DNA of 64,000 nt. Source: Candidatus Omnitrophota bacterium. GTDB lineage: Bacteria > Omnitrophota > Gorgyraeia > Zapsychrales > JANLHA01. Numbering within the stretch: the stretch's first letter is position 1; each line of letters opens with the position of its first letter. The position numbers were made by a program, and so were the translations under genes. Below are positions 1-64,000 of the stretch, one piece after another. The stretch spans positions 51,434 through 115,433 of the forward strand of contig JAKQKX010000020.1 in NCBI GenBank assembly GCA_029560465.1, written 5' to 3'. Below the pieces are notes generated by a model. That model was not told where the DNA came from and did not search any database. It saw only the letters and a list, made by a program, of their open reading frames with translations.

Positions 1-251
1 CTCTGGCGCCGGTCTAAGGCGTCCGCAGGAACAAGATGGGGATTGTTTCGAAAAATGTCATCCAGGGGCTTGGTTTCCCAAAACAGCCTTTTATTGACCT
101 TGCGGAAAACAGGGCTCTGTTTCAACCCCTCTGGAGCGTACCGCTCCAGGGGAGTCGGGATCATGTGTTTAAAAAGAACCGGCCGGTCAGGATAGCGCCG
201 TTTCACTTCCCCTATCACCGCCGTCCAGATTAAAGACCCGCCATAGCCCAT
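1..251 (-). CDS. Partial ORF truncated at the window edge (N-terminal ~83 aa; ATG at 251); possible GT9 heptosyltransferase-like N-terminus
   Basis: Hand translation of the minus strand gives MGYGGSLIWTAVIGEVKRRYPDRPVLF... with no stop to position 1. The G-x-x-I-x-T-x-V...K-R-R-Y-P-D pattern resembles GT9 N-termini. This ORF is absent from the supplied track because it is an edge fragment. Confidence 0.3.
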   Translation of the reverse strand, partial: MGYGGSLIWTAVIGEVKRRYPDRPVLFKHMIPTPLERYAPEGLKQSPVFRKVNKRLFWETKPLDDIFRNNPHLVPADALDRRQ

Positions 252-284
252 AAATTTTTCTTCCTCAATTTAATGAAATCCATT

Positions 285-1166
285 TCACACGATCACAATT
301 TCGCGGGCCTCATTTAACACCGGCCCCAGTGTTTCCCGAGAACCCTCCCTGGGCAGACAGATCATGTTCGTCTGATTGCGCCGGCAGTCATAGGCGAAGC
401 GTTTAAACTGTTCCAGCAGGAAAGGCAACCCTTGATCGGACGGATAATACGCCGGATGGATTTCAAAAACGATCACCGGCCTGTGCTTCTCTAAATACCG
501 CGTCGCCGCGAAATCCGCGAAAACATCCCGTTCGAATCCTTCGATATCCATAAAAACATAATCCGGGATAAAATTAATGTCCCGCAAAAATTCAGTCACC
601 TTAATCGCCTTGACCCCGGTCATCCCCTCCGTGGGGCCCTCGTGACTTTGAATACGGCGGATAGCGTTGTAAGGGTGTGTTTCATGATCGTAAAAATGAA
701 CCTGCCGGGCCTCCGCGCTGATAAAAGCGTTATAAATCTGCACATTTTTAAACCCGTTTAAAGCCATATTCTCCGAAAGGATCCGGAAATTGTTCGGGGT
801 TCCCTCGACAGAAACAACCCGGCCGGATTCTCCGGCGCACAGCGCCATGATGGCCGTGAAATAGCCGTAACACCCTCCCAGTTCCAACACCCGGGCGCCG
901 GGATGAACCAGCGCTTTGATGATACCGGTTGTGACAGGCTCCCGGACACCTTCAATGCGTTCCACGATAGGATAGTCCAGCTTATAATCCCGGAACGTCA
1001 TGCGGAAACGCATGTCATCCACCGTAATATTAAAAATATGCCCGGGCGGGTATTTCGAATATTTCCATATACCGTAACGCTGTGTCCAGAGCCGCGCCAT
1101 CCGGCGGACGCGTTTTCCAAAAACCTTTTTTATTTGCGCTAAGGCCCTCATGATCTCATACCTCAA
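285..1166 (-). CDS. FkbM-family SAM-dependent methyltransferase
   Basis: VLELGGCYGYFTAI matches the FkbM (Methyltransf_21) SAM-binding motif. Length is 293 aa. Confidence 0.75.
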   Translation of the reverse strand: MRYEIMRALAQIKKVFGKRVRRMARLWTQRYGIWKYSKYPPGHIFNITVDDMRFRMTFRDYKLDYPIVERIEGVREPVTTGIIKALVHPGARVLELGGCYGYFTAIMALCAGESGRVVSVEGTPNNFRILSENMALNGFKNVQIYNAFISAEARQVHFYDHETHPYNAIRRIQSHEGPTEGMTGVKAIKVTEFLRDINFIPDYVFMDIEGFERDVFADFAATRYLEKHRPVIVFEIHPAYYPSDQGLPFLLEQFKRFAYDCRRNQTNMICLPREGSRETLGPVLNEAREIVIV

Positions 1167-3042
1167 TCAAATCTTTCTGCATGTCAAACTGCAACTGATA
1201 AAGCTGCCGGTACAAGGGGCTGATCTCAAGCAATTCGGCGTGCCGGCCCATGGCTTCGATGCGGCCCTTATTCAAAACCGCGATCTTGTCCGCGTGCAGA
1301 ATCGTGGAAAGCCGGTGGGCGATGACCACGGCGGTGGAACATTCTAGTACGCTGTCAATGGCTTTCTGCACCTGCTGTTCCGACTGCGTGTCCAGGGAAC
1401 TGGTCGCTTCATCAAAAATCAGGATGTCCGGTTTAGCCACAATCGCCCGGGCGATGGCGATCCGCTGCCGCTGCCCGCCGGAAAGCCGCACCCCCCGGTC
1501 CCCCAAGAACGTCTCATACCCGTCCGGCAAATCAAGGATAAATTCATGCGCGTTGGCGAGTTTGGCCGCGGCGACAATATCATCCCGGGAAACACCTTCC
1601 CGGCCAAAAACAATGTTATTCGCCACGGTATCGTTAAATAACAGGCTTTCCTGAGGCACAACTCCGAAAATCTTCCGGTATGCAGAAATTTTCACGTTCC
1701 GTAAATCAACGCCGTCAATCGAAATAAGCCCCTTCTGCGGGTCATAAAACCGCAGCAACAGGTCCGTCAGGGTTGACTTCCCGGCGCCGCTGGGCCCGAC
1801 AAAAGCAATGACCTCCCCCTTTTTAAGCTCAAAATTAATCCCATCGAGAGAAAAATCCTCATTCGGCAGATAACGGAACAGCACATTTTTGACCAAAATC
1901 CGATCTTTAAAGTCCGCCTTGATGACTGTTCCATCCACGACTTGAGTCCGTTCCTGAAACAACTCATCCAGGCGCTCATAAGAAGCCAAGAGCGCTTGGG
2001 TCCAAGTCAAGCACACAGCGAATTTATTCACAGGTTCAATCAAAAGGCGGCCGACGTAAATATAGAGCAGAAAACCCTGCAGGGAGAGGCTGCCTTTCAT
2101 AAGCTGAAAAGCAGCGACCAGGAATATCCCTACAAACGCCGTGGCATCAAGGAACTCGCGGGCATAGGGTTCAACTTGGCGTACCAGGCCTTCTTTAAAA
2201 TCAGCTCGGCTCACTTCCGCCAGATCATGGCCGAGCTGCCGCAATTCAAAATCTTCAACGCCGAAAGATTTGATCACGCGGATATTCGTCATCATTTCCT
2301 GTAAAGAGGAAGTAAGATCCGCAATTCGGTCGAAAAAACACCTCGTTGTCCGGCGGACGGGTCTTTTAATGACTTCTGTCAGGCCGAACTGCAACGTAAT
2401 CATCCCGAAAGCGCAAAGCGTCATCCAAACACTTGTACTGATGAGATACGTGCTGTACATAGCGATCAGGACTCCATGATGGATATACCCTCGCACAAGA
2501 GGCCCCAAGCCCTGCCCGGTGTTCTGGGCGTCCTGGACCACGCGGGAAATCAGCTCCCCAGATTTCTGCCGGTTGTAAAATCCGATATTCAAACTCAAAA
2601 GGTGATCGAGGACATCTTTTCGTATCTTTTCCGTTGAACGAACGCGAATCCACCGAGTCATCACCAGGGCCAGATAATTGATGAGGGCTGACAAAAAAAC
2701 GCTCACCAAAAAAAGTGACAGCATAAAAATCAGCATGTTCCAAAAGTCATCCCCGTCAAAAAGCATGACCCGGGCCAACAACGCTTTAACCTTGGTGCCA
2801 ATGTTATTCAGGTTGAAAACATTGGTCTGTGGCAATGCCTCCACCGCTTCCATGGAGGGCCCGCCCTTATAGTCCGAGATCAACTGCACGACCCCCGACA
2901 CAATAACCGGCTGGACCACTGTAAAAAAATTGCCTACGAGAGTAATCACGATCAGCGCACAGATATGCTTCCAGAGCGGACGAGCGTAGTCTTTCAACAA
3001 CTTGGCAAAAGAAACTTTATAAATAAGACTTTTTTTCTTCAT
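1156..3042 (-). CDS. ABC transporter with fused permease and ATPase domains (MsbA/PglK-like lipid or lipid-linked-oligosaccharide exporter)
   Basis: N-terminal six-TM domain; Walker A GPSGAGKST; ABC signature LSGGQRQRIAIARA; Walker B ILIFDEATSSLD. Length is 628 aa. Confidence 0.85.
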   Translation of the reverse strand: MKKKSLIYKVSFAKLLKDYARPLWKHICALIVITLVGNFFTVVQPVIVSGVVQLISDYKGGPSMEAVEALPQTNVFNLNNIGTKVKALLARVMLFDGDDFWNMLIFMLSLFLVSVFLSALINYLALVMTRWIRVRSTEKIRKDVLDHLLSLNIGFYNRQKSGELISRVVQDAQNTGQGLGPLVRGYIHHGVLIAMYSTYLISTSVWMTLCAFGMITLQFGLTEVIKRPVRRTTRCFFDRIADLTSSLQEMMTNIRVIKSFGVEDFELRQLGHDLAEVSRADFKEGLVRQVEPYAREFLDATAFVGIFLVAAFQLMKGSLSLQGFLLYIYVGRLLIEPVNKFAVCLTWTQALLASYERLDELFQERTQVVDGTVIKADFKDRILVKNVLFRYLPNEDFSLDGINFELKKGEVIAFVGPSGAGKSTLTDLLLRFYDPQKGLISIDGVDLRNVKISAYRKIFGVVPQESLLFNDTVANNIVFGREGVSRDDIVAAAKLANAHEFILDLPDGYETFLGDRGVRLSGGQRQRIAIARAIVAKPDILIFDEATSSLDTQSEQQVQKAIDSVLECSTAVVIAHRLSTILHADKIAVLNKGRIEAMGRHAELLEISPLYRQLYQLQFDMQKDLIEV

Positions 3043-3050
3043 AAATATCC

Positions 3051-3665
3051 TTACTTATGCTTATCCGTGGCCGAATTCCCGTGCTTCACGTAATTATACA
3101 GCGGGACAGGCAGATGGTATATTTTATCCTTATCAATCCGTTTGAAAAGGTCTTTATCTTCAAAAATTTTTTTCTCTGAATTATAAGAGCCGATGATCTC
3201 CAGATACGACGTGCGGAACATCAACCCGCAGGCGATCCCGTTTTCCTGAAAGGATTCCTTGGAAATAATCCGTTCCTCGTTGTCGGTGATAAAATAGTCG
3301 CAGGAGACCGCCACGTATTTGGGATTAAACTTCAGGAAATTATACAGCATGTACAAAAACGGGGGCTGGACATAATCGTCCGAATCCACCCGGACGAAAA
3401 ATTTCCCCCGGGAATTGGCCACCCCGACCTGGGCGCTGGCGCCGATCCCGAGATTTTCGTCGTTTTTAATGATCTTGATGTCCCCCGCCTTGATGAATGT
3501 GTCCAACGCCTTGATGGAGTCATCCGTACTGCAGTCATCCACCACCACGATCTCATAATGTGACCTATCCAGGTCCTGGTTAAGAAGTGACCGGATACAC
3601 CGGCGGATTAAAGTGCCGTAATTATGATTCACCACAATCACAGAGATATCAATAAGTCGCATCAT
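3051..3665 (-). CDS. Family 2 glycosyltransferase
   Basis: ISVIVVNHNYG...YEIVVVDDCSTDDS is a GT-A/GT2 N-terminal signature. Confidence 0.8.
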   Translation of the reverse strand: MMRLIDISVIVVNHNYGTLIRRCIRSLLNQDLDRSHYEIVVVDDCSTDDSIKALDTFIKAGDIKIIKNDENLGIGASAQVGVANSRGKFFVRVDSDDYVQPPFLYMLYNFLKFNPKYVAVSCDYFITDNEERIISKESFQENGIACGLMFRTSYLEIIGSYNSEKKIFEDKDLFKRIDKDKIYHLPVPLYNYVKHGNSATDKHK

Positions 3666-3690
3666 AGCACTCCTTCAAGAATTAGCCGAA

Positions 3691-4422
3691 TCAGTCTTCG
3701 GCCACATTAATAAACTTTTCCATCTCCCGGGACTGCTGGCACAAGGTGCGCAGCTCTTCCGGTGTAGCGCTGCAGACATGGTCCGGGCCGACAAGCCCTT
3801 TATTAAGGGTAAAATGCTTTTCGATGATCCTGGCCCCCCTGGCCACAGCCACCAACGCCGCCTCGATGCCGATCGTGTGGTCGCTGAACCCGTCGTAAGG
3901 GGTCGCCTTAAATGACACCGGCAGATGGATGTCCTTGTACTCCGCCGGATATTTCGCCACGCAATACAGGTATTTCGCTTTGTCATAATCATACGGGACA
4001 TCCGCGTCTTCCCAAAAGCCAAGCGAAATAAAAGACTCTTTCCCGGTCGCGAATATCTTCCGGCACAGCGCTTTCTCCTCTACCGTGCGGCTCGCGATCT
4101 TATAGCGATTGACTTTTAAATTCTCCATCCATTCAAAGCGCTCTTCGTCGAACACCGAAGCCATAAATTCGATGCCTTCTTCGTCACACCAGGTTTTAAG
4201 CCGCTTGGCCTCGTCAAACCCGAACTGCACCGTCAGGGCAAACCGGTAGTTTTCCTCGTTAGGATAGCTTCCTTGCGGCCCGAAAATTTTAGCCGGGTCG
4301 TAAAACTGGAACTTGGCGATATCAGCCCCGCACTGTTTGGCCTGCTTGATCAACTCATGGGCCAGGTGAACGCTGCCGTTATGGTTGATCCCGATTTCCG
4401 CGATGATAATCATATGCACCAC
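3691..4422 (-). CDS. NeuB-family nonulosonic acid synthase homolog, catalytic TIM-barrel domain only, lacking the C-terminal SAF domain
   Basis: IIAEIGINHNGSVHLAHELIKQAKQCGADIAKFQ matches the NeuB/PseI N-terminus. At 243 aa it is too short to include a SAF domain. Confidence 0.65.
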   Translation of the reverse strand: MVHMIIIAEIGINHNGSVHLAHELIKQAKQCGADIAKFQFYDPAKIFGPQGSYPNEENYRFALTVQFGFDEAKRLKTWCDEEGIEFMASVFDEERFEWMENLKVNRYKIASRTVEEKALCRKIFATGKESFISLGFWEDADVPYDYDKAKYLYCVAKYPAEYKDIHLPVSFKATPYDGFSDHTIGIEAALVAVARGARIIEKHFTLNKGLVGPDHVCSATPEELRTLCQQSREMEKFINVAED

Positions 4423-4469
4423 CCCTTATTATAAAAAATCAAAAAATTCCATCATTTATATTGTTTACG

Positions 4470-5189
4470 CTAAAGTTGTGTCCTTCCTGTTTTACCATCG
4501 TCTGACGGGACATTAATAACATAAAGATGATAAAAAGGGCCCAAAGATGCGGCATGAAGCCGTAACGGCTTTTTAGTCCAAGGAACCTTCATTTTATCAA
4601 GCATCCTATCGTAGTTCCAGACATAAGAATGCCGGGCGAATTTCTTATCCGGCCTCTCCAACCCTTTCTTAACCTCTCCTCTCGTTTTGCCAGACACATC
4701 ACCATGAATGCCCTCAATAAACGGTTCAAGCAACAAAGTCATGTTTGATATACGTATGAGTTCACTTATCGTCCATTCCACAATACTTTCATCCGGGAGA
4801 TGATCCAGCACCGAGAGTGTAAATGCCACATCAAAATTCTTCGAGCTGAACTGCCGGAGGTTTTGTTCATCACCCACAATCCCCCGAAATGTCGGATATT
4901 TTTCAGCCAAGCTCAAGACACACTCATTAACTTCTATGCCAACGGTATTAATAGCCGGGATCCTATCCATAAAATATTTCAAATTTCCACCGCTGGCACA
5001 GCCAAACTCCAAAACGCTGGAAAGGGATTGAGGATCCCGGAATTGCATCACTTTCTCATATATAATATGGGCATTCCGGGCCGGGATAGTTAAATTTTGC
5101 CAATATATTTTGGCATCATTGACCTTCCGTTGCGTATAGAAACTTTTCAGGACATCAAAGGCCTTCATGGGACACTCCGTTACTATCAC
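4470..5189 (-). CDS. Class I SAM-dependent methyltransferase
   Basis: VLEFGCASGGNLKYF is a SAM-binding motif I. Confidence 0.7.
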   Translation of the reverse strand: MIVTECPMKAFDVLKSFYTQRKVNDAKIYWQNLTIPARNAHIIYEKVMQFRDPQSLSSVLEFGCASGGNLKYFMDRIPAINTVGIEVNECVLSLAEKYPTFRGIVGDEQNLRQFSSKNFDVAFTLSVLDHLPDESIVEWTISELIRISNMTLLLEPFIEGIHGDVSGKTRGEVKKGLERPDKKFARHSYVWNYDRMLDKMKVPWTKKPLRLHAASLGPFYHLYVINVPSDDGKTGRTQL

Positions 5190-5250
5190 ATAAACATAAT
5201 ATTCCTATAACAGCGAACACGCATGCCCCGAGTATTTTCGCGACACACGT

Positions 5251-6471
5251 CTAAACATTGACTTCTCCCCACGTCCAGAAATCCCGGGCCAACATATCTC
5301 TGTCTAAATCAACATCCTTACCCACCCTGTGAATTTTAATATAATCCCCGGCCGGACGGACCTCAATCTGATTCCGGAAATAGCAATTCAGATAATAACA
5401 CATCCCTGCCGGGTCATCTTCCCGTTTATAATTCACGAAATTTTTCCTGACACGATGCATGCCGTCAAAAAACCATTTATCAAAACCCAGCCAAGTGGGG
5501 AGAAACCCCCAAATCGGCTCCAGGGCTGTTCCGGAAAAAGGGATGTCCAGAACGTCATAAAGACGGCGCGCTTCCAGTTTCGCCGAAAATTTTTCCAGGA
5601 ACGTCCGGCTGACCAAATGCTGACACGTACAACCAAACCATTCCAAAGCATTGTCTTTATGAAAAAGCACCCTGTCTTTCTCTATAAATTCCGGGATGAC
5701 TTTCCTCAAAGGACGCCGGTACGTATTTTCATAAACAACTCTTCCAAATAACGGGAATTCACCTAAATGGCGTAAAGAACGAAAACTGTAATATATCTTC
5801 TGTAATCCTGGAGTAATAACATCGGGGACATGATCTTGTGTAATAGAATGACTCTCTTTACTCCAAGCTAAGACAAGTTTTTTAAATTCTAAATCCCGAC
5901 AAAACACATCATACGCCTCTCTAATTTTTTCATCATGGTAAAAGTCCATTTCTGTCGGCGCTGGTTTTCGTGTATTATATTTAAAAAAAATCCCTTGGGG
6001 GATCCATCGTTTTTCATGTCCTGAAGAGAGGAAATGGATGTTATACCCTCTCAAAAAATCTAAGACTGCCGATAATGATTGATTACGATTTAACAATGTT
6101 CCTTCTTGAAACATGAAAACATAATCATAGGCCTCCCATTTCCTTGTACGAATAAATTTATACCACGCGCCGGAATCCAAGGCATGGTCATTTTCAAAAT
6201 GCATTTCCGTCACGGTTTTACCTTTCATCTGTCGAAGGATATTTAAAACGCGCTCATCCGCCGGGCTAAGCTGAACGTTAACCCCGTATTTTTCCGCCAA
6301 TCGAAAATATGGTGCGTAAGCAGGCTTTGCATAACATTCGCCACCCCCATTTTGAAAAAGGACAAAAATATCATAATCCTGAAAATCCTGCAAAGCCAAC
6401 GTCAACAGCGTTGACATGATAAGCCAGGGTTTATGATGACAGCATAACGCTATGGCCACGCGCGCGCTCAT
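5251..6471 (-). CDS. Hypothetical protein within the glycan locus (possible glycosyltransferase-like enzyme)
   Basis: Long ORF co-directional with its neighbours. The likely start MSARVAIALCCHH overlaps the upstream stop by 4 bp (ATGA). No motif recognised. Confidence 0.4.
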   Translation of the reverse strand: MSARVAIALCCHHKPWLIMSTLLTLALQDFQDYDIFVLFQNGGGECYAKPAYAPYFRLAEKYGVNVQLSPADERVLNILRQMKGKTVTEMHFENDHALDSGAWYKFIRTRKWEAYDYVFMFQEGTLLNRNQSLSAVLDFLRGYNIHFLSSGHEKRWIPQGIFFKYNTRKPAPTEMDFYHDEKIREAYDVFCRDLEFKKLVLAWSKESHSITQDHVPDVITPGLQKIYYSFRSLRHLGEFPLFGRVVYENTYRRPLRKVIPEFIEKDRVLFHKDNALEWFGCTCQHLVSRTFLEKFSAKLEARRLYDVLDIPFSGTALEPIWGFLPTWLGFDKWFFDGMHRVRKNFVNYKREDDPAGMCYYLNCYFRNQIEVRPAGDYIKIHRVGKDVDLDRDMLARDFWTWGEVNV

Positions 6472-7826
6472 GCGGCTTTCTCCTTTCTGGGCCTTTTCCG
6501 AACTGCGGTTTTCACCGCGTCCCAGACGCGCCGGCTGCACCGGCCGTCTCCATGCCCCATATAACTCCGGATAAATTCCTGTTTTTTTCCCCGGTTCATC
6601 TCAAACCTTTTTAAATGCATTTGCGGAAGCCGCTCAATCACATCCTCGATCTCCCAGGTCTCAATGACACCGGGGTAATTAAACTGGGAGCCTTCTTCCG
6701 CGGAAAACCAGAAGCGTTGCGCCTCATCAATAAAGAACTCCCTGGGTAAATTAATATTCAAACAGTACACCCCCGCGTAAATAGCGGTCAAAGAGGCCAG
6801 GCTGTAATACATGACGCACATACGGCTCACGGTCAGCAGTTCTTTTAATATAGGCGGGTTCTGCTGTGTTTCATCATCCCAGACAACCAGATCAGCGCAT
6901 TCCTTCACATAGTCCGCAACCGGGAATTTCATGCGCGGCTTCACCACCAGGTGCAAATTGTTCCGGCGGGAGAACCCCCGGATCGCCTGAAACACTTTCG
7001 CTTCATTCATACCCTGCGCCAAAAATCTCCGGCTTAGAGGATCCTGCATAACGCGCAACAAATTCCAACTCTTTTGTATAAAATCTTTAATAAGATAATT
7101 TTTCTTATCATGAGCATAGGAACCATCCGGGGCTGTCGCCGTATTCGCATAAAGCCCGCAGAACGCCCGCTCCCAGGCGGAGGACCGGTTCCGGTTGCAA
7201 TACGGGAACGGCAGATAAAGCAGAACATCTTTGTCCGGCGGCAGCCCGTATTTCGCCCGCACGGCGTCCGGATTAATGGTCTTAAACGCATCAAATTCCG
7301 CGTTCCCGGAGACAACGATGCGGGTATTATCCGGATAGAGATAATCCGTGTATCCCGGATGAAAATTTTTCAAAAATGCTTTTCCTTTTTCCGCGTAAAT
7401 CTCACTATAAACCAGAAACAGTTCTTTATTCCGTCGTTTCTTTAAAAACCCCAGTTTGGGTATATGAAAAAAGTTGTCCGGCCCGGTCATCAGCGTCACC
7501 CAGGTAAACGGGAATTCATCTAAAGAAGCGTCCGGGAGAGAAAACTTAGAAGGACAAATAGAGACTACTGCGTCAATCGTTTTGGCCTCACGCAATTTTT
7601 TATCCAAATCCTCCGGGCCTTCGAACATAATTCCAGTCGGCCGACATAATCCCGGAAAATCGGGAATATGTTCGATATACGGGAAAGAGAAGCTCTTTCT
7701 TCCCGTCCGGGGGGCGCTGTAATCATGCCAGCATTCCACGCTATAGCCCCGCCGTAACGCTTCCTGAATGACCGGCGTGTAATAACGGTAATAATTCGTC
7801 CTATAGACTAAAAATACGACCCGCAT
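6468..7826 (-). CDS. Putative capsule/teichoic-type glycosyl- or glycerophosphotransferase-like protein
   Basis: 452-aa soluble protein in the glycan locus with weak resemblance to the Capsule_synth / Glyphos_transf families. Assignment is by context only. Confidence 0.35.
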   Translation of the reverse strand: MRVVFLVYRTNYYRYYTPVIQEALRRGYSVECWHDYSAPRTGRKSFSFPYIEHIPDFPGLCRPTGIMFEGPEDLDKKLREAKTIDAVVSICPSKFSLPDASLDEFPFTWVTLMTGPDNFFHIPKLGFLKKRRNKELFLVYSEIYAEKGKAFLKNFHPGYTDYLYPDNTRIVVSGNAEFDAFKTINPDAVRAKYGLPPDKDVLLYLPFPYCNRNRSSAWERAFCGLYANTATAPDGSYAHDKKNYLIKDFIQKSWNLLRVMQDPLSRRFLAQGMNEAKVFQAIRGFSRRNNLHLVVKPRMKFPVADYVKECADLVVWDDETQQNPPILKELLTVSRMCVMYYSLASLTAIYAGVYCLNINLPREFFIDEAQRFWFSAEEGSQFNYPGVIETWEIEDVIERLPQMHLKRFEMNRGKKQEFIRSYMGHGDGRCSRRVWDAVKTAVRKRPRKEKAA

Positions 7827-8487
7827 GATCCCTCCACATGTTTTGCGCGATCAAAAAATCTTCTTCCGTATCGATATCGAACAATTCCAGTTTATCCTTC
7901 AACTCCACCAGTTGAACTTCCTTCCAGTCCCAGTAACGGCCATGCTGAAAAAAATAGTCTTTAGAGAAAAAATACAAGGCATGGGCGAACTCCAAAACCG
8001 GGTCCACGGTCTTGGTATTGATCGTCTGAAGCGACAAAGAAAAATTCAAAGGGTTGCGTTTCATATCGAAATAAAAATTATGGCGTTTCACGACGGCAAA
8101 CGCCGATTCCCAATTATGGTCACAGCATTGTTCCAGGAAATCCGCAATGGTTTTGACTTTTAAAAAAGGTAAACACCCGTTAATGATCAGAAAATATTGA
8201 TAAGGAAGATCCTTCAAAAACGACAGAATCTCCGTGATCGGCCCGTCGATCAGCACTGATTCCTGGCTGCGCTGGACAAATGGCACACCATGAACCCGGC
8301 ACTTATCCGCGAAATCCTGTTCATAACCGGCGAAAAACGTGTGCTCCCCCAACGCGCCCAACTTTTTCAGCATAATATCGGTGAGGGTCGTGTCCCCAAA
8401 CGGCCGGACCATTTTTTCAGGGCAGCGCTGGCTCTGTTTCCGGCCGAATGAAAAAACACCAATTTTTTGCCGCTCAACATGTGCCAT
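7801..8487 (-). CDS. Cytidylyltransferase family protein (CTP_transf_3; NeuA/KdsB/SpsF-like CMP-sugar synthetase)
   Basis: N-terminal FGRKQSQRCPEKMVRPFG resembles the AR-x-S-x-R-x-P-x-K...G motif. C-terminal FDIDTEEDF resembles the DIDTxED motif of KdsB/NeuA. Confidence 0.6.
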   Translation of the reverse strand: MAHVERQKIGVFSFGRKQSQRCPEKMVRPFGDTTLTDIMLKKLGALGEHTFFAGYEQDFADKCRVHGVPFVQRSQESVLIDGPITEILSFLKDLPYQYFLIINGCLPFLKVKTIADFLEQCCDHNWESAFAVVKRHNFYFDMKRNPLNFSLSLQTINTKTVDPVLEFAHALYFFSKDYFFQHGRYWDWKEVQLVELKDKLELFDIDTEEDFLIAQNMWRDHAGRIFSL

Positions 8488-9436
8488 TCAGGAACTCCTT
8501 AAAAGATATGTTAGGGATGCCGTCGACCGGCAGGGAATATTCAAACGGTTCATAGATATTGACAAAATTCATGCCCTGGTATTTCAGGATCTTTTCCAAA
8601 GCGGCAAACTCATGCGGCGGCCGCATGAAAGGGCGTTTATTCTCTTTAAAATTACCGCTGAAAGCCCGCCGCGCTTTTTTAAAAAATTTCCGGTAATGCG
8701 CCATGGATTTAAACGTGTAGCAAGCGGCATACTCCATGCTGCCCAGCATGGACATGTCCATCCCGAGGAAAAACACTTTATCAAAACCCATAAAATTCAG
8801 CACCGGGAACAACGCAATCGCCGAAGAATTCAGAAAACTGTAATCCTTAACGCGAGGCAGAGGCCCGCTTTCATCCAAGGCGTAATAATCCTGGAGATCA
8901 AAATCCCCGGCTGCCGGCCTGATCCCGCAGGTGTACACCGGATTGAGGCGGCAGAAGCTTTCTTTATAACTCTGGAAATTATCTTCTAAAGCCAGGCACG
9001 CTGTTTCCGGGAACCGGGATAACAATTCCAGCGGAGAATCCCGCAGGAACACGTCCGTCTTATAACGGAACCTCTTATGCACGCCGCGGTCCGGCCGGAA
9101 AGCCTCAAAGAACATCCGGAAGTTCTCTTTCAGGTACCGGTACTCGTCTTGGTATTCGTCCCGGATAAGGTCGGTTAAATCAATATCCGCCAAGAACGAT
9201 TGAAACACCACATGCTGAAACGCGTTGGATTTGCATTTTTCCAGATAAAACATAAGGTAAAAATCCGGCATCAAGTTCGCCTTCACAAAATACGGGGTCA
9301 GGGCCTTGCTTTCCAAAAACACCGTGACACGCCTGCGGTCAATACGTTCCAGAGGCACCCGGTTTTCAATGATCGAGGGGCCGCCGAGGATCACCAGCGC
9401 GTCGCGGCCGGCATAAGCGTTCTTTAATCGTTTCAT
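8474..9436 (-). CDS. DUF115 (MptE-like) protein, motility-accessory-factor (Maf)-like putative nonulosonic acid transferase
   Basis: ALVILGGPS-type motif near the N-terminus and a size of 320 aa. Position immediately downstream of pseI, as in Campylobacter/Helicobacter flagellin glycosylation loci. Confidence 0.5.
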   Translation of the reverse strand: MKRLKNAYAGRDALVILGGPSIIENRVPLERIDRRRVTVFLESKALTPYFVKANLMPDFYLMFYLEKCKSNAFQHVVFQSFLADIDLTDLIRDEYQDEYRYLKENFRMFFEAFRPDRGVHKRFRYKTDVFLRDSPLELLSRFPETACLALEDNFQSYKESFCRLNPVYTCGIRPAAGDFDLQDYYALDESGPLPRVKDYSFLNSSAIALFPVLNFMGFDKVFFLGMDMSMLGSMEYAACYTFKSMAHYRKFFKKARRAFSGNFKENKRPFMRPPHEFAALEKILKYQGMNFVNIYEPFEYSLPVDGIPNISFKEFLNGTC

Positions 9437-10485
9437 GACCCAGCGACCAGTTCCTTGGATAAAGGGGTGCCGCGGCGGATATCTTTCACCGCATGCCGCC
9501 CCATCACCTTACGCAGTTCTTTCGGCGGCAGCCCATAAGCCGGACGGATCGAGCGGATATTGTCAGCCGTGAATCGCTCGCCTCGTTTGATGTCCGCCAC
9601 AGCAAATAGGGACCGGCGGAACACCCGGCTCTTTCTTTCATTCTCAGTTTTAACATACGTCGCCGTCCCCAAAGCTTGTTCCGTAATCCGGATATTGTCA
9701 ACCAGCCTCTTAAACTCCCGCGGTTCCGTCGAAAAAAAGCTGTCCGGCGTTTTGTGCTTCCGGGTCAAGGTGAAATGTTTTTCGATCATGACCGCGCCCA
9801 GGCATACGGCAGCCACAGACGCGGCTAAAGTCAGAGTGTGATCCGAAAGCCCCACCGGCGCACGGAAACGCTTGGACATGTCCGGGATGACCTTCAAATT
9901 CATCTCCTGCGGTTGCGCCGGATAATTGCTCACGCATTTAAATAAAAGGATGTCTCGGGCCCCTCCCCGCCGGGCGGCCGTGACCGCGTCCTGAATCTCT
10001 TCCTTCTCCGCCATCCCTGTTGACAGGATAAGCGGTTTCCCGGTCCGGGCGGCGTGCGTGATCAAAGGGGTATCCACCAACTCAAAAGACGCGATTTTGT
10101 GTACCGGCACGTTAAGCGTTTCCAGGAAATCAACGGATGAGGCGTCAAATGCGGTCGCAAAAAACCCGAGGCCGACATCGTCCGCCACCGCTTTCAATTT
10201 TCTCAGCCAAGGCCAGGGGGTATACGCTTTTTGATAAAGCTGATACAGGGTCTGGCCGCCCCACTCTGGGTGGCGGATACGGAAATATTTATTACGGGCG
10301 TCAATCGTCATCGTGTCAGGAGTGTACGCCTGAAACTTAACCGCGTCCGCCCCGCATTCTTTCGCTTTGCGGATCATGGCCACCGCGCGCGGAAAACTTT
10401 GCCCGTGGTTCGCGGAAATCTCGGCGACGACATACACGGGGTATTGCCCCCCCACCAGCCTGTCCCCGATTTTAAACGATTTCAT
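9433..10485 (-). CDS. pseI: Pseudaminic acid synthase (NeuB family with SAF domain)
   Basis: VVAEISANHGQSF...AVKFQ NeuB motif; full length 350 aa with a C-terminal SAF-like region; located in the pse cluster. Confidence 0.85.
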   Translation of the reverse strand: MKSFKIGDRLVGGQYPVYVVAEISANHGQSFPRAVAMIRKAKECGADAVKFQAYTPDTMTIDARNKYFRIRHPEWGGQTLYQLYQKAYTPWPWLRKLKAVADDVGLGFFATAFDASSVDFLETLNVPVHKIASFELVDTPLITHAARTGKPLILSTGMAEKEEIQDAVTAARRGGARDILLFKCVSNYPAQPQEMNLKVIPDMSKRFRAPVGLSDHTLTLAASVAAVCLGAVMIEKHFTLTRKHKTPDSFFSTEPREFKRLVDNIRITEQALGTATYVKTENERKSRVFRRSLFAVADIKRGERFTADNIRSIRPAYGLPPKELRKVMGRHAVKDIRRGTPLSKELVAGS

Positions 10486-10497
10486 ATAATCCTTTCC

Positions 10498-10959
10498 TTA
10501 GAAATCATCCGGATACCGATACGTTAACACATCTTTGTCCTCGGAAAAACGCCGGTACCCGGCTTTCGCAAACGCCTTGACCGACGCCAGGTTCCCTTTA
10601 ATGATCCTGGCGATGACCGTGATCGCCCCGATCTCCTTCAAGAACTGTTCTGTCCCGGCCCGGATGACACGGGACCCAAGCCCCTGCCCCATGCAGGCGG
10701 GGTTGAGATGAACGCTCACCTGCGCGCCATCCCCTTCCGCCTCGAAGCGGATCACGCCCACTTTCTCCTCTCCCCGGCGGGCGATGTAAATCCGGCAACG
10801 GGAATCGGATATTTTCCGTTCAAACCACCGCTGATGCTCATCCCAGGGGACTACGGCGGTGTTAAAAAAATTTTTGCGGATGTCCGGGTGGTTACGCCAC
10901 TCCCAGATATCCCGCATATCCTCTTCCCAGGCCAAAGATACAACAATGTCTTCCTTCAT
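10498..10959 (-). CDS. pseH: GNAT N-acetyltransferase, likely UDP-4-amino-4,6-dideoxy-N-acetyl-beta-L-altrosamine N-acetyltransferase
   Basis: GNAT fold with the Q/R-x-x-G-x-G/A-like segment GQGLGSRVI. The start was trimmed to MKEDIVV so that it overlaps the PIG-L stop by 4 bp. Confidence 0.6.
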   Translation of the reverse strand: MKEDIVVSLAWEEDMRDIWEWRNHPDIRKNFFNTAVVPWDEHQRWFERKISDSRCRIYIARRGEEKVGVIRFEAEGDGAQVSVHLNPACMGQGLGSRVIRAGTEQFLKEIGAITVIARIIKGNLASVKAFAKAGYRRFSEDKDVLTYRYPDDF

Positions 10960-11636
10960 CGGATCGCCCTCACCACCTGAAAAGCTTCCGCGTACGCGCA
11001 ACCAGAGACGCTCCCCCACCGTTGCGCGATGGCCAATAAACTCTTTGCCGAACGGGGATGCGGCGCTGGCCGCATTTCCGAGCGGTAACACCGCATCGCC
11101 TTTATTTTCTGCACGATCGTCTCCTCAACATCAATATAAAGCGTCGGGTCAAAAGTCCGGGGATATGCCCATTCCGACGAGGACGGCACTTCAAACGCGT
11201 AAATTTCCCTGACCGGCTCTCCCTTCATGGGCCGGCAGGCGGTCATCACCGCGTTATACGTGATGCGGTGATCAATATTCAAATCACCCCAGTGATGCGT
11301 CAACACCGTGTCGGGCCGGACCTGCCGTTTGATCTCTTCCAGACGCTGGACAATTTCCAAAAGGGAAACCGTGTCCAGTTTGTTATCAGGAAGGTCAAGC
11401 TGATGCACGTCCTTCACGCCTAAGACCTGGTTGGCGGCCGTCATCTGCTCTTTCAATTTTTTCTTTTCGCGATCCTGTCTCCCGGAAGCGCCGTCGCTGT
11501 AACGCGCGGTCACCCCTTCTCCCAATATGACCGTCGCCACACTGTGCCCTTCTTTGACAAAACGGGCGACCGCCGCCCCGCACCCCAACACCTCATCATC
11601 CGGATGAGCCGCGACGACTAAAATTTTTTTCTTCAT
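10956..11636 (-). CDS. PIG-L/LmbE family N-acetyl-sugar deacetylase
   Basis: ILVVAAHPDDEVLG is the canonical HPDDE zinc-binding motif. Confidence 0.8.
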   Translation of the reverse strand: MKKKILVVAAHPDDEVLGCGAAVARFVKEGHSVATVILGEGVTARYSDGASGRQDREKKKLKEQMTAANQVLGVKDVHQLDLPDNKLDTVSLLEIVQRLEEIKRQVRPDTVLTHHWGDLNIDHRITYNAVMTACRPMKGEPVREIYAFEVPSSSEWAYPRTFDPTLYIDVEETIVQKIKAMRCYRSEMRPAPHPRSAKSLLAIAQRWGSVSGCAYAEAFQVVRAIR

Positions 11637-12328
11637 GCCGTCTCCTTTGGACAGATTTCAACCCGCGCGGTGAGCCGCCGGCCTTTCCTCTCTGCCGCAA
11701 AAAATTCAAACCGTAACGCCTTCGTTTCCAAAAACGCGCGGGGGTAACTTTCCGCGTCCAGCATGCGGATCCTGTCATACGCTTCCGGCACGGAAGAGAC
11801 AGAAACAAGGTCGCTCTCTTCGGGCGTCCTCCGCCGGAAAACGACCGCCGCCCCCTTCTGGGGCCGGGGGGTTATCGCGCCGTGAACAATCGCGGGCATC
11901 ATACGCCCGAAAATAACGGCCGCGGCCCGCCGGTAAATTTCCCCAGCCGACCCCCGCAAAGACAACGCGCGCTTCAAGTACACAGGTCCGGCGTCAAATT
12001 CTTCCGTGACCCTGATCGCGGTAATTTTTGTCGACCGGTGTCCCCGGACAATCAAATTCTGCAACGGGCTCCCGCCCCGGCCGTAAGGCAAATCCGTCAT
12101 GTGAAAAGCAACGCACGGGTACGCCGCATAGATATCCGGCGGGATTTTCCAGGACCAATGCGGAAAAAATATAAAATCCGGGTTATACTTTTTGACCGGC
12201 GCGAGGCGTAAATGGTCCCTATTCAGAATCAGGCGCACGGAAACGCACGGATTGTGTTTCCGGAAATCCCGTGCCGCCGCGATATTCCAAGTCTTAACCG
12301 TCGCGATGATAATCTTTTTCTTTTTCAT
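11633..12328 (-). CDS. Formyltransferase-domain protein (Fmt/PurN-like sugar N-formyltransferase)
   Basis: HMTDLPYGRGGSPLQNLI matches the formyl_trans_N H-x-S-L-P-x-x-RG motif. Start taken at MKKKKIIIA. Confidence 0.7.
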   Translation of the reverse strand: MKKKKIIIATVKTWNIAAARDFRKHNPCVSVRLILNRDHLRLAPVKKYNPDFIFFPHWSWKIPPDIYAAYPCVAFHMTDLPYGRGGSPLQNLIVRGHRSTKITAIRVTEEFDAGPVYLKRALSLRGSAGEIYRRAAAVIFGRMMPAIVHGAITPRPQKGAAVVFRRRTPEESDLVSVSSVPEAYDRIRMLDAESYPRAFLETKALRFEFFAAERKGRRLTARVEICPKETA

Positions 12329-13344
12329 AAAGCCACTCGGGGCTGCGCCGCCCCGGCGTTCACCACAGCATCCACGATCCGGAACGCTCCCTGGCCGTCC
12401 ACACAAGCCTTGCCGGTCTTAGCCAAGCCCTGGCGCAACCCTTTATCGTGATATTTTTTCAAGCCCGCCCGCAGGTTAACGAACACCTCCGGGGCTTCGA
12501 TTCTCCCGCAAAACTCAATCATCCCTTTATGCTGAAGCCCGCGGACGTTCGCGGACTGATTATCAGCCACGCAAACGGCCAAAGTCGGGACCCCGCACCG
12601 GGCCAACTCATACAGGGTTTGGCCGCCCGCCGACACCGCCAAATCCGCTTCCAGCATGCGGGCCTTCATCTGTTGGGCGTCCAGGGCCGCGACAAATTCG
12701 GTTCGCTCGTCCGCCTGCTCAAGCAACGCGGCGTCAGGCCCGCAGCCATGCCCTAAAATAACCGTCTTCTTCACAGCGGGGTATTCCGCTTTTATCGCCT
12801 GATAACACAGCGGCGTGGCCTGTTTCATATCGCTGCCGCCCATCGTTAATAAAATATTCTCAACGCTTTCGCGCACAGGTCTTTGGGGAACCGCCCAAAA
12901 CACCGAACGCAAAGGCATGTATTGTTCACCGAGAAGATAAACCGTCCCCTCCCGGGATGGGTATAAAAACTGTTCCGGACAGGCCGTGGCGTTGACGACA
13001 AACCCCGGAGGATAAAGCAAACGTTTATAATCATCCAGATAAACAACGGACCGGGCAGCTCCTGACACGGCGAGGTAAACAGGCTCCGGCGCCCAATAAG
13101 AATCGATCACAACGGCATCGAGACCCGAAGCCAAAAGGTTGTTTAAACACCCGTTTTCAAACCAGCAAAAAACGTCACTGGCCATGCCTTTTGTGAACGC
13201 GGCCGCTGATCCGTCCCCGTTAATAACCATGCGCGGGGTAAAATCCCGGGACTCAAAAGCCTGATACAACGCCGTGCACCGGGCGAGATGCCCGAATCCG
13301 AACCTTTTTCCCCCTTCGGTGAGGATCAGGACATCACGTTTCAT
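12325..13344 (-). CDS. pseG: UDP-2,4-diacetamido-2,4,6-trideoxy-beta-L-altropyranose hydrolase (MurG-like fold)
   Basis: N-terminal LILTEGGKRFGFGHLARCTALYQ matches the PseG GxGHxxRC motif. Length is 339 aa. Confidence 0.75.
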   Translation of the reverse strand: MKRDVLILTEGGKRFGFGHLARCTALYQAFESRDFTPRMVINGDGSAAAFTKGMASDVFCWFENGCLNNLLASGLDAVVIDSYWAPEPVYLAVSGAARSVVYLDDYKRLLYPPGFVVNATACPEQFLYPSREGTVYLLGEQYMPLRSVFWAVPQRPVRESVENILLTMGGSDMKQATPLCYQAIKAEYPAVKKTVILGHGCGPDAALLEQADERTEFVAALDAQQMKARMLEADLAVSAGGQTLYELARCGVPTLAVCVADNQSANVRGLQHKGMIEFCGRIEAPEVFVNLRAGLKKYHDKGLRQGLAKTGKACVDGQGAFRIVDAVVNAGAAQPRVAL

Positions 13345-14073
13345 TTATAGACTCGCCTCGAGGGCCGCCTGATATTTCATATAAAATTCCGCCTTGAGAA
13401 AATCCTGTTCATGATCAATTTCCGTGGCATAGCGCTCATCATGAACAAGAAGCGCCACCCGGTCTCCCATGTAAGCGTGCACTTTCAAGACCCCGGCCGC
13501 CGCCAGCAAGGGACCTCTTCTTAAAACAATGACCGCCCCATCCAACAAATACAGCGTGGGCAAATCCTGCATCCGGAAAGCATGGGCCGATGGTATAAAA
13601 GGGCGGATCAACCCGCTTTCGGGGTCCAGGATTTTCATCCATTCCGGCCGCTGATCAATCGCGTAGGCGGTCGCCACCGCCGTGCCATCCTCACGGGACA
13701 CCAGTTTTTGCACCGCCTCATCGATCTCCCCATCCTTGCGGATGGGGACATTCGCCTGAAGGGCCACGACAATATCAAAAGTTTTTCCACCCGCCTCTTC
13801 TTCCGCCTGTAAGGCGTGGCGCAAAGCGTCGTCGAACGGGGATGTGTCCCGGGCCAACTCCGCCGGACGCATGATCACCTCCGCGCCATACCTTCCGGCA
13901 ACGGCGCCAATCTCATCATTATCAGTGGACACAACGACCTTATTGCAAAGCCGGCTCTTCAACGCCATCTCGACCGTATAAGCAATAAGAGGCTTGCCGC
14001 AGAGGTCCCGCACATGCTTCATCGGCGCGCGCCGGCTTCCGCCCCTGGCGGGGATCACGCATAGCACATTCAT
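13345..14073 (-). CDS. pseF: Pseudaminic acid cytidylyltransferase (CMP-Pse synthetase)
   Basis: MNVLCVIPARGGSRRAPMKHVRDLCGKPLIAYT is a CTP_transf_3 N-terminus. Confidence 0.8.
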   Translation of the reverse strand: MNVLCVIPARGGSRRAPMKHVRDLCGKPLIAYTVEMALKSRLCNKVVVSTDNDEIGAVAGRYGAEVIMRPAELARDTSPFDDALRHALQAEEEAGGKTFDIVVALQANVPIRKDGEIDEAVQKLVSREDGTAVATAYAIDQRPEWMKILDPESGLIRPFIPSAHAFRMQDLPTLYLLDGAVIVLRRGPLLAAAGVLKVHAYMGDRVALLVHDERYATEIDHEQDFLKAEFYMKYQAALEASL

Positions 14074-14089
14074 GAAATCTCCCTTATTT

Positions 14090-15247
14090 TCATGCCAACA
14101 CCTTGATTAACGTTTGCACAACATGCCGCACGTCGCATTTACGCAACTGCGGATAAAGCGGCAGGGTCATGGCCCGCTCATAATACTGCTCCGCAAAAGG
14201 GAACTGCCCGCGCCGGTAACCAAACCGCTTCTGGTAATACGGCTGAAGGTGAATCGGTATATAATGGACCTGCGGGAGAATCCCCTCCCGCAGCAACGCC
14301 TGAAACGTCCTGTCTCTTAACGCCGCGTCTTTAAACTGGATCACAAAAATATGCCATGCGGCCTTCACGTCTTTCTTTTCCACCGGGAGAATAAAACGCG
14401 AATCTTGCGCCAGCAAAGCATGATACGTCTCCACGTGCGTTCTGCGCTGGTCAAGAAACCGGTCCAGTTTTCTCAACTGGGAAACCCCCAACGCGCACTG
14501 CAGATCGGTGATCCGGTAGTTATACCCCAGGACCGGCATCTCGTAATACCACGGCCCGTCGTTCCTGGTTAATAAACGCGGGGTTTTCGTCATCCCGTGC
14601 GTGCGGAAAATCTGCAGCCGCTCATAAAGGTCTTTACGGTTCGTCAGGATGGCCCCGCCTTCTCCGGTCGTGATGTTCTTCACCGGGTGAAAACTGAACA
14701 CGGTCATATCCGAATACGCGCCGCCGCCGATTTTTTTCCCGCGGTATTCCGCCCCCAGCGCATGACAGGCGTCTTCGATCACCAGAAGCTTACGCTTCCG
14801 GGCGATACGCCGGATCGCCGCCATATCAGCGGGGTGCCCGGCGAAATGCACCGGGATCAGCGCCTTGGTCCTGGCGCTGATCTTTTTTTCGATCGCCGCA
14901 GGATCTATATTCACCGTCTCCTCATCAATATCCGCGAACACCGGCGTCCCTCCGCAGTACACGACACAGTTCGCCGAGGCCAAAAATGTCACCGGAGATG
15001 TGATGACTTCGTCTCCCGGAGCGATCCCCGCGGCCAGGCAGGCCATGTGAAGCGCCGCGGTCCCGTTCGACACGGCCACCGCGTATTTCGCGCCGGTGTA
15101 CCGGCACAGGGCCTCTTCAAACTCCCTGATCTTCGGCCCCTGGGACAGCCAGTCCGAACGGAGCACATCCGTGACCGCTTTGATGTCGTCCTTGGTGATC
15201 GTCTGCCGACCGTAAGAAATTTTGCGTTTCCTCATCATCTTAACCAT
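14090..15247 (-). CDS. pseC: DegT/DnrJ/EryC1 PLP-dependent aminotransferase (UDP-4-keto-6-deoxy-AltNAc aminotransferase)
   Basis: Strong similarity to sugar aminotransferases: GPKIREFEE, AVSNGTAALH, SFHPVKNITTGEGG. Confidence 0.85.
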   Translation of the reverse strand: MVKMMRKRKISYGRQTITKDDIKAVTDVLRSDWLSQGPKIREFEEALCRYTGAKYAVAVSNGTAALHMACLAAGIAPGDEVITSPVTFLASANCVVYCGGTPVFADIDEETVNIDPAAIEKKISARTKALIPVHFAGHPADMAAIRRIARKRKLLVIEDACHALGAEYRGKKIGGGAYSDMTVFSFHPVKNITTGEGGAILTNRKDLYERLQIFRTHGMTKTPRLLTRNDGPWYYEMPVLGYNYRITDLQCALGVSQLRKLDRFLDQRRTHVETYHALLAQDSRFILPVEKKDVKAAWHIFVIQFKDAALRDRTFQALLREGILPQVHYIPIHLQPYYQKRFGYRRGQFPFAEQYYERAMTLPLYPQLRKCDVRHVVQTLIKVLA

Positions 15248-15249
15248 GG

Positions 15250-16695
15250 TTATTTCTTCACATACTCCTTAAATTTCTTAATGACGCCCCATTCCGTCAC
15301 CGCGCGGTAAACCCGCATCAACCGGTAAGAGCAATGCAGCCGGGAGACAAAACATCTGGCCAGCAATTTCCAGAGCGGGCGGTGGCCTTTGTAGACATAA
15401 TAATCAAACCACACGAAATAATGCATCAATCTCCGCCGGGGCAATCCCTTTAAATTCAGGACCGGCCGGGAACGTTCCCGCTCGACATCGAGCCGTTGGG
15501 GCAAAAGCTTCATCTCGCGGCACACCCGGTGGATTTCAGTGCCGGGATACGGGAAAAAGATGGAATGCGAAGGCCACATGTCCGGCTGGCAGGCGCGGTT
15601 GACCGCGATCGTCTGACGGACATCTTCCTCGGTTTCCGTGGGCAGGCCGATCATGTTCAAAAAATGCACTTTGAGCCTGTTCTCCCGGGCCAAGGACGCT
15701 GTGCGGATGATATCGTCATTCGAATAATGCCGTTTCATAATTTCCCGGCGGATGCGTTCGCTCCCCGACTCCACACCCACATTAATAAACGTAAAACCGC
15801 TCCCCCTCATGGCGGCAAACAGCGGGCCGAAATCCGTGTTCGGCGTGACCCGGATATTCACCCCGAAATCCAGCGGCACCGCCCGTTGGCTGTTAAAGGC
15901 CGCCAATTGTCGGCACAAATCCAGGGCCCAAGGCATATTCACGTTAAACGTCTCGACTTCAAAATACACCTCCCGCACAGACGGTTGCTGTTCCGTGATG
16001 TCCTGAAGCTCGGCGATAATGTTGCCGGCGGAACGGCAACGCACATACGCGCCTGAAGCGAGCTTCTTCAGGGCATGATTGGAACAGTACGTGCATTGAA
16101 ACGGGCACCCACGCCCCAACAAGACCGCCGGACGGCTGTCTAAATCCAGGGTCCAGGGCCGCCACATCTCCCGGTCCGGGAAAGGGAGCTCATCAAGGTT
16201 CTCCCAAAACGGCCGCAAACGGTTCTTTTCAACCTTGCCGTTACGGTTAAACCAAAAGTTCTCAATTCCAGACGGTGAACGGCCGCCCTCCAGTCTCTCA
16301 ACCAGTTCCAGGGTCGGGTATTCCCCTTCCCCCAGGCAAACGGCGTCCAGATCCGTCCCCAGCCCGTCTTCCGGGTTCAAAGAAAGATGGCACCCTCCCC
16401 CCAGAAGAAAAATCTGGGGGAATTCCGCCTTTATATTTTTTATCCAGCGGGTGATAAAAAAGAATTCGCTCGTGACCGCGGAAAAACACAGGACCGCCGG
16501 CTTAAAATCGTTGATAAAAGCCCGGAACGCGTCCATCCGCGTATCTTTCGTCAACACAAACAATGTCGTGCGGTGCCCGTGCTTCTTTAACAGCGCCGAA
16601 ATGTAGGAAATCCCGAAATTCATTTCTTCCTGGTACTGAAGCGGTTTTTCAGGAGAAAACACATTCTGGGACGAAAAAACAAACGCGATATTCAT
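15250..16695 (-). CDS. B12-binding-domain radical SAM enzyme
   Basis: N-terminal Rossmann-like cobalamin-binding domain; CxxxCxxC cluster GRGCPFQCTYCSN. Length is 481 aa. Confidence 0.8.
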   Translation of the reverse strand: MNIAFVFSSQNVFSPEKPLQYQEEMNFGISYISALLKKHGHRTTLFVLTKDTRMDAFRAFINDFKPAVLCFSAVTSEFFFITRWIKNIKAEFPQIFLLGGGCHLSLNPEDGLGTDLDAVCLGEGEYPTLELVERLEGGRSPSGIENFWFNRNGKVEKNRLRPFWENLDELPFPDREMWRPWTLDLDSRPAVLLGRGCPFQCTYCSNHALKKLASGAYVRCRSAGNIIAELQDITEQQPSVREVYFEVETFNVNMPWALDLCRQLAAFNSQRAVPLDFGVNIRVTPNTDFGPLFAAMRGSGFTFINVGVESGSERIRREIMKRHYSNDDIIRTASLARENRLKVHFLNMIGLPTETEEDVRQTIAVNRACQPDMWPSHSIFFPYPGTEIHRVCREMKLLPQRLDVERERSRPVLNLKGLPRRRLMHYFVWFDYYVYKGHRPLWKLLARCFVSRLHCSYRLMRVYRAVTEWGVIKKFKEYVKK

Positions 16696-16710
16696 GGTTC
16701 TCCTGCAGGA

Positions 16711-17694
16711 TCAAAGGCCGGCAATGACCCGCTTTAATTGTTCAACCGTGAGCCACTGCTGGTTCGTGTCGCTGGTGTAAGCGAACCCCTCCGGGACAGA
16801 CGACAATTTATCATACTGGCAGTGAACCTCCTGTGTGTCAAAAAACTGCGGAAGAATGACATAATTGTCCCCGTCGATTTTCGTGTTACGGGATTCATCC
16901 CCGGAAATCAAGGTTTCATGGACTTTCTCCCCCGGGCGGATGCCGATTATTTTAAACGTGCAGTCCGGCTCGATGGCCCGGGCCAGATCAACGATCTTCA
17001 TGGAGGGAACCCGGGGGATAAAGACCTCCCCCCCTTCGGAAGTATCCAGGGCCTTGATAACAAGCTGGACGCACTGATCCAGCGTGATCCAGAAGCGGGT
17101 CATCCTTTCATCGGTGAGAGGAAACTCCCGGCATTTTTTGCTTTTCAAATTCAGGAACAACGGGATCACGCTCCCCCGGGACCCCATCACGTTCCCGTAA
17201 CGGACCGCGGAAAACTTGACCCTCCCGCCGGCGAAAGCGTTGGCGGCGATGAAAATTTTCTCCGCGACCAGCTTCGTCGCTCCGTAAAGGTTGACCGGGT
17301 TCACGGCCTTGTCGGTGGACAGCGCGACCACTTTTTTGACCCTGGCGTCAATCGCCGCGTTGACGATATTGTCGGCGCCGATGACGTTGGTCTTCACCGC
17401 TTCCGTCGGATTATATTCCAACGCCGGGACCTGCTTGAGCGCCGCGGCATGAACCACGTAATCGACCCCTTCGAAAGCCCGGTAAAGCCGGTCGCGGTCG
17501 CGGATGTCTCCGAGAAAATAACGGACCGGGTATTTCCGGTCCGGGAAAACCCGGGACATCTCGAACTGTTTAAACTCGTCCCGGCTGAAAATAATAAGCT
17601 TCTTCAACTGATATTTATTCAAAAGGACTTCTGTGAATTTCTTCCCGAACGACCCTGTCCCGCCGGTCACCAGCACCACTTTTTGATTCAACAT
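16711..17694 (-). CDS. pseB: UDP-N-acetylglucosamine 4,6-dehydratase (inverting)
   Basis: VLVTGGTGSFGKKF plus a CapD/FlaA1-like body. Start taken at MLNQKVV. Confidence 0.85.
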   Translation of the reverse strand: MLNQKVVLVTGGTGSFGKKFTEVLLNKYQLKKLIIFSRDEFKQFEMSRVFPDRKYPVRYFLGDIRDRDRLYRAFEGVDYVVHAAALKQVPALEYNPTEAVKTNVIGADNIVNAAIDARVKKVVALSTDKAVNPVNLYGATKLVAEKIFIAANAFAGGRVKFSAVRYGNVMGSRGSVIPLFLNLKSKKCREFPLTDERMTRFWITLDQCVQLVIKALDTSEGGEVFIPRVPSMKIVDLARAIEPDCTFKIIGIRPGEKVHETLISGDESRNTKIDGDNYVILPQFFDTQEVHCQYDKLSSVPEGFAYTSDTNQQWLTVEQLKRVIAGL

Positions 17695-17719
17695 GAGAAC
17701 TCCTTCATAAAATAACGCG

Positions 17720-18682
17720 TTATCCGATAGAAGATTTCCGTTTGAGTGCCCGGTACTCCGCGATCGTCCGCTCCACACCTTCGGCAAGCGAAATGCGCGG
17801 CGTAAAGCCCAACGCGGTCATCCGGTTTATATCCATGCATTTCCGGGCCATGCCGTCCGGCTTGCTTGTGTCCCACGCCAGCCGGCCCCGGAAACCCGCT
17901 TTCTGCGCGATCAATTCCGCCAGGGAACGGATCGTCACCTCTTTCCCGCTTCCCACATTAATAAATTCCGGAGAGTCATAGTGCTCCATCATATACACAA
18001 TCGCGGCCGCCGCATCATCCACGTGCAGGAATTCCCGGAGGGCGCTCCCGGTCCCCCAGAGGGGAACCGCGTCCCGGCCCTCATCCACCGCGTCAACCGT
18101 CTTTTTCACCAAAGCGGAAAGGACATGCGATTTATCCAAATCAAAGCAATCATTCGTCCCGTAGAGATTGCACGGCATCAGGCTGATCCCGGGAAACCCG
18201 TATTGCCGGTTATAATATTCCACCATCTTCAAACCCGCGATCTTGGCCAAAGCATACCCTTCGTTTGTCGGCTCCAAAGCGCCGGTCAACAGATAGTCCT
18301 CCTTCATGGGCTGCGGGCACTCCCTCGGGAAAATGCAGGAACTGCCCAAGAAACAAAATTTCCGGGCACCGTGGACATAAGCCTGATGAATAATATTATT
18401 TTGAATCACCAGGTTTTCATAAAGGAACTCCGCCTTATGTTCATTGTTGGCTTTAATCCCTCCCACCCGCGCTGCGGCGTCGATCACGATATCAGGTTTC
18501 TCCCGGGAGAAAAACTCTTTAACCGCTTCCGTATCCATCAAATCCAATTCCACCCGGGACCTTAAAACAAAATTGGAGAACCCCCTGCCTTTGAGCTGCC
18601 GCACAACGGCAGAACCGACCATGCCGTTATGCCCGGCCACAAAAATTTTATACTCCGGACGTATTTCAAATACCTTCTTCAC
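17720..18682 (-). CDS. fcl: GDP-L-fucose synthase (GDP-4-keto-6-deoxy-D-mannose 3,5-epimerase/4-reductase)
   Basis: IFVAGHNGMVGSA, YALAKIAGL and CNLYG are typical of Fcl. Confidence 0.8.
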   Translation of the reverse strand: MKKVFEIRPEYKIFVAGHNGMVGSAVVRQLKGRGFSNFVLRSRVELDLMDTEAVKEFFSREKPDIVIDAAARVGGIKANNEHKAEFLYENLVIQNNIIHQAYVHGARKFCFLGSSCIFPRECPQPMKEDYLLTGALEPTNEGYALAKIAGLKMVEYYNRQYGFPGISLMPCNLYGTNDCFDLDKSHVLSALVKKTVDAVDEGRDAVPLWGTGSALREFLHVDDAAAAIVYMMEHYDSPEFINVGSGKEVTIRSLAELIAQKAGFRGRLAWDTSKPDGMARKCMDINRMTALGFTPRISLAEGVERTIAEYRALKRKSSIG

Positions 18683-18696
18683 TTAACACCTCGTTT

Positions 18697-19248
18697 CTAT
18701 AAATGAATCTCCCGGGCCAGGGTTTCGAACACATTGACCCTCTTGCCGGCCAGCCATCCCGGAGGTTCCGCTTGCGGACGGCAGATAAAAAGCACCCCGT
18801 CCTCCAGGTCTTCCCGCTCCTCGTCAGAAAGAATCCGAAACCGGCAGCCCTGAAATTCCTCTTCCTTAAAAACCGACTGAACGAGCCAAGACACCTCCTC
18901 ATCCCCGCAAGCCCAGAAATCCCGTTCCCCGCTGCGGTAAAAACCGCGCACAATGTCCCGGATCGTCTGCTTATACCGCTTGATAGACCGAATCGTCTCC
19001 AGCGTGCAATGCCTGGATTTCTCCAACCGCTCGGACAAGCCTTTCGGCGTTAGCGTGTATTCAATTTTTCTTTTCGTGACTTGGCGAATATGAATATACC
19101 CCTGCTCAACAAGACGGCGCAGGAGCATATGGGTTGCCCCTAGAGATATGTTCAAATGACGGGAGAAGTCCCTCTGGCTGGCGGCACATTCCGCCCCAAT
19201 GATATTGATGAGCTCGGCTTCTTTTGTGTTCAGGGTATCTTTGATCAC
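18697..19248 (-). CDS. Winged helix-turn-helix transcriptional regulator (MarR/PadR-like N-terminal domain)
   Basis: N-terminal ELINIIGAECAASQRDFSRHLNISLGATHMLLRRLVEQGYI is an HTH plus wing. Preceded by its own AT-rich promoter region. Confidence 0.55.
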   Translation of the reverse strand: MIKDTLNTKEAELINIIGAECAASQRDFSRHLNISLGATHMLLRRLVEQGYIHIRQVTKRKIEYTLTPKGLSERLEKSRHCTLETIRSIKRYKQTIRDIVRGFYRSGERDFWACGDEEVSWLVQSVFKEEEFQGCRFRILSDEEREDLEDGVLFICRPQAEPPGWLAGKRVNVFETLAREIHL

Positions 19249-19284
19249 AGGGGATCCTCATCTATACGTGTTCAAGACCTGAAC

Positions 19285-19313
19285 ATATTATTAATAATAT
19301 TAATTATTGTCAA
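19285..19313 (-). promoter_or_regulatory. Sigma70-like promoter (TTGACA-N17-TAATAT) for the regulator gene, overlapped by a 12-bp perfect palindrome ATTATTAATAAT (19287-19298) and an adjacent inverted repeat GTTCAAGACCTGAAC (19270-19284)
   Basis: Read directly on the minus strand: the -35 maps to 19313..19308, the spacer is 17 nt, and the -10 maps to 19290..19285. The palindrome overlaps the -10 and spacer. Confidence 0.45.
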
Positions 19314-19384
19314 GTGGTATTCCTGATATATTACGCTCACGGTGCTATATTATTATAAAATTCTAAAGTATTGGGACACAAAGG

Positions 19385-20794
19385 CTAACGGAATTTTATT
19401 TTCTTCATGGCAAAGAAACACATTTTAAAAAGCAATAAGCCGTGGCGGAAACGCTGAATCTGGGTTGTGCCATACGTTCTTTCCTTGTAACGGATCGGTA
19501 ACTCCAGGACTTTCAGGTTCAGCTTGACCGCTCCGAAGATAAGATCAAAATCGCCGAAAGGATCAAACGGGCCGAAATAGCCCCGATTAACGGCCAGTTC
19601 CTCATAATCACGCTTAAACAGCACTTTGGTCCCGCACAGGGTGTCTTTGAAACGCTGGCCCAAAAGCCAGCTGAAGAAAACCCCAAAAAACTTATTGGCA
19701 AGAAGATTAAGGAACCGCATGGCCTGCTTCTCCATGGGATAAACCAGCCGGCATCCGTTAATAAATTCCCCCCGGTTATGGCGGATCGCATCATAAAATT
19801 TAGGCAGGTCTTCCGGAGGAACGGTTAAATCCGCATCCAGGATCATCAGCACCTCTCCGGAAGCCCGGCTGAAACCCAGCCGCACGGCATCGCCCTTCCC
19901 CTTTCCCGTCTGCTTCAAAAGCTTTATGTCCTTCTCTGGATATCGCTGAATAACCCGCTCCACCTCTTCATAAGTGCCGTCTTGGGATCCGCCTTCGACA
20001 AAAATAAATTCCTGATGAAGCCCGAAGGCAGGGGTACGCAAAATCGCCTGTTCAATGTTCCCCTTCTCATTCCGGCAAGGAACCAAGACCGTGACGGAGA
20101 ACTCCCTTTCAAATTCAAAAACCGGCCGGGCGATCACGATATGGTTTAACGTGAGCGCGTTAAAAACCGGCAACGGTGCTATAAAACGGTTGATGACGTA
20201 ACTCAAGCCCCAGACCTGCAGCGGGAACAAAATAGCCCTCTCGGTTTTAACCGGCTCGTACCCCGTCAGGGTTAGAAAATTGCACAGGTCGTGGTATGTC
20301 AGCCAATTCTGAATTTTCTGCTTTATCTTTAACCCGGCTTTTTCCCCAAATTGAAGGATGGTCTGCCAGAGGTAACTGTAATATTCGACAATAATCCGCG
20401 TGTGCGCATGACAGAACGGCCTAAGGTCAGCCAGAAACAGCTGAATATCATCCAATTCCCCCAGCAAACCCGACAACACGATAAAATCAAATTTATCCGG
20501 ACACGAAAAATCTTTTAAAGCACAACATTCGAATCTTAATTGCGGGTATTTCCGCGCCGCGATTTCAACCGAACGGCCGCTGACATCAATCCCAACGCCG
20601 ACGGACGGTTTCAGTTCGTTCAAAAGGCCGCCGGTCGAGCAGCCGACTTCCAGGACCTTCTTCCCCTCCGGGATCAGGTAACGGTATTGTTTATAAAGCA
20701 ATTTATAATAATAACGGTTTTTCTCCAGGAAGCGGTCGCGCCGGTCAGCCAAATGGTCATAATGTTCAGCAATCGAATTAAGGGCGGTCGTCAT
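19385..20794 (-). CDS. Bifunctional class I SAM methyltransferase / family 2 glycosyltransferase (DPM1-like) fusion
   Basis: N-terminus has [15 protein letters not shown] (MTase motif I). C-terminus has [15 protein letters not shown]...LMILDADLT, the DxD of a GT2. Confidence 0.7.
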
Positions 20795-21869
20795 GCGTGG
20801 GGTCTCCTTGTTTCCATCGGTCCTGGTTCAATTCCCATATTTGAGAAAGGGTTTCGCGGATATTAAACATCTGTTCCCATTGCGGGTAATGCGCGGAGAA
20901 TTTCTTCAACCCGCTGATATACCAGACGTGGTCTCCCGCCCGGGGTGCCTCTTTATAGTCCCAGCGAAGCGCGCGGCCAGAAATCTCTTCACACAGCCGG
21001 ATCCCTTCCAGGATAGAGCAACTGTTGGCCCGGCCTCCCCCCATATTATAAACTTCCCCCGGCCTCGGATCGCGATAAAAATGATAAAACGCCTGGATCA
21101 GGTCAAAACTGTGGATATTATCTCGCACCTGTTTGCCTTTATAACCCAAAACAGTGTACGGGGTGCCGGTCATGCAGCATTTCATCAGGTAGGATAAAAA
21201 TCCGTGCAGGACCGTACCGGAATGCCGGGGCCCGGTGAGGCACCCCCCCCGGAAACACCCGGTCTTAAGCCCGAAATAACGGCCGTATTCCTGAACCAGG
21301 ATATCGGCCGCCAGTTTAGACGCGCCGAACAACGAATGTTGACTCTGGTCGACGCTCATGGTTTCATCGATCCCGTCATAAAAAGGGTGCTGTTCGTCGA
21401 GGTCCCAGCGGGTTTCCCGCTCTTCTAAAGGAAGGCGGTTAGGCGCGTCCCCGTAAACTTTGTTGGTGCTGGTAAAAATAAAAACCGCTTCCGGGCAATA
21501 CCGCCGGGTCATTTCCAGCAAGTTTAATGTCCCGTTGGCGTTGATGGCAAAATCCGTCAAAGGCTCCCGGGCCGCCCAGTCGTGCGAAGGCTGGGCCGCC
21601 GTATGAATCACAAGTTTAATGCCCTTCCCGTATTCCGCGAAAACCCTTTCTAAAGCATCCCTGTCCCGGACATCGGCAGACCGGTGGTCGTAACCCGGGA
21701 TTATTTCTTTCAAGCGAGCGGCGTTCCATCGCGTCGATGCCTCTGCCCCGAAGAAAGTCTGCCTCATATCATTATCGATGCCGATTGGCTTAAATCCCCG
21801 GGAAGCAAAAAATTCCACCGCTTCCGAGCCGATCAACCCCGCCGATCCCGTGACCAAGACAACATCCAT
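20778..21869 (-). CDS. NAD-dependent epimerase/dehydratase (CDP-paratose 2-epimerase-like)
   Basis: [16 protein letters not shown] Rossmann motif and YGASKLAAD catalytic Y-x3-K. Confidence 0.75.
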
Positions 21870-21872
21870 GCC

Positions 21873-22676
21873 TCATTCTCCCTGAACGCTTTTAAAATTT
21901 TCTCCCTCTTTTTCGAGTTCGATATAATAAAACATGCTCAACCAGGGGCTCAACGGGGACAACAGCCATTCCAACGCCTTGATCATAGGATACCCCCAGG
22001 TAGGCAGCAACTGCCGGAAGGACACCCCTCCGCTCAACAAATAGCCCAAAGGCCCGAAGGGCCGGAAGCGCTTCAAAACCAGCCGGGGATACCTCCGGCT
22101 AAAAACGCCATAGTCGCGTTGGAACACAATCCACGGCAAAGCGCCGTTGCCGCAGGATAAAGCCCCCTCCCCCTCCACCCCCCATCCGGCGGAAGGGTCA
22201 AACGTCTCATGGTGGAAATTCTGATAGACCCAGCGTCCCCAAAACGAGTTGGCCGGTTCGATCATGACGATTTTCCCTCCCGGACGCAAACACCGCGTCA
22301 TCTCCTCAAAAAAAGCCTGGGTGTCTTTAACATGGTGAAAAACATTCAACATCACAAAAGCGCTGACCGACCCGTTTTTAAACGGGGCCTGATCCACCCG
22401 GAAACATATCTGCAGATGTGGCAGGAAAAGGATGTCAGAGGTGATGACCCGAGGCAGGACGTCCTCGATCAGCCCCCCTCCGCTGCCCAGCTCCACAACC
22501 GCGCCCGGAGGGACGCCCCGCAAGCCACCGGCCAGCATCCGGTAAAAATCCATATACAGCTTCTTTAAAAACGGTTTCTTCCGGATGATTTGCCGATGAA
22601 TCAGCGTGGATTGGGGATCATCCAAATCATTGATCAAGGCCGCTTCAGGGAGTTTTAAAGAATCCAGGAATCTCAT
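21873..22676 (-). CDS. Class I SAM-dependent methyltransferase
   Basis: VVELGSGGGL motif I; downstream FVMLNVFHHV (Methyltransf_11-like). Confidence 0.7.
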   Translation of the reverse strand: MRFLDSLKLPEAALINDLDDPQSTLIHRQIIRKKPFLKKLYMDFYRMLAGGLRGVPPGAVVELGSGGGLIEDVLPRVITSDILFLPHLQICFRVDQAPFKNGSVSAFVMLNVFHHVKDTQAFFEEMTRCLRPGGKIVMIEPANSFWGRWVYQNFHHETFDPSAGWGVEGEGALSCGNGALPWIVFQRDYGVFSRRYPRLVLKRFRPFGPLGYLLSGGVSFRQLLPTWGYPMIKALEWLLSPLSPWLSMFYYIELEKEGENFKSVQGE

Positions 22677-22936
22677 TGTATTTTTGGGTATCCGGGCGTA
22701 CCCGCATACTTTTGGCGCGCGTCGCCCCGTTGGCGCTTGCGCTCAACACCGTCAGAATGTTTTTATTGTATTACAAAACAGCCGGGCGCAGAAATTGTAT
22801 TTTATCATTCTCTAAAAAACCTGCAAAAGACTTTGGGCAGATTTCCCCGGCCATGTTAAAATAGTTTCCGTGACCGAACCGGGATATCCCGTCTCATCAA
22901 TATAAAAAACCTAAAAGGAAATACAGGCCGTATTTT

Positions 22937-23809
22937 ATGAAAAAGCTAACCGATATTTTCGCGGACAAAGAACGCACGTTTTCTTTCGAACTCTTTCCGG
23001 CCAAAACCGAAAAAGGCTACCAAAACCTCCTGGCCACCATCGCCGAACTCGCCACCCTTAACCCGGACTATATTTCCTGCACGTACGGGGCCGGCGGCGG
23101 CAGCCGGGAACGGACTTTCGATATCGTCCAGCATATCCAGGACACATATCACCTGCCGGGGGTTGCACATTTAACCTGCGTCTGCCACACCCGGGACGAA
23201 ATCAAGGCGATCCTCCACAACATGCAAGAGAGGGGCATCTGTAACGTACTCGCCTTGCGGGGCGACCCGCCCCGCGACAATCCGGACTGGCAGCCAGGGC
23301 CGGACAATTTTCAATATTCCTGCGAACTGTGTGCATTTATCCGGCACCATTATGGCGACTTTTTCGCAATAGGCGTCGCGGGCTTCCCCGAAGGGCATAT
23401 CCTCTGCCCGGACCGGGAGCAGGACGCCCGTTACCTGAAAATCAAAATAGACAGCGGCGCCGATTTTGTGACCTCACAATTATTTTTCAACAATCAAGAT
23501 TATTTTGATTACGTTGAAAGATTAAGAAGGCTGGGGGTCAACGCGAGGGTCATCCCGGGGATACTCCCCATCACGAATTACGACAACTTAATCCGTTTCT
23601 GCCAAAACTGCGGCACAACGGTCCCGCAAGAGATCCATGACATTTTCCGCCCCGTCAAGGATGATCCGGAACGCTCTCTTGAAAAAGGGATTGACTTCGC
23701 GGTCCGGCAATGCCGGGATCTGCTGGATCATGGCGCGCCAGGCCTGCACTTCTACGCCCTAAACAAACTCCATCCGGTGGACGCCATCCTGACCGCGGTC
23801 CGCGGATAA
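22937..23809 (+). CDS. metF: 5,10-methylenetetrahydrofolate reductase
   Basis: SFELFPAKT...CTYGAGGGSRERT...ALRGDPP are MetF hallmarks. Confidence 0.9.
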   Translation: MKKLTDIFADKERTFSFELFPAKTEKGYQNLLATIAELATLNPDYISCTYGAGGGSRERTFDIVQHIQDTYHLPGVAHLTCVCHTRDEIKAILHNMQERGICNVLALRGDPPRDNPDWQPGPDNFQYSCELCAFIRHHYGDFFAIGVAGFPEGHILCPDREQDARYLKIKIDSGADFVTSQLFFNNQDYFDYVERLRRLGVNARVIPGILPITNYDNLIRFCQNCGTTVPQEIHDIFRPVKDDPERSLEKGIDFAVRQCRDLLDHGAPGLHFYALNKLHPVDAILTAVRG

Positions 23810-23812
23810 ATA

Positions 23813-24790
23813 TCAGCGGGCCATCCCCGCCGGACGCCCCCCATCCCGGGCGCTGAGCTCTTCAATATATTTCCGTAGGGAATTTTTCATCCTTCGCGTT
23901 ATCTTATAACCATCGACCTTCTTGAGGATCTCTTCTTGCGTACGCCCTTTTTTGTAAAGATTCTTCAGGACACCCTCAAAAACCGCCTTAAAACCGTAAC
24001 GGCCGATGCCTTTCGAAATCACGACTAAAAGGCCCAGGACCCCCAGCCCTCCGATCAACCCCAATGGGCCGCCGAGCCAGGCCAGCCCTTCGACAACAGC
24101 CGCGGCTCCGGCCACGCCGCTTATCTGCACCGCCACAACAAGCACAAGGGCCGGGATCCCCAACTGTGAAATCCTGGCGGTCAGTTCATCATATTTCCAG
24201 TTCTCTGCGTCACGGGCCGCTTCTTTAATATTCCCCGGGACACGGCCGACGGCATAAGCCCCGATCACGGCCGTATCCTTCACCCTTCCCGATCCGCTGC
24301 GTACGCCGTCCACCAGCTTATCTTTCACCGCGGTCCCGGCCCGCAACGGCATGTTCACAAAAGCCTTGGTCCCATCCAGGGCCGAACGGCCCAATTTTTT
24401 CCAAAACCCGAGCGCTTCGTTCATCCGGGTGATATACAATTCCAACAGGAATCTCAAAAGAAATACCGTCAACATGTACGACAAAAAACCATTCAGGAAC
24501 AGCGCCATGTTCGTCTTTAAATATTGCGCCTGCGGATACACCGCGGTGATTTTACCGGAAAGGGTCGTGAAATAATCAAACAAAATCCAGAACAAGAACA
24601 CCGCGTACGCCAGAGCCGCTTTCACAATAAGGATCCTGGCCCTGGGCCCTTTTTTCCGGACATCCGCCGGCGCCTCCCGGTCTTCCCGGGTAAGGCGGTT
24701 GTATCGGACGCGGACCGTCTCCAGCAGAAGGACAGAAACGATAAAATACAAAATTGTTTCTTTATTTTTCTTTAACCCGGAAAAAAACAT
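23813..24790 (-). CDS. Hypothetical integral membrane protein
   Basis: Several predicted TM helices, including a glycine-rich hydrophobic C-terminal region. Co-directional with the helicase/nuclease pair. Confidence 0.45.
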   Translation of the reverse strand: MFFSGLKKNKETILYFIVSVLLLETVRVRYNRLTREDREAPADVRKKGPRARILIVKAALAYAVFLFWILFDYFTTLSGKITAVYPQAQYLKTNMALFLNGFLSYMLTVFLLRFLLELYITRMNEALGFWKKLGRSALDGTKAFVNMPLRAGTAVKDKLVDGVRSGSGRVKDTAVIGAYAVGRVPGNIKEAARDAENWKYDELTARISQLGIPALVLVVAVQISGVAGAAAVVEGLAWLGGPLGLIGGLGVLGLLVVISKGIGRYGFKAVFEGVLKNLYKKGRTQEEILKKVDGYKITRRMKNSLRKYIEELSARDGGRPAGMAR

Positions 24791-24849
24791 TTTCTTCTCC
24801 CCTCCCCAGCCCCACGGCGGCTCCTCCCCTCCCGGGGGCCGAGAAAAAA

Positions 24850-25158
24850 TTACGGCCCTGTCTCCTGCGGACCCATTATCAGCCCTGCCGGGGCCGGGAC
24901 CGGTTTCTTCTGTTCAGCCCAATCATCATAAAGCATCAGTTGAACCGATTTTTTAAAAAATACGTGAGCGAGTGTGTTATTCAGCTGATGCAGGTTCCGC
25001 TGAAATTCTTCATCATCCCAATCACCCTCATCACAAAGGATGTTTAAAACATATTTACCCCCCTCTTCCTTTAACAGTAAGATCCAGGGATGGTCCTGTT
25101 TAAAAATTTCGTTTTCAGAGCAGCTTTGAATGATCTTTTGGACATCGCTCATCGGCAC
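24850..25158 (-). CDS. Hypothetical small acidic protein
   Basis: 102-aa ORF between the helicase and the membrane protein. No motif recognised. Confidence 0.3.
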   Translation of the reverse strand: MPMSDVQKIIQSCSENEIFKQDHPWILLLKEEGGKYVLNILCDEGDWDDEEFQRNLHQLNNTLAHVFFKKSVQLMLYDDWAEQKKPVPAPAGLIMGPQETGP

Positions 25159-25346
25159 CGATTTCGGAAAGTATATTTCATGTTCGGCCTCCCCGAGAAA
25201 TTGGCGCGCCCCACCAAAATAGGGCTGCAGAGACGCATACAGGAATCCCGAAATAAAAAGCGTCCCGATGAAGGTGGACGAATCCCCGGCGGGGAAAATC
25301 TGGCAGTGCTGTTGACAAATTCATCGGCTCCATGGTTCACGGATCT

Positions 25347-26903
25347 CTAAAACAAGCTCATTTGTTCATCCCCGGGCGCGCGTTTCTTGTTCTTCATAAC
25401 GGCCTGTTCATATTCGGCGAGGCCGTCCTCAAAGTCCTTTAAGAAAGGAGACACCTGGGAATGGCATGTCTGTCCGAACAACAAACGTTTTTTAGCCCGT
25501 AAAAGATATAGTCGCTCGCGGGCCCGGGTCATGCCGACGTAAAACAACCGGCGCTCTTCCCGGACTTCGGCCTGAAGCCCCGCCAGGTTAAGCGGCAGCA
25601 AGTTTTCTTCACAGCCCACGATAAACACAACAGGGAATTCCAGCCCTTTGGACGCGTGAAGCGTCATCAAAGACACGCGTTCCGCCGCGGCGCTAAATTC
25701 TTCGTACCGGGAAGGGCACACCGATTCCGGCCCGTCTTCACCGTCTTTCCGTTCTCCCGCGGCATAATAAGGGATCCCCATCCGGTCCAAAGCCTGCTTC
25801 AAAAGTCTTGCTTGCGCCTTCAGCCGGTAAAGAACCGCGATATCACCGAAACTCCGTTCAGCGCCGGTTTCCGCGCCCACCCGGCCGGAATCCTGCGAAA
25901 ACATGCTCGTCCCTCCGACAAGTTTCTCGATCTGGTGGACGACATATTCCGCTTCCGCCTTATCCGTCGCCGCCTCAAAAACCGTTAACTTCCCTGCTCT
26001 GTATAACTGCGCGGTTAAATCCGGGACGACCGCGTCCGCATCGCGGGCCATCACTTGCCCCGAAGCCGCCAAGATCGTCTGGCCGGAGCGGTAATTATCA
26101 CAAAGCGTTACCCGTCGGGCGCCAGGGAAATCATCCGAGAAGCTCTTAAAAAAACGTTGATCCGACCCCCGGAACCCGTAGATCGCCTGGTTCGGGTCCC
26201 CGATCGCGGTAATGCCGCCCTTCTCCCCCACCCAAAGCATTAAAAAAGCGTGCTGGACGGGATTCACGTCCTGATATTCATCCACAAAGATTTCAGGGAT
26301 ATCCGCCCGCAGATCCGAAAGGACAGCCGGATGTTCCTTCAAAAAATAAAGCGTTTCGCATAACAGGTCATCGAAATCCAGCAAACCTCTCTGCCGAAGC
26401 TGAGCGTTGTAAAACGCCACGTCATCGGGGACCGGCCCGGAAAAAACTATGGCCTTCCAACGGGACATCGCATCCATCCTCTCCCGGAGCTTCCTATCGG
26501 ATTCCCCGGGCCAGAGCGAACGGCTGACGCCTAAGGCCTGATCCGGATCCACGCAGCGAAATCCCTCCGGGAGCCCGCTCAAAGGCCCGGCGTCCTTGAG
26601 GATATTCAGGCAGACAGAGTGAAAAGTGCCCGTCACTAGCCTGGGCATGAGCGACTCGGCCCCAGGTGAACGCGCGATGCGCATCTTTATTTCTTCAGCG
26701 GCTTTTTGGGTGAATGTGATCGCGCAAAATTTCTTCTTAGGGCTGGTTTGCCGTAACCGGAACATTAACCTGTAGGTGAGGGTGTGCGTCTTGCCGGTCC
26801 CCGGCCCGGCCACAATTAAGAGGCGCGCCCCGGGCTCGGTTATCGCAGCCCATTGGGCGGGATTCACGTCATGGGGTCGGTCAAGGTCCGCCATACAGGT
26901 CAC
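25347..26903 (-). CDS. UvrD/PcrA/Rep-family SF1 DNA helicase (compact, 518 aa)
   Basis: Motif I LLIVAGPGTGKTHT, motif II FVDEYQD, LYVGMTRA. Confidence 0.85.
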   Translation of the reverse strand: MTCMADLDRPHDVNPAQWAAITEPGARLLIVAGPGTGKTHTLTYRLMFRLRQTSPKKKFCAITFTQKAAEEIKMRIARSPGAESLMPRLVTGTFHSVCLNILKDAGPLSGLPEGFRCVDPDQALGVSRSLWPGESDRKLRERMDAMSRWKAIVFSGPVPDDVAFYNAQLRQRGLLDFDDLLCETLYFLKEHPAVLSDLRADIPEIFVDEYQDVNPVQHAFLMLWVGEKGGITAIGDPNQAIYGFRGSDQRFFKSFSDDFPGARRVTLCDNYRSGQTILAASGQVMARDADAVVPDLTAQLYRAGKLTVFEAATDKAEAEYVVHQIEKLVGGTSMFSQDSGRVGAETGAERSFGDIAVLYRLKAQARLLKQALDRMGIPYYAAGERKDGEDGPESVCPSRYEEFSAAAERVSLMTLHASKGLEFPVVFIVGCEENLLPLNLAGLQAEVREERRLFYVGMTRARERLYLLRAKKRLLFGQTCHSQVSPFLKDFEDGLAEYEQAVMKNKKRAPGDEQMSLF

Positions 26904-28189
26904 CTAAAGAGGGTCATCTGCTGGTCAATCGTGTCTCGTTCATCATCGGAGAAAATATGCACCGTTCCATATTCCCCATCATAACCGGCCGCGATCCGCA
27001 CCCGCCCCTCCCTGACCCGGCGGACGCCCTCCGCGATAAGCGTCCCGCTGACTTTCTGAATATCCGCGACCGGGATATCCCGCAAAATCGCCATTTCATT
27101 TCCGAGTTTTGAGAGCATATCCAGATAAGCGGCCTGCACGGCCTTGGAGTTCACGCCCAGGGAGCGGGCTTCCGCGACTATTTCCGGCAGAGGGATCAAC
27201 CTGACAAAATCGCGGGCGTTGGGGGACCGCCGGCCTTCCGGATGATCGGCCAGCTCTTCCACGCGGGCCATGACCCCCACGGTCACCGGTTTCCCGCACA
27301 CCGGACACAACCCCTGATACTGTCCTGTTTCCCTGGGATGCAACCGCGCGTGGCACTGCCGGTGCCCGTCGAAATGATATTTCCCCTCTTCCGGGAAGAA
27401 TTCGACTGTGCCAACTAAATTTTCATGAAAAGAGTCTTTCAGGGCTTTATAAATTCCGGGGTAAGAAAAATCGGATTGAAAAACCGTGCATTCCCGGCCC
27501 AGCTTGGCCGGAGAATGCGCGTCCGAAGAAGACACTAGGACATACGGGTCCAACTGGCTCAAGCGCCAGTTCATCGGCGGGTCGGAAGAAAGCCCGGTTT
27601 CGACGGCAAAAATATGTTTGGAAAGGTCACCGAAACAATCTTCCATCCGGTCAAAACCGCTTTTGGAGCCTAAAGCCGAGAACCATGGCGTCCATATGTG
27701 CGCCGGAACCAAAAAGCTGGTCGGATCGGCCTCCAGGACAATCTCAAGAAGGTCCCGGGAATCCAGGCCCAGGATAGGCCGTCCGTCCGAACGGATGTTG
27801 CCGATAGCGTCCAACTGTTTCTGAATTTTTTCTCCGGCACTTAAATGGGGGGCAAAGACCACATTATGGACCTTGCGGACCTTATCCATGCGTTTATAAA
27901 TATTCGATATCTCCGTCGAAAGGATAAACCGGACTTCGCCCTGGCACGCCGCCGGCACACGGGATAACATCGGCCGGGCGAGGTCCGGACGCAGTGCGTA
28001 CAAGCCCTCTTGCGCCGGGACAAGTTTTTCCCGCAACTCTTTGGCCCACCCCGGGTGCACGAAATCTCCGGTGCTGACCACGTGAACGCCCTTCATCTGC
28101 GCCCAAACGTATAAATGCTCCAGGTTCAGGTCTTTGCTGGTGGCCCGGGAATAATAAGAATGAATATGCAGGTCCGCGTAAAAGTTCAT
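26900..28189 (-). CDS. PHP-domain nuclease of the EndoQ (endonuclease Q) / TIGR00375 family
   Basis: N-terminal ADLHIHSYYSRATSKDL...VVSTGDFVHPGW and a C-terminal Zn-finger CPVCGKPVTVG match the EndoQ architecture. The stop overlaps the helicase start (ATGA). Confidence 0.7.
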   Translation of the reverse strand: MNFYADLHIHSYYSRATSKDLNLEHLYVWAQMKGVHVVSTGDFVHPGWAKELREKLVPAQEGLYALRPDLARPMLSRVPAACQGEVRFILSTEISNIYKRMDKVRKVHNVVFAPHLSAGEKIQKQLDAIGNIRSDGRPILGLDSRDLLEIVLEADPTSFLVPAHIWTPWFSALGSKSGFDRMEDCFGDLSKHIFAVETGLSSDPPMNWRLSQLDPYVLVSSSDAHSPAKLGRECTVFQSDFSYPGIYKALKDSFHENLVGTVEFFPEEGKYHFDGHRQCHARLHPRETGQYQGLCPVCGKPVTVGVMARVEELADHPEGRRSPNARDFVRLIPLPEIVAEARSLGVNSKAVQAAYLDMLSKLGNEMAILRDIPVADIQKVSGTLIAEGVRRVREGRVRIAAGYDGEYGTVHIFSDDERDTIDQQMTLFR

Positions 28190-28241
28190 AAAATCCTTTT
28201 TATATTGAGCCCATTATACAGAAAAAACATCGGGCCCGCAA

Positions 28242-30077
28242 TCATCCTTCCTGAAAGGGCTCTTGGTCCTGATCCCGGCACAAACACCCCTGCTGTGCGA
28301 TACGGCTGGCAAACAACAACAGCAATGGCGGAGTCGCGTGCAGAAAAAGGCGGGGAAAAACCTCCGGGGAGATATCCGATAAGCTTTCAAGAGGCGTGCC
28401 CAGATGGGCCACCCAAACAAATATTACCATCCCGGCCGATACCAGCCCCAAAAAAACTTCGGGTTCAAGCCACCGGGATCTTTTACGAAACACAAAGATG
28501 TACAAACCCAAAATCAGCGCATAGACCGACATATTGTTTGAACAAAAATTCTTAATGTTAATCAAAAAAAGCTGCAGGGCCTTCAGGGCTGAAACCCCTT
28601 CCTTCAAATGCGTTAACGTCGCCCCCTCCTGACCAGAGACCCATCGCATCCAGCCTAAAGGCAATCCGATGGACAAAAAAACAGCCCATAACCAGGCCCC
28701 AGCCCGTTCTGACATCAAGGTCCTCCTAAAAAGCACCACCATCGTCACGCCGAGAACGCCCGTGGCGGCCATCCCTTCCAGTTTGCTCAAATTCAACCCT
28801 GTCATCAAGATCAACGCCAGCCACAAGTAACTCTTCCGCGTTTTATCATTCATCCACGCCAGCATAACGGTTAAAACGCCTCCCCAAAACGCGAGAAAAA
28901 GGTTTTCCGCATTGGCAAAAGTAAAATGTACGTACCACCAGGGCTTTGTAAAATCATGAAAAGCGGAAACGATGTAAAACAAAAGGACGAAATAACGCGA
29001 CGCCGGTTTTAACCCCAGAATTTGTAAAGATTTTGAAACCTGAATCACAAACGAGAGGAAACAAAAGGCTGATGTCCATTTCGCCAATTCATCAGGCATC
29101 CCGCCCAGCAAGGCGAACTGGGAGGCGATATGAAGGGGCCATAACAGCGGATAAGAATTCAAATGCGTGTCTTGAAAATTCCACTGCTGATAATAATACA
29201 TCGTTTTCGATTTTAATATCCAATGCGACATCCCGTCCCAGTCAAAAACGCCGGTCGAAACGGTGATAAAAAAAACTCCCGCCGCGGCCGCGACAACCAG
29301 GCCGCCTAAAACCGGCGCGGCGCATCCCTCTCTCCGGTTTTGACCGATGGGGGCCCCCGGCCCTCCTGGCACGGGAAAACCCGGCCGGCGGGATAGCCCG
29401 ATCAACAAAAACCCGAGCGCCGCCCATGTCCCCAAAACAACACCGCGGGAAAGATTGGCCCCGAGCATCATGAAGATCCAAAGAACGGCGGTGGAAAACA
29501 GCAATCCCAGGAGATACGCCGTGGCGTAATACCAGAGGCGCCCCCATTCTTGCCATGCGACACCCATCGCCCGCAGCATAAAAACGCCTATCAAAATGTT
29601 ATACCCCAGGCAGAAGAGCGCTCCGATCAGGACAATCGGCAAGGGGGGGGAGGCGGAAGAAACGGGGACCAGCGCCCCGGTCACATGAGGACGGACATAC
29701 AGAGAAACCATGTCCGTGAGCGGGACTTGGATCCACGCCTCCGCCCCACCCGGATTCCGGTTCCTCCCGTCTAAATGGAAATCAGAATTCTCCACGATAC
29801 GGTGGGGAAAAAGGAAATACCGCCAAATAACGTAAGAGAACCCTCTGCTTTTAAAAGGGATGCTCACGTCCGCGCCGGGAGGCAGGATCTCCCGCGCCTT
29901 CAGCGCCGCGCCGGCAAAGGCTTGCTCCCGGCGCAACCGATCATAATCAAAACCACGCCGTGCGAATATCTTCACGGAAATATAAGCTTTTTTCGTGAGA
30001 AACCAACCCCCGGAGAGAGTCAGGCAAAAAACAGGAAGGATCAAACATAATAAGGACAATTGGATTCGAGATTTCAT
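28242..30077 (-). CDS. Large polytopic membrane protein of unknown function (possible GT-C-like)
   Basis: 611 aa with at least 12 hydrophobic segments. No catalytic motif recognised. Confidence 0.45.
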   Translation of the reverse strand: MKSRIQLSLLCLILPVFCLTLSGGWFLTKKAYISVKIFARRGFDYDRLRREQAFAGAALKAREILPPGADVSIPFKSRGFSYVIWRYFLFPHRIVENSDFHLDGRNRNPGGAEAWIQVPLTDMVSLYVRPHVTGALVPVSSASPPLPIVLIGALFCLGYNILIGVFMLRAMGVAWQEWGRLWYYATAYLLGLLFSTAVLWIFMMLGANLSRGVVLGTWAALGFLLIGLSRRPGFPVPGGPGAPIGQNRREGCAAPVLGGLVVAAAAGVFFITVSTGVFDWDGMSHWILKSKTMYYYQQWNFQDTHLNSYPLLWPLHIASQFALLGGMPDELAKWTSAFCFLSFVIQVSKSLQILGLKPASRYFVLLFYIVSAFHDFTKPWWYVHFTFANAENLFLAFWGGVLTVMLAWMNDKTRKSYLWLALILMTGLNLSKLEGMAATGVLGVTMVVLFRRTLMSERAGAWLWAVFLSIGLPLGWMRWVSGQEGATLTHLKEGVSALKALQLFLINIKNFCSNNMSVYALILGLYIFVFRKRSRWLEPEVFLGLVSAGMVIFVWVAHLGTPLESLSDISPEVFPRLFLHATPPLLLLFASRIAQQGCLCRDQDQEPFQEG

Positions 30078-30104
30078 TCCACCCCATCAAATCCGGTCAA
30101 GAGT

Positions 30105-30779
30105 TCAAAACATTAAACGTCCGGCTTTAACAAAATAATATTCCGCCAAAATAATAAGCGCCAACGCGCACGCTTGTTTTATCCGGTTAAGCCACGGCCC
30201 GGATTTCGGCAGCTGGCTCAATAACCCGCTGAACGTCCCGACAAGAATAAGCGAAGCGCCCACGCCATACGAAAAGACAAAAAGCAGGCTGATCGCATGG
30301 AGAAGGTTTTGTTTGGAAGCCACGTAAAGCAGCACCGTGCCCAAGACCGGGGCCGTGCAGGGGCCGACAACCAGGCCACCAACCCCTCCCAGCAGAAAGA
30401 CTGACCAAAGATTCCTGAGTTTGAGGCCCGCGGGCCGGTGAAGCGCCAGGCCCGGCAGAGGAATAACATCCAGCATGACCATCGCGAAAACCAGCAAAAC
30501 ATTCCCGACGGTCAAAAACACAACCGGGGAATTCTGGAACTGGCCGAAAACTTTCCCGGTTAAAGCGGCCGCCACCCCCAGCCCGCAATAGGTCATAGCC
30601 ACCCCAAGGACATACACCAGTGAAATCACGAAGCCCATGAGTTTGGTGCCCCGTGTGTTCACGCCGGCAATGATACTCGCCACCACCGGGACCGCCGGGT
30701 AAACACACGGCGTAAAACTGACGGCCACCCCGGCCCCGAACACCAAAAAATAATCAAACACATTCCCTTGAAGTTGCAT
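30105..30779 (-). CDS. ccdA: Cytochrome c-type biogenesis / thiol-disulfide transporter CcdA (DsbD transmembrane domain family)
   Basis: The two conserved Cys motifs SFTPCVYP and GPCTAP lie in TM helices. Confidence 0.8.
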   Translation of the reverse strand: MQLQGNVFDYFLVFGAGVAVSFTPCVYPAVPVVASIIAGVNTRGTKLMGFVISLVYVLGVAMTYCGLGVAAALTGKVFGQFQNSPVVFLTVGNVLLVFAMVMLDVIPLPGLALHRPAGLKLRNLWSVFLLGGVGGLVVGPCTAPVLGTVLLYVASKQNLLHAISLLFVFSYGVGASLILVGTFSGLLSQLPKSGPWLNRIKQACALALIILAEYYFVKAGRLMF

Positions 30780-30824
30780 CGCCCTCCCCGCGCGGCTCAA
30801 GAAACCAGGCTATCAGAGCCAGTC

Positions 30825-31616
30825 CTATTCCGATTTAAACGGCAATTTAATGACATTCGTAATCGTGTCCGTCGTGCCTTTAATAATCTTTCCCGTTGTA
30901 TCGACAACCCCCTTGGTCACGCCACCGGCAACATCAACCGTTCCGGAAACCATGGATTTTAACCCGTCGATTTTCAACTCCGGCAAATCAGCAAAGGGAG
31001 TTTTCATCAAAGCTTTCAAAACAATAATCTGCACCAGACTGTTAGGATCGGTGATGTTTTCAATCCGTTCATCCAGGCCGATCATCTTTTCCGTTATGAC
31101 CGGGTCGCCGCCTTTGGAATAATCTTTATACACCACCTTATCCACTTTCAGCTGCAAAACATCAATCTGGATCTCCGGCATTTCTTCCTTCTTCTGGGCC
31201 GGGGCCGTTCCCGGGGCCGGCTTCTCGCTCGTTTTCTGCTGCAAAGCTTTCAGCTTATCGAGATTCATTTTACCATCGGTGTTTTTCACCAAAACAACCT
31301 CTTTCAGGTAAAAACGCACTTCTTTGATATGGATATTCTTTTTCATCAAGGCCTGGACATCCAGTCTGACATAGACCTCCGGGATGTCCACCATAAGCTT
31401 TTCCGGGAAGCCTTCCGGGTTATAAAGCTGCATCCCCTGGATATGGACATAAGATTTCGTGAAACTGATATCCATGCTCGCAATCTTCATCGGCAGGCCG
31501 GTCACGAGCTTAACCCCCTGCTCAATCCCCGTTTTGACGACCATATTCTTGGCCACGATCACGCCCACAACCAGGACAATTAAAATCACGACAATAAACA
31601 TAAAAAACTTTTTCAT
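30825..31616 (-). CDS. Hypothetical membrane-anchored protein (N-terminal TM helix, lysine-rich periplasmic region)
   Basis: MKKFFMFIVVILIVLVVGVIVA is a signal-anchor. No further motif recognised. Confidence 0.4.
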   Translation of the reverse strand: MKKFFMFIVVILIVLVVGVIVAKNMVVKTGIEQGVKLVTGLPMKIASMDISFTKSYVHIQGMQLYNPEGFPEKLMVDIPEVYVRLDVQALMKKNIHIKEVRFYLKEVVLVKNTDGKMNLDKLKALQQKTSEKPAPGTAPAQKKEEMPEIQIDVLQLKVDKVVYKDYSKGGDPVITEKMIGLDERIENITDPNSLVQIIVLKALMKTPFADLPELKIDGLKSMVSGTVDVAGGVTKGVVDTTGKIIKGTTDTITNVIKLPFKSE

Positions 31617-31651
31617 GGATCATTCCCTCCTAAGGATGAATGGGTTCGACG

Positions 31652-31828
31652 TTAACCTTTCATCTCTTTTTTATAATACTTCAAGCACTTATGGCACAAC
31701 CCGTCCTGTTCAATCCATTCAGGGTGTTTCTTTTTAATAATATCAACGATGTGCTTCTCCGTATGGTCAACATATTGGTGAAGGTCCTCGCTGACGGGTT
31801 TCCCGCAGACAGGGCAAACATATTCCAT
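31652..31828 (-). CDS. Small zinc-ribbon protein (59 aa, two CxxC pairs)
   Basis: Hand translation gives MEYVCPVCGKPVSEDLHQYVDHTEKHIVDIIKKKHPEWIEQDGLCHKCLKYYKKEMKG. It falls below the 60-aa cutoff of the supplied ORF track. Confidence 0.45.
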   Translation of the reverse strand: MEYVCPVCGKPVSEDLHQYVDHTEKHIVDIIKKKHPEWIEQDGLCHKCLKYYKKEMKG

Positions 31829-31853
31829 CCTTCCCTCCTGGCGCCTTCAAGCC

Positions 31854-32558
31854 TTATTTCTTCGGTTTATAAAGCAGTTTCCAGGGGTTTTCCTTGAGAT
31901 CGTAACTTAACTCTTCCAAATTCTTCGTCGTGCTGTTAGCATGCCCCATCATCTCGTCCACAAGATGCTGATTCGCCGCGAAGCGTTCATTGATATTATC
32001 CGAGATGGTATGCACATTCTTCATCGAGGCGCGCATATCCGCAAGGACATCATCGACCGCCTGCGCGTTCACTTTCAGCCGCTCATTGAGGTTGGCGGAT
32101 ATCCCCTCGATATTGGCGGCGATATTTTCACCCTGCTTAAGTATTTTTTCAAAACTGGCCTGTTCGGTCCCGGTGATCACCTCTCCGGGCGCGAGATGCC
32201 CGCCGCCGGCCTCACTGGTCATAACAAGCCCGATATATTTTTCCCCCATAAATCCCAAATTTTTCACATGCGCTTCGACCCCCTTGAAAATTTTAATGTC
32301 CTGTTTGATCCAGAGAGTCAACTCCACTTTCGGGACCCGGCCGTAAACGATATGGATATCCTTGACGCGGCCGATCTCAAGCCCGTTGAGCGTTACGGGC
32401 GAGTTCAACTCTATGCCATCGACATTGACAAAATGGACTTTAATGTCATAACCCCTCTCTTTAAAATGGAAATCTCCCGCCCTCACGGTTAACACGGCCA
32501 GCATCGACAACACAACAGCGATCAGGATGCCGACTTTAGTCTCATTGTTGATCCTCAT
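31854..32558 (-). CDS. mlaD: MlaD/MCE-domain protein (outer membrane lipid asymmetry ABC transporter substrate-binding component)
   Basis: N-terminal TM helix followed by the MCE domain GIELNSPVTLNGLEIGRV. Confidence 0.8.
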   Translation of the reverse strand: MRINNETKVGILIAVVLSMLAVLTVRAGDFHFKERGYDIKVHFVNVDGIELNSPVTLNGLEIGRVKDIHIVYGRVPKVELTLWIKQDIKIFKGVEAHVKNLGFMGEKYIGLVMTSEAGGGHLAPGEVITGTEQASFEKILKQGENIAANIEGISANLNERLKVNAQAVDDVLADMRASMKNVHTISDNINERFAANQHLVDEMMGHANSTTKNLEELSYDLKENPWKLLYKPKK

Positions 32559-32569
32559 ATAGTCCCCCT

Positions 32570-33370
32570 CTACGGTTTGCCGACCCGCGCCCCTTGATGG
32601 CCGTTCTCCATGATATTGATGGGCCCTTCGATTTCACCTTTAAGAAACTGCTGGACAATCGCGTTCCCGGAATTTTTGATCTCCTTCGGTGTCCCGACCT
32701 CCAGCACCCGTCCCTGATGGAGCATCGCCACGCGATTCGCGATGCGGAAAACACTTTCCATGTTATGCGTGACGACCACTGACGTGAGCAACAATTTTTT
32801 GTTTAAATCCAAGATCAGTTTATCGACCACGGCCGATACAATCGGGTCCAGCCCCGCGGTTGGCTCATCATAAAAAACCACTTCCGGGTCCATCGCGATC
32901 GCCCTGGCCAAGCCGACGCGCTTCTTCATCCCTCCGGAAAGCATGCTCGGCATCAAATGTTCGTACCCCTGCAGCCCGACCAGATTCAATTTCATTTTAA
33001 CGATAATGCTGATAATCTGGGGATCCAGTTTCGTGTGCTCGCGCAAAGGCAGGCTGACGTTTTCTTCCACCGTCATGTAATCAATCAGGGCCGCGGACTG
33101 GAAGCTCATGCCAAAGCGCCGCTTGATCCGTTCCTTTTCTTCTTCCGTCATCAAGGTTAAATCTTTCCCCTGAAAATAAACCTGGCCCGCGTCCGGCTTA
33201 ATGGCCCCGGTCATATGCCTCAAAAGCGTGCTCTTCCCGCACCCGGAGCCCCCCATAATGACAAACGTTTCCCCCTGATAAATATCAAGGGTAACCCCGT
33301 CCAACACCGTCCTGCCGTCAAAGGTCTTGACCAAATTTCTTACCGATATAGCCACCGGCCGCTCCGCCAT
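32570..33370 (-). CDS. mlaF: ABC transporter ATP-binding protein, MlaF-like
   Basis: Walker A GGSGCGKST; signature LSGGMKKRVGLARA; Walker B VVFYDEPTAGLD. Confidence 0.85.
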   Translation of the reverse strand: MAERPVAISVRNLVKTFDGRTVLDGVTLDIYQGETFVIMGGSGCGKSTLLRHMTGAIKPDAGQVYFQGKDLTLMTEEEKERIKRRFGMSFQSAALIDYMTVEENVSLPLREHTKLDPQIISIIVKMKLNLVGLQGYEHLMPSMLSGGMKKRVGLARAIAMDPEVVFYDEPTAGLDPIVSAVVDKLILDLNKKLLLTSVVVTHNMESVFRIANRVAMLHQGRVLEVGTPKEIKNSGNAIVQQFLKGEIEGPINIMENGHQGARVGKP

Positions 33371-33425
33371 GACTCCCCGCGCTCCTTTAAAAATATTTTA
33401 TGACCCGCAACCGGCGGGGCCAGGA

Positions 33426-34223
33426 TCACATGTTTTGAAAATAATAAATACCCGTGACGATGCAATCCGCCACAATGATCAGGATAAAACTCGTCACAAC
33501 GCTGATCGTGGTATGCTTCCCGACCCCCACCGCTCCACCCCGGGTTTTTAAGCCCTGATACGCGCCCACGAGGACGATGATTATCGCAAACACAAACGAT
33601 TTCGATAAGCCGGTGTAAACATCTTTAAGCATAAGATATTTAAACGTGGTTTGAATATACAGATGCTTATTAATACCCAAGTTATAAACCCCGATCACAT
33701 ACCCTCCCAGAATCCCGGACACATCCCCCAAAATCGTTAAACAGGGCAGCATCACAAACAGGGAAAGCAATTTGGGGGCGACTAAAAAACGGACCGGATT
33801 GATGGCCATTGTCTCTAAGGCTTCGATCTGCTCATTGACCTGCATGGAACCGATTTCAGCGGTGATCGCCGCGCCGATACGGCCGGCCACGACTAAAGCG
33901 GTCAACACCGGCCCCAGCTCCCGGCAGATCGAAACCGCGGTCAGGCTCGCGACATAAATCGTACCGCCCAGCTTGGACAGCTGATAGGCCGATTGCATCG
34001 CCAAGACAACCCCGGTAAAAAACATAACAAAAAACACAATCAGGACCGACTGGATGCCCATAAAGACCATCTGCTCAAATACCGTCTTATGTTTGAGCGG
34101 TTTATCCCTGAATGGGCCGAAGATGATCCAGAAAAAAGCTTGCAGGCTCAGGTGCATAAAATCGAGGAACACCCTGATGCCGTAAACAACCGGGCTCCCC
34201 ATCTTTTCAAAAAGCTTTATCAT
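33426..34223 (-). CDS. mlaE: ABC transporter permease, MlaE family
   Basis: Polytopic permease upstream of mlaF/mlaD. Start trimmed to MIKLFEK to avoid overlapping the receiver gene. Confidence 0.75.
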   Translation of the reverse strand: MIKLFEKMGSPVVYGIRVFLDFMHLSLQAFFWIIFGPFRDKPLKHKTVFEQMVFMGIQSVLIVFFVMFFTGVVLAMQSAYQLSKLGGTIYVASLTAVSICRELGPVLTALVVAGRIGAAITAEIGSMQVNEQIEALETMAINPVRFLVAPKLLSLFVMLPCLTILGDVSGILGGYVIGVYNLGINKHLYIQTTFKYLMLKDVYTGLSKSFVFAIIIVLVGAYQGLKTRGGAVGVGKHTTISVVTSFILIIVADCIVTGIYYFQNM

Positions 34224-34278
34224 GTCATTATTTCTACTTCGGATCAAAGTACAATTTCTCAAGGGCGAGGGATCCCCA

Positions 34279-34668
34279 CTATCCCGCCACGGACAAAAGC
34301 TCGCGGACTTTCTCAAGAAACAACTTTGTATCAATAGGTTTGGGTAAATAAGCGTTCGCCCCGACTTCCTGCCCGATGACAAAATCTTCCTCGGACGTCC
34401 GCGAGGTTAAAAGGATAACCGGAATTCTCATGGCAATTTCCTGGGATTTCAGGAGGCGGCATATATTGAAACCGTTGATGATCGGCATCATCACGTCTAA
34501 AACAACGAGGTCCGGCGTGGTTCTGATTGCCATCTCCAACCCCCGGGCCGCGTCATTCGTGGAGGAAACGTTATATCCCTGCGCGCCCAAAAGCGTTTCC
34601 ACAAGCTTTAAAACGCCCTGGTCATCATCGATAATCAGGATTCTTCCCCTTTTCGTTTCCGCGTTCAT
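34279..34668 (-). CDS. Stand-alone response regulator receiver (CheY-like) domain protein
   Basis: ILIIDDD...LVVLDVMMP...AYLPKP carries the conserved D/D/K receiver residues. It has no output domain. Confidence 0.8.
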   Translation of the reverse strand: MNAETKRGRILIIDDDQGVLKLVETLLGAQGYNVSSTNDAARGLEMAIRTTPDLVVLDVMMPIINGFNICRLLKSQEIAMRIPVILLTSRTSEEDFVIGQEVGANAYLPKPIDTKLFLEKVRELLSVAG

Positions 34669-34941
34669 AATGAAATAATTTTACCTATTTCTATAAGTGA
34701 AAACAAGGGAATTGATTGAAATGTTAGCCTGTCCCCATAAAAATCGATAAGATACGGGGGAAAACGACTAAATGTCTTAGAAACCATTTCAAGACCGCTT
34801 GGAGTGACGGGTCCCGCCGAACGGCCTTCCCCCGTCGCACCCATCTGATGGAAATTTTGAAATGGCTTATAGTCAAATATGCCTGTGAATGGCCCGGACC
34901 AGGATATTTCTGGCCGGATCATTTCAAATGGGGTTGCGGCG

Positions 34942-37900
34942 TCATGGGGCCGCGTCGTAACCAAGGACAGGGCTCAACCACTTTTCCAGCTCACGCACCG
35001 GCATGCCTTTTCTTCTGGCAAGGTCTTCGACCTGGTCAAGGGCTATTTTCCCAAGCCAGAAATATTTTGATTCCGGGTGGGAAAAATAGAACCCGCAGAC
35101 AGAGGAGGCGGGGACCATGGCAAAATTTTCTGTTAACCGGATCCCGGTGGCCTGCTCCGCATTTAACAGGCCGAACAACAATGCTTTCTCCGTGTGATCC
35201 GGGCAAGCAGGGTACCCGGGGGCGGGACGAATGCCTCGATAACGGCACTGAAACAATTCATCGTTTGTCAGGGTCTCCCTGGCATCATACCCCCAGTATT
35301 TTTTCCGGACCAGCTCATGCATACGCTCGGCAAAGGCTTCCGCCAGGCGATCGGACAACGCTTTAACCAAAATCCCGTGATAGGAATCGTGATCCTTCTC
35401 ATACTTTTCCGCGAGATCGGCCGTGCCAAACCCCGCGCTCACCGCGAACCCGCCCAAATAATCTTTTCGCCCCGTCGCCCGGGGAGCGATAAAGTCCGAA
35501 AGGGCGTAATACGGGCGGTTATCATATTTCACAACCTGCTGCCGCAAAGCGTGAAAGACCGTTAAGACCTCCTCACGCCTCTCATCTTTATAAACCTCTA
35601 TGTCATCCCCGGCGCTGTTTGCCGGGAAGAACCCCACCACCGCCCTGGCCATCAAAGACTTCTGACACACGATTTCATCCAGCAGCCGCTGTGCATCCGC
35701 GTAAAGCCTGCGGGCCTCCGCCCCCTGTTGGGGGTCATCCAGGATCTTAGGGAAATGCCCTTTCAATTCCCAGGCCATAAAGAAAGGCGACCAGTCAATT
35801 TTTTCCCGGATCTCCGAGAGGTCAAAATGATCAAAAACGCGGGTGCCTAAAAACGCCGGCGGCGTGAGGGGCAACTGCGACCAATCAGTTTTGAGTCCTC
35901 TCCCTCGGGCTTCTTCCAAAGTTAAAAACTTCGTTTCACTCCGGCGCCTGTCGAACTCTTCCCGGATCACCCGCTGTTCCGCCTTGATCTGCTCCGTCAC
36001 GGCGGCTCTTTGATCCGCGTTCAAAAGTTGCCGGCTCAGCTGCACGCACCGGGACGCGTCTTTGATATGGATTACCGGCCCGCTGTAACAGGGCGCGATC
36101 TTGACGGCCGTGTGCTGCGGCGAGGTCGTCGCTCCGCCGATCAAAATCGGGACCGTTAACCCGGCCTTCCCCATTTCCCGGGCGACATGAACCATTTCCT
36201 CCAACGACGGCGTGATCAATCCGCTTAACCCCACCATGTCCACGTTTTCCTGTATCGCGGCCGCGACGATCTTTTCAGCAGAGACCATCACGCCCAGGTC
36301 CAAGACTTCAAAATGATTGCACGCCAAAACCACACTGACGATATTTTTCCCGATATCGTGCACATCGCCTTTCACGGTGGCCAGCAAAATTTTCCCCTGC
36401 CGGTGCGCGGCTTGCCCTCTTTTTTCTTTTTCGATAAACGGCGTTAAATACGCCACGGATTTTTTCATCACCCGGGCGCTTTTAACGACCTGTGGCAAAA
36501 ACATTTTCCCGGAACCGAACAATTCCCCCACGGCACTCATCCCTTTCATAAGCGGGCCTTCAATAATATCCAAAGGCCGCAGGGCGCTCTGGCGCGCTTC
36601 CTCAGTGTCTTCCTCAATGTGCTCCACAAGCCCTTTCACCATAGCGTGAGCAAGCCGCTCTTCAACCGGGAGGCTCCGCCATTCCCGGTCGGCCGTCACA
36701 ACCCGCCCCCCCTGGCTTCTGACCTGTTCGGCAAACGTGACGAGACGCTCTGTCGCGTCCGGCCTTCTGTTAAAAAGCACATCCTCGACATACCCCAACA
36801 AATCCCCAGGGATTGCGTCATAAACGGCAATCATGCCCGCATTCACAATCCCCATGTCCATCCCCGCCTGAATCGCGTGATACAAGAACGCCGCGTGCAT
36901 CGCTTCCCGGACAATGTTATTCCCCCGGAAAGAAAACGAAATATTGCTCACGCCCCCGGAAACCCGGCAATGCGGCAAAGTCTTCTTAATGATACGGGTC
37001 GCCTCTATAAAATCCAAGGCGTAATTATTATGCTCTTCCATGCCGGTCGCAACGGCAAAAACATTGGGGTCAAAAATAATATCCTGCGGGGGGAACCCAA
37101 CCTCCTGCGTTAAAATACGGTACGCCCTCGTGCAGACCTCCACTTTCCGGGCCTTCGTGTCCGCCTGCCCGCGCTCATCAAATGCCATCACAACCACGGC
37201 CGCGCCGAATTTCTTCAACACCGCCGCCTGTCTCTTAAAAACCTCTTCGCCTTCTTTCAGGGATATGGAATTGACGATCGATTTGCCCTGAAGACATTTC
37301 AGCCCGGCTTCAATAACCGGCCAACGGGACGAATCAATCATGACAGGAACCCGGGCGATGTCCGGCTCACTGGCGACAAGATTAAGGAATCTCACCATCG
37401 CTTTTTGCGAATCCAGCATGGCCTCATCCATATTCACGTCGATCACCTGGGCTCCGGCCTCCACCTGCTGGCGGGCCACAGATAACGCGTCTTCATATTG
37501 CTCCCTTTTGATCAGATTCGCGAATTTCTGGGAACCGGCGACATTCGTCCTCTCGCCGATATTGATAAAATTAGCCTCTGGGCGGACGACCAGCGCCTCC
37601 AATCCACTGAAACAGGTTTGAACCGGGAGATGAGGAAGGACACGCGGCTTAAACGGAGACACGGCCTGGCGAATCGCCCGGATATATTCCGGGGTGGTTC
37701 CACAGCAGCCGCCCACGATGTTCACATACCCTTCTTTCGCAAAATCAGCGACCAGCTTGGCCATCTCCAAAGGCCCCTGGTCAAACCCGCCAAACCCGTC
37801 CGGCAACCCCGCGTTAGGATAACAACTGATGTAACACGGCGCCAACCGGGACAATTCCGCGATATAGGGCCGCAATTTATCCGCGCCCAGGGAACAATTG

Positions 37901-38676
37901 AGCCCCACGGACAAAGGCTTGGCATGCGTCACGGAAATCCAGAACGCCTCCAGGGTCTGCCCGGAGAACATCCGGCCGCTGGCATCGGCAATCGTCCCGG
38001 AAATCATAACCGGAAGCCGGCGCCCCGCCCTTTCAAAAACGCCCTCGATCGCATAAAGGGCCGCCTTGCTATTAAGCGTGTCAAATATCGTCTCTATCAA
38101 AAGAAAATCCACCCCTCCCTCCATGAGCCCGCGGACCTGTTCGGCGTACGCTGCCGCCAGCTGGTCAAAGGTGACCGCCCGGGAGCCGGGGTCATTGACA
38201 TCCGTGGACATGGACGCCGTACGGTTCGTCGGGCCGATAGAACCGGCCACGAAACGGGGCTGTGTGGGACCTTCACGGGTTGCGTCATCCGCGACCCTGC
38301 GGGCGATCCTGGCGGCCGCAACATTCAATTCATACGCCTTCTCTTCCAGCTTGTAATCAGCCAGACTGATCGCATTGGAGCCGAAAGTGTTTGTCTCAAT
38401 AATATCCGCGCCCGCCGCAAGGTACGCCCGGTGAATCTCCTCAATAATCTGCGGTTGGGTCAAAGACAGGACGTCGTTATTCCGCCTTAAATCCACCGGG
38501 TGATCCGCAAAAACTTTGCCCCGGGCCGCCTTTTCGTCCAGATTATATTCCTGAACCATGGTGCCCATGGCCCCGTCTAAAATCAGGATCCGCTCCCCAA
38601 GGAGCTTAATAATCGGATGGGATAAACATGTTTGATGCATAGCATTCACCATAGTGGATTCCTTCTTAAAAGTCAA
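34942..38676 (-). CDS. metH: Cobalamin-dependent methionine synthase
   Basis: 1244 aa with homocysteine-binding, pterin-binding, B12-binding ([10 protein letters not shown]) and AdoMet-activation domains in the canonical order. Confidence 0.95.
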
Positions 38677-38920
38677 CGGATAAGAGAAAAACTCTTGGGC
38701 TGCGACGCTGCGCCTCTCGGGATCTTCCCTAATATCGAATCTAGAACATCATGGGAAATTATAGTAAATATTCCCGTAAAATACTACTGCTTTCTGTGTT
38801 GAAGCACCCGCCCTGCCCTTCAATTATTACGGTGCCTGGTCGGCACACGGGGCTTATGGAAAAACAATGTGTGTCCATTAAAAAGATTTGGGGGTATCTG
38901 GTGAAGCTTGCTGACGGGTG

Positions 38921-38964
38921 TAAAAAAATGAAAAGCCTACTCCTAGGCAAGAGATAGGCTTCTC
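38921..38964 (-). terminator. Rho-independent terminator on the minus strand: 10-bp stem GAGAAGCCTA/TAGGCTTTTC (one mismatch) followed by TTTTCATTTTTTT
   Basis: Read directly from the sequence; the T-tract lies on the minus strand. Confidence 0.5.
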
Positions 38965-39057
38965 ATCATTTATTCGGCAGCCGGGCTTTCCTGCTAGGAT
39001 CCTTGGCTTTGCGTCCCCGCTTTACAACGGGTTTGCTTTTTCGCTAAATGAACGTTT
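38921..39057 (-). ncRNA. Candidate small non-coding RNA (~135 nt) bounded by a TTGCAA-N17-TATATT promoter (39092..39064, minus strand) and the terminator above; identity unknown
   Basis: No ORF; promoter-like and terminator elements in the correct orientation. There is no protein gene on this strand between cinA and metH. Confidence 0.25.
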
Positions 39058-39222
39058 GGTGGACCGCTTTATGCGATCAACCCTTTCTTAGTTAAATATA
39101 ATATATAATGTTATGATTTGCAAACAAAATGCCATTAAATTAACTATATAACAACAAATAAGTTACGTATTGATTATTCCTTAAACAGACAAAAAATAAT
39201 TAAAAATCTTGTGAAAACGACC

Positions 39223-39251
39223 TTGTCAAAGTCTGTTTTATTCCGTATAAT
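39223..39251 (+). promoter_or_regulatory. Sigma70-like promoter TTGTCA-N17-TATAAT immediately upstream of the cinA-C/pncC start (ATG at 39259), implying a leaderless or near-leaderless mRNA
   Basis: Hexamers and the 17-nt spacer were read directly. The -10 ends 7 nt before the ATG. Confidence 0.4.
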
Positions 39252-39258
39252 AAATTTT

Positions 39259-39726
39259 ATGCTATTAGAAGAAAAAGCCGCGGCCCAGTTATTATCCCGC
39301 AACGAAACTCTGGCGCTCGCCGAATCATGCACCGGCGGATTACTGGGGCATCGGCTGACCAATGTCCCGGGGAGTTCTAAATTTCTAACCGCTGACCTTG
39401 TGTGTTATAGTCAGGACGCCAAAGAAAATCTTCTGAAAATTCCAGAGCAAACACTGAGTTCTTTCGGCGCGGTTTCTGAACCCGTGGCAGAATTGATGGC
39501 CAAAAACGTACGCGCGCTCTTTAAAGCCCATTACGGCATTGGTATTACCGGCATTGCCGGCCCATCCGGAGGCACCAAGGCCAAACCTGTCGGGTTAACT
39601 TTTATCGCCATTGCCACAGAATCCGAAGCGCTCTGCCTCAAATGCCAGTTCCCCGGAGACCGGGCCCAAATCAAGAAAGCCGCCACAACCACGGCTTTAA
39701 ACTTGCTGCTGGAATTCATGAGCTGA
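39259..39726 (+). CDS. pncC: CinA C-terminal domain protein / nicotinamide-nucleotide amidohydrolase PncC-like
   Basis: LALAESCTGGLLGHRLTNVPGSS is the CinA_C signature. No N-terminal MoCF domain is present. Confidence 0.8.
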   Translation: MLLEEKAAAQLLSRNETLALAESCTGGLLGHRLTNVPGSSKFLTADLVCYSQDAKENLLKIPEQTLSSFGAVSEPVAELMAKNVRALFKAHYGIGITGIAGPSGGTKAKPVGLTFIAIATESEALCLKCQFPGDRAQIKKAATTTALNLLLEFMS

Positions 39727-39765
39727 GAACCGCCTGACCGAAACACCTTTCACGCCTCAACGCCT

Positions 39766-40335
39766 ATGTCCGACACAATCCGATCTTTTATCGCCATAGA
39801 ATTAAACAAAACACTTCAGGAAGGCCTTCATCAAATCCAAAGGCATCTGCAAACCTGCCATCCGGACGTGAAGTGGGTGGAACCTACCAATATTCATCTG
39901 ACCCTGAAATTTCTCGGTGACGTGCCTCTCTTGACAATTCAAACCATTGTTGAACAGCTCCCCTCTTGGGTGACCGGGATCTGCCCGTTTCAAATTGCCC
40001 TTAACATGGTCGGGGCGTTCCCCCGCATCAAGCAACCCCGCGTCATCTGGGCGGGGGTTCCGGAGAGTCATGCCCAACCCATAGGACAACTGGCCGATGC
40101 CATTGAAAAAGGAGTCCAAATTCTCGGATTTGAAAAAGAGAGAAAAGCTTTTATCGCCCATGTCACCATCGGGCGAGTCCGGTCGGAAAAAAACATCAAA
40201 GCCCTGGCCGAAATGCTGGCTCAATGCGAAATCCCCCATATCCCATCACAGACGGTTCGATCCGTTTCTCTGTTCAGAAGCACCCTCACCCCTCAAGGCC
40301 CGATCTATGAAATGCTTTCCAAAGTCATGCTGTGA
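39766..40335 (+). CDS. thpR: RNA 2',3'-cyclic phosphodiesterase (2H family, ThpR/LigT)
   Basis: Two H-x-T-x motifs: HLTLKFLG and HVTIGR. Confidence 0.85.
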   Translation: MSDTIRSFIAIELNKTLQEGLHQIQRHLQTCHPDVKWVEPTNIHLTLKFLGDVPLLTIQTIVEQLPSWVTGICPFQIALNMVGAFPRIKQPRVIWAGVPESHAQPIGQLADAIEKGVQILGFEKERKAFIAHVTIGRVRSEKNIKALAEMLAQCEIPHIPSQTVRSVSLFRSTLTPQGPIYEMLSKVML

Positions 40336-40391
40336 AACGTTAGTCTGTAACGCGTCCGGCTGAACCACTCTTCCTTTTATTGTATATTAGA

Positions 40392-40853
40392 TTAGATTCC
40401 CGCCAGACGAATAGCGATCTGCATGACAAGGTTCGTATAGATGCCCGCGATGATGTCATCCATCATGATCCCTGTCCCGCCTTTACAGATTTCAAACTTG
40501 TTGGCCGGATAAATTTTGAACATATCAAACGCCCTGAAGAGGAAAAAAGCGGTCCACAGGACCTTCGGGACCGGGGGAAGGAGAAAAAAAGAAATCAACA
40601 CGCCGGACACCTCATCGATGACAATGCACCCCGGATCTTTACGGCCCACCATCTTCTCCATGGCCCCGCCGGAAAAAAAACCCCAGGCAGTCAGGGCCGA
40701 GAAACCAGCAAGATACAGGCCCACATGCCCTCGCAGGATCCAGTAAAGGAAAACCGCCGCCGCGCTAGCGAATGTTCCCGGAGCTCCCGGGAAATACCCG
40801 CAATAAAAAAAGGTCGCGCCTATTTTGTGAAACCATTCAACGTGTTTTCTCAT
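40392..40853 (-). CDS. pgpA: Phosphatidylglycerophosphatase A
   Basis: GYFPGAPGTFASAAAV is the PgpA signature. Length is 153 aa. Confidence 0.85.
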   Translation of the reverse strand: MRKHVEWFHKIGATFFYCGYFPGAPGTFASAAAVFLYWILRGHVGLYLAGFSALTAWGFFSGGAMEKMVGRKDPGCIVIDEVSGVLISFFLLPPVPKVLWTAFFLFRAFDMFKIYPANKFEICKGGTGIMMDDIIAGIYTNLVMQIAIRLAGI

Positions 40854-40873
40854 GGGACAAGAAACCCGGGAGG

Positions 40874-41461
40874 TTAAGTGTTCATGAAACTTATACGATT
40901 ATTGAAAAGGTAAATAACCCCGGAATAGACGGTGGCGATCACCGTCATAATCAAAAGCACATCAATACTGGCTTGCCAAAACTGGAAAAAAAACGGGCTC
41001 CCAAACGCCTCTCGGGGTTGGAACACGTGGAGGTCCTGCAGGACCAAGGACAAAAGGATGACCCAGATTGAAGACATCTGTAAGACTGTCTTAATTTTCC
41101 CAGCCCGCTCGGCCGCCAGAACTCTTCCCAAAAGCATCGCCGTGAGCCGAAAGCCTGTTAACAGGATTTCCCTTAATGCGATAAGATAAAAAATCCAACT
41201 TGCCACAATATGCATGCGCATAAAAATATAAAACGCTGATAGGATCAGGAATTTATCCGCGATAGGGTCCATAATTTTTCCGAAATTACTCACCTGGTTG
41301 CGTTTCTTGGCAAAATAGCCGTCGTAATAATCCGTGACAGACGCTAAGACAAAAAAACATCCCGCCAGGCAGACGGAAAGGATATCCCCTTGTTTGATAA
41401 AAAAAATGAATCCCAGGGTTAAAAAAATTCGCGATACTGTCAACACATTAGGCACGTTCAT
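40874..41461 (-). CDS. pgsA: CDP-diacylglycerol--glycerol-3-phosphate 3-phosphatidyltransferase
   Basis: CDP-alcohol phosphatidyltransferase motif DYYDGYFAKK...GKIMDPIADK. Confidence 0.9.
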   Translation of the reverse strand: MNVPNVLTVSRIFLTLGFIFFIKQGDILSVCLAGCFFVLASVTDYYDGYFAKKRNQVSNFGKIMDPIADKFLILSAFYIFMRMHIVASWIFYLIALREILLTGFRLTAMLLGRVLAAERAGKIKTVLQMSSIWVILLSLVLQDLHVFQPREAFGSPFFFQFWQASIDVLLIMTVIATVYSGVIYLFNNRISFMNT

Positions 41462-42813
41462 ACAAGTTCTCCCACCAGGTCATATTCCAAAGCGTCCGTG
41501 ATCATGACCCGGATAAAAGTCCCGGGCTGGATGTCTTTGTCGGAACGCACAAAAACCGAGCCATCCACTTCCGGGGCATCATATTCTGTGCGGGCAATAT
41601 ACATATTTTCTCCCGGTTTTGGTTTTTCGTCAACCAAAACCCTAAAAATTGCGCCCACCATCTTCTGTAAAGCCACCTTGGATATCTCCTGCTGATGGCG
41701 CATCAGGATATCATAGCGCCGGCGCTTGACAGAGTTCGGGACAGGATCCTGGAAACGGAACGCCGGGGTCCCCTCTTCCGGGGAAAACACAAAAGCCCCG
41801 GCCCTGTCAAAACAGGCTTCTTCTAAGAAAGCCAGCAACTCCTGGAAGGCTTCTTCCGTTTCCCCAGGGAATCCGACAATAAAACTCGAACGCAAGCGCA
41901 CCTCGGGAATACGGCTCCTTATTTTTGCCAATAAAGCTCTCGTTTCGTCGGCGGAAATCTGCCGGTTCATCTTCTTTAAAACACGGTCATTGATATGTTG
42001 CAGCGGGATATCGATATATTTGCATATCTTCCTCTCTTCCGCCACCGTGCTGATCAAATCATCCGTCACGTGCGCCGGATACGTATATAGCAACCGGATC
42101 CACTCAATATTCCGGGTCACCCGGCAAATCTCCCTTAATAAAGCCGGGAGCTCTTTCCCGGCGTAGATATCCATCCCGTAAGCCGTAATGTCCTGTCCGA
42201 TAAGATTCAATTCCTTGACTCCACGCTGATCAAGACGGAGCACTTCTTCTAAAACCGCCTCCCGGCTCCTTGATTGAAAACGTCCTTTGATAAGGGGGAT
42301 CGCGCAGAAGCTGCAATGATTATAACAGCTTTCACAAATCTTGAGATACGCAAAATGATCCGGAGTTAAATGCACTTGTTCCGGAATGGTCCCGGTCTCA
42401 AACGGATTGATCCCGGCCATACCGTCAATTTCCTGAAACTCGGCCAACAATTCCTTGCCGTAGCGCTGAGACAAACACCCGATAACAAACAACTTCCTGA
42501 TTTTGCCCTGGCGCTTCAGTTCAACAAGGTCCAGGATCATATCAAGGGATTCCTGCTTGGCCTCTTCAATAAACCCGCAGGTGTTGAGGATAACGGTAGA
42601 CGCCCGGTTTGGATCCACGATGCGGCACCCCGCCCGCCTTAAACGCCCGAGGATTTCCTGGGCATCAACCAAATTCCGCGCACACCCCAAGTTGATAAGG
42701 CCGACTTCCTCCCCTGGATTAAAATACCGGGAAGGCAGGCCCGAATCCTTTTGAAAAGGCTGCCTTTCTCGCTCAGATGTCATTATCTTGACCCCTGGAA
42801 TCCGTTCACTCAA
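41458..42813 (-). CDS. rimO: Ribosomal protein S12 methylthiotransferase (MiaB-family radical SAM)
   Basis: MTTase N-domain cysteines LINLGCARNLVDAQ; radical SAM CNHCSFCAIP; TRAM domain at the C-terminus. Confidence 0.9.
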   Translation of the reverse strand: MSERIPGVKIMTSERERQPFQKDSGLPSRYFNPGEEVGLINLGCARNLVDAQEILGRLRRAGCRIVDPNRASTVILNTCGFIEEAKQESLDMILDLVELKRQGKIRKLFVIGCLSQRYGKELLAEFQEIDGMAGINPFETGTIPEQVHLTPDHFAYLKICESCYNHCSFCAIPLIKGRFQSRSREAVLEEVLRLDQRGVKELNLIGQDITAYGMDIYAGKELPALLREICRVTRNIEWIRLLYTYPAHVTDDLISTVAEERKICKYIDIPLQHINDRVLKKMNRQISADETRALLAKIRSRIPEVRLRSSFIVGFPGETEEAFQELLAFLEEACFDRAGAFVFSPEEGTPAFRFQDPVPNSVKRRRYDILMRHQQEISKVALQKMVGAIFRVLVDEKPKPGENMYIARTEYDAPEVDGSVFVRSDKDIQPGTFIRVMITDALEYDLVGELV

Positions 42814-42878
42814 TTTTTATACGACAAGGGTTTTCAAATTCATTACGGGGATAAAAATCTGGATAGGCATCCGAAAGG

Positions 42879-43748
42879 CTACTGTTTCACCGAAAAACCG
42901 TCTTTGGTGATAACCACTCGCCGGGCAGACCGGTCCGAGCGGCCAAGCTCTCCCAGGACTTTCCCGTTCACTTCGTATTCAAGAGAATGGATATTCTTTC
43001 CCGAAAGTTCGATGGACTGCTCGGCCTGCCACGTTTCAGTCGCCCCACTGTTTAAAATCGACTGAAAAACCATGCTCCCGTCGACTTTAACCTGTAACCA
43101 CCCGCTCTTTTTCGCCTTCACCGTCAAACGGACTTCTTTAGGCTGCGGCGAGGATTTTTCTTCCTTAGGGGGAGTTTCCTTCTTGGGGGCCGCTGTCGGC
43201 GCGGGGGCCACGGTCTTTTTCTCTTCGGCTTTCTTCTCCTCCCCTGATAGCGTCTTTTTATCCGTGACTTCAGGGGCGATGGCGGGGACAGCGACGGAAG
43301 AAGCAGCCATTTTTTTCTGGCGGTGATCCCGGACGCAACCGACAATCCTCAAAATCAGGAAAACGGAAAGCAAGCCAACCAGGCCTTTCAGCAAAAGCTG
43401 CTGATTCTCCCTGGTAAGATACTTTTGAAAATCAAGGCGGATGAAAGGCTCCGGAGGCAAAGAAACCGGACGATCTTCCTTAACTCTTTCGGAAGCCTTT
43501 TCTGGCACCGGGGACGGCTCTAAAACCTGATTGATATCCACACCCAAATACTGCGCATACATCTTCATAAATCCCCTGATATAAAAAGGCGAAAGCGTCC
43601 GGATCGTGTACCCTTCTTCAATGGCTTTAAGAACATCCATCGGGATTTTCGTTGATTCATGAACCGTCGCCAACGGCAAGCCCTGGGCTTCCCTAGCCTC
43701 CTTGAAAATTTCCCCTCGCGGACGATTATGCTGTCTGGCGTCAGCCAT
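42879..43748 (-). CDS. rodZ: RodZ-like cytoskeleton protein (HTH_25 + TM + Pro/Lys-rich linker + DUF4115)
   Basis: N-terminal XRE-type HTH (GEIFKEAREAQGLPLATVHESTKIP), a central TM helix, and a PAPTAAPKKETPPKEE linker. Confidence 0.7.
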   Translation of the reverse strand: MADARQHNRPRGEIFKEAREAQGLPLATVHESTKIPMDVLKAIEEGYTIRTLSPFYIRGFMKMYAQYLGVDINQVLEPSPVPEKASERVKEDRPVSLPPEPFIRLDFQKYLTRENQQLLLKGLVGLLSVFLILRIVGCVRDHRQKKMAASSVAVPAIAPEVTDKKTLSGEEKKAEEKKTVAPAPTAAPKKETPPKEEKSSPQPKEVRLTVKAKKSGWLQVKVDGSMVFQSILNSGATETWQAEQSIELSGKNIHSLEYEVNGKVLGELGRSDRSARRVVITKDGFSVKQ

Positions 43749-45994
43749 TAGGCTTCACTCCCATTCTGGTTAAGGTGTTCCATGAGCCACTCCTCGCGGT
43801 CGACGAGGATGTCCCGGGGTTTGCTGCCGCAATACGGCCCGACAAGCCCATTTTGTTCCATCATATCAATAAGGCGGGCCGCACGGGTGTACCCAAGCCG
43901 CATGCGCCGCTGTAAAATCGAAACAGAAGCCTGGTTGGTTTCAATCACCAACCGGACAGCTTCATCATAAAGCTCATCCTTGTTCCCCTCGCCTGCCTCT
44001 CCCGAAGCTTTTTGGGACGTTAAAATCGTGTCGTCATAGGTCGGGCTCTGCTGTTCTTTGATAAAATTAATCACGCTATGCACTTCTTCATCCGCCACGA
44101 AACTGCATTGGCCGCGTGTCGGTTTGGCGTCTCCCGGCTTCATAAAAAGCATGTCGCCTTTTCCCAACAGCGTCTCGGCGCCATTCATATCCAGCACCGT
44201 GCGGGAATCGACTTTCGAAGCCACCTTAAAAGAAATCCTGGCCGGGAAATTCGCCTTAATCACGCCCGTAATAACATCGACGGAAGGCCTCTGGGTCGCG
44301 AGGATCAGATGGATGCCCACGGCCCGCGACAACTGAGCCAATCGGGTGATGGCGCTCTCCACGGTCTTGGCCGACACCTGCATTAAGTCCGCCAGCTCAT
44401 CGATAATAATGATGATGTACGGCAGACTCAATCCCCGGGCGTGGTAGGCCTTGATATTCCTCACCCCTGTCTTGGACAACAGCTGATAACGATTTTCCAT
44501 CTCCCCGACCACCCAATTCAACGCGGGGGAAACTTTTTTATGATCCGTCACCGCCGGGCATAACATATGCGGGATGTCATTATACTGTGTCAACTCTACC
44601 ATTTTCGGGTCGACCATAAGGAATTTCACCTCATCAGGGGTGGCGTTAAATAACACAGACATAATCAGGCTGTTGACACAAACGGTTTTCCCCGCGCCCG
44701 TGGTCCCGGCGATCAAAAGATGCGGCATATCTCCCAAATCTGCCACGATCGGGTGTCCAGAAATGTCTTTCCCGATCGCAAGCATTAGTTTCGATTTTGA
44801 CTTCTGAAAATTGCTGCCCTGCAAAACTTCTTTCAGAAAGACGGCCGCTGTCGAGCTGTTGGGCACCTCAATGCCCACACGGTTCTTCCCGGGGATAGGG
44901 GCCACGATGCGCACAGCCGCCGCCCGCATGGCTAAGGCAATATCATCTGATAACGTGGTAATCCGCTGAATCTTCACCCCCGGGGCGGGTTCCAGCTCAT
45001 AGCGGGTGATCACCGGCCCCCGCTCAATATCCGCCACCCTGGCGTTGACATTAAAATCACTTAAAGTGTTTTCCAATGTCCTGGCCCCCTCTTCCAAGTC
45101 GCTCTGCAGCCTTGTTGTCGAAACCTGCGGGGGGGAAGCTAAAAGATCCAGGCTAGGGATAATATATTCTCCAACAATTTTCGGCGGCTCCGGGGCTTCA
45201 GCGCCCTGCGGCTCTTTGGTTTTAGCAATACGTATCCGCGGCTTGGCCCGGCCAGACATCTCCTCGCAAAATTCAGGATCTTCCTGCGCTGCCTCGCATT
45301 CGTCCTCTTCCCCGTATCCTTCCTCCGGATCCCTGCGAGGGCTTTTCTTGGGTTTCTCGTTGAGTGATGGGTTGATTTTAAACCGTGGCTGGGGCGGCTT
45401 GGTAAGTTTCTGGGCCTTACGTTTTTCCAGCCATGCGTAGGCCCCGTCCCGGCAACAAAACAAAACAGAACGGCAGCCATCCATTAACTTAAAAAGTAAC
45501 GGTGACACAAGGAATTCTCCTGTCAGGACAAGCGTCATCGCTCCCAATGTCAGCAGAATAATATACGCGCCGGTCGGGCTTAAATACCGAACCAAATAGT
45601 CCGATGTAATAAAACCAATCATCCCCCCCCGTTCAAAACGAGCGACGCTCATTCCGTCTCCAGCCATAGACAAGAGGGCGCTTATAACGCAAAACAGGAC
45701 AAAAGCAATAAATACCTTCGAGAACGTGAAATCCAATTCCTGTTGAGAGAATTTATTCCAACTCCAAAAGAAAAGAAAGATTACCAGACAATAGGCGCTA
45801 TAGCCAAAGGCAAAAAAAAGCGCTCCGGCCGCATATGCGCCCACCACTCCGACAAGATTTTTAACTGGGATATACGGTTGGGAACTGTACCAAGGCAAAT
45901 CATCCGGGACAAATGAAATGAGGCTGGCCAAAAGAATTAACCCTATGGCAAGAACAATGATCCCCTGGATTTCATTGAAAAGGTCCTTCTTCAT
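43748..45994 (-). CDS. ftsK: DNA translocase FtsK/SpoIIIE
   Basis: N-terminal TM domain, acidic linker, Walker A LIAGTTGAGKTV, C-terminal gamma winged-helix. Confidence 0.9.
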   Translation of the reverse strand: MKKDLFNEIQGIIVLAIGLILLASLISFVPDDLPWYSSQPYIPVKNLVGVVGAYAAGALFFAFGYSAYCLVIFLFFWSWNKFSQQELDFTFSKVFIAFVLFCVISALLSMAGDGMSVARFERGGMIGFITSDYLVRYLSPTGAYIILLTLGAMTLVLTGEFLVSPLLFKLMDGCRSVLFCCRDGAYAWLEKRKAQKLTKPPQPRFKINPSLNEKPKKSPRRDPEEGYGEEDECEAAQEDPEFCEEMSGRAKPRIRIAKTKEPQGAEAPEPPKIVGEYIIPSLDLLASPPQVSTTRLQSDLEEGARTLENTLSDFNVNARVADIERGPVITRYELEPAPGVKIQRITTLSDDIALAMRAAAVRIVAPIPGKNRVGIEVPNSSTAAVFLKEVLQGSNFQKSKSKLMLAIGKDISGHPIVADLGDMPHLLIAGTTGAGKTVCVNSLIMSVLFNATPDEVKFLMVDPKMVELTQYNDIPHMLCPAVTDHKKVSPALNWVVGEMENRYQLLSKTGVRNIKAYHARGLSLPYIIIIIDELADLMQVSAKTVESAITRLAQLSRAVGIHLILATQRPSVDVITGVIKANFPARISFKVASKVDSRTVLDMNGAETLLGKGDMLFMKPGDAKPTRGQCSFVADEEVHSVINFIKEQQSPTYDDTILTSQKASGEAGEGNKDELYDEAVRLVIETNQASVSILQRRMRLGYTRAARLIDMMEQNGLVGPYCGSKPRDILVDREEWLMEHLNQNGSEA

Positions 45995-46164
45995 AAGGAA
46001 TCAATCATAACCGCAACAAGGTTTTCATTAAAAAATGAGGTATGGGTTCGTTCTGGGAGCGGCGCCCCGAAAGCACATCAGGGATACAGCGCTGAAACAT
46101 GTTGAAAAAACAATGGTAATGGAGAAACCGGGAACCAACTTCTATTTAAACAAGGAATCAAAAA

Positions 46165-46225
46165 TCATTTCGGGAGAAAACTCCAAAAGAATTGTTCGCT
46201 CTTTCTTTATTCTCTCCCGAAATAT
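46165..46225 (-). terminator. Long hairpin (TTTCGGGAGA ... TCTCCCGAAA) followed by a T-rich tract downstream of pnp
   Basis: Read on the minus strand 3' of the pnp stop at 46262. Confidence 0.45.
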
Positions 46226-46261
46226 TAAAATTGCAAATTATTTCTAATATTTATAACGATT

Positions 46262-48373
46262 TTATTCTTCTGCTTCCGCCTGCTTCTTACTCAGGTTCAT
46301 CCGTTTCAGCTTATCGATTTCGACCAGCTTCACTTTAAAGCGATCCCCTTCGTGCACGACCCCCGTGCAATCTTTCACATAGCTGTTGGACAATTCTGAG
46401 ACATGCACCAAACCCTCTTTCCCGGGTAAAAATTCAACAAAGGCGCCGAAATTCATAACACGTTTCACGGTTCCCATGTAAATTTTCCCGATTTCGGGTT
46501 CTTCGACCAAACCCTTCACGATTTCCAGGGCCTTTTCCGCGGCGGCACGGTCGGTCGAGGCAATAAGCACCTTGCCGTCATCTTCAATATCAATAGAGGT
46601 AACACCCGAATCCTCCATGATTTTTTTGATAACCTTCCCGCCCGGGCCGATCACTTCCCCTATCTTATCCGTCGGAATTTGACAAAACAAAATCCTCGGG
46701 GCGTACTCGGACAGCTCTTCCCGCGGCGCGGCGATAGCGGCGTGCATTTTGTCAAGGATGAGCAAACGCGCTTCCCGCGCTTGCTCAAGGGCTTTTGAAA
46801 GAAGATCCAAGCTGACGTTCTTTATTTTTAAATCCAACTGAATAGCGGTGACACCCTTGCGGGTTCCCGCCACTTTAAAATCCATGTCCCCGAAATGATC
46901 TTCCAACCCCATAATATCGGTTAAAAGGATCGCTTTATCGCCATGGGTAATCAAACCAACAGAAATCCCGGCCACGGTATCCTTGATCGGGACCCCAGCA
47001 TCCATCAGGGACAAACACCCGGCACAGACCGAGGCCATACTGGAAGACCCGTTGGATTCCAGGATTTCAGAAACAACCCGTATTGTATACGGAAAATCCT
47101 CTTTGGAAGGGAGCACTGGGACAAGAGCTCTGGCAGACAGGGCTCCATGCCCGATCTCTCGGCGCCCGGGCCCCCGCATCGGCTTGGTTTCTCCAACGCT
47201 GAAAGACGGAAAATTGTAATGCAGCATAAAATTCTTATAAGTGGTTTCTTCCAAAGATTCAATCAACTGTTCATCCCGTTTCGTCCCTAAGGTGACGATG
47301 GCGAGGCTTTGCGTCTGCCCCCGGGTAAACAAACTGGCTCCGTGCGTACGCGGCAAAACATTCACCTCGCAGGATATAGGGCGTATTTCTTTTAATCCCC
47401 GGCCGTCAGCGCGGCGGCCTTCCTCAATAATAAGGCGGCGCACTTCTTCATATTCAATCTGGTCAAAAATCCGGCGAATCAGGGACTCTGAAATATCATC
47501 ATCCGCATTCTGTTTAAACGCCTCAAAGACTGACATGTCCTGCACCAATCCTTCAAACAATTCATGCAAGGCGTCTTCTCGTTCAGATTTCTCGCTGATC
47601 TTATAGACCCCCGCCAAGCGGCCTTTACACAGCTCTCTGATCTTATCAATCAGGGCAGGATTGGGTAAGCGGACATCCACTTCCATTTTGGGTTTTCCCA
47701 CTTGTTTTCGCAACTCATTTTGTATCGTCGCGATAGGGATCAGTGCCTCATAACCGAATTTCAAAGCATTGAGAATTTTCTCTTCCGGGACAAACTTCGC
47801 GTCCCCCTCAATCATGGTGATCCCTTTCTCGTGGCCAGCTAAAATAAAATCCAACTCGCATTCATCTCTCTGCTGATATGTGGGGTTTAAAACAAATTCC
47901 CCATTAACACAGCCAACCCGCACTGCCCCTAAAGAAACCTCAAAAGGGATATCAGACACCAGAAGGGCAGCGGAAGCTCCCACTAAAGCCAAAATATCCG
48001 GGTCATACTCTCCATCGCTACTCAAAACGGAAGCGACAATCTGAACATCATGGTATAATCCCTCCGGGAACAACGGCCGGATCGGCCGGTCAATCACCCT
48101 GGCGGTCAAAATCTCTTTTTCCGTAGGCCGGCCTTCTCTTTTGAAAAAGCCTCCCGGAATCCGGCCGGCAGAATACGTCTTTTCCTGATATTCCACCATA
48201 AGCGGGAAGAAATCCACCCCTTCTTTAGGTTTTTTCGCCATACAAGCAGTCACTAAAACAACATTACCCCCATAGGTGACAGTGACCGCTCCGTTAGCTT
48301 GCTTAGCGAGCCGGCCACTTTCAATAATTAGATTCTGGGCACCGAAAGGGATTTCAATTCGTCCTAACGTCAT
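46262..48373 (-). CDS. pnp: Polyribonucleotide nucleotidyltransferase (PNPase)
   Basis: 703 aa with two RNase PH domains plus KH and S1 domains. Sits in the conserved rpsO-pnp arrangement. Confidence 0.95.
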   Translation of the reverse strand: MTLGRIEIPFGAQNLIIESGRLAKQANGAVTVTYGGNVVLVTACMAKKPKEGVDFFPLMVEYQEKTYSAGRIPGGFFKREGRPTEKEILTARVIDRPIRPLFPEGLYHDVQIVASVLSSDGEYDPDILALVGASAALLVSDIPFEVSLGAVRVGCVNGEFVLNPTYQQRDECELDFILAGHEKGITMIEGDAKFVPEEKILNALKFGYEALIPIATIQNELRKQVGKPKMEVDVRLPNPALIDKIRELCKGRLAGVYKISEKSEREDALHELFEGLVQDMSVFEAFKQNADDDISESLIRRIFDQIEYEEVRRLIIEEGRRADGRGLKEIRPISCEVNVLPRTHGASLFTRGQTQSLAIVTLGTKRDEQLIESLEETTYKNFMLHYNFPSFSVGETKPMRGPGRREIGHGALSARALVPVLPSKEDFPYTIRVVSEILESNGSSSMASVCAGCLSLMDAGVPIKDTVAGISVGLITHGDKAILLTDIMGLEDHFGDMDFKVAGTRKGVTAIQLDLKIKNVSLDLLSKALEQAREARLLILDKMHAAIAAPREELSEYAPRILFCQIPTDKIGEVIGPGGKVIKKIMEDSGVTSIDIEDDGKVLIASTDRAAAEKALEIVKGLVEEPEIGKIYMGTVKRVMNFGAFVEFLPGKEGLVHVSELSNSYVKDCTGVVHEGDRFKVKLVEIDKLKRMNLSKKQAEAEE

Positions 48374-48382
48374 GAATTAACC

Positions 48383-48652
48383 TCATTTACGTAAATCAAG
48401 TTTTTTAATAGTTTCTTCGTATCTCTGGGGATTCTTACTTTTCAGGTAGGATAAAAGACGCCGCCTTTTACCAATCATCATAAGCAACCCGCGCCGGGAA
48501 TGGAAATCCTTGCGATGGACCTTTAAATGTTCCGAGAGATAATTAATTTTTTCAGTCAACAAAGCCACCTGAACCTCTGCCGATCCAGTATCCTTGGCAT
48601 GAATTCTGAAATTATCGATCACTTCACTTTTTCTTTCCTTAAGTAACACCAA
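48383..48652 (-). CDS. rpsO: 30S ribosomal protein S15
   Basis: 89 aa; [37 protein letters not shown]. Confidence 0.95.
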
Positions 48653-48778
48653 TTTTCCTTCTCCTCCTTAAATAGTTAATATTTTTAATACTTATAAACG
48701 TGGGACATTATACACTCTACCCTAAAAATAGTCAAGCTTCATAAATCCCGGCCAGGGCCAGGGATTCCCGTTGAGAAA

Positions 48779-49156
48779 TCATACCTGCTCTTCGCCCGGG
48801 GGAGTCACTTTAGAACGCGCGGGGCTGCGGGCCAACCTTTTTTTTCTCGGCTTCAGATTCTGTCGCAATTGTCCCAAATCTTTTTCCAATTTATGATACT
48901 CCACAACCAGTTTCTTCATCTTCGGAGAATGAGGCCCCGGGAAATTAGCCTTGGCATATTCTTTTCCTAGCAGATGAAACAAGTGTTCCTGTTTTAACCT
49001 CAGCGCCGCTGAATCAACATGGACCTTCCCAACCTTGGAAAATTTAACAATTTCCGCCTCACCGCGCTTGGCTATCTTTAACGCCTCTTGACTGACTCTC
49101 TTTAATTCCTTCTTAATCTTAGGCCACTCTTGCTTAAAATCATATCTGTCTTCCAT
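48779..49156 (-). CDS. Hypothetical basic coiled-coil protein
   Basis: 125-aa lysine-rich ORF upstream of rpsO. No motif recognised. Confidence 0.35.
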   Translation of the reverse strand: MEDRYDFKQEWPKIKKELKRVSQEALKIAKRGEAEIVKFSKVGKVHVDSAALRLKQEHLFHLLGKEYAKANFPGPHSPKMKKLVVEYHKLEKDLGQLRQNLKPRKKRLARSPARSKVTPPGEEQV

Positions 49157-49307
49157 CCCGAATCCCTCCTTTTATGCAAGTCTGACATTGACTTCGTGTT
49201 ACATAATTGGGAGAATGAACGTATTCAATGTGACACATTTTACATTAAATATCAAGAACAATTATCTTCCTATTGAAGATTTTCATTTTTTTAGCTATAC
49301 TAAAGCC

Positions 49308-49535
49308 ATGAAAGGTTTTATTTTTGCATTAGTCGGATTAGCTTGGATGTTAGCCCTCTATTTCGGATGGATGTTCTTTGTCGGCCGAACTTATTCCGGC
49401 AACCCGGAAATCGACTCCTCCGAAACATTGAAACAAAAACAATACACCACGCGTCAGGCTGAAGAGATCAAAAAGAAGCAACGCCTCCTGCTGCAAGAAC
49501 GCGAACAACGCATGAAGGATCTCCAGCGCCGGTAA
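49308..49535 (+). CDS. Hypothetical small membrane protein
   Basis: MKGFIFALVGLAWMLALYFGWMFFVG TM helix followed by a charged tail. Confidence 0.3.
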   Translation: MKGFIFALVGLAWMLALYFGWMFFVGRTYSGNPEIDSSETLKQKQYTTRQAEEIKKKQRLLLQEREQRMKDLQRR

Positions 49536-49550
49536 CCTCGGCTAATATTC

Positions 49551-49823
49551 ATGAGCCACCCAAACACAAAACAGGGCGGGGTTTTAAATACCAAGATTTT
49601 CTTTGCCCTAGTTTTTCTGACCTGCCTGAGCGGATGCGCCAACCCATCTCCCTCTTCATCGGCAGAAAGCCCAACGGCTGGATCCGCTCTCGAGAATCTA
49701 TTCGCCGGATCGGGGGAGATGGAAGAAACCCAAGATAAGAGAAAATTGCAGCAGGAAAAAATGATCCAACAACAAAAAGAACTGCAAAAAAAACGCCTCG
49801 ACTCTTACGACCCTCCCCGTTAA
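49551..49823 (+). CDS. Small putative lipoprotein
   Basis: Signal peptide with an LSGC lipobox (IFFALVFLTCLSGCANPS). Confidence 0.4.
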   Translation: MSHPNTKQGGVLNTKIFFALVFLTCLSGCANPSPSSSAESPTAGSALENLFAGSGEMEETQDKRKLQQEKMIQQQKELQKKRLDSYDPPR

Positions 49824-49910
49824 GCTTTTTTCCCTCGTTCAACTTTCCAGGAACCTTTTTCCTTAAGAAATTTAATGCACCGCGGAGATATTAAAACATG
49901 GCTTTTTTTA

Positions 49911-51809
49911 TTAACGCAGGAGGCGAGGATAAAGCAAAGAATGAATATGGGAATCCGGGATATCACGAGCTAACCCGTGGACATGCCCCAGGGCCCTTCG
50001 AAACCGCTGTTCATTAAGAACACGCAATGGAACAGGGATGGCGTTAGGCAGGAAGGTTGTGTCCTGGACAAGGTCCGCCTTAGACATAAACAGGAATCCC
50101 TGCTTGATACTCCCCGAGAAAGACTCTACGGCGCGCTGCACTTGTCTTAATTTATCCGAATCCGGCACACAGCTGGTCACAGAGGGCTCACATGCAGGAT
50201 CGGAAAAGTACTCCCGGCCCCACAAAACCGCGCCCACCGCTTCAATCGCCTTCGGGTTATCCGGCTCTAAATCAATAGTATAAGGAACAATTGTTTTAAA
50301 CCCCGCCGCAAACAGCGTGTTGCGGAAGACCAACCAAGACGTTTTCGATAAAGACCCGGCCTTTCCCGGGAGGAAAGATGCCGAGGAGTCAACCACCGCG
50401 AACGCCTGGGGAGCCATATGCTCAGCGATGAGCCGGAAAAATTCCAGAGTGTAATACTGCCCCGCGCTAAAATCAACAGCATCGGGATAATGGATATAAA
50501 CAGCGTCAAAAACCTCTTTATTGTTTTTCAAAAAACGAAACGCCTCTTGAGAAACGATGCGAATCCGAGGATCCTTTAAGGCGCCGGCCATGATGCTGTA
50601 ACTCATCATCGGATCCTCCTCCAACAGAGACAACATCGAATCATCAACCCCAGCCAAAGTAATCTGCTCTATCCCAGAATATTTCACAAGTTCCTTCAAA
50701 ATAAAAGGGCCCGCGCGCCCTAACACTAAAACCCGCCTGGGAACATCCCCCCGGAGGGAAACCGGGACATGAACGCAATACTCCTGAAAAAACTCATCCC
50801 ACTGGGAATTCATAATTAATTGATGGTTCAGAAAGAAAAAATACCCCCAAGGATAGGCCGGGTCTTCCAAATACTTTTTGCTGTAAGACGTTAACAGCCA
50901 AATATCCAAAGGGTGAGGAGAAAACGGGACGACATCAACATACCCGTTAGCCACAAGATGACGGCTCACGTCCGGCCAGGATTCTTTGACCCGTAATATA
51001 TCGGATAACTCTCGGACGGGCTCCACAAAATATGTCTTTTTCAAAAAATACTGTTCTAAAAGAGAAACCCGAATCATCGCGATGATGATAAAAGCAAGCA
51101 AGGCGCTCGCGATTATAATGTGCCTCTTCTGGTTTACGGCCTGGTTTCCCAAGAGCAAGATCAAAAGCCACATGATAGTCAAGACGGACAATCCTAATCC
51201 AAATCCCAGCAGCAGCAAATCCCTGTGCGCAAAGGGTAACAACGTGGCCAACAAACCCGCGGCAAAATACCCCAGGAACTGAAATCTCGCGTGACGCTCC
51301 CAGGGCTTTTGGGAGTCTTCTGCTCTCCAGTTCCAGCACGCGATCCGCGCCAGGAGTCCTCCGGACAAGCGGCCGAGTGCGAAGACAAGCCCGAATAACC
51401 CCAAAGAAAAAACAATCCGGCCCGCCAAGATGCCAAAACGGTCTAGAAAATATAAATTTATAAAATACAAAATATAAAGCACCGGAATGGCGGCCGCGAC
51501 AACCGCACTAAAAAAAAGCCCGGGCATAATAACAGCTTCCCGGGCCTGAGATATTTTCCGAAGTCCTCTCATGAACCCAACAGCATGAATGCCAAGATAC
51601 ACCCCGACCAGCAAACTAAACCAGAACATCTCCTGATGAAAAAACAAACTGAGGATTTGCGCCATCAACAATACAGCACAAAAGCTGCAGGCAGAAAGGA
51701 TAAAAATAATTATAGATGTCATAAAAAACGGCCTCCCCACAAAATATCCCGGGACAAAACAAGTCTCGGTCTTCGTATTCCCCTCTCTCAAAATATTCAT
51801 AAACGCCAT
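49911..51809 (-). CDS. Polytopic membrane protein fused to a spermidine-synthase-like (polyamine aminopropyltransferase fold) C-terminal domain with a degenerate glycine motif
   Basis: Eight to ten N-terminal TM helices, then VLVLGRAGPFILKEL...ITLAGVDDS resembling the VLVIGGGDGG...EID pattern of SpeE. Start set at MAFMNIL because the upstream part of the track ORF is an out-of-frame read of the Thr-Pro repeat. Confidence 0.5.
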   Translation of the reverse strand: MAFMNILREGNTKTETCFVPGYFVGRPFFMTSIIIFILSACSFCAVLLMAQILSLFFHQEMFWFSLLVGVYLGIHAVGFMRGLRKISQAREAVIMPGLFFSAVVAAAIPVLYILYFINLYFLDRFGILAGRIVFSLGLFGLVFALGRLSGGLLARIACWNWRAEDSQKPWERHARFQFLGYFAAGLLATLLPFAHRDLLLLGFGLGLSVLTIMWLLILLLGNQAVNQKRHIIIASALLAFIIIAMIRVSLLEQYFLKKTYFVEPVRELSDILRVKESWPDVSRHLVANGYVDVVPFSPHPLDIWLLTSYSKKYLEDPAYPWGYFFFLNHQLIMNSQWDEFFQEYCVHVPVSLRGDVPRRVLVLGRAGPFILKELVKYSGIEQITLAGVDDSMLSLLEEDPMMSYSIMAGALKDPRIRIVSQEAFRFLKNNKEVFDAVYIHYPDAVDFSAGQYYTLEFFRLIAEHMAPQAFAVVDSSASFLPGKAGSLSKTSWLVFRNTLFAAGFKTIVPYTIDLEPDNPKAIEAVGAVLWGREYFSDPACEPSVTSCVPDSDKLRQVQRAVESFSGSIKQGFLFMSKADLVQDTTFLPNAIPVPLRVLNEQRFRRALGHVHGLARDIPDSHIHSLLYPRLLR

Positions 51810-51945
51810 GGAGCACAAAAATTCAAAAAAGGATTCCGCGCTTGGGTAACATTTTAATATATTCCATGCGTTTTGCAAGAAAAGATGATCCGGAATCCCA
51901 AAACGGGAATGACGGCAGGACACGCCCCCAAAAGGACAGGCGCTC

Positions 51946-53295
51946 CTAAGGCGTCGGGGTCGGGGTGTTCGTCGGAGTTGGCGTGTTCGTTGGCGCAGGC
52001 GTCGGCGTATTCGTTGGGGTCGGGGTATTTGTCGGCGTTGGCGTGACCGTTGGGGTCGGGGTATTTGTCGGCGTCGGCGTGACCGTTGGAGTCGGCGTTG
52101 GGGTCGGGGTAACCGTTGACGTTGGGGTCGGCGTTGGGGTTGGCGTTGGGGTCGGCGTCGGCGTCGGTGTTGGGGTCGGCGTACAGCTCGGGACCACACA
52201 CGCAATCGTCGAAGGCGGCTGAGTCGCTGAATTACAATAGCTGTTCCCGACGGTCCCCCCGGTCATATCCTCACACCAAACCAGACGGTCACAGGTTCCC
52301 GGAGCGCCGCCGGTCGGGCTGCAGGCGCCATTACAAGGCCCACAGGCGCCGACATCCCATGTGCACCACCCGCAATCGGCATAACAGGCGTCACAATCTT
52401 CAGTCGCGGGGTAATTACAGGTTCCGTCCCCGCACAGTGACCCGCAATCCCAGGAGCAATTCGAACTATTTTCGCCGGCACAACTATCACAGACAAAATT
52501 AGGACATACCGCCGTACAATCCGCTGGACAAGCGACAGTCCCTCCCCCACCGCAAAAAGATTCCTGGCTGGTCGTACAGACCATATCCCCGCAACACGGC
52601 TGGCACGCCACGCAGGACAAACAGGCCCCTGGAGCGGTACAATCAAAAGAAGGATGCCCGCAAACAACCGGGCAGTCAGCCGCGCAACTTAACGGATCCT
52701 CATTACAGGTCCCATCCCCGCAACACGGTGAACACGCCGGGCAAATGCCGCATTGCCCGGCACAGTTAAACCCTGGCTCCCCGCAAGCCGGGGTTCCGCA
52801 ATCCCCGGGGCAGGAGAGATGCGTTTCCCCTCCGCTACACGATCCATCCCCACAGCACGGCTGGCAGGCCGCGCAACCCGCACAGTTCGCAGGAAGGTCA
52901 CAATTAAACGTCGGGTCTCCGCATTCTGGGGGGCAGTCGGTCGGGCAGTTTGTCTTATCTTCCACATAAGGAATGTCGGGCCTATTATCACAAGTGCCGT
53001 TCCCGCAACACGGGTCGCATGCCGAGCACGACACACAACCCTCAACATCAAAACTGAGTCTGACCTGCATACAATAGACAGGATCAGGGCAGGTCATGGT
53101 TACAAAGCAGTTTTCATCAGTACATATCTTTGCGGTTTCAGCGTTGATTTGATTCAAGGACTGTTTAAAACTCCCCATAACCGCGCCGCGGAAAGGGCCA
53201 AACGGGCCGATAAAAGATAGGATGGCAACAACAACTACCGCAACAAGCAGTAGATATTCGATAATTTGTTGTGCTGTTTTGTTGACAACTTTCAT
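51946..53295 (-). CDS. Flp/Fap-type pilin-like N-terminus fused to a large cysteine-rich tandem-repeat extracellular domain and a C-terminal Thr-Pro repeat tail
   Basis: N-terminal [25 protein letters not shown] matches the Flp G/A-x4-E-Y hydrophobic motif. About five copies of CxxCxPCCGDGxC...E...CPxDC follow. The C-terminus is (TP)n/(TPTN)n. Confidence 0.55.
51950..52195. repeat. Tandem hexanucleotide-based repeat (GGBGTY)n encoding the Thr-Pro tail; low-complexity DNA that creates a spurious Arg/Pro/Gln-rich ORF in another frame
   Basis: Visible directly as gtcggggtcggggt... repeated for ~250 bp. Confidence 0.7.
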
Positions 53296-53443
53296 ATCAA
53301 GATTTTAGAAAAGACCGCCAATAAAAGACAAAATTAGTATATCATATTCTTTTATAAATTATAAAAAAATATTATTAATCAAAAATTTATCTCCGGAATG
53401 AATTGGGCAAAACAACCCCCAAAGAGTTGAATCCGCAAAAAAC

Positions 53444-53662
53444 TTACGGATTAAGAATTGTCAGAGTGCCAGCGGCGTCTCCCCAAACCATGCCGGCGAC
53501 ATCCACCATCCCCTGCACCGGAGCGTTAAGAGAACGTTCATACTCAGTCCGGAACTCACCACCAGGGCCCATAAACACAAAAATTACTACGATGACAATC
53601 GTAAACAGCAACAAAAACTCAATCGTATGCTGGCCAGAATTATTATGAACTGTTTTTAACAT
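53444..53662 (-). CDS. flp: Flp/Fap family type IVb pilin
   Basis: MLKTVHNNSGQHTIEFLLLFTIVIVVIFVF has the G-x4-E-F/Y processing and hydrophobic motif. Size is ~72 aa. Confidence 0.55.
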   Translation of the reverse strand: MLKTVHNNSGQHTIEFLLLFTIVIVVIFVFMGPGGEFRTEYERSLNAPVQGMVDVAGMVWGDAAGTLTILNP

Positions 53663-53797
53663 TTTATCCCCCTTATACACCTATATCATATTTTAAATGA
53701 AGATAAAGGAGACAAAATAAAATTTTGGTGCTTAAAACTATTAAATTCATATGTTTAGCTAAATTGGTCTCAACCCGGGATAGAAAGCCTCCAGCGA

Positions 53798-54220
53798 TTA
53801 AGCATGCTCCCTGGCCTTTAATATACGCTCCGTCATCTCTTCTTCATACGCTCTTTCAATTTTTACAAGCTCTCCGGCCCCAAGAAACGACCGGATGGCT
53901 TTCTTGACCGCGTCCAACCGTCTATGAAGATACCAATAATCTGCCTTAAGCTCTCCCTTCCGCCCCTCTTCATATTTATTCACATACGCACTTTTTCCTT
54001 TATGTTTCATATACTGCTGAAAGGCAATAATTTTAATATGATATTTCTTATCTTTCAATTCCGGGGCCTTTTTAAGCTCTTTCAATAAAAAATCATCCAC
54101 GTCCAGTTGCGTGAATTTACGGTCTATCCGTTCCAAGTCTTCTTTGGTTGTCTTATAGCACCATAATAAATACCGCCTGTACAAATTTTTTTCTTCCGGA
54201 GTCATCTTTTTTTTCCGCAT
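53798..54220 (-). CDS. Hypothetical lysine-rich protein
   Basis: 140-aa ORF. No motif recognised. Confidence 0.3.
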   Translation of the reverse strand: MRKKKMTPEEKNLYRRYLLWCYKTTKEDLERIDRKFTQLDVDDFLLKELKKAPELKDKKYHIKIIAFQQYMKHKGKSAYVNKYEEGRKGELKADYWYLHRRLDAVKKAIRSFLGAGELVKIERAYEEEMTERILKAREHA

Positions 54221-54256
54221 AAATTAAGCCTCCTAAGTCCTCACACCCCACCCTGA

Positions 54257-56338
54257 TTAAAATGCGGGAGTCATGATACGGCTCATCGTTCTATGAACGA
54301 CAAAAGTCCCCCCGTTCTGAAAAACAACATCCCCCAAGGCGCGTAACTGGTCCGACCGCAGGTCCGGATACGCTTCCCGTTCCTTGTCTCCCACAAAAAT
54401 ATAATCCACCATATACTTCTCAAACATTCTGGCAGACGCTAAAGAAAACGGCTGTTCATACATGCTTTTCACGTCCTCAATCCGTGGGGCCGGGATATCA
54501 TACGACCCACGCCAGAGCCACTCGTGAACCGGCCATCCGACAACGGTGGGAAGCCCCGTAAACGCGGAAACCCGGCTAAAATCGGAATAACTCGTTCCCA
54601 CGGCCTCCAATATAACCGGCTGGCCTGAAACATGAGCATTCAGCCATAATATGCCCGCATAATCTTCCGGATATTTTTCCTTAAGCCAGTTCAGTCCGTT
54701 GAGTCCCTTAAAGTTCTTAAATCCGTACCGGTCCCGATATCCAAAATAAGGAAATATCAAAAGCAAGCACACCGTCAGGGAAATCACCAGCGTCAAGGCG
54801 GACTGGATTCCCTTCCGGGACTTGTTATCCGGGATAAAGTCTTTGAGCCAGATAAACCCCGCCACCCAACCCGTCGCAATTCCCATAAAAATAAAACTCT
54901 GCAGAGTAAATTTAAACATTGTATTCGCCCGGGGATGCTCGGGATAAATGTCCTTCACATAAATGATTTCCGGGATGAGAATTAACACCCACGCAGCGAT
55001 GATGAGCGCGAGGATAAAACCTAACACGCCCTGTTTTTTCCTCCGCAAGGCACTGGCGACAGCGAAAAGCGAACGATTCTGATGATCCGCGACCCAAAAC
55101 GCGATCAAGCTGAGGATTCCTATCCCGCCCCACACAACCAACAGGCGCCAAAAATCCGAGCTGTCTTCTACCCACCTGACCCCACTTGAAATCGACCGAA
55201 AATGTGTCCACCATAAGGATGAAACCCCGGCTGCCACGGCCCCAATGAGCGTCAAGGATGTGCACACGTGCCCAAAACGGGATGGATAAAACAGGGTGAG
55301 GGTCATCCCGCACAAACACAACAAAAGCGCATACACCCCGCCCGACCAGGCGCTCGTCATAAAACAAACCCCTAACATCATGCCCGTGGCCAAAGCCCGG
55401 GGATAAATCTTCCAAGCCCTTTCGGAAACAAGGACCCCATGATACCAAAGAAAAACACACAACAACAAACTGACCGCCAAAGGGAAATCCCAGACATGGG
55501 CGTGCAGATCACCGACGATCAACGAATAAGACGGGAATTCATGGATAGTCTGCGGGATAAACCGGGTGGCGTCCGGATACCAGTAGCCTTTCCACCCGTG
55601 ATTCTTGATCCCATACCAAATCGCGTGGGTGTTCCCGGCAAACGCGACCAAAACAGCAGCCACCGCGCTACCCCATATAAGCGGTTTTCCGATGTCCTCC
55701 GTTTCCGTACTCTTATAAATCAGGTTCAAAACCACGCTGAACGTTTCCGCCATAAACAATCCCATAATAAACCCCAGCAGTAAGTTATAACTATACGGCA
55801 ACTCCAGGGACCAGTACCGGGTCATCACGGATCCGAGAAAGTGGCCGAACGTATAATAATTCATGGTTTCACCGGCAAACCACATATCCAAGACAGGGAG
55901 CGTCGGGGCCCGCAAATATGAAGCCATCAGGCCGGCGTCCATAAATTTCTCTAAATCATTGATGTCCGGGCCGAACCCCCGGGCCACACAAAGGAAAAAG
56001 AAGCCAGCCGCAAACAAAATCTCTTCCGCCATCAGCCACTTCCAGCGCTCTTGCAAAAACAGGACAATCTCATCTTTGTTCAAATGAAAGACCGCAATGC
56101 TCAACACGGCAAAAAGCAAGAAAACAACGAACAATCCCCCCTGGTTATTGACCGGAAAACCGAAATGGGCCAAGACCCACACCGGCAAAGCCAGGACAAG
56201 CCATGTCAGCAGACGGCCAAAAGCCCACCCGGCGTCAAACAACGTATTGCGGAGCCGGGTAATTAAAATCGGCATCGCAAAAAGCTGCAGGAGCGCTGTC
56301 ATAAACCACGCAAAAACAATCAACCCCAGATCCTTCAT
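54257..56338 (-). CDS. DUF2298-type (YYY-domain) large membrane protein, putative GT-C-like glycosyltransferase
   Basis: Polytopic membrane protein whose C-terminal region GLPTVVGWPVHEWLWRG is typical of the DUF2298/TIGR03662 family. Start taken at MKDLGLIV. Confidence 0.5.
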   Translation of the reverse strand: MKDLGLIVFAWFMTALLQLFAMPILITRLRNTLFDAGWAFGRLLTWLVLALPVWVLAHFGFPVNNQGGLFVVFLLFAVLSIAVFHLNKDEIVLFLQERWKWLMAEEILFAAGFFFLCVARGFGPDINDLEKFMDAGLMASYLRAPTLPVLDMWFAGETMNYYTFGHFLGSVMTRYWSLELPYSYNLLLGFIMGLFMAETFSVVLNLIYKSTETEDIGKPLIWGSAVAAVLVAFAGNTHAIWYGIKNHGWKGYWYPDATRFIPQTIHEFPSYSLIVGDLHAHVWDFPLAVSLLLCVFLWYHGVLVSERAWKIYPRALATGMMLGVCFMTSAWSGGVYALLLCLCGMTLTLFYPSRFGHVCTSLTLIGAVAAGVSSLWWTHFRSISSGVRWVEDSSDFWRLLVVWGGIGILSLIAFWVADHQNRSLFAVASALRRKKQGVLGFILALIIAAWVLILIPEIIYVKDIYPEHPRANTMFKFTLQSFIFMGIATGWVAGFIWLKDFIPDNKSRKGIQSALTLVISLTVCLLLIFPYFGYRDRYGFKNFKGLNGLNWLKEKYPEDYAGILWLNAHVSGQPVILEAVGTSYSDFSRVSAFTGLPTVVGWPVHEWLWRGSYDIPAPRIEDVKSMYEQPFSLASARMFEKYMVDYIFVGDKEREAYPDLRSDQLRALGDVVFQNGGTFVVHRTMSRIMTPAF

Positions 56339-56553
56339 GCTTCTGTTCCCTGCCCCTCCCTGATTCCCCGAAGAGGTCTGCGGCCGGATAAACACCCGTC
56401 CCCCTCTTCCTTCTAATTGAGGACACAACACCCCTTTAAATTATCGCATTTGATTTCTTATTCACTCTTCTCTTGTGTTATAATAAAACACGAATTCGCC
56501 GAACGGAACAAAAATATCCATTTTTCTTCCCATTCATTACCAACAAAGGCCTT

Positions 56554-57594
56554 ATGAACATCCTTATCACCGGGGCTTCGGGATTTCTGGGAACGCATTG
56601 TTTCCAGTCTCTTCGCCAAAACGGCCACAACCTGACCCTCGTTGACATTGCGCCTCCGGACGGAGAACGGCAAACCCCGGGCTGCCGGTTTGAACGCGTC
56701 GACATACGCCAGAAACACGCGGTTTCCCCCCTTATCCAAGGGGCCCATATCGTCATCCACGCGGCCGCAGCCTTACCGTTATGGAAACGGGGAGATATTT
56801 TCTCGACAAACGTGGAGGGCACGCGGAATATTTTATCGGCGGCCCTGAGTCACGGGATTCAAAGGGTCATTTATATCTCTTCAACGGCTGTCTATGGCAT
56901 CCCTGAAAAACATCCCATCCTGGAAAGCGACCGCCTCATGGGCGTGGGGCCCTACGGCGAGTCTAAAATCCTGGCTGAAAAACTATGCCTTGACTTTATG
57001 GAGAAAGGGCTGGATATCACCATCCTCCGGCCCAAAACGTTTCTGGGAGCCGGCCGCCTGGGTGTTTTCGAAATCCTGTTTGACTGGGTTCACGACGGAA
57101 AAAAAATCCCCGTCATCGGCGACGGGCAAAACCTTTACCAGCTGCTCGCTGTCGATGACCTTGTGGAGGTGATCACGCTCTGCATTCAAAACGCCTCCAA
57201 GGAATATAACGACGTGTTCAACGTCGCGGCGGAAACATTCGGGACAGTCCAAGAAGACTTGAACGCACTTTTTGAATTTGCGCAATCCGGCTCGCGCGTT
57301 CAGCCAACACCCGCGACTTTGGTGAAAGGCGCCCTGCGGATTTTCGAGATGCTTCACCTCTCTCCGCTTTATCAATGGGTCTATGACACAGCGGATAAAG
57401 ACTCCTTCGTTTCCATTGACAAACTCAAGAACACTTTTCACTGGTCCCCCCGTTTTTCCAACGCTCAAATCCTGATTAAAACCTATGAATGGTATCTCAA
57501 AAATTACGCCCTCATCAAAAGCAGACAGGCGGGGATCACCCACACCGCGGCCTGGAAACAAGGCCTGCTGGCGCTGGTCAAAAAATTTATGTAA
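56554..57594 (+). CDS. NAD-dependent epimerase/dehydratase family protein
   Basis: MNILITGASGFLGTHC Rossmann motif and YGESKILAE (Y-x3-K). Confidence 0.8.
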   Translation: MNILITGASGFLGTHCFQSLRQNGHNLTLVDIAPPDGERQTPGCRFERVDIRQKHAVSPLIQGAHIVIHAAAALPLWKRGDIFSTNVEGTRNILSAALSHGIQRVIYISSTAVYGIPEKHPILESDRLMGVGPYGESKILAEKLCLDFMEKGLDITILRPKTFLGAGRLGVFEILFDWVHDGKKIPVIGDGQNLYQLLAVDDLVEVITLCIQNASKEYNDVFNVAAETFGTVQEDLNALFEFAQSGSRVQPTPATLVKGALRIFEMLHLSPLYQWVYDTADKDSFVSIDKLKNTFHWSPRFSNAQILIKTYEWYLKNYALIKSRQAGITHTAAWKQGLLALVKKFM

Positions 57595-57635
57595 ATTCGA
57601 AACGGCACCGGGAACCCGCCTTAAAATTTTGAATT

Positions 57636-59357
57636 TCAAAAATTCCGCGCGGGCCGGGGGTCCTCAATGAACGGGTATCCTTCCTGCGCGGATGAAAAAT
57701 CCTGCTTCTTAAAAACATAAACCCGGGGATGATCATAAACGGAAAACGATTCATCCGCCCGGTCATCCGGGACGGGAAAACGCCTTCCGCCCAACGTTAT
57801 CCCGGGATAAGAGGTGAATTCAGCCACTTTAGAAAACCCCAGTTCTCCGGCAAAAAGCTTACGGTAATATTCACCGGCACGCGGATAGCAGACACGGTGC
57901 GTCCCGCAATCCATAACCCGCGGCAAGGGGACAAAAAGTTTTTGGGACGCGATGATGATATACTCCGCCTCGAAAAGCTTTTGCGCAACGCTCCGCCATT
58001 TCCGCACGTCATCGGGCTGGTCGTAAAACGGCAATTCGACAAAGCGGTATTTCTCAACACCGAACAACGGCAGCCGTTCATCCCAATGTTCCACCGCCAA
58101 AGTCGTGCCGGGCGGAATATGACGGTTAATCCAGCGCGAAGCCTCAACGCGGGTCAGTGGCCGCCGGTATATATCCATAAATAAAGCAACCCACAGGGCC
58201 AAAGCCCCGTAAACCACAACCAGATAAATCCGCCGCATGTTCTTTCTTCGAATGGGCCCTAAAGCCCAATCCAGGGCCACCGCCGCCATAACAGCACAAA
58301 AAGGATACAACGGCAACATGTAGCGCATAAACTTAACCGCGGTCCGACCCACGACGGCAAAATAATACAGGTTGAGCAAAACATACACTAAGCTCAAAAA
58401 GCTGGCCGCCCCCCCCCTCCGGTGACGGTTCAGCCAATGCCAAACAAAAACGGCCAACCCGCAAAGAAAAAGAAACGACAACATCGGTCCCATGCCCCAG
58501 AAAAACATGTTTTCCAAATAATAGAAATACGCCTTTGTTCCCACATATTGCAGGGTGTACGGGAAAATGTACGGATCGCGACTCATCTGAAGCTGGGCCA
58601 TCGTGTCTGACCAGAAACGAGAGAAATGCGCATACGCGTATGGCATCAAAACAGCATGGACGCTGACAAGCGCCAGCAGAAAAACAACCCCATATTTCAA
58701 CGGGCGGCCGGCGGGCTTCATGAAATCCCAGCGCGGCCCGTTGGCCTGCCAAAACAGAAGAGGCAGGATAACCGGCAGAAAAATAACCGGGGTTATTTTT
58801 GTGGCCAGCAAAACGGCAAAGACACAACCCATGCCCGCTGCCCGGGCCGCCGACGCCCTCTGCAAATAATTTATAAAAAGAATGGCGAAAAACGTAATGA
58901 AAAAATTCACAAAATTATCGACGATGTAAAAATTGCTGTTTTGGATGGGGAAAAAGCTCAGGGCATAAAAGGCCGCGGCGGACAGGGCCAGGCGGGGACG
59001 ATGAAACAACTGCCCCGCCAGGCGATAGACCAGGTAAACGACAAGCGTGTCCAACAGCGAGGACAAAACCCGGCCCACAAACAACATCCCGTCATAATTC
59101 GCCCACTCCGTGTGAAACAACGCGTCACTCAACTGCGCGACCGCCCGCAGAAAATAAACCGGGAAAGACCCGTAATTAAAAAAATCCGGGTCCATCTGGC
59201 GGAACAGATGAATACGGCAGGCGACCAGCATCAACATGCGTTCATCCGGATGCTGCTGATAACCGTAATCCCAATTCACACCGTAAAAACGCAAGCCAGC
59301 GGCGGCCAAAAGGATCACAACAAGGATCAGGGTTGTTTTAAATGATGTCGTGTTCAT
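57636..59357 (-). CDS. Family 39-like (PMT/ArnT-type, GT-C fold) polyprenol-phosphate-sugar dependent membrane glycosyltransferase
   Basis: Polytopic membrane protein with HPDER in the first periplasmic loop (the DE motif of the GT39/ArnT family). Length is 573 aa. Confidence 0.65.
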   Translation of the reverse strand: MNTTSFKTTLILVVILLAAAGLRFYGVNWDYGYQQHPDERMLMLVACRIHLFRQMDPDFFNYGSFPVYFLRAVAQLSDALFHTEWANYDGMLFVGRVLSSLLDTLVVYLVYRLAGQLFHRPRLALSAAAFYALSFFPIQNSNFYIVDNFVNFFITFFAILFINYLQRASAARAAGMGCVFAVLLATKITPVIFLPVILPLLFWQANGPRWDFMKPAGRPLKYGVVFLLALVSVHAVLMPYAYAHFSRFWSDTMAQLQMSRDPYIFPYTLQYVGTKAYFYYLENMFFWGMGPMLSFLFLCGLAVFVWHWLNRHRRGGAASFLSLVYVLLNLYYFAVVGRTAVKFMRYMLPLYPFCAVMAAVALDWALGPIRRKNMRRIYLVVVYGALALWVALFMDIYRRPLTRVEASRWINRHIPPGTTLAVEHWDERLPLFGVEKYRFVELPFYDQPDDVRKWRSVAQKLFEAEYIIIASQKLFVPLPRVMDCGTHRVCYPRAGEYYRKLFAGELGFSKVAEFTSYPGITLGGRRFPVPDDRADESFSVYDHPRVYVFKKQDFSSAQEGYPFIEDPRPARNF

Positions 59358-59413
59358 TAAAACCCCATATTAAAAGTCATTTCAAAACCTCTGAGCGTGA
59401 CGAGTCCTACCAC

Positions 59414-59477
59414 GGGGGAAGGCCGTTCATAGGCCCCTCCCGCCCGGGGTGAACTCTCCCTTTCGCGGCCTTCCCCC
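59414..59477. repeat. Perfect 12-bp inverted repeat GGGGGAAGGCCG ... CGGCCTTCCCCC with a ~40-nt GC-rich spacer in the intergenic region
   Basis: Read directly. No flanking T-tract. Confidence 0.5.
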
Positions 59478-59500
59478 ATGGCCCCCGTTTGAAAAAGGCT

Positions 59501-61180
59501 TTAAAATGGCTTGTAAGGATTCCCAAGAAAAGCGCATTCCCTCCCGACCGAATAAACCCGGTACCCTTCCTGATGGCTGAACACCGGTTCCCAATTCTTC
59601 AAAAGCGAGCTCTCGCGGACATCCGTCTCGGGCCAGGCGTCGTGCCCAGGCTCAACAATAATGAAATCAATCTTCTCTTGCTTCAACAAGCGGCAAGCTG
59701 CCGCAGAATCAGCCGCCGGGTGGAATACCGGCTCAATGGTCCGCAACCGCTCATAAGCCGGGAGCCCGGCCGACCATGGGAAATACACGTAACCGATATA
59801 AATTCTCCGCCCTAAAAGAGACGGCGGGCAATACATCCCTGTTGTGCATAAATACACCGCATCCGGGGGGGTCTGGTCTTTGAGCCAGACAGCCACCGGA
59901 GACCGGCGAAAATCCCTTAACTCGCCTTGATGATCGTTCAGGACCGGGAACAGGTCCACGATCCCCGAGAAGGTCAACACAAAAAGGAAAAGCAGCCCGG
60001 CCATCTTAAACCAACGGGACCCCGCCAGACACGAAGCCAAGAACCCCGCGACCGCGACTTGAACGGAGATCATGAAAAAATTGATCAGCTTATGATTATT
60101 AAACATGTCCGGAGAAAACCGCCAGATGTTGCTTGCGGCAAAAAAAACCACCGCGACTCCGACCCATATTTTCACCGGTTTCTTCCCCCAAAAGAAAACC
60201 GCCGGGATCATCACCGAATATAGCCCCAGGTTATAAAACCAATATCTCCCCCATTCCAAAAAATTTTTCGGCTGCTGGACAAAACCCGGGCAGTACACAA
60301 TTTCTAACGGCTGCCCGGCGCGGATATACCACAACGCCGGGACAGTGCACAGGAACATCAAAAAATAATAAAAGCCCAGGGGACGGACAAAGCCCGGCGA
60401 AACAATGAACCAAATGACGACATACGTCAAAACTATCGGGATAATCGCATGGTGCAACAAAGGGGCCAAAGCCGCCATCAGGACAATGGCTGTCATGGAC
60501 CGACGGGAAAGAAGCGTCCCTTGACAGGCGTATTTTAAGAGCGGCCATAAGCAGGCTAAAATGAAAGCATAGCTGAGCGCCAAATGCCTTTGATTAGTGT
60601 AAATATTGAGCGTCCAGAAAATACTGACGAGCCCGTTCCAGGGACCAAAGCTGGTAAAATGCGTGGCGGTGACAATATCTTTCCAGGAGGCCCCATGAAA
60701 GGGGTGTTTTTGAAAAAAGAACAGAAACGATAAAGATCCGTTGAACCAAAACAGCACCACGGCGATGAACCCCGCTAGCCGATTGGCAAACATCATGCTC
60801 CCCAGGCGGTAGAGAAGCCACAAGAGGAGCGTCAACCCGGCGGCGCTCAACAAGTTCAAAGCAACCGCGATATTAACACCCGCCTTTTCCAGCAGCCCCA
60901 CCCAGGAATAAAAAAGGAAGTGGTACCGGATGGGCTGGCCGGCAAAAAGAGGATGCTCAAGCGCGTGATTTCCACCCATCGAAAAAGACCGGATCAGCGG
61001 GATGTGGGCCCCGAAATCGCTCCACAATTTATCCCGGATAAAAAAAGTGTTATCCCGGTATTCAAAGGTGTGCTGCATAAGCGACCAGCTAAGGGTCAAA
61101 AAAAGCAGGAACAGGGCTGCGTCTAAATATTTACCCCGGAAAAAAGGGCTCAAAGAAAATGTGGGCCATCGGCATTTCAT
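59501..61180 (-). CDS. Polytopic membrane protein, possible additional GT-C-type glycosyltransferase
   Basis: 559 aa with more than 10 TM segments, co-directional with the GT39 and GT2 genes. No catalytic motif recognised. Confidence 0.4.
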   Translation of the reverse strand: MKCRWPTFSLSPFFRGKYLDAALFLLFLTLSWSLMQHTFEYRDNTFFIRDKLWSDFGAHIPLIRSFSMGGNHALEHPLFAGQPIRYHFLFYSWVGLLEKAGVNIAVALNLLSAAGLTLLLWLLYRLGSMMFANRLAGFIAVVLFWFNGSLSFLFFFQKHPFHGASWKDIVTATHFTSFGPWNGLVSIFWTLNIYTNQRHLALSYAFILACLWPLLKYACQGTLLSRRSMTAIVLMAALAPLLHHAIIPIVLTYVVIWFIVSPGFVRPLGFYYFLMFLCTVPALWYIRAGQPLEIVYCPGFVQQPKNFLEWGRYWFYNLGLYSVMIPAVFFWGKKPVKIWVGVAVVFFAASNIWRFSPDMFNNHKLINFFMISVQVAVAGFLASCLAGSRWFKMAGLLFLFVLTFSGIVDLFPVLNDHQGELRDFRRSPVAVWLKDQTPPDAVYLCTTGMYCPPSLLGRRIYIGYVYFPWSAGLPAYERLRTIEPVFHPAADSAAACRLLKQEKIDFIIVEPGHDAWPETDVRESSLLKNWEPVFSHQEGYRVYSVGRECAFLGNPYKPF

Positions 61181-61235
61181 ATCAATATGACGGTCATTTT
61201 AAACCCGCCTCCTTCAAAACTTCAATGTGTCCCGC

Positions 61236-62534
61236 TCAATCGAAATAGCGCTGCATAAAAGCCGAAACGGAACTTAAAATCCCGTCCATATTCAGATAAT
61301 CCCAGTGCCCGTTGCGGCCCACAAGGTACAGGCCCTGGCGCTCCAACCGGCGGGTGATGATGTCCTTGACCGGGCCGGCGTCAACCGTGGGGATGGGATA
61401 AGTGTAAGGGACCCTCTTTATATCCGTCAACACGACGTCGCCCCGGTCCCGAAGGATCCCCAGCCGGATTAAATCCTCAACCACCCGTTCGCGCAAAGTC
61501 TCCGGGGGAAGGCCATCCCTCCCGTTTTTATCGGTGATTTCCGCGACTAGCGCCGGAGGAAAACAGGGGCTGAAATTGTGCATCATGGTGATCCGGAAAA
61601 AACTTTCCGACTCCTTGAAGAACGCCCAGTGACAGTCATTTAACAGAGAAAAAGCTGCCCCCTTTTTTAAACCGACCAGAATAAAATAAGTGTCATTCCA
61701 CTTCAGGGGCGGATAACTTCGTTCCAACCCGCTGACGCTGATCATTTTCAAAAGCTCGACCAAGGGGATCGTGGAAATCACGGTGTCAGCCTGTTCCGTT
61801 GCCCCGTCCCGGGTCGTGATCCGCCACCCCCGGGAATCCCGGACAATCTCCCTCACGTCTTTATTGAGAGCGATCCGCGATTCCATTCCCCGGGCCGTGT
61901 AATCCATCAGCGCCTGAATCCCGTTCTTGGGATAAATAAACCTCCACTGATACATCCGCCCGATCACCTCTTTTCCAAACGCGGCCATCAAAAAATTCTT
62001 CAATGACGCCGGATGGATCTTCGCATTCACCAGATCCATGGAGATCTGCCGAAGGTCACAGTTCCAGATCTTGCGGTTATACGGCGTCATAAAATGTTTG
62101 GCGATACCGAACCCCAGGCCATGATCAATCCAGTCCTGCAGATGCCGGAATTCCGGCTGATTCCGGGTTCTCGCCATCAGGTACCCGCAAACACATTCGA
62201 GCCAGTCCCTGAAAGGCAGGCCCTTGATCCCTTCTTCAAAGGGATAATTGATCAAATAGCGGCGAGACTTCCGGTCGGTGTGATAAATTGAAACCCGCCG
62301 TTGCGCCAGCACATAATCCAGAGGGAGGGAACGCAGGTAATCGGTCATACGCGGGTCACGGCTGTAAAGCGCATGGACCCCGAAATCCCATCGGTAATCG
62401 CCGCTCACGTTGGTTTTGGCCAGGCCGCCGATCTGCCCCTCTTTCTCAAGGATTTTAAACTCGCGGCCTCTCAAATTGAGCTGCCTTCCGCATTCCAAGC
62501 CGGATAACCCGGCGCCCAGGATGACTGTCTTCAT
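61236..62534 (-). CDS. FAD-dependent oxidoreductase (amine oxidase / UDP-galactopyranose mutase-like Rossmann FAD fold)
   Basis: N-terminal VILGAGLSGLECGRQL...ILEKEGQIGG is a GxGxxG dinucleotide-binding motif. Confidence 0.65.
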   Translation of the reverse strand: MKTVILGAGLSGLECGRQLNLRGREFKILEKEGQIGGLAKTNVSGDYRWDFGVHALYSRDPRMTDYLRSLPLDYVLAQRRVSIYHTDRKSRRYLINYPFEEGIKGLPFRDWLECVCGYLMARTRNQPEFRHLQDWIDHGLGFGIAKHFMTPYNRKIWNCDLRQISMDLVNAKIHPASLKNFLMAAFGKEVIGRMYQWRFIYPKNGIQALMDYTARGMESRIALNKDVREIVRDSRGWRITTRDGATEQADTVISTIPLVELLKMISVSGLERSYPPLKWNDTYFILVGLKKGAAFSLLNDCHWAFFKESESFFRITMMHNFSPCFPPALVAEITDKNGRDGLPPETLRERVVEDLIRLGILRDRGDVVLTDIKRVPYTYPIPTVDAGPVKDIITRRLERQGLYLVGRNGHWDYLNMDGILSSVSAFMQRYFD

Positions 62535-63253
62535 CTTGAAGTCCTGTTATGATATTCCTGTTTAAGTTTAAAGAGCCCGCAGAGAAGTCCTCCGACAATC
62601 CCCGGCAGACGCCCCGGGCGGAAAATGGCCGTGCCGCCGGCCGGACGGGGATAATGCCGGACAGGGATTTCCACGATTTTATAACCGGACAGGTACGCCC
62701 TTAAGATAAATTCCGACATTACGCAATACCTCATATGCTTCAATTGGGGGAGGACCTGCTCAATAACGCCCCGGCGGATAAGTTTAAACCCGGAATCAAT
62801 GTCTTTCATCCAGAGCCCGAACAGCAGGCCGATCAAACGGTTATACACGAACGACAGGACCCGCCGGTGAACAGGGTCTCTGCGGGGGCTCTTGCACCCG
62901 CTTATAATATCATACCCGGAACGTCCGTTCATCAACTTATGGATATCCTCCGGGGCGTGCTGGCCGTCAGAATCGCTGAACAGCACCCACGGAGTGCGCG
63001 CCAAGGATAAGGCGTCCTTAAAAGCCTGTGTATACCCCTTGCGCCGTGGGGAACTGACAAGCGTAAACGGGATCTCCTGCTGCAACCGGGCCAAAAGCTC
63101 TTTTGTCCCGTCGTCACTCCCATCTTCGGCGATCATCAAAGTCACCGGGGCCCCGCATCGCGCTGTAGCGGCATGAAAATCCCGGATAACTTTCTCGATC
63201 GTACGGGCTTCATTATAAACAGGCATGATTAAAGTCAACGGCTCATCAATCAT
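62531..63253 (-). CDS. Family 2 glycosyltransferase, polyprenol-phosphate sugar synthase-like (DPM1/ArnC/GtrB type)
   Basis: LTLIMPVYNEARTIEKV...MIAEDGSDDGT. At 240 aa it has the size of ArnC/GtrB-type enzymes. Confidence 0.8.
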   Translation of the reverse strand: MIDEPLTLIMPVYNEARTIEKVIRDFHAATARCGAPVTLMIAEDGSDDGTKELLARLQQEIPFTLVSSPRRKGYTQAFKDALSLARTPWVLFSDSDGQHAPEDIHKLMNGRSGYDIISGCKSPRRDPVHRRVLSFVYNRLIGLLFGLWMKDIDSGFKLIRRGVIEQVLPQLKHMRYCVMSEFILRAYLSGYKIVEIPVRHYPRPAGGTAIFRPGRLPGIVGGLLCGLFKLKQEYHNRTSR

Positions 63254-64000
63254 AATATGTCTTCCGGCGCTTCGGCCGGTGGTACAATTTCTTTATCCAA
63301 ACGCGGGGGAGAACTCGGCTCAAAATTTAAATACGCCGCGGCGAATCGCGCCAGCATGTCACCGATAAACGCGTTCCCTTCCGGTTTATAATGACAGTGG
63401 TCATACAACATGTCTTCCTGGTCCCGCGCATACTTGTCCCTTAGCCACGGAAGCAGGTCCAGATAAGGAAGCCGCCGTTTGCGCATTTCCGCGACAAAGC
63501 GCTGCTGAGGTTCATTCCTTAATATCTTCGACATGATTTGAGGCCTGACCGGGAAATACACGAAAATCAATTTAAAACCGGCATCCCGGCTCACCATCCT
63601 CATCATATCAACAAACGGCAATATCTTCTCCCAAGACCCGTCATCCCAAGCATATCCCCAATCTTGGAACGCATGGTGGATGTGCCAATTAAATGATTCT
63701 TCCGTATCCCACTCCCCGGTTTCCTTCATGCGATGCGTGCTGGCAAAGCGTTCTCTGGCCGCCTTCCACTCCTCTGGCGACTGGTTCTCCCACTGATGCT
63801 CCTTATACAAAGCCCGCAACCTATCCACCTTGGCCAGTACCCATCTGGCCAGATGGCTAAACGACAACCAGCCCGGCAACCGGACGATCTTGAGCAAGGG
63901 AGACGCATACGCGTCATTGAGGTAGAGACCCACCAGCACAATATCAGGCTTAACAGAGAGCCCGGTTTCCATCAGCACGGCAAACTCATTCTGCAAGTCA
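63250..64000 (-). CDS. SGNH/GDSL-hydrolase-like protein, N-terminally truncated by the window edge
   Basis: VLVGLYLNDAY resembles block III (GxND); DHCHYKPEGNAFIGD resembles block V (DxxH). The track start at 63996 is a TTG, and the frame is open to the window end. Confidence 0.45.
   Translation of the reverse strand, partial: DLQNEFAVLMETGLSVKPDIVLVGLYLNDAYASPLLKIVRLPGWLSFSHLARWVLAKVDRLRALYKEHQWENQSPEEWKAARERFASTHRMKETGEWDTEESFNWHIHHAFQDWGYAWDDGSWEKILPFVDMMRMVSRDAGFKLIFVYFPVRPQIMSKILRNEPQQRFVAEMRKRRLPYLDLLPWLRDKYARDQEDMLYDHCHYKPEGNAFIGDMLARFAAAYLNFEPSSPPRLDKEIVPPAEAPEDIL

Follow-up and report, generated by a model that had tools for sequence, protein, structure and literature searches.

An EndoQ gene and a helicase gene in tandem

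The window analysed here is a 64,000-nucleotide stretch from a Candidatus Omnitrophota bacterium, in which four real open reading frames lie on the minus strand between positions 23813 and 28189. Their limits are exactly those of the first-pass annotation, and their products have 429, 102 and 325 aa, and 518 aa if a GTG start is taken for the second frame. In order, they encode an EndoQ-family lesion-specific endonuclease (26900..28189), a UvrD-like SF1A helicase (25347..26894), a small acidic protein (24850..25158; 100-102 aa) and a polytopic membrane protein (23813..24790).

The 429-aa protein comprises a PHP catalytic domain, an H-x2-C...C-x2-C zinc finger, a helical C-terminal domain plus a disordered tail, and it does carry the DLHIHS (residues 6-11) and CPVCG (295-299) motifs reported for it. 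It aligns with Pyrococcus furiosus EndoQ (PfuEndoQ, PDB 5zb8) over its whole length (residues 5-414 vs 5-384; phmmer E 2.3e-50) at 34% identity. When its AF2 model (pLDDT 81, pTM 0.83) was searched with Foldseek, PfuEndoQ came first (E 7e-32; TM 0.79-0.86 to 5zb8/7k30), with the next PHP family far weaker (TMq ~0.3). A PHP protein of the histidinol-phosphatase or PolX type was rejected on this result (E 4e-5 vs 7e-32). All seven PHP metal ligands (invariant H8, H10, E93, H108, H164, D223 and H225, i.e.: Pfu H8, H10, E76, H84, H139, D193 and H195) and the four zinc-finger ligands are kept. So are the pocket and wedge residues T167, W169, E197, G199, L200 and S201 (Pfu T142, W144, E167, G169, L170 and S171), including the equivalents of the H139/G169/S171 steric gate and of the W144 wedge; the roles of metal, pocket and wedge residues in EndoQ are described in PMC5961232 and PMC8307549. 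The protein is a true EndoQ homologue, as had been proposed. Against the TIGR00375 profile it scores 178, below the curated cut-off of 326.6, a shortfall that we count against the clamp-tethered repair enzyme discussed below.

Archaeal EndoQ (P. furiosus PF1551, T. kodakarensis TK0887; structures 5ZB8 and 7K30-33) has in common with the window protein its arrangement in three domains, the metal ligands, the pocket for the lesion and the wedge Trp. The bacterial clade differs from it by an insert of ~25 aa (around residues 66-82 and 97-103) and by a His in place of the first zinc-finger Cys.

The two genes were thought to overlap by ATGA, but the junction (26892..26905) reads AGGTGAcctgtATG. 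Read directly from the sequence, the codons CTC TTT are followed by AGGTGA (26905-26900), which holds the EndoQ stop (TGA, 26902-26900) and forms a Shine-Dalgarno sequence; a 5-nt spacer (CCTGT) and ATG GCG follow, with the ATG at 26894-26892. A helicase of 518 aa (25347-26903) is obtained only if the GTG at 26903 is taken as start, which gives a GTGA overlap. Because of the Shine-Dalgarno spacing, the NCBI-deposited form (HOY09963.1, the 515-aa product from ATG 26894) and the same 5-nt gap in a relative 89% identical (L086), we conclude that the genes are tightly coupled without overlap and that the helicase has 515 aa.

The description of this protein as a compact UvrD-like helicase was accurate. 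It matches Pfam UvrD-helicase (9.9e-54) and UvrD_C (1.3e-36), and with motifs I, Ia, II (DEYQD), III, V and VI all present it is, by sequence, an intact SF1A motor. It shares this core with UvrD and PcrA and yet is no orthologue of them, falling below every NCBIfam equivalog cut-off for PcrA, UvrD and Rep (303 bits vs 911 for pcrA). Aligned with Deinococcus radiodurans UvrD (9-378 to 12-383; 397-491 to 555-650), only domains 1A, 1B and 2A remain: the whole 2B domain is gone, 18 residues (aa 379-396; 25707..25760) standing in place of ~171 of the canonical protein, and the C-terminal Tudor/extension region is also missing. At the same position fused relatives have 93-218 aa, and some Omnitrophota keep a 2B-sized insert (e.g. 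L005, 661 aa). Rep-delta-2B is reportedly an SF1A helicase engineered to lack 2B, described by Cheng in 2002 and Brendza in 2005. By alignment, the window helicase would be its natural equivalent, retaining 1A/1B/2A with a short loop for 2B, except that its loss is natural and lineage-specific.

Some PHP domains are 3'-5' exonucleases, and nuclease-fused UvrD-like helicases underlie AddA, RecB and AdnAB; the window helicase itself gives partial matches to the NCBIfam addA and recB models. One could therefore imagine an AddAB/RecBCD-like machine for DNA ends or forks, in which the PHP protein would be a general exo- or endonuclease without lesion specificity. This we hold to be very improbable: EndoQ homology extends through the zinc finger and the C-terminal DNA-binding domains, all lesion-pocket residues are kept, as is the steric gate that keeps out T and A, and a RecB-family nuclease domain and a second subunit are absent.

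Fusion and adjacency across bacteria

We compared 84 related loci, which come from more than 12 bacterial phyla. Of these, 54 code for a complete single EndoQ-helicase protein of 1058-1242 aa, and in a further 11 the frame stays open past the EndoQ domain until the contig ends. The fused protein consists of an N-terminal EndoQ, a flexible or disordered linker and a C-terminal UvrD-like helicase. Likewise, of 1082 representative clusters (E<=1e-30), the best 150 almost all have lengths of 1000-1250 aa. Where the genes are split, they stay tightly adjacent in unrelated contexts, e.g. next to leuS and comEA/comEC in L002. The pairing is thus conserved in relatives, and since the two are fused in 54 of 84 loci and adjacent when split, they are functionally linked. 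That two unrelated housekeeping genes came to lie side by side by chance has nothing in its favour and can be practically discarded: fusion into one frame recurs in at least 54 loci of more than 12 phyla, adjacency is kept in different contexts, and the cluster lengths agree. The Omnitrophota genes represent a derived split form, probably with two subunits for what bacteria usually make as one polypeptide.

The statement that few bacterial EndoQ homologues exist is outdated, as we confirmed at least 453 relatives. Identity across phyla is 55-70% and a neighbor-joining tree groups the sequences largely by phylum. We found no description of a widespread bacterial EndoQ-helicase enzyme within the searchable literature. 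The Bacillus type (B. pumilus, B. subtilis; Shiraishi et al. 2017, cited in PMC5961232) is the only bacterial EndoQ with demonstrated dU/dI/AP activity. It is likewise an EndoQ-family protein, but the one Bacillales homologue we examined (Brevibacillus, 393 aa) is ~29% identical, stand-alone and next to a NUDIX hydrolase, with neither an adjacent helicase nor a C-terminal clamp motif. That the characterised bacterial EndoQs are stand-alone, and that two loci (L006 and L080) have no helicase despite at least 2.3 kb of downstream sequence, are observations we count against a joint repair enzyme.

Genomic context and clamp-binding-type tails

The four genes had been presented as a possible module; the last two do not belong to it. 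Homologues of the small protein fall in only three clusters (100%, 58% and 58% identity); no counterpart was found in the syntenic relatives L086 (which has a 78-nt gap) and L001, an unrelated 194-aa gene occupies its position in L085, and there is no match in Pfam, NCBIfam or PADLOC. The membrane protein (325 aa) has at least four hydrophobic segments, as expected from its annotation. No Pfam domain was found in it, and its homologues form only eight clusters, all of close Omnitrophota relatives; it lies 3' of the helicase only in L001, L085, L086 and L087. Its PADLOC matches (E ~0.002) are confined to the hydrophobic region and were dismissed as not credible. Both genes are lineage-specific neighbours, and neither accompanies the pair elsewhere.

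Could the pair be an anti-phage system, destroying invading DNA with uracil or other non-canonical bases? Defence systems often combine a nuclease with an SF1 helicase, and an antiviral role has been suggested for Bacillus EndoQ in a review (PMC8307549). As in Gabija, a UvrD-like helicase of ~500 aa lies beside a nuclease gene and matches PADLOC GajB profiles (E 2e-75). These matches reflect generic UvrD similarity, though, and UvrD and PcrA from the PDB score far better. GajA-type nucleases are of the OLD/TOPRIM family, whereas the window nuclease is an EndoQ without a PADLOC match, and no GajA-like partner is present. The pair or fusion lies beside housekeeping genes (metH, mla, dsbD, MTHFR, leuS and comEA/EC) that vary between phyla, with no conserved third gene, recurrent defence genes or defence island. 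Searches of 50,697 phage records and 2.9 million viral contigs gave no relative, and plasmid collections yielded a single stand-alone homologue, carried by a megaplasmid. Cross-phylum conservation and a largely phylum-wise tree are also unlike the patchy distribution of defence genes. We therefore regard the pair as housekeeping in character, since its neighbours are variable and not defence genes, its tree follows phyla and phage and viral relatives are absent; the defence alternative raised in the first-pass annotation appears improbable.

C-terminal clamp motifs, which are typical of replication and repair proteins and set the pair apart from Gabija, are a further argument. The window EndoQ ends in QMTLF (Q424-F428; 26906..26920), and the helicase in QMSLF followed by its stop codon (25350..25364). 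Residues 422-429 of the EndoQ model have pLDDT <50, pointing to a disordered tail, and all of 31 split EndoQs have Q424, with F428 conserved in at least 90%. In 71 of 81 loci, Q..[LFIM][FL] (site A) follows the EndoQ domain at a constant distance (background: 6 matches in 33,715 residues); for 57 of 65 helicase or fusion C-termini across phyla, the final 14 residues include Q[LMIV].[LFM][FL] (site B; background: 2 in 33,715). The beta-clamp consensus is QL(S/D)LF, and MutL and MutS use such motifs (PMC9690074). We thus favour both tails as putative beta-clamp-binding motifs, bearing in mind that they are short linear motifs. They would parallel the tail of archaeal EndoQ, which contacts PCNA by a PIP box at its C-terminus, with stimulation of cleavage (PMC5961232); the window protein is likewise predicted to have a disordered tail with a clamp motif, of QxxLF type instead of a PIP box.

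A proposed order: incision, then unwinding

Our preferred reading, which we consider reasonably probable, is that the pair acts as a clamp-tethered incision-plus-unwinding repair enzyme. What the analysis shows is the homology, the conservation of residues for catalysis, pocket and helicase, the fusion found in other phyla, the conserved motifs and the genomic setting; substrate range, clamp binding, helicase-loading strand and order of events are deduced. EndoQ would flip a nucleotide that is deaminated or abasic (dU, dI or AP site) into the conserved pocket and nick the strand immediately 5' of it, so that one end has a 3'-OH and the other a 5'-phosphate and the lesion. The SF1A (3'-to-5') helicase would then load at the nick on the intact strand and unwind in the direction that peels off the lesion-bearing 5' end, and would probably also clear the nuclease off its product. 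UvrD does the same after MutL or UvrC incision, unwinding from a repair nick and turning over the nickase, with the difference that relatives of the window helicase are fused to the nickase in most phyla. A 5' nuclease, a clamp-bound polymerase and ligase would finish repair. Against this reading, bacterial Pol I can already displace strands and cut flaps, so it is not evident why a dedicated helicase would be required.

Because each subunit has a beta-clamp-binding-type pentapeptide at its end, the dimeric sliding clamp with its two clefts could hold them together on DNA. Tethering would then do the job of the covalent linker in the fused proteins and would correspond, in bacteria, to the PCNA binding of archaeal EndoQ, which has no coupled helicase.

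The same enzyme might work in the opposite order, the helicase scanning clamp-marked, newly replicated DNA by unwinding it or translocating along it and feeding single strands to EndoQ, which would cut at dU or dI. With PfuEndoQ, cleavage at U and Hx is more efficient in ssDNA than in duplex DNA of any context (PMC11354406), so the helicase might act before incision. A flexible covalent fusion would suit a motor dragging a sensor, and clamp motifs would locate the enzyme in the wake of replication forks. Cutting unwound ssDNA would risk breaks at forks, and where partners of lesion or mismatch nickases are known (UvrD with UvrC or MutL), they work after the cut. The sequence itself cannot tell the two orders apart; we take helicase-first action to be unlikely, though less so than defence or end processing.

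For the incision-first enzyme, loss of the autoinhibitory 2B domain predicts that the window helicase would be controlled by recruitment and not by 2B rotation. The EndoQ-helicase fusion in most other phyla and the clamp-binding-type tails, in turn, point to a widespread bacterial repair enzyme.

Nuclease identity and the EndoQ-helicase junction

The first-pass annotation had assigned the 429-aa protein encoded at 26900-28189 (minus strand) to EndoQ on the strength of a DLHIHS and a CPVCG motif. Both motifs are there, and the assignment holds well beyond them. Residues 5-414 match residues 5-384 of Pyrococcus furiosus EndoQ (PfuEndoQ) in a full-length alignment (phmmer, E 2.3e-50) that covers the PHP, Zn-binding and C-terminal helical domains of the characterised enzyme. 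An AlphaFold2 model built with 31 homologues as input (pLDDT 81, pTM 0.83) was compared to the PDB using Foldseek, and the two PfuEndoQ structures, 5zb8 and 7k30, came first (E 7e-32 to 5e-29, TM 0.78-0.86). The next PHP protein in the ranking was 2anu (E 4e-5, TMq 0.32); with PfuEndoQ so far ahead, a better match to the HisPPase or PolX PHP subfamilies is ruled out.

The residues with metal-ligand, pocket and wedge roles defined for PfuEndoQ (PMC5961232, PMC8307549) are almost all retained. Alignments A1 and A2 show no variation at any of the seven PHP metal ligands (Pfu H8, H10, E76, H84, H139, D193 and H195; window H8, H10, E93, H108, H164, D223 and H225). Also invariant are the pocket and steric gate (Pfu T142, E167, G169, L170 and S171; window T167, E197, G199, L200 and S201), to whose pocket H139 and D193 (window H164 and D223) belong too, and the wedge W144 (window W169). 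The substitution we observed is a Ser in place of Pfu N191, a residue giving main-chain atoms only in PfuEndoQ. In the zinc finger, H276-x2-C279...C295-x2-C298, none of the three Cys varies, and the His, which stands where Pfu has its first Cys, is at least 90% conserved. The protein scores 178.2 bits against NCBIfam TIGR00375, a model built on the archaeal-type EndoQ family, and does not reach its curated cut-off of 326.6; it therefore belongs to EndoQ broadly defined, in a divergent bacterial subfamily, and is not an archaeal-type equivalog. Close homologues from Candidatus Omnitrophota are named 'endonuclease Q family protein' at NCBI and carry the Pfam label PF27218 MJ0043_C; our copy of Pfam, older than PF27218, gave no match for the window protein. 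Compared to PfuEndoQ, the bacterial helicase-linked clade has about 25 extra residues (window ~66-82 and ~97-103; ~27881-27994, minus strand), which form a helix plus a long beta-hairpin in the model of the window protein and may serve to contact the helicase.

Reading of the sequence confirmed the limits of all four minus-strand ORFs initially proposed as a module: the EndoQ gene, a helicase ORF (25347-26903, 518 aa from a GTG start), a small ORF (24850-25158, 102 aa) and a membrane-protein ORF (23813-24790, 325 aa). The helicase start needs correction. At the junction (...TTT AGG TGA CCTGT ATG GCG..., minus strand), AGGTGA forms a Shine-Dalgarno sequence with the EndoQ stop codon inside, 5 nt upstream of ATG 26894. 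Translation from this ATG yields 515 aa, identical to the NCBI deposit HOY09963.1 ('ATP-dependent helicase'), and the same 5-nt spacing is found in L086, a related locus 89% identical. Together these observations support a start at ATG 26894. The tight coupling proposed for the pair thus stands, while the ATGA overlap invoked for it is replaced by a 5-nt spacer. Junctions in relatives range from overlaps of 1-4 nt to gaps of up to about 150 nt. Promoter and terminator scans between and after the two genes gave nothing decisive, and an Rfam search of the EndoQ-helicase locus found no RNA element.

Fused and split forms across bacteria

The EndoQ family is broad in bacteria. Scanning one genome per species with an EndoQ alignment as query yielded at least 453 confirmed relatives, the best 80 of which share 55-70% identity with the window EndoQ and come from Omnitrophota, KSB1, Zixibacteria, Latescibacterota, Gemmatimonadota, Calditrichota, Fibrobacterota, Chloroflexota, Spirochaetia, Bacteroidota, Myxococcales, Desulfobacteraceae, Planctomycetota and Peregrinibacteria. 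To these 80 we added four loci from exact-protein look-ups and traced all 84 by tblastn and ORF tracing. EndoQ and the UvrD-like helicase proved to be a single ORF in 54/84 loci (1058-1242 aa, median 1145), and in 11 further loci the frame is still open beyond the EndoQ domain at the contig end. The pairing across genomes is hence far stronger than was visible to the first-pass annotation. An exhaustive search of 1.84 billion representative proteins gave a concordant picture: of the 1082 clusters it returned at E<=1e-30, the 150 best consist almost entirely of proteins of 1000-1250 aa. In databases the fusions go by no more specific name than 'UvrD-helicase domain-containing protein' or 'ATP-dependent helicase'. 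Several stand-alone EndoQ proteins of 428-430 aa (homologues P0031, P0060 and P0097) are labelled 'DNA helicase II / PcrA' or 'DNA helicase UvrD' by JGI or NCBI, probably an annotation carried over from fusions.

The EndoQ ORF ends at ~430-450 aa in 17/84 loci. Fourteen of these group within or beside the Omnitrophota clade (L020 being beside it), and the other three belong to Myxococcales, Desulfobacteraceae and Peregrinibacteria, one each. A helicase gene directly follows the short ORF in 10/17 loci and lies beyond inserted genes in two, while in three the contig is too short to judge; only in L006 and L080 did we find no helicase in at least 2.3 kb downstream. The inserted genes are one for a 291-aa protein of seemingly secreted or outer-membrane-like type in L005 (7314-8189) and several small ORFs in the Omnitrophota-clade locus L022 (6161-7371). 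L080, from a Desulfobacteraceae MAG, encodes a stand-alone 451-aa EndoQ (6001-7356) with QKTLF and then a basic tail (KKKPHQKKRKGLRN); its next gene encodes a 344-aa protein with a DnaJ-like segment at its end, and no helicase was found within 5.3 kb downstream.

In a rough neighbour-joining tree, drawn without support values and with Brevibacillus and Pyrococcus sequences as outgroups, the Omnitrophota split forms except L020 make up one clade among fused clades, and the stand-alone or split L084, L080 and L077 lie at the base. Fission in Omnitrophota as the direction of change is suggestive only. Given the breadth of the fused form, the window EndoQ and helicase very probably act as one functional unit homologous to the fusions. 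The dominant form of bacterial EndoQ is a helicase fusion, which names the likely next step after incision, and nature provides both a split and a fused version of the same pair, useful for mechanistic work.

Helicase architecture and candidate clamp motifs

The window helicase carries the Pfam domains UvrD-helicase and UvrD_C, and SF1 motifs I, Ia, II, III, V and VI are all intact (GPGTGKT, TFTQKAA, DEYQD, GDPNQAIYGFR, TLHASKGLEF and YVGMTRA). It falls far under the NCBIfam equivalog cut-offs for pcrA (303 vs 911 bits), uvrD (267 vs 1144) and rep (279 vs 951), and was rejected as an orthologue of any of the three. We set its domain boundaries by HMMER alignment to Deinococcus radiodurans UvrD: residues 9-378 align with 12-383 and residues 397-491 with 555-650, leaving the 171-residue 2B subdomain (384-554) unmatched, with 18 residues in its place. 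The C-terminal extension of D. radiodurans UvrD is absent as well. A single-sequence AF2 model of the helicase (pLDDT 34, pTM 0.24) was discarded. The compact SF1 helicase described from sequence is thus UvrD-like and devoid of 2B, at 515 aa and not 518.

Fusions have 93-218 residues at the 2B position, and an insert of 2B size is retained in L005, an Omnitrophota locus with a 661-aa helicase. Loss of 2B is therefore restricted to part of Omnitrophota, a group in which both 2B-containing and 2B-less forms occur. In L002, L003 and L004, from another Omnitrophota lineage, the EndoQ-linked helicase is even shorter (426 aa, e.g. L002 9287-10567), with 34% identity to the window helicase and a C-terminal QMQLF. 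2B is an autoinhibitory domain; by analogy with Rep-delta-2B, a helicase without it would be expected to be active once recruited. The window helicase is a natural 2B-deleted SF1A helicase that can be used for mechanistic work.

The two window proteins end alike, in ...DQ-QMTLF-R for EndoQ (motif at residues 424-428) and ...DE-QMSLF for the helicase. Bacterial beta-clamp-binding pentapeptides follow the consensus QL(S/D)LF and are usually C-terminal (PMC9690074), a description that both QMTLF and QMSLF fit, judging by their sequence. EndoQ residues 422-429 are predicted to be disordered (pLDDT < 50), and Q424 is invariant in 31 split EndoQs; L002, L003 and L004 have a degenerate QMAIV at this end. 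Across the locus set, Q..[LFIM][FL] occurs in 71/81 loci at a fixed offset, ~15 residues past G[YF]DGxYG, the anchor at which the EndoQ domain ends, and in fusions this site is the start of a low-complexity linker. The pattern Q[LMIV].[LFM][FL] lies within the last 14 residues of 57/65 helicase or fusion C-termini. As a background, 33,715 residues of EndoQ bodies contain only six matches to the former pattern and two to the latter.

Archaeal EndoQ binds PCNA through a C-terminal PIP box (apparent KD 55 nM), which stimulates cleavage (PMC5961232). In the bacterial pair, nuclease and helicase each carry a predicted clamp motif of bacterial type, and the archaeal EndoQ-PCNA connection appears to have been rebuilt with these. 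The stand-alone EndoQ of Brevibacillus has ~29% identity, adjoins a NUDIX hydrolase and lacks both a helicase and a clamp-type tail.

Gene neighbourhood and a possible repair route

The small ORF and the membrane protein had been considered part of a four-gene module, an idea that did not survive comparison across genomes. The 325-aa product does have at least four hydrophobic segments, as expected of the polytopic membrane protein that had been annotated, yet its homologues make up only eight clusters, confined to close Omnitrophota relatives and devoid of Pfam domains (0/8), and its gene follows the helicase only in the window's close relatives L001, L085, L086 and L087. PADLOC matches of this protein to LeoBC and BnzA (E ~0.002) are hydrophobic-segment noise. 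The small ORF has three homologues, one identical and two at 58% identity, and so is probably a real gene with a very narrow distribution; its place in syntenic relatives is taken by a 78-nt gap (L086), nothing (L001) or an unrelated 194-aa gene (L085). Clustering 492 flanking ORFs revealed no recurring third gene across phyla, only synteny within genome lineages, and the four-gene module is therefore unsupported.

The genes around the pair in the window are metH, mlaEFD (mlaE assigned by synteny with L001), an AsmA-like gene, dsbD, a 611-aa membrane protein gene, MTHFR, methyltransferases and an epimerase; in L002 the pair is flanked by leuS and comEA/comEC. The 611-aa polytopic protein (28242-30077, minus strand; no Pfam domain), whose gene is separated from EndoQ by 52 nt on the upstream side, has syntenic counterparts of 597-609 aa in L001, L085 and L086, but not outside the window's Omnitrophota lineage. 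Further away, the B12-dependent methionine synthase gene (34942-38676, minus strand; 1244 aa) is preceded at a distance of ~300 nt by a c-di-GMP-I riboswitch aptamer (38973-39047, minus strand; Rfam RF01051, 61.9 bits, E 1e-9); this riboswitch is unusual in front of such a gene.

A nuclease-helicase defence system had been offered as an alternative function, and the window helicase does match PADLOC GajB profiles. These matches reflect generic UvrD similarity, however, and the window EndoQ has no PADLOC match. Gabija itself is rejected, given that the adjacent nuclease is EndoQ and the GajA-type partner is missing. An AddAB/RecBCD type is rejected too: addA and recB matches are partial, limited to the helicase core and far below cut-offs, and neither a RecB-family (PD-(D/E)xK) nuclease domain nor a partner subunit was found at the locus. 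Neither the 50,697 phage records nor the 2.9 million viral contigs searched contained a relative, and a plasmid search gave a single stand-alone Brevibacillus homologue, on a non-mobilisable megaplasmid. The housekeeping-type gene context, this lack of phage and viral relatives, high conservation across phyla and the clamp motifs together favour core repair over defence, and the defence reading should be dropped.

UvrD unwinds DNA after incision by MutL or UvrC, and by analogy we propose a clamp-tethered sequence of incision and then unwinding, a model we hold to be reasonably probable. EndoQ would nick 5' of dU, dI or an AP site, as the conservation of its catalytic and pocket residues suggests. 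The 3'-to-5' SF1A helicase would then load at the nick on the intact strand, peel off the lesion-bearing 5' end and free the nuclease, leaving repair to be finished by a 5' nuclease, a clamp-bound polymerase and ligase. With its two clefts, the beta dimer could accommodate both motifs, an arrangement that in the split form would stand in for the covalent linker. In a real alternative the order is reversed and the nuclease is supplied with ssDNA by a helicase that acts before it, in keeping with the preference of PfuEndoQ for U and Hx in ssDNA (PMC11354406).

EndoQ is already known, its bacterial (Bacillus) form included; the literature consulted presents it as an archaeal enzyme that has 'a limited number' of homologues in bacteria, and does not settle what follows incision. 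In the searchable literature we found no paper on an EndoQ-helicase fusion, its split form or a bacterial EndoQ with the beta clamp. Outside it lies Shiraishi et al. 2017 (Biosci Biotechnol Biochem 81:931), which according to PMC5961232 distinguishes three EndoQ families 'based on the domain organization' and may already depict a helicase-bearing bacterial one, so that we call the architecture undescribed only within the searchable literature.

Our overall proposal, which we put forward tentatively and at somewhat less confidence than the incision-then-unwinding model, is that EndoQ-UvrD (fused in most phyla, split in Omnitrophota) may be an uncharacterised, widespread bacterial repair machine that docks on the beta clamp by two motifs and, as one unit, both incises at lesions and uses its helicase to remove the damaged strand. 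If so, Omnitrophota would have a naturally 2B-less helicase tied to its nuclease by the clamp alone. The route would be analogous to, yet distinct from, archaeal EndoQ-PCNA and MutL-UvrD, and would give bacteria a glycosylase-independent, clamp-coupled way of removing uracil, hypoxanthine and AP sites. The data yield directly testable hypotheses on the final steps of alternative excision (nucleotide incision) repair in bacteria.

Follow-up and report, generated by a model that had tools for sequence, protein, structure and literature searches.

In a stretch of 64,000 nucleotides of DNA from an uncultured Omnitrophota bacterium (the window), we have characterized a gene for a protein of 449 residues, which combines a pilin-like N-terminus with cysteine-rich modules, a thrombospondin repeat and a C-terminal tail of threonine and proline. 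We regard it as an evenly balanced proposition that this protein is a modular class-III/Flp-like (helix-only) pilin displaying adhesion modules, and describe below the evidence that bears on this assignment and on its alternatives.

The large gene and its small neighbour

The large pilin-like gene extends over positions 51946..53295 of the minus strand (449 codons plus stop), as defined by the listing of open reading frames, its translation and intact orthologues, and its ATG is fixed by a stop codon located three codons upstream. The encoded protein contains 62 cysteines (13.8% of its residues). Intact orthologues are found in four other Candidatus Omnitrophota assemblies, in L001 (450 aa), L008 (449 aa), L009 (437 aa) and L028, and all four proteins that were aligned (those of the window, L001, L008 and L009) share the same number of cysteines, which match throughout. 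The pilin-like protein with Cys modules and a Thr-Pro tail that had been noticed in the first-pass annotation is thus real. A comparison of the window sequence with L008 yields a dN/dS of 0.09 at a dS of about 1, as expected for strong purifying selection on the gene. This conservation is relevant for the suspicion that the ORF might be an artefact of a low-complexity repeat, which is nourished by the absence of a Shine-Dalgarno sequence and by public gene calls that omit the gene in L001, L002 and L005, with several public annotations instead reading the repeat in a different frame, as an ORF of 115 aa. An artefact would, however, not be expected to stay intact in five assemblies, with its cysteines aligned and a low dN/dS among diverged orthologues, nor to be preceded by a conserved promoter and to have full-length homologues (P0015 and P0016). 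We have thus rejected this explanation on the conservation data and consider its probability negligible. Equally rejected was a 764-aa ORF (49911-52205) as overlapping coding sequence: its initial 132 codons merely read the Thr/Pro repeat in an alternative frame, and it likely starts at 51809.

At a distance of 148 bp upstream, close to the 150 bp given in the first-pass annotation, a small gene (53444..53662, minus strand; ATG at 53662, RBS AAGGGGG) encodes a second pilin-like protein (MLKTVHNNSG/QHTIEF...), whose reported length of 72 aa is correct. Small and large genes are paired in L001, L008, L009, L027 and L028, and an orthologous pair resides on the complete chromosome OY759724.1 (1,991,042-2,011,221). 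Orthologues of the small protein are 69-100% identical and carry the JGI name 'UPF0333 family', and one of them (P0010) has a precomputed match to PF04021. The small protein itself matches PF04021 (Class_IIIsignal) with E=6e-4 (6.1e-4) and 20.1 bits, below the cut-off of 23.7, and neither of the two window proteins matches PF04964 at E<=1 in Pfam, so that its earlier description as 'canonical' or 'bona fide' Flp pilin could not be upheld. With 62 residues and no C-terminal domain, the mature small protein was counted, like its stand-alone relatives, as having the size of Flp pilins (40-60 residues).

A promoter scan identified an extended -10-like element, ATATGATATACT (53336..53347, minus strand), about 50 nt in front of the large gene, in a region that forms a conserved block in a five-way intergenic alignment, and in L001, L008, L009 and L028 the sequence TATG[AT]TATACT occupies a similar place, 50-53 nt upstream. 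The large gene is predicted to possess its own conserved extended -10 promoter. The 10-mer ATATGATATA, which is shared with this promoter, recurs upstream of the small gene (53682..53691, minus strand), and these are its only two copies in the window compared to 0.05 expected. Its interpretation as site of a specific regulator was rejected since most genes of the family also have a comparable TGnTATAnT element in front of them in other lineages, and it is thus more simply explained as an extended -10 promoter.

The pilin-like N-terminus and its family

The large protein starts with a predicted leader peptide (residues 1-8, MKVVNKTA; 53272..53295, minus strand), which a prepilin peptidase would cleave between A8 and Q9, as inferred from alignment. 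It is followed by a pilin-like module (residues 9-55; 53131..53271, minus strand) consisting of the sequence QQIIEY, a hydrophobic helix, a GPFGPFR turn and an amphipathic segment. The sites of the large (KTA/QQIIEY) and the small protein (NSG/QHTIEF) both fit the G/XXXXEY processing motif. In searches with phmmer against 1.8 billion representatives, residues 4-57 of the large protein match stand-alone proteins of 57-72 aa, and its residues 1-55 are homologous to an Omnitrophota family of stand-alone proteins of 56-79 aa, which have a mature size of about 45-62 aa and no globular domain. The family is defined by a signature containing a basic leader, the motif [AG]/Q-x-x-[IV]-E-[YF], a hydrophobic helix of about 20 residues (about 21 in the large protein) and a GPxGPF[RK] turn. 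In an alignment of 23 family members (A1), every row has A or G at position -1, Q+1 and E+5 are invariant, and so is a proline at mature position +23, which resides within the GPxGP sequence (+22 to +26). A further alignment (A3) likewise shows Q+1 and E+5 without exception, and GPxG is near-invariant in both.

Besides the stand-alone proteins, at least ten other large members (437-1400 aa) exist in Omnitrophota, which carry different Cys-rich C-terminal extensions. These include P0015 (1400 aa) and P0016 (677 aa), which were found with phmmer by their shared N-terminus, the proteins of L012 (1158 aa), L015 (858 aa), L016 (674 aa) and L007 (580 aa) from genome scans, and two large relatives of 537 and 643 aa that are encoded in tandem in L013. 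The 55-residue N-terminal block is thus kept as a unit across unrelated C-termini and as free-standing genes.

Profile searches place this block in the neighbourhood of known pilins at modest scores. With Pfam, 14 of the 23 N-termini match Class_IIIsignal at E<=1 (best E=1.3e-5), mostly below the gathering cut-off, and three match Flp_Fap (best E=1.1e-4, sub-threshold). The N_methyl family is absent from the Pfam matches to these N-termini at the same threshold, and position +1 is occupied by Q and not by F or M. The N-terminus of the large protein itself has no match to PF04021, no family is assigned to the whole large protein in either Pfam or NCBIfam at E<=1, and a search of 27 N-termini with NCBIfam returned only noise. 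Searched against the PDB, the family profile finds a single pilin-like protein, the Tad pilin PilA of C. crescentus (8u1k), a weak match with E=0.75, whose alignment pairs E5-Y6 and the G..R.A sequence following the helix. AlphaFold2 predicts a helix for residues 5-28 (pLDDT 75-82), whereas in the single-sequence prediction of residues 1-371 (pLDDT 42) nothing else was confident.

The family resembles Flp/Tad (type IVc) pilins such as Caulobacter crescentus PilA (8u1k) and Aggregatibacter Flp1 in its basic leader, the G/A preceding xxxxE[YF], the hydrophobic helix and, for its stand-alone members, in the mature size and the lack of a globular domain. The same G/Q-x-x-[IV]-E-Y site is found in the Flp gene of a true Tad locus (L026), and the most distant match of the profile (P0099, with the site G/QNTVEY) is a Flp gene next to TadE and RcpC. 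Conversely, PF04964 matches neither of the window proteins, and their genes are not accompanied by tad genes. The large protein, with 441 residues after the predicted cut and an extension of 390 residues, also departs from Flp pilins, whose mature chains of 40-60 residues lack a C-terminal domain, and an extension of this kind is not known from major Flp pilins. With the class III pilins of archaea (PF04021, UPF0333), which among Pfam families fit the group best, our proteins share Q+1 and E+5 as in QxSxE, although they come from a bacterium and their scores are mostly below the gathering cut-off. Tad pilins consist of a helix only and are related to archaeal pilins, which usually contain a globular C-terminal domain (PMC10710030). 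A feature that counts against a pilin is the conserved Pro +23, since Tad pilins are described to lack Pro22 (PMC10710030) while the family has GPxGP in this region.

The N-terminus might alternatively be an ordinary Sec signal, as the first-pass annotation had considered, and the protein a Cys-rich surface or periplasmic protein whose similarity to pilins is coincidental. Sec signals also place a hydrophobic stretch behind a positively charged n-region, and the CGDGxC unit of the cysteine-rich modules is found in P0003 (which contains a trypsin domain), P0004 and P0005, unrelated secreted proteins with ordinary signal peptides. In the large protein, however, the hydrophobic run of about 21 residues has the length of a transmembrane helix, opens with a conserved buried Glu and is not followed by an AxA-type site, and the conservation of the 55-residue block described above is equally at odds with a Sec signal. 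The basic leader, A/G at -1, Q+1, E+5, Y/F and the helix of about 20 residues instead constitute a class-III (prepilin) signature, and we thus regard secretion via an ordinary Sec signal as quite improbable.

Cysteine-rich modules, thrombospondin repeat and Thr/Pro tail

The pilin-like module is connected by a linker (residues 56-84; 53044..53130, minus strand), containing four cysteines at positions 58, 63, 69 and 75 that are kept in orthologues, to five modules (residues 85-310; 52366..53043, minus strand) predicted to be rich in disulfides, which share the core CG[DN]GxC-x3-5-E-x4-C-x2-DC. In four of the five, this core is preceded by a C..C..C.PC prefix. The pattern C..C.PCCG[DN][GM].C matches four times (at residues 90, 141, 185 and 228), and a degenerate fifth module is marked by CGDGTC at residue 288. 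The roughly five repeats proposed earlier thus hold as four exact and one degenerate copy, whereas their period is not about 30 residues but 40-52, with 8-11 cysteines per module. When the Cys-rich region was shuffled with its composition kept, only 13 of 20000 sequences gave even one match to C..C.PCCG[DN]. In an alignment of 36 instances of the core, the four cysteines and a G are invariant, and E and D are conserved in at least 90%.

The core, a unit of about 22 residues with four cysteines, is common to the window protein and P0002-P0005, where it is fused to trypsin and other domains. Compared to the mini-repeat found elsewhere, four of the window units are enlarged by the prefix. No Pfam model was found for this CGDGxC-x-E-x-C-x2-DC mini-repeat, which is widespread in secreted proteins. 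The proposed relation to TIGR02232-like (DUF4215) repeats, the Myxococcus Cys-rich repeats of CGNGxxExGEECDDGN type, did not find support in whole-protein scans, with no match in Pfam or NCBIfam at E<=1, a weak negative since such scans also missed the thrombospondin repeat. A search of PDB sequences with the Cys-rich region returned nothing meaningful. The AlphaFold2 model of one 47-aa module, obtained from the 36-row repeat alignment, has a pLDDT of 65 and no secondary structure except for one short helix, and it gave zero matches to the PDB in Foldseek; the predicted structures of the Cys modules and of residues 1-371 are thus uninformative.

Residues 311-371 (52183..52365, minus strand) show the hallmarks of a thrombospondin type-1 repeat (TSR), to which we assign this approximate region by profile similarity and which was not part of the first-pass annotation. 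The isolated domain matches the entire PF19030 profile (1-55/55) with E=2.3e-4 and 21.8 bits, below the cut-off of 23.8, and a profile of five orthologues and paralogues matches the TSP1 domain of THSD7A in the PDB (8oxr_A) with E=1.3e-9 over positions 5-59 of 63. The domain, here in a bacterial context, resembles TSRs of THSD7A and ADAMTS in its conserved cysteines and a central R-x-V-x-C over 55 residues, but differs from these in its WxxW layer, of which a single Trp is left, and in scoring 2 bits under the Pfam cut-off. A relative of the protein, P0084, consists of the family N-terminus and three clear TSP1 domains (PF19030, E=2e-28).

The chain ends in a (TP)n/(TPTN)n tail (residues 372-449; 51949..52182, minus strand) composed of 38 T, 30 P, 5 N and 3 V. 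This confirms the Thr-Pro tail described earlier, although with 78 instead of 90 residues. On the DNA level, it is underlaid by a tandem repeat with units of 6, 18, 24 and 36 nt (51950-52182, identified with TRF), and its reading frame is preserved in L008 and L009, although synonymous sites have diverged to saturation.

Genomic context and proposed function

The combination of a pilin-like N-terminus of 55 residues with Cys repeats, a TSR and a Thr-Pro tail suggests that the large protein is probably an adhesin displayed on a pilus. In the proposed mechanism, the hydrophobic helix of the precursor would insert into the inner membrane and an A24-type prepilin peptidase would cleave between A8 and Q9. 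The mature helix would then pack into a type IV (Tad-like) filament, most of whose subunits would be small, like the 72-aa protein encoded next to it. The large subunit would be of low abundance and probably located at the tip, because its bulky acidic extension of 40 kDa could not be accommodated at every position of the filament. The disulfide-stabilized modules would in this way be presented, together with the TSR and a mucin-like tail that is probably O-glycosylated, for attachment to surfaces or to host or prey cells. Cleavage, polymerization, disulfides and glycosylation are all predictions from sequence.

The earlier proposal of a tip adhesin or minor pilin of a Tad pilus fares differently in its two parts, with an adhesin role gaining support from the TSR and from P0084, while there are no tad genes nearby. 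The tadV/cpaA and tadABC genes, for which a search had been suggested, were found neither within the window (Pfam, 46 ORFs) nor beside any family member examined, and the 64 kb also contain no prepilin peptidase, secretion ATPase, platform protein or secretin. Regular expressions for the T2SSE Walker-A and the A24 GxGDxK motif did not match in about 24 loci, covering up to 10 kb on either side, Pfam searches of ten neighbours of large members revealed housekeeping genes and no pilus machinery, and six loci added by a metagenome scan provided no new context. Across Omnitrophota, both Tad and T4a pili have been reported as common (PMC10066038).

Upstream of the pair, the window contains a gene for a 140-aa partner (53798..54220, minus strand) without Pfam or PDB match, which is 48-52% identical to the neighbour of the pilin-like gene in L007, L010, L018, L019 and L021. 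Next to it lies a gene for a polytopic DUF2298 membrane protein (54257..56338, minus strand, with a likely start at 56338; PF10060, E=4e-76), which is a neighbour also in L001-L006 and is possibly a glycosyltransferase partner. In its small version, the gene occupies a phylum-wide syntenic slot beside rpsO-pnp-ftsK-rodZ together with the conserved 140-aa protein, a placement that resembles a core envelope function more than an accessory adhesin.

This context might point to an envelope glycoprotein that never enters a filament, whose class-III-like N-terminus, whether cleaved or not, would merely serve to anchor an ectodomain with disulfide-rich modules, TSR and Thr/Pro tail in the inner membrane, with the small relatives being membrane proteins with a core role in the envelope. 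Such an arrangement would parallel archaeal substrate-binding proteins with class III signals. It would account for the missing pilus machinery near the family members examined, for the housekeeping slot with its 140-aa partner across distant Omnitrophota and for the recurrence of polytopic, glycan-related membrane enzymes as neighbours (DUF2298 in the window and, in L023, YfhO immediately downstream of P0098), and it agrees with the sub-threshold standing of every Pfam pilin match, with neither window protein reaching the cut-off of any pilin family. A plain anchor would, however, require neither A/G at -1 nor invariant Q+1 and E+5 at fixed spacing, and the family member P0089 is part of an eight-gene operon in which all genes (56-536 aa) have class-III signals. 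Moreover, orphan pilin genes far from their machinery are common. Finally, mature peptides of about 45-60 residues, with a hydrophobic helix and an amphipathic tail, fit the design of Tad pilins (PMC10710030). We consider a membrane anchor of this kind the main alternative, possible but less probable than a pilin.

As a pilin, the protein would join an established concept, since modular type IV pilins with grafted adhesion modules are known, including PilB (pilin and vWA) and PilC (pilin and lectin) of Streptococcus sanguinis and CofB of ETEC, all covered in a published catalogue (PMC8179133). With this precedent and at least ten further large family members in Omnitrophota, the initial impression that no equivalent architecture was known no longer holds. 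Like these pilins, the window protein, on sequence grounds, starts with a class III signal and a pilin module, homologous to free-standing proteins, which are fused to bulky non-pilus domains (CGDGxC modules and TSR) with a proposed location at the tip, and in both cases modules are also found in eukaryotic adhesion proteins. In contrast, the modular pilins covered there belong only to the N-methyl (T4a/T4b) class and combine an N-methylation-type signal (IPR012902, G/[FM]-T-L-x-E) with a globular pilin module, whereas the carrier in the window is helix-only and Flp-sized. CGDGxC repeats, TSRs and Thr/Pro tails are not among the cargo in the compared passages of PMC8179133, which accompany a dataset of 264 architectures.

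The grafting of modules onto pilins explains how a simple filament can acquire additional binding functions, and a helix-only, Flp-sized carrier of TSR and Cys-knot repeats would extend this principle to the Tad/archaeal-like class. More tentatively, we propose that Omnitrophota contain lineage-specific helix-only (Tad-like or archaeal-like) pilins that repeatedly carry grafted, disulfide-knotted, eukaryote-like adhesion modules such as TSRs, CGDGxC repeats and mucin-like tails. If so, cargo of 40-150 kDa can be displayed by pilins that lack a globular head, and these proteins would be the adhesins by which ultra-small, host-dependent bacteria attach to their host or prey. As the 449-aa gene was skipped by public calls in three assemblies, surveys of protein databases undercount the family. 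If the pilin assignment is correct, the large protein would provide a specific candidate for an adhesin of Omnitrophota, an uncultured phylum for which a life by attachment to other cells has been proposed (PMC10066038).

Gene structure and conservation

The minus-strand ORF at 51946-53295 encodes, as obtained from ORF listing and translation, a protein of 449 residues, whose ATG start is fixed by a stop codon three codons upstream. In this large protein, a basic leader (aa 1-8, MKVVNKTA) precedes a pilin-like module (aa 9-55) composed of QQIIEY, a hydrophobic run of 21 residues, GPFGPFR and an amphipathic stretch, followed by a short linker with four cysteines (aa 56-84), five disulfide-rich modules of 40-52 residues each (aa 85-310), a sixth Cys-rich domain (aa 311-371) and a tail of 78 residues (aa 372-449; 38 Thr, 30 Pro, 5 Asn and 3 Val), which is coded by a DNA tandem array (51950-52182). 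The protein has 62 cysteines and is acidic, with 40 Asp and Glu compared to 9 Lys and Arg. It contains four copies of the motif C..C.PCCG[DN][GM].C and a fifth degenerate CGDGTC, and at least one copy of the motif was found in only 13 of 20,000 composition-preserving shuffles. Located 148 bp upstream, a small gene (53444-53662, minus strand) with the ribosome binding site AAGGGGG encodes a 72-residue protein with the N-terminus MLKTVHNNSG|QHTIEFLLLF, where the bar marks the inferred cut of a prepilin peptidase. The first-pass annotation of a large Flp-pilin-like protein with tandem Cys modules next to a small pilin thus stands with slightly corrected numbers.

The large ORF is a real gene. Its orthologues are intact in loci of other assemblies, including L001 (450 aa), L008 (449 aa), L009 (437 aa, on the complete chromosome OY759724.1) and L028. 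All 62 cysteines are aligned in the four proteins compared (window, L001, L008 and L009), and the dN/dS between the window and L008 is 0.09 at a dS of about 1. We thus regard the probability of an artefact as negligible. The closest database entries carry the name Candidatus Omnitrophota, and the source assemblies of matching contigs include activated-sludge metagenomes. The large ORF is missing from the public gene calls of L001, L002 and L005, where a 115-residue ORF in a different Thr/Pro-repeat frame was called instead (the spurious 'PNADPN' ORF, 51854-52201 on the minus strand of the window and 11465-11812 in L001 and L002), which explains in part why protein databases contained only one truncated version (P0001) and a small number of relatives. 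The same array affects the downstream gene, encoding a spermidine-synthase-like membrane protein: the start of its ORF at 49911-52205 (minus strand) was rejected, as the 132-codon 'RRPQ' extension is an alternative repeat frame, and the true start is likely at 51809.

Between the window and the otherwise nearly identical strain L001, 21 of 36 differences fall within the first 40-residue module (52924-53043, minus strand; aa 85-124), with 11 being non-synonymous, 7 synonymous and 3 indel columns, a cluster suggestive of a mosaic or recombined patch within a single surface module. For L001 and L002, gene calling yields ftsK in three pieces (455, 119-141 and 119-144 aa; L001 17671-19913), probably due to assembly frameshifts; in the window it is a single intact ORF of 748 residues (43748-45994).

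The 10-mer ATATGATATA is found upstream of each pilin-like gene (53338-53347 and 53682-53691, both minus strand), with these two being its only copies in the entire 64 kb compared to 0.05 expected. It belongs to an extended -10-like element, TGnTATAcT, that is conserved at orthologous loci, and most genes of the family have a comparable TGnTATAnT upstream. The block TATG[AT]TATACT, at a distance of about 50 nt before the large gene, is conserved in L001, L008, L009 and L028, whereas other spacer sequence has diverged. We read these elements as predicted extended -10 promoters, one for each pilin-like gene. The large gene lacks a Shine-Dalgarno sequence.

A family defined by its N-terminus

HMMER, run in full against 1.8 billion representative proteins, identified stand-alone relatives of 57-72 residues aligning to residues 4-57 of the large protein, as well as P0015 (1400 aa) and P0016 (677 aa), two large proteins with which the entire N-terminus is shared. 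Scans of genomes and metagenomes for [AG]QQ[IM][IV]EY[LI]L added the large members L012 (1158 aa), L013 (two tandem proteins of 537 and 643 aa), L015 (858 aa) and L016 (674 aa) to P0002 from L007 (580 aa), which had already been recovered in the first protein search. All records from these scans are titled Omnitrophota, mislabelled as 'Planctomycetales' or untitled. In an alignment of 23 sequences, position -1 is always Ala or Gly, and Q+1, E+5, P+23 and G+25 are invariant, counted from the first mature residue. Judged from these sequences, the N-terminus is of class III (prepilin) signal design, and we consider it improbable that the large protein is an ordinary Sec protein.

The Pfam model Class_IIIsignal (PF04021) matched 14 of the 23 members (best E 1.3e-5) and Flp_Fap (PF04964) matched 3 (best E 1.1e-4), which weakly places the family between both models. 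Such a position is expected if Tad pilins stem from archaeal pili, as proposed in a passage of PMC10710030 citing Denise et al. 2019. The small window protein reached E=6e-4 against PF04021, which is below the cut-off, and the large one did not score with either pilin model. The sole pilin-like PDB match of the family profile is the Tad pilin of C. crescentus (8u1k, 45 residues), which aligns E5-Y6 and the turn after the helix at a non-significant E=0.75. According to PMC10710030, Tad pilins have no Pro22, whereas the family keeps a conserved GPxGP at +22 to +26.

The N-terminus has distant links only to pilus genes. P0089 is part of an operon of eight consecutive genes (L025 985-5503; products of 56, 72, 116, 115, 146, 135, 106 and 536 aa), which all carry class-III-type N-termini with G/A|Q-x-x-x-E-Y and a hydrophobic helix, and none has a Pfam annotation. 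This layout resembles major-plus-minor pilin clusters and may supply all pilins of a filament not yet described. P0099, the weakest profile match, belongs to a pair of Flp genes next to TadE (PF07811) and RcpC (PF16976), and its site G|QNTVEY is the same as in the family.

In the main alternative, the class-III-like helix would serve only as the anchor of an envelope glycoprotein, a reading that we regard as possible rather than probable. In its favour, the family gene has a conserved housekeeping position throughout the phylum, with rpsO-pnp-ftsK-rodZ-miaB-pgsA-pgpA downstream of it, and neighbours of large members are likewise housekeeping genes (for example SMC, GGDEF and ROK). Pilus machinery is also lacking nearby: neither prepilin peptidase, ATPase, platform protein nor secretin was found in the 64-kb window, and T2SSE Walker A and A24 motifs are absent from the roughly 24 loci searched, which span up to 10 kb on each side. 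According to PMC10066038, Tad systems occur in most Velamenicoccia and less frequently in other classes, and almost all Omnitrophota possess T4a pili.

Cys-rich modules, tail and glycan context

The repeat core, CG[DN]GxC-x3-5-E-x4-C-x2-DC, shows four invariant Cys and an invariant Gly in 36 instances, with Glu and Asp conserved in at least 90%; four window units are lengthened by a C..C..C.PC prefix. As the CGDGxC mini-unit also occurs in unrelated secreted proteins, such as P0003 next to a trypsin domain, it constitutes a widespread extracellular building block, for which the Pfam copy searched contains no model. TIGR02232/DUF4215 was not matched with the whole large protein as query, which is a weak negative. 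Other large members carry quite different Cys-rich extensions (L012 9983-13459, L013 9938-13524, L015 10001-12577 and L016 9636-11660), with L012 containing many CG[DN]G-x6-8-GE-x-CD units that appear Myxococcus-type-like by eye and match no Pfam model.

The last Cys domain (aa 311-371) is, by profile comparison, a thrombospondin type-1 repeat (TSR). In isolation it covers the full PF19030 profile (E=2.3e-4; 21.8 bits at a cut-off of 23.8), and a five-sequence profile of orthologues and paralogues matches the TSP1 domain of THSD7A in the PDB (E=1.3e-9). The related protein P0084 combines the family N-terminus with three unambiguous TSP1 domains (E=2e-28). Eukaryotic TSRs are classical adhesion modules. 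Structure predictions of the large protein and its Cys module were uninformative. A DsbD/CcdA-type transmembrane thiol-disulfide transporter encoded 22 kb away (30105-30800, minus strand; PF02683, E=2e-39) may be relevant for folding of a protein with 62 cysteines.

The Thr/Pro tail is similar to O-glycosylated linkers of the mucin-like kind and might itself be glycosylated. A large nonulosonic-acid (pseudaminic/legionaminic-like) biosynthesis cluster (285-22676), 30-50 kb from the large gene, encodes on the minus strand NeuB (9433-10485), a shorter NeuB (3691-4422), a CMP-sugar cytidylyltransferase (13345-14073), a DegT aminotransferase (14090-15247) and a PseB-like dehydratase (16711-17787), besides a PIG-L deacetylase, GNAT, a formyltransferase, a B12-radical-SAM enzyme, GT2 enzymes, methyltransferases and an ABC exporter. 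Nonulosonic sugars are a common decoration of flagellins and pilins. Other glycan-related genes in the neighbourhood encode a weak PMT-like protein, GT2 enzymes and, two genes upstream, a polytopic DUF2298 membrane protein. In L023 (10001-12851), the 63-residue member P0098 is located 4 bp upstream of an 884-residue YfhO-family membrane enzyme, within a glycosylation cluster (GT2/DegT/GT4/CDP-alcohol-transferase). Together, YfhO in L023 and DUF2298 in the window suggest a recurrent link between small family proteins and polytopic glycan-modifying enzymes. A gene for a charged 140-residue protein (53798-54220, minus strand) forms a conserved pair with the adjoining pilin-like gene in six loci, the window, L007, L010, L018, L019 and L021; the protein is 48-52% identical between the window and the others and has no relatives in Pfam or the PDB.

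A putative modular pilin

The best-supported model, to which we assign about an even chance, describes the large protein as a modular pilin. A helix-only carrier of Flp size would be processed by prepilin peptidase and join a filament made of small subunits as a rare component, probably at its tip, where the disulfide-rich modules, the TSR and a glycosylated tail would be displayed for attachment. Pilins carrying grafted adhesion modules are already known as a general idea, and our literature search found no published pilin bearing a TSR. What appears new is the Flp/archaeal-like, helix-only carrier class, the cargo combining CGDGxC repeats, TSR and Thr/Pro tail, and a family confined to the phylum whose Cys-rich extensions vary greatly. 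A modular pilin would fit both the grafting of adhesion modules onto pilins, described as an established principle in PMC8179133, and the attachment-dependent lifestyle proposed for Omnitrophota (PMC10066038).

Follow-up and report, generated by a model that had tools for sequence, protein, structure and literature searches.

A candidate polyprenyl-phosphate-dependent glycosylation cluster beside Thr-Pro-tailed, Flp-like proteins in an uncultured Omnitrophota bacterium

An uncultured Omnitrophota bacterium carries an operon-like cluster of ~10 genes, the larger part of which lies in the window (the whole 64,000-nucleotide stretch of DNA analysed here). Its gene content indicates a polyprenyl-phosphate-sugar system that acts outside the cytoplasm, so the original prediction of lipid-carrier-dependent glycosylation is supported. 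We see about even chances that the cluster attaches monosaccharides carried on polyprenyl phosphate to an acceptor at the outer face of the inner membrane, the likeliest acceptor being the Thr-Pro tail of an adjoining pilin-like protein. The cluster is real and its kind has precedents; the enzyme families it uses are uncharacterised.

All genes named in the original prediction were found at the stated coordinates, but the real cluster is larger than the block proposed and runs on past the window end. Its start lies two genes beyond that end and was read from the same contig in a metagenome (L001): a UbiA-type polyprenyl-phosphate phosphoribosyltransferase heads the operon and is followed by a second GT2. 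The order is UbiA, GT2, SGNH hydrolase, GT2, mutase-like flavoprotein and three GT-C glycosyltransferases, with intergenic gaps of -4 to 144 bp. All window genes described here are on the minus strand except a GalE-like NAD epimerase/dehydratase (an extended SDR). This gene order is repeated in five further Omnitrophota loci (49-85% identity), and Omnitrophota-like lineages share a conserved core of UbiA, SDR and three GT-Cs, part of which also occurs in CPR bacteria.

Three of the enzymes are predicted to load the lipid carrier. The UbiA protein scores 239 bits against the NCBIfam model for decaprenyl-phosphate phosphoribosyltransferase (NF008977; cut-off 234), and its orthologue in locus L098 reaches 249 bits. 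The GT2 in the window (62,531-63,253, minus strand; 240 aa; PF00535, 76 bits) is a predicted polyprenyl-phosphate sugar synthase, as are all of its top NCBIfam neighbours (ArnC, AglJ, dolichyl-P-hexose transferase, PgfS and PpgS), each of which scores below its cut-off. For the second GT2 (L001:4044-4820, outside the window), the top two NCBIfam models are PgfS (98 bits, cut-off 500) and ArnC.

ArnC ranks first among the sub-threshold neighbours of the 240-aa GT2, and the organism, which has MlaDEF and AsmA, appears to be diderm. Both points are compatible with enzymes that, like ArnT/ArnC, would add an amino- or pentose sugar to lipid A or core LPS, but we consider this very improbable. The cluster contains no ArnA, ArnB or ArnD genes, none of its GT-Cs matches the ArnT NCBIfam model, and members of all three GT-C families abound in CPR bacteria, in which, to our knowledge, lipid A is not expected.

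The gene after the 240-aa GT2, whose start overlaps the GT2 stop by 4 nt, had been called an FAD oxidoreductase (61,236-62,534, minus strand; Amino_oxidase and NAD_binding_8). It instead encodes a homologue of eukaryotic-type UDP-galactopyranose mutase (UGM), matching over its full length the UGMs of A. fumigatus (3ute, E = 7e-27) and T. cruzi (4dsg, E = 6e-23 over residues 2-413). Most equivalents of the UGM active site are kept (the His loop, N163, W167, W315, R327, Y419, R447 and Y453), with departures at R182 (to K) and Y317/Y334 (to F), and from its sequence the protein is a predicted pyranose-to-furanose mutase. Together with the UbiA phosphoribosyltransferase, it points to furanose rather than mannose donors, so the lipid-linked sugars made by the operon are probably furanoses.

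Two further genes may act on these sugars. The divergently encoded SDR (56,554-57,594, plus strand; 346 aa) always adjoins the GT39-like or DUF2298 gene in Omnitrophota, in L098 (beside UbiA), and in L010, L019, L029 and L092, and it may epimerise a UDP-sugar or polyprenyl-P-ribofuranose. The SGNH/GDSL hydrolase is cut by the window end, leaving its C-terminal 248 aa (63,250-64,000, minus strand). The full protein (L001:4870-6108) has 412 aa, an N-terminal membrane anchor, weak Lipase_GDSL_2 matches and a VLGDSITFGD block, and it is kept in every Omnitrophota cluster.

The first of the three GT-Cs is the 573-aa GT39-like protein (57,636-59,357, minus strand). The original prediction pointed to an HPDE loop, and H35-P36-D37-E38-R39 in the first loop is indeed invariant in 39 homologues. 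The profile check gives a borderline, partial match to PF02366 PMT (24.3 bits, cut-off 22.7; profile positions 85-235 of 245), and Pfam finds no PMT_4TMC. The protein ends instead in a soluble domain (AlphaFold2 model, pLDDT 88). The model has a GT-C fold, for which Foldseek places AglB/STT3 first (E = 5e-8) and Pmt4 18th, with no ArnT among the best 50 matches. Grouping with ArnT, the contrary outcome named in the original prediction, is thus not what we see, and homologues of ~45% identity occur throughout CPR bacteria. Judging by fold and profiles, the protein is a GT-C enzyme, but its membership of GT39 or ArnT is not demonstrable.

These results bear on the proposed analogy with actinobacteria, in which polyprenyl-phosphate mannose made by a Ppm1-like GT2 would be used by a Pmt-type GT39 enzyme to O-mannosylate the Thr-Pro tail. 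The DE motif in loop 1, the PMT match (barely over its cut-off), a GT2 of the Dol-P/Pol-P-hexose synthase type and a nearby Thr/Pro-rich acceptor are all consistent with that model. We nevertheless find it improbable, given the partial match and the oligosaccharyltransferases as closest structures. It leaves the UbiA phosphoribosyltransferase, UGM-like flavoprotein, SDR and two further GT-Cs without a role, and related CPR loci (L028) encode genuine PMT plus PMT_4TMC proteins in genes of their own.

The second GT-C is the DUF2298/Chlor_Arch_YYY protein (54,257-56,338, minus strand; 693 aa), which matches PF10060 with 257 bits and TIGR03662 with 406 bits (cut-off 300). Its model combines a GT-C fold with an AglB/STT3-like C-terminal globular domain, so we take the protein, on structural grounds, to be a GT-C glycosyltransferase. 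Its best Foldseek match is the arabinofuranosyltransferase AftA; Emb/Aft enzymes supply arabinan with furanose residues. The third, a 559-aa polytopic protein (59,501-61,180, minus strand), had been left unclassified, and Pfam and NCBIfam profiles indeed give no match. hhalign, however, identifies it as a distant DUF2298 paralogue (probability 96-98%, E = 3e-9 to 5e-13, ~510 columns), from which we predict that it, too, is a GT-C glycosyltransferase. It has orthologues in Omnitrophota, in L098 and in CPR loci.

The leading candidate for the acceptor is the Thr-Pro tail carried by the adjoining Flp-like, pilin-type proteins. In the 449-aa tail protein (51,946-53,295, minus strand), a Flp-like helix at the N-terminus (KTA/QQIIEY) is followed by ~300 aa of Cys-rich repeats of the CGDGxC type (62 Cys) and by a C-terminal tail of 78 residues, 38 of them Thr and 30 Pro. 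The distance from the DUF2298 stop to the start of its gene is 0.96 kb, rather than the 1.3 kb originally given, and two small genes lie between. One encodes a Flp-like pilin of 72-78 aa (53,444-53,680, minus strand; G/QHTIEF motif), which has no Thr-Pro tail in the source genome. The other encodes p140, a 140-aa soluble protein (53,798-54,220, minus strand) with no match in Pfam, NCBIfam or the PDB; it is present in all Omnitrophota loci and travels with the Flp-like genes, not the glycosylation genes. Flp_Fap of Pfam does not match the Flp-like proteins, and we saw no Tad machinery, type IV pilus machinery or prepilin peptidase in those parts of the window that the analysis covered.

Comparison between loci makes the tail protein a reasonable candidate, as the original prediction had it, though its role as acceptor is still what we infer. 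In every Omnitrophota locus that has the cluster and was read past the p140 gene, a Thr-Pro-tailed Flp-like protein lies just downstream. Tailed orthologues of the 449-aa protein are found in L006, L007, L012 and L018; L008 has no such large protein, and there the tail is on the small pilin, which ends in PPVTPIPTMPPLPSMTPSPTASPTPTP. The syntenic locus L101 keeps p140 but has none of the cluster; the Cys-rich Flp-like protein encoded there is tailless, and no frame holds a Thr-Pro-rich ORF, a contrast that rests on this one cluster-less locus, in whose genome the cluster could sit elsewhere. More broadly, Thr/Pro/Ser-rich proteins are enriched near DUF2298 (15/109 and 9/210 genes in near bins, 0-1% in distal bins), though only 7/31 upstream and 3/32 downstream dereplicated locus groups have a Thr-Pro-rich neighbour. 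In CPR loci these proteins include sortase-type surface proteins beside PilN/PilO-like genes.

The last co-directional gene encodes a membrane-anchored spermidine-synthase-like protein (49,911-51,809, minus strand; 632 aa; Spermine_synth), which scores 120 bits against PRK03612, below cut-off. It also follows the tail protein in L006, L007, L012 and L018, and an AdoMet decarboxylase gene replaces it in L008. Its membership of the glycosylation system is uncertain.

A possible but less probable explanation is that the same enzymes serve a glycan acceptor, by furanose decoration or periplasmic assembly of a lipoglycan, an LPS O-antigen or a polysaccharide of the envelope. A UbiA-type phosphoribosyltransferase, SDR epimerase and GT-C form the published architecture for O-antigen side chains, an apparently diderm host suits it, and the AftA match of DUF2298 agrees. 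In L098, UbiA, SDR and all three GT-Cs recur (GT2 and flavoprotein do not) with no adjoining pilin, and one GT-C bears an NPCBM carbohydrate-binding module, which suggests that the acceptor at that locus is a glycan. DUF2298 comes after a WecA-like GT4 and UbiA in three CPR loci, an arrangement that resembles wall polymer assembly, and LCP genes are also among its neighbours in CPR loci. The CPR flavoprotein adjoining DUF2298 is of a different subfamily (PRK07233) and lacks the UGM residues, so the mutase assignment does not extend to those loci. Against a glycan acceptor in Omnitrophota, the cluster contains no initiating phosphoglycosyltransferase, Wzx/Wzy, ABC transporter or ligase, and tail and cluster keep company across the loci as described above.

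For the preferred reading, i.e., glycosylation of the tail, the following order of steps can be proposed. In the cytoplasm, UbiA would transfer ribose-5-phosphate from PRPP to polyprenyl phosphate, and the two GT2s would load it with sugars from nucleotide sugars. The UGM-like flavoprotein and the SDR would tailor these sugars, likely giving a hexofuranose (such as Galf) and/or an epimer of ribofuranose (such as Araf or Xylf). The lipid-linked sugars would then be flipped—neither a flippase nor a phosphoribose phosphatase is encoded in the cluster—and the three GT-Cs would pass them singly to the acceptor, after which the membrane-anchored SGNH esterase may edit the glycan.

Among known systems, the pentofuranose three-component systems (Citrobacter youngae O1/O2; Kelly et al. 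2024, PMC11127046) use a UbiA-type enzyme to make a lipid-linked donor from PRPP, a GalE-like SDR that can epimerise it, and a GT-C that transfers it to O-antigens outside the cytoplasm; more elaborate systems of this kind, with multiple GT-Cs and epimerases, are also reported. The Omnitrophota cluster shares all three components, but its UbiA has no fused HAD phosphatase domain, it has no MATE flippase, and its GT-Cs belong to the GT39-like and DUF2298 families and are not shown to be GT136. It adds two GT2s and the UGM-like flavoprotein, and its acceptor is probably a protein tail, not an O-antigen.

TfpW of Pseudomonas aeruginosa Pa5196 is a GT-C that O-glycosylates pilin in the periplasm with D-arabinofuranose, using a polyprenyl-P-pentofuranose made by a DPPR-synthase homologue, and the glycosylation genes adjoin the pilin gene (10.1101/2020.04.19.049825; Harvey 2011). 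A GT-C, a phosphoribosyltransferase predicted to make the donor and a position beside a pilin gene are also seen in the Omnitrophota cluster. The Omnitrophota flavoprotein, however, is not DprE1-type (FAD_binding_4), the SDR is extended and not DprE2-type, there is no GtrA-like flippase, and three GT-Cs take the place of one; the putative acceptor is a long-tailed Flp-like protein instead of a type IVa pilin loop.

Streptococcal Pgf and GtrB/PgtC2 also combine a GT2, an NAD epimerase and GT-Cs, which O-glycosylate extracytoplasmic, Ser/Thr-rich disordered regions of surface proteins (PMC5856776; 10.1101/2024.05.05.592596). Their donors are hexose or HexNAc only, none derived from PRPP or a mutase, their hosts are monoderm, and their GT-C families differ. 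The mycobacterial arabinogalactan pathway (DPPR synthase, DprE1/E2, Glf, Aft/Emb) shares a polyprenyl-P-phosphoribosyl transferase, flavoenzyme, SDR, mutase and several GT-Cs, including AftA; the Omnitrophota cluster lacks WecA, GlfT and LCP genes, its flavoprotein and SDR families differ, and its mutase is of eukaryotic type and translationally coupled to a GT2. Actinobacterial Ppm1/Pmt (GT39) has in common a lipid-carrier donor, a DE-loop GT-C and Thr/Pro-rich acceptors, but the Omnitrophota GT-C is not a clear GT39 and the accessory genes suggest furanoses over mannose. Given the UbiA phosphoribosyltransferase, the UGM homologue, the identities of the GT-Cs and their spread in CPR bacteria, the pentofuranose and TfpW systems therefore fit this cluster better than Ppm1/Pmt.

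The cluster is a real, conserved system, it is larger than the block that was first described, and the interpretation first given to it is borne out in part. The window is a segment of bacterial chromosome that also encodes PNPase, S15, FtsK, RodZ, MiaB, MetH, MlaDEF and AsmA. Judging by the organisms named for identical proteins, it comes from Candidatus Omnitrophota. All of the genes listed in the original prediction, which proposed Ppm1- and Pmt-like O-glycosylation of a Thr-Pro-tailed protein, are present: a 240-aa GT2 (62531-63253), an FAD protein (61236-62534), a polytopic protein of 559 aa without a family match (59501-61180), a protein of 573 aa whose PMT match is borderline and whose HPDER loop is invariant (57636-59357), an NAD epimerase on the strand opposite to the rest of the block (56554-57594), a DUF2298/TIGR03662 protein (54257-56338) and an SGNH hydrolase that is cut by the window edge, leaving its C-terminal half. 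In the Thr-Pro-tailed protein (51946-53295), a Flp-like N-terminus is combined with 62 Cys and a tail of 78 residues (38 Thr, 30 Pro). This protein does adjoin the block, but its start is 0.96 kb from the DUF2298 gene, and two small genes that had gone unmentioned lie in between: one for a 140-aa protein and one for a small Flp-like pilin (53444-53680).

Beyond the end of the window, the sequence is continued by an identical metagenome contig (locus L001), on which the SGNH gene is whole (412 aa, GDS block included) and has a second GT2 and a UbiA-family protein upstream of it. The gaps between genes are only -4 to 144 bp, which suggests one operon; a promoter/terminator scan of 51.5-57.7 kb was uninformative. 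The order UbiA-(GT2)-SGNH-GT2-flavoprotein-559aa-GT39like-SDR-DUF2298-140aa-pilin(s), in which the GT39-like gene encodes the 573-aa protein and the SDR is the NAD epimerase, is repeated in five more Omnitrophota loci at 49-85% identity, with lineage-specific additions (further polytopic proteins, or a radical SAM enzyme, GT9 and extra GT2s). A more distant locus, L098, keeps 559aa-GT39like-SDR-UbiA-(GT-C with NPCBM)-DUF2298 and has no GT2, flavoprotein or pilin, so the conserved core consists of UbiA, the SDR and three GT-C families.

On sequence criteria, the UbiA protein (L001:3115-4011, beyond the window) passes as a polyprenyl-phosphate phosphoribosyltransferase (DPPR synthase, UbiA superfamily). 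It scores 239.3 bits against a cut-off of 234 with NF008977, the NCBIfam equivalog model for decaprenyl-phosphate phosphoribosyltransferase, its orthologue in L098 scores 248.9 bits, and it contains the NDxxDxxxD motif. For the 240-aa GT2, the closest curated models are polyprenyl-phosphate sugar synthases without exception, and its stop codon is overlapped by the start of the flavoprotein gene. The earlier label for that flavoprotein, FAD oxidoreductase, was too broad. It is a predicted UDP-galactopyranose mutase (UGM) homologue of the eukaryotic type, matching the mutases of A. fumigatus (E = 7e-27) and T. cruzi (E = 6e-23) over its full length; the bacterial UGM model TIGR00031 covers just its N-terminal 70 residues. 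Most active-site residues are retained (His loop, N163, W167, W315, R327, Y419, R447, Y453), with substitutions at three UGM sites (R182 to K; Y317 and Y334 to F). The SDR has TGxxGxxG and YxxxK motifs, and its closest solved relatives are UDP-sugar 4-epimerases. We also considered whether these two proteins could be a DprE1/DprE2 pair, and their families speak against it: the flavoprotein is of the Amino_oxidase/UGM type rather than the DprE1 type (FAD_binding_4/ALO), and the SDR belongs to the extended class (Epimerase family) rather than the classical one.

Searching the PDB with the three polytopic proteins, by sequence and by profile, gave no matches, so we turned to fold comparison. The polytopic N-terminal domains of the 573-aa protein, the DUF2298 protein and the 559-aa protein, all predicted GT-Cs, are superimposable on solved GT-C enzymes. 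The 573-aa protein had been called GT39, PMT/ArnT-like, and that description holds in part. Its model (pLDDT 88) has a GT-C fold, with a soluble alpha/beta domain from residue ~400 to 572 in the AF2 model, and the predicted HPDE loop is borne out: H35, P36, D37, E38 and R39 are invariant across 39 homologues and give the first extracytoplasmic loop its acidic DE motif. The PMT profile (PF02366) matches at 24.3 bits (cut-off 22.7), but only over profile positions 85-235 of 245, and PF13231 does not match this protein, yet does match many of its homologues. PMT_4TMC (PF16192) is absent, and the closest structures are AglB and STT3 (E = 5e-8), ahead of Pmt4 (rank 18, E = 1.5e-5) and Pmt1/2 (ranks 27 and 31). 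For these last two reasons the 573-aa protein, though a GT-C enzyme, is not demonstrably a GT39 enzyme. A genuine PMT plus PMT_4TMC protein occurs as a separate gene at another locus, L028.

The original prediction had named grouping with ArnT as evidence against itself, and no such grouping appeared: ArnT is not among the top 50 structure matches of the 573-aa protein, and none of the GT-Cs has an NCBIfam ArnT match. An identity as the lipid A aminoarabinose transferase ArnT (GT83) was accordingly rejected, on the missing family match, the lack of ArnA, ArnB and ArnD genes in the cluster, and the abundance of homologues in CPR/Patescibacteria (CPR). The remaining polytopic protein had been left unclassified. 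It indeed has no family match of its own, but hhalign aligns it to DUF2298 with 96-98% probability, and by this profile comparison it is a distant DUF2298 paralogue. This was the only significant hhalign pairing; the alignment of DUF2298 with the GT39-like family fell short of significance.

The distribution of DUF2298 extends well beyond Omnitrophota. A profile scan of genome contigs with a shallow alignment gave 6 loci, and a more diverse alignment applied to metagenome contigs gave 80, mostly from CPR bacteria; more than 1,500 homologues were scored, mainly from CPR/Patescibacteria. The DUF2298 gene in CPR loci is usually preceded by a flavoprotein gene. We considered this flavoprotein (~50 DUF2298 loci) as an orthologue of the UGM-like protein and rejected it: it belongs to the PRK07233 family, is 15-18% identical and has lost the UGM residues. 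Because the CPR flavoproteins are a different subfamily, we dropped the claim of UGM and DUF2298 linkage for CPR. In three CPR loci, DUF2298 comes after genes for a WecA-like GT4 and for a homologue of the UbiA phosphoribosyltransferase. In Roizmanbacteria, the GT39-like gene is still paired with the SDR.

Two further features of CPR loci were seen. One neighbourhood (L053:2471-13015, L089 and ~20 similar loci) contains MurJ, PilN-like and PilO-like genes, surface proteins, the PRK07233 flavoprotein and DUF2298, with an LCP (LytR_cpsA_psr) gene after DUF2298 on the other strand; its surface proteins have Thr/Pro stalks ending in an LPxTG-like signal and TM helix. The other is a conserved ~195-aa protein with HAD-like motifs (GFDLDGV ... 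VEDNWD), whose gene has the flavoprotein/559-aa genes on one side and the SDR or DUF2298 gene on the other (L015:4574-5167, L016:9404-9976, L019:3208-3792, L021-L023). These DxDGV-motif proteins have no Pfam or NCBIfam match and are, judging by the motifs, candidate phosphoribose phosphatases.

Four observations favour Thr-Pro tails as the acceptor of the sugars. First, a Flp-like protein with a Thr-Pro tail is encoded directly downstream in each cluster-bearing Omnitrophota locus read past the gene for the 140-aa protein. Second, one such locus, L008, lacks the large Cys-rich protein, and there the small pilin carries a Pro/Thr/Ser tail at its end. Third, both flanks of locus L101 (GCA_964630825.1) are syntenic, with ParA-like at one end and S15-PNPase-FtsK-RodZ-MiaB at the other, and the 140-aa protein is kept there along with the Cys-rich Flp-like protein; the entire UbiA-to-DUF2298 cluster is missing, the Flp-like protein is tailless, and there is no Thr-Pro-rich ORF in any frame. 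Fourth, Thr/Pro/Ser-rich proteins are enriched around DUF2298 loci (14% and 4% of genes in adjacent bins vs 0-1% distally), and in CPR they include sortase-type surface proteins adjoining PilN/PilO-like genes. The AglB-like C-terminal domain of the DUF2298 model is also compatible with a peptide acceptor. Conserved motifs in DUF2298 and the GT39-like protein include GWPVHEWLWRG and EHWD, which may line an acceptor groove, the role that WWDYG has in oligosaccharyltransferases. It is plausible that the tail is the acceptor, as was originally proposed. Counting against it, L098 and the WecA-containing loci look polysaccharide-directed, only a minority of the dereplicated DUF2298 locus groups have Thr/Pro/Ser-rich neighbours, the tail/cluster contrast comes from one locus (L101), and no pilus machinery (Tad genes, prepilin peptidase) was seen in the examined parts of the window. 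The alternative is that the acceptor is a glycan rather than a protein; we consider this possible but somewhat unlikely.

The 449-aa tail protein, the small pilin and their orthologues share a motif, [G/A]-Q-x-x-I-E-[YFW], with a hydrophobic helix after it. A Pfam scan of the tail protein gave no match at all, and a search of 5.8 billion sequences brought up hardly any homologues. Its gene (51946-53295 in the window; L001:16063-17411; L006:17532-18878) is overlooked or put in the wrong frame by public gene callers: JGI left it uncalled in L001, and ENA called two wrong-frame ORFs in the Omnitrophota locus L006. A 764-aa ORF at 49911-52205 is an artefact: at its start, the tail repeats are read in another frame (RRPQ...). 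The soluble 140-aa protein (53798-54220 in the window; L101:11728-12189), for which no family or solved relative was detected, is encoded beside the Flp-like gene even without the glycosylation cluster. Because L101 keeps it, it belongs with the pilin-like rather than the glycosylation genes, possibly as a regulator or chaperone.

Several other genes in the region are of note. After the tail protein, in four Omnitrophota lineages, comes a membrane-anchored spermidine-synthase-like protein (49911-51809 in the window, - strand); L008 has an AdoMet decarboxylase gene (L008:16988-17380) in its place. A ParA/MinD-like ATPase carrying a fused AMPK1_CBM (glycogen-binding-type) domain is conserved immediately upstream of the locus (L001:675-1835, L101:8306-9469), whether or not the genome has the glycosylation cluster there. 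Further away, on the - strand at 9433-17787, is a nonulosonic-acid (pseudaminic/legionaminic-type) biosynthesis cluster with NeuB, a PIG-L deacetylase, a formyltransferase-like protein, a CMP-sugar cytidylyltransferase, a DegT aminotransferase, a PseB-like dehydratase and a B12-binding radical SAM enzyme. Sugars of this type are typical for flagellin/pilin O-glycosylation or surface glycans. A fused methyltransferase-GT2 protein of 469 aa (19385-20794, - strand) is flanked by SDR epimerase/dehydratase genes (17720-18682 and 20778-21869), and together these look like part of a second glycan locus.

The cluster's chemistry is probably furanose-based rather than mannose-based. In the pathway we propose, UbiA would transfer ribose-5-phosphate from PRPP to polyprenyl phosphate, and a phosphatase would then take off the 5-phosphate. 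The SDR may epimerise the lipid-linked ribofuranose, as ORF13 of Citrobacter youngae O2 does (PMC11127046), or supply a UDP-sugar epimer. The mutase-like flavoprotein would provide a furanose nucleotide sugar to its coupled GT2 or act on that GT2's product, and the second GT2 would make one more lipid-linked sugar. Once flipped, the sugars would be handed on one by one by the three GT-Cs, both to Thr residues and to the glycan as it grows, with possible editing of acyl groups by the SGNH esterase. Donor synthases and GT-Cs each number three in the window genome; this equality is suggestive, though it does not hold in all relatives. A more specific reading is that DUF2298 and its 559-aa paralogues are protein-directed, oligosaccharyltransferase (OST)-like GT-Cs that use polyprenyl-P furanoses, including a hexofuranose donor from the UGM-like flavoprotein and GT2, to dress the Thr-Pro tail of the Flp-type pilin-like protein with a "bottle-brush" of furanoses. 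We consider this unlikely as it stands. Our literature searches found no report of a polyprenyl-P-hexofuranose donor, and nothing relevant on DUF2298 function, Patescibacteria with galactofuranose, or lipid-linked galactofuranose with a GT-C.

Placing DUF2298 and its newly recognised paralogue family in a polyprenyl-phosphate-sugar pathway gives them a testable function. Whether there are lipid-linked hexofuranose donors is a question prompted by the UGM-like enzyme, which is translationally coupled to a polyprenyl-P sugar synthase. Should the acceptor be the Thr-Pro tail, an uncultured phylum would have a dedicated pilin-tail glycosylation system with donors from PRPP and a mutase-type flavoenzyme, and the pentofuranose three-component concept would reach proteins as well as O-antigens. 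If the OST-like furanose reading is true, bacteria would have their own equivalent of the arabinosylated glycoproteins of the extensin type, and a family that is widespread in CPR bacteria would gain its first function.

Among the known systems compared, the original analogy to Ppm1/Pmt O-mannosylation is the weakest fit. The closest are the pentofuranose three-component systems, TfpW/D-Araf pilin glycosylation, and the streptococcal Pgf and GtrB/PgtC2 systems, the last two of which act on Ser/Thr-rich disordered regions (PMC5856776; 10.1101/2024.05.05.592596). The Omnitrophota cluster differs from them in having no recognisable flippase or phosphatase; the three-component system of Kelly 2024 has a HAD phosphatase module and a MATE flippase, and neither a HAD phosphoribose phosphatase module nor a MATE flippase was found here. 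It shares their cluster logic, with other GT-C families and the addition of a UGM-like enzyme.
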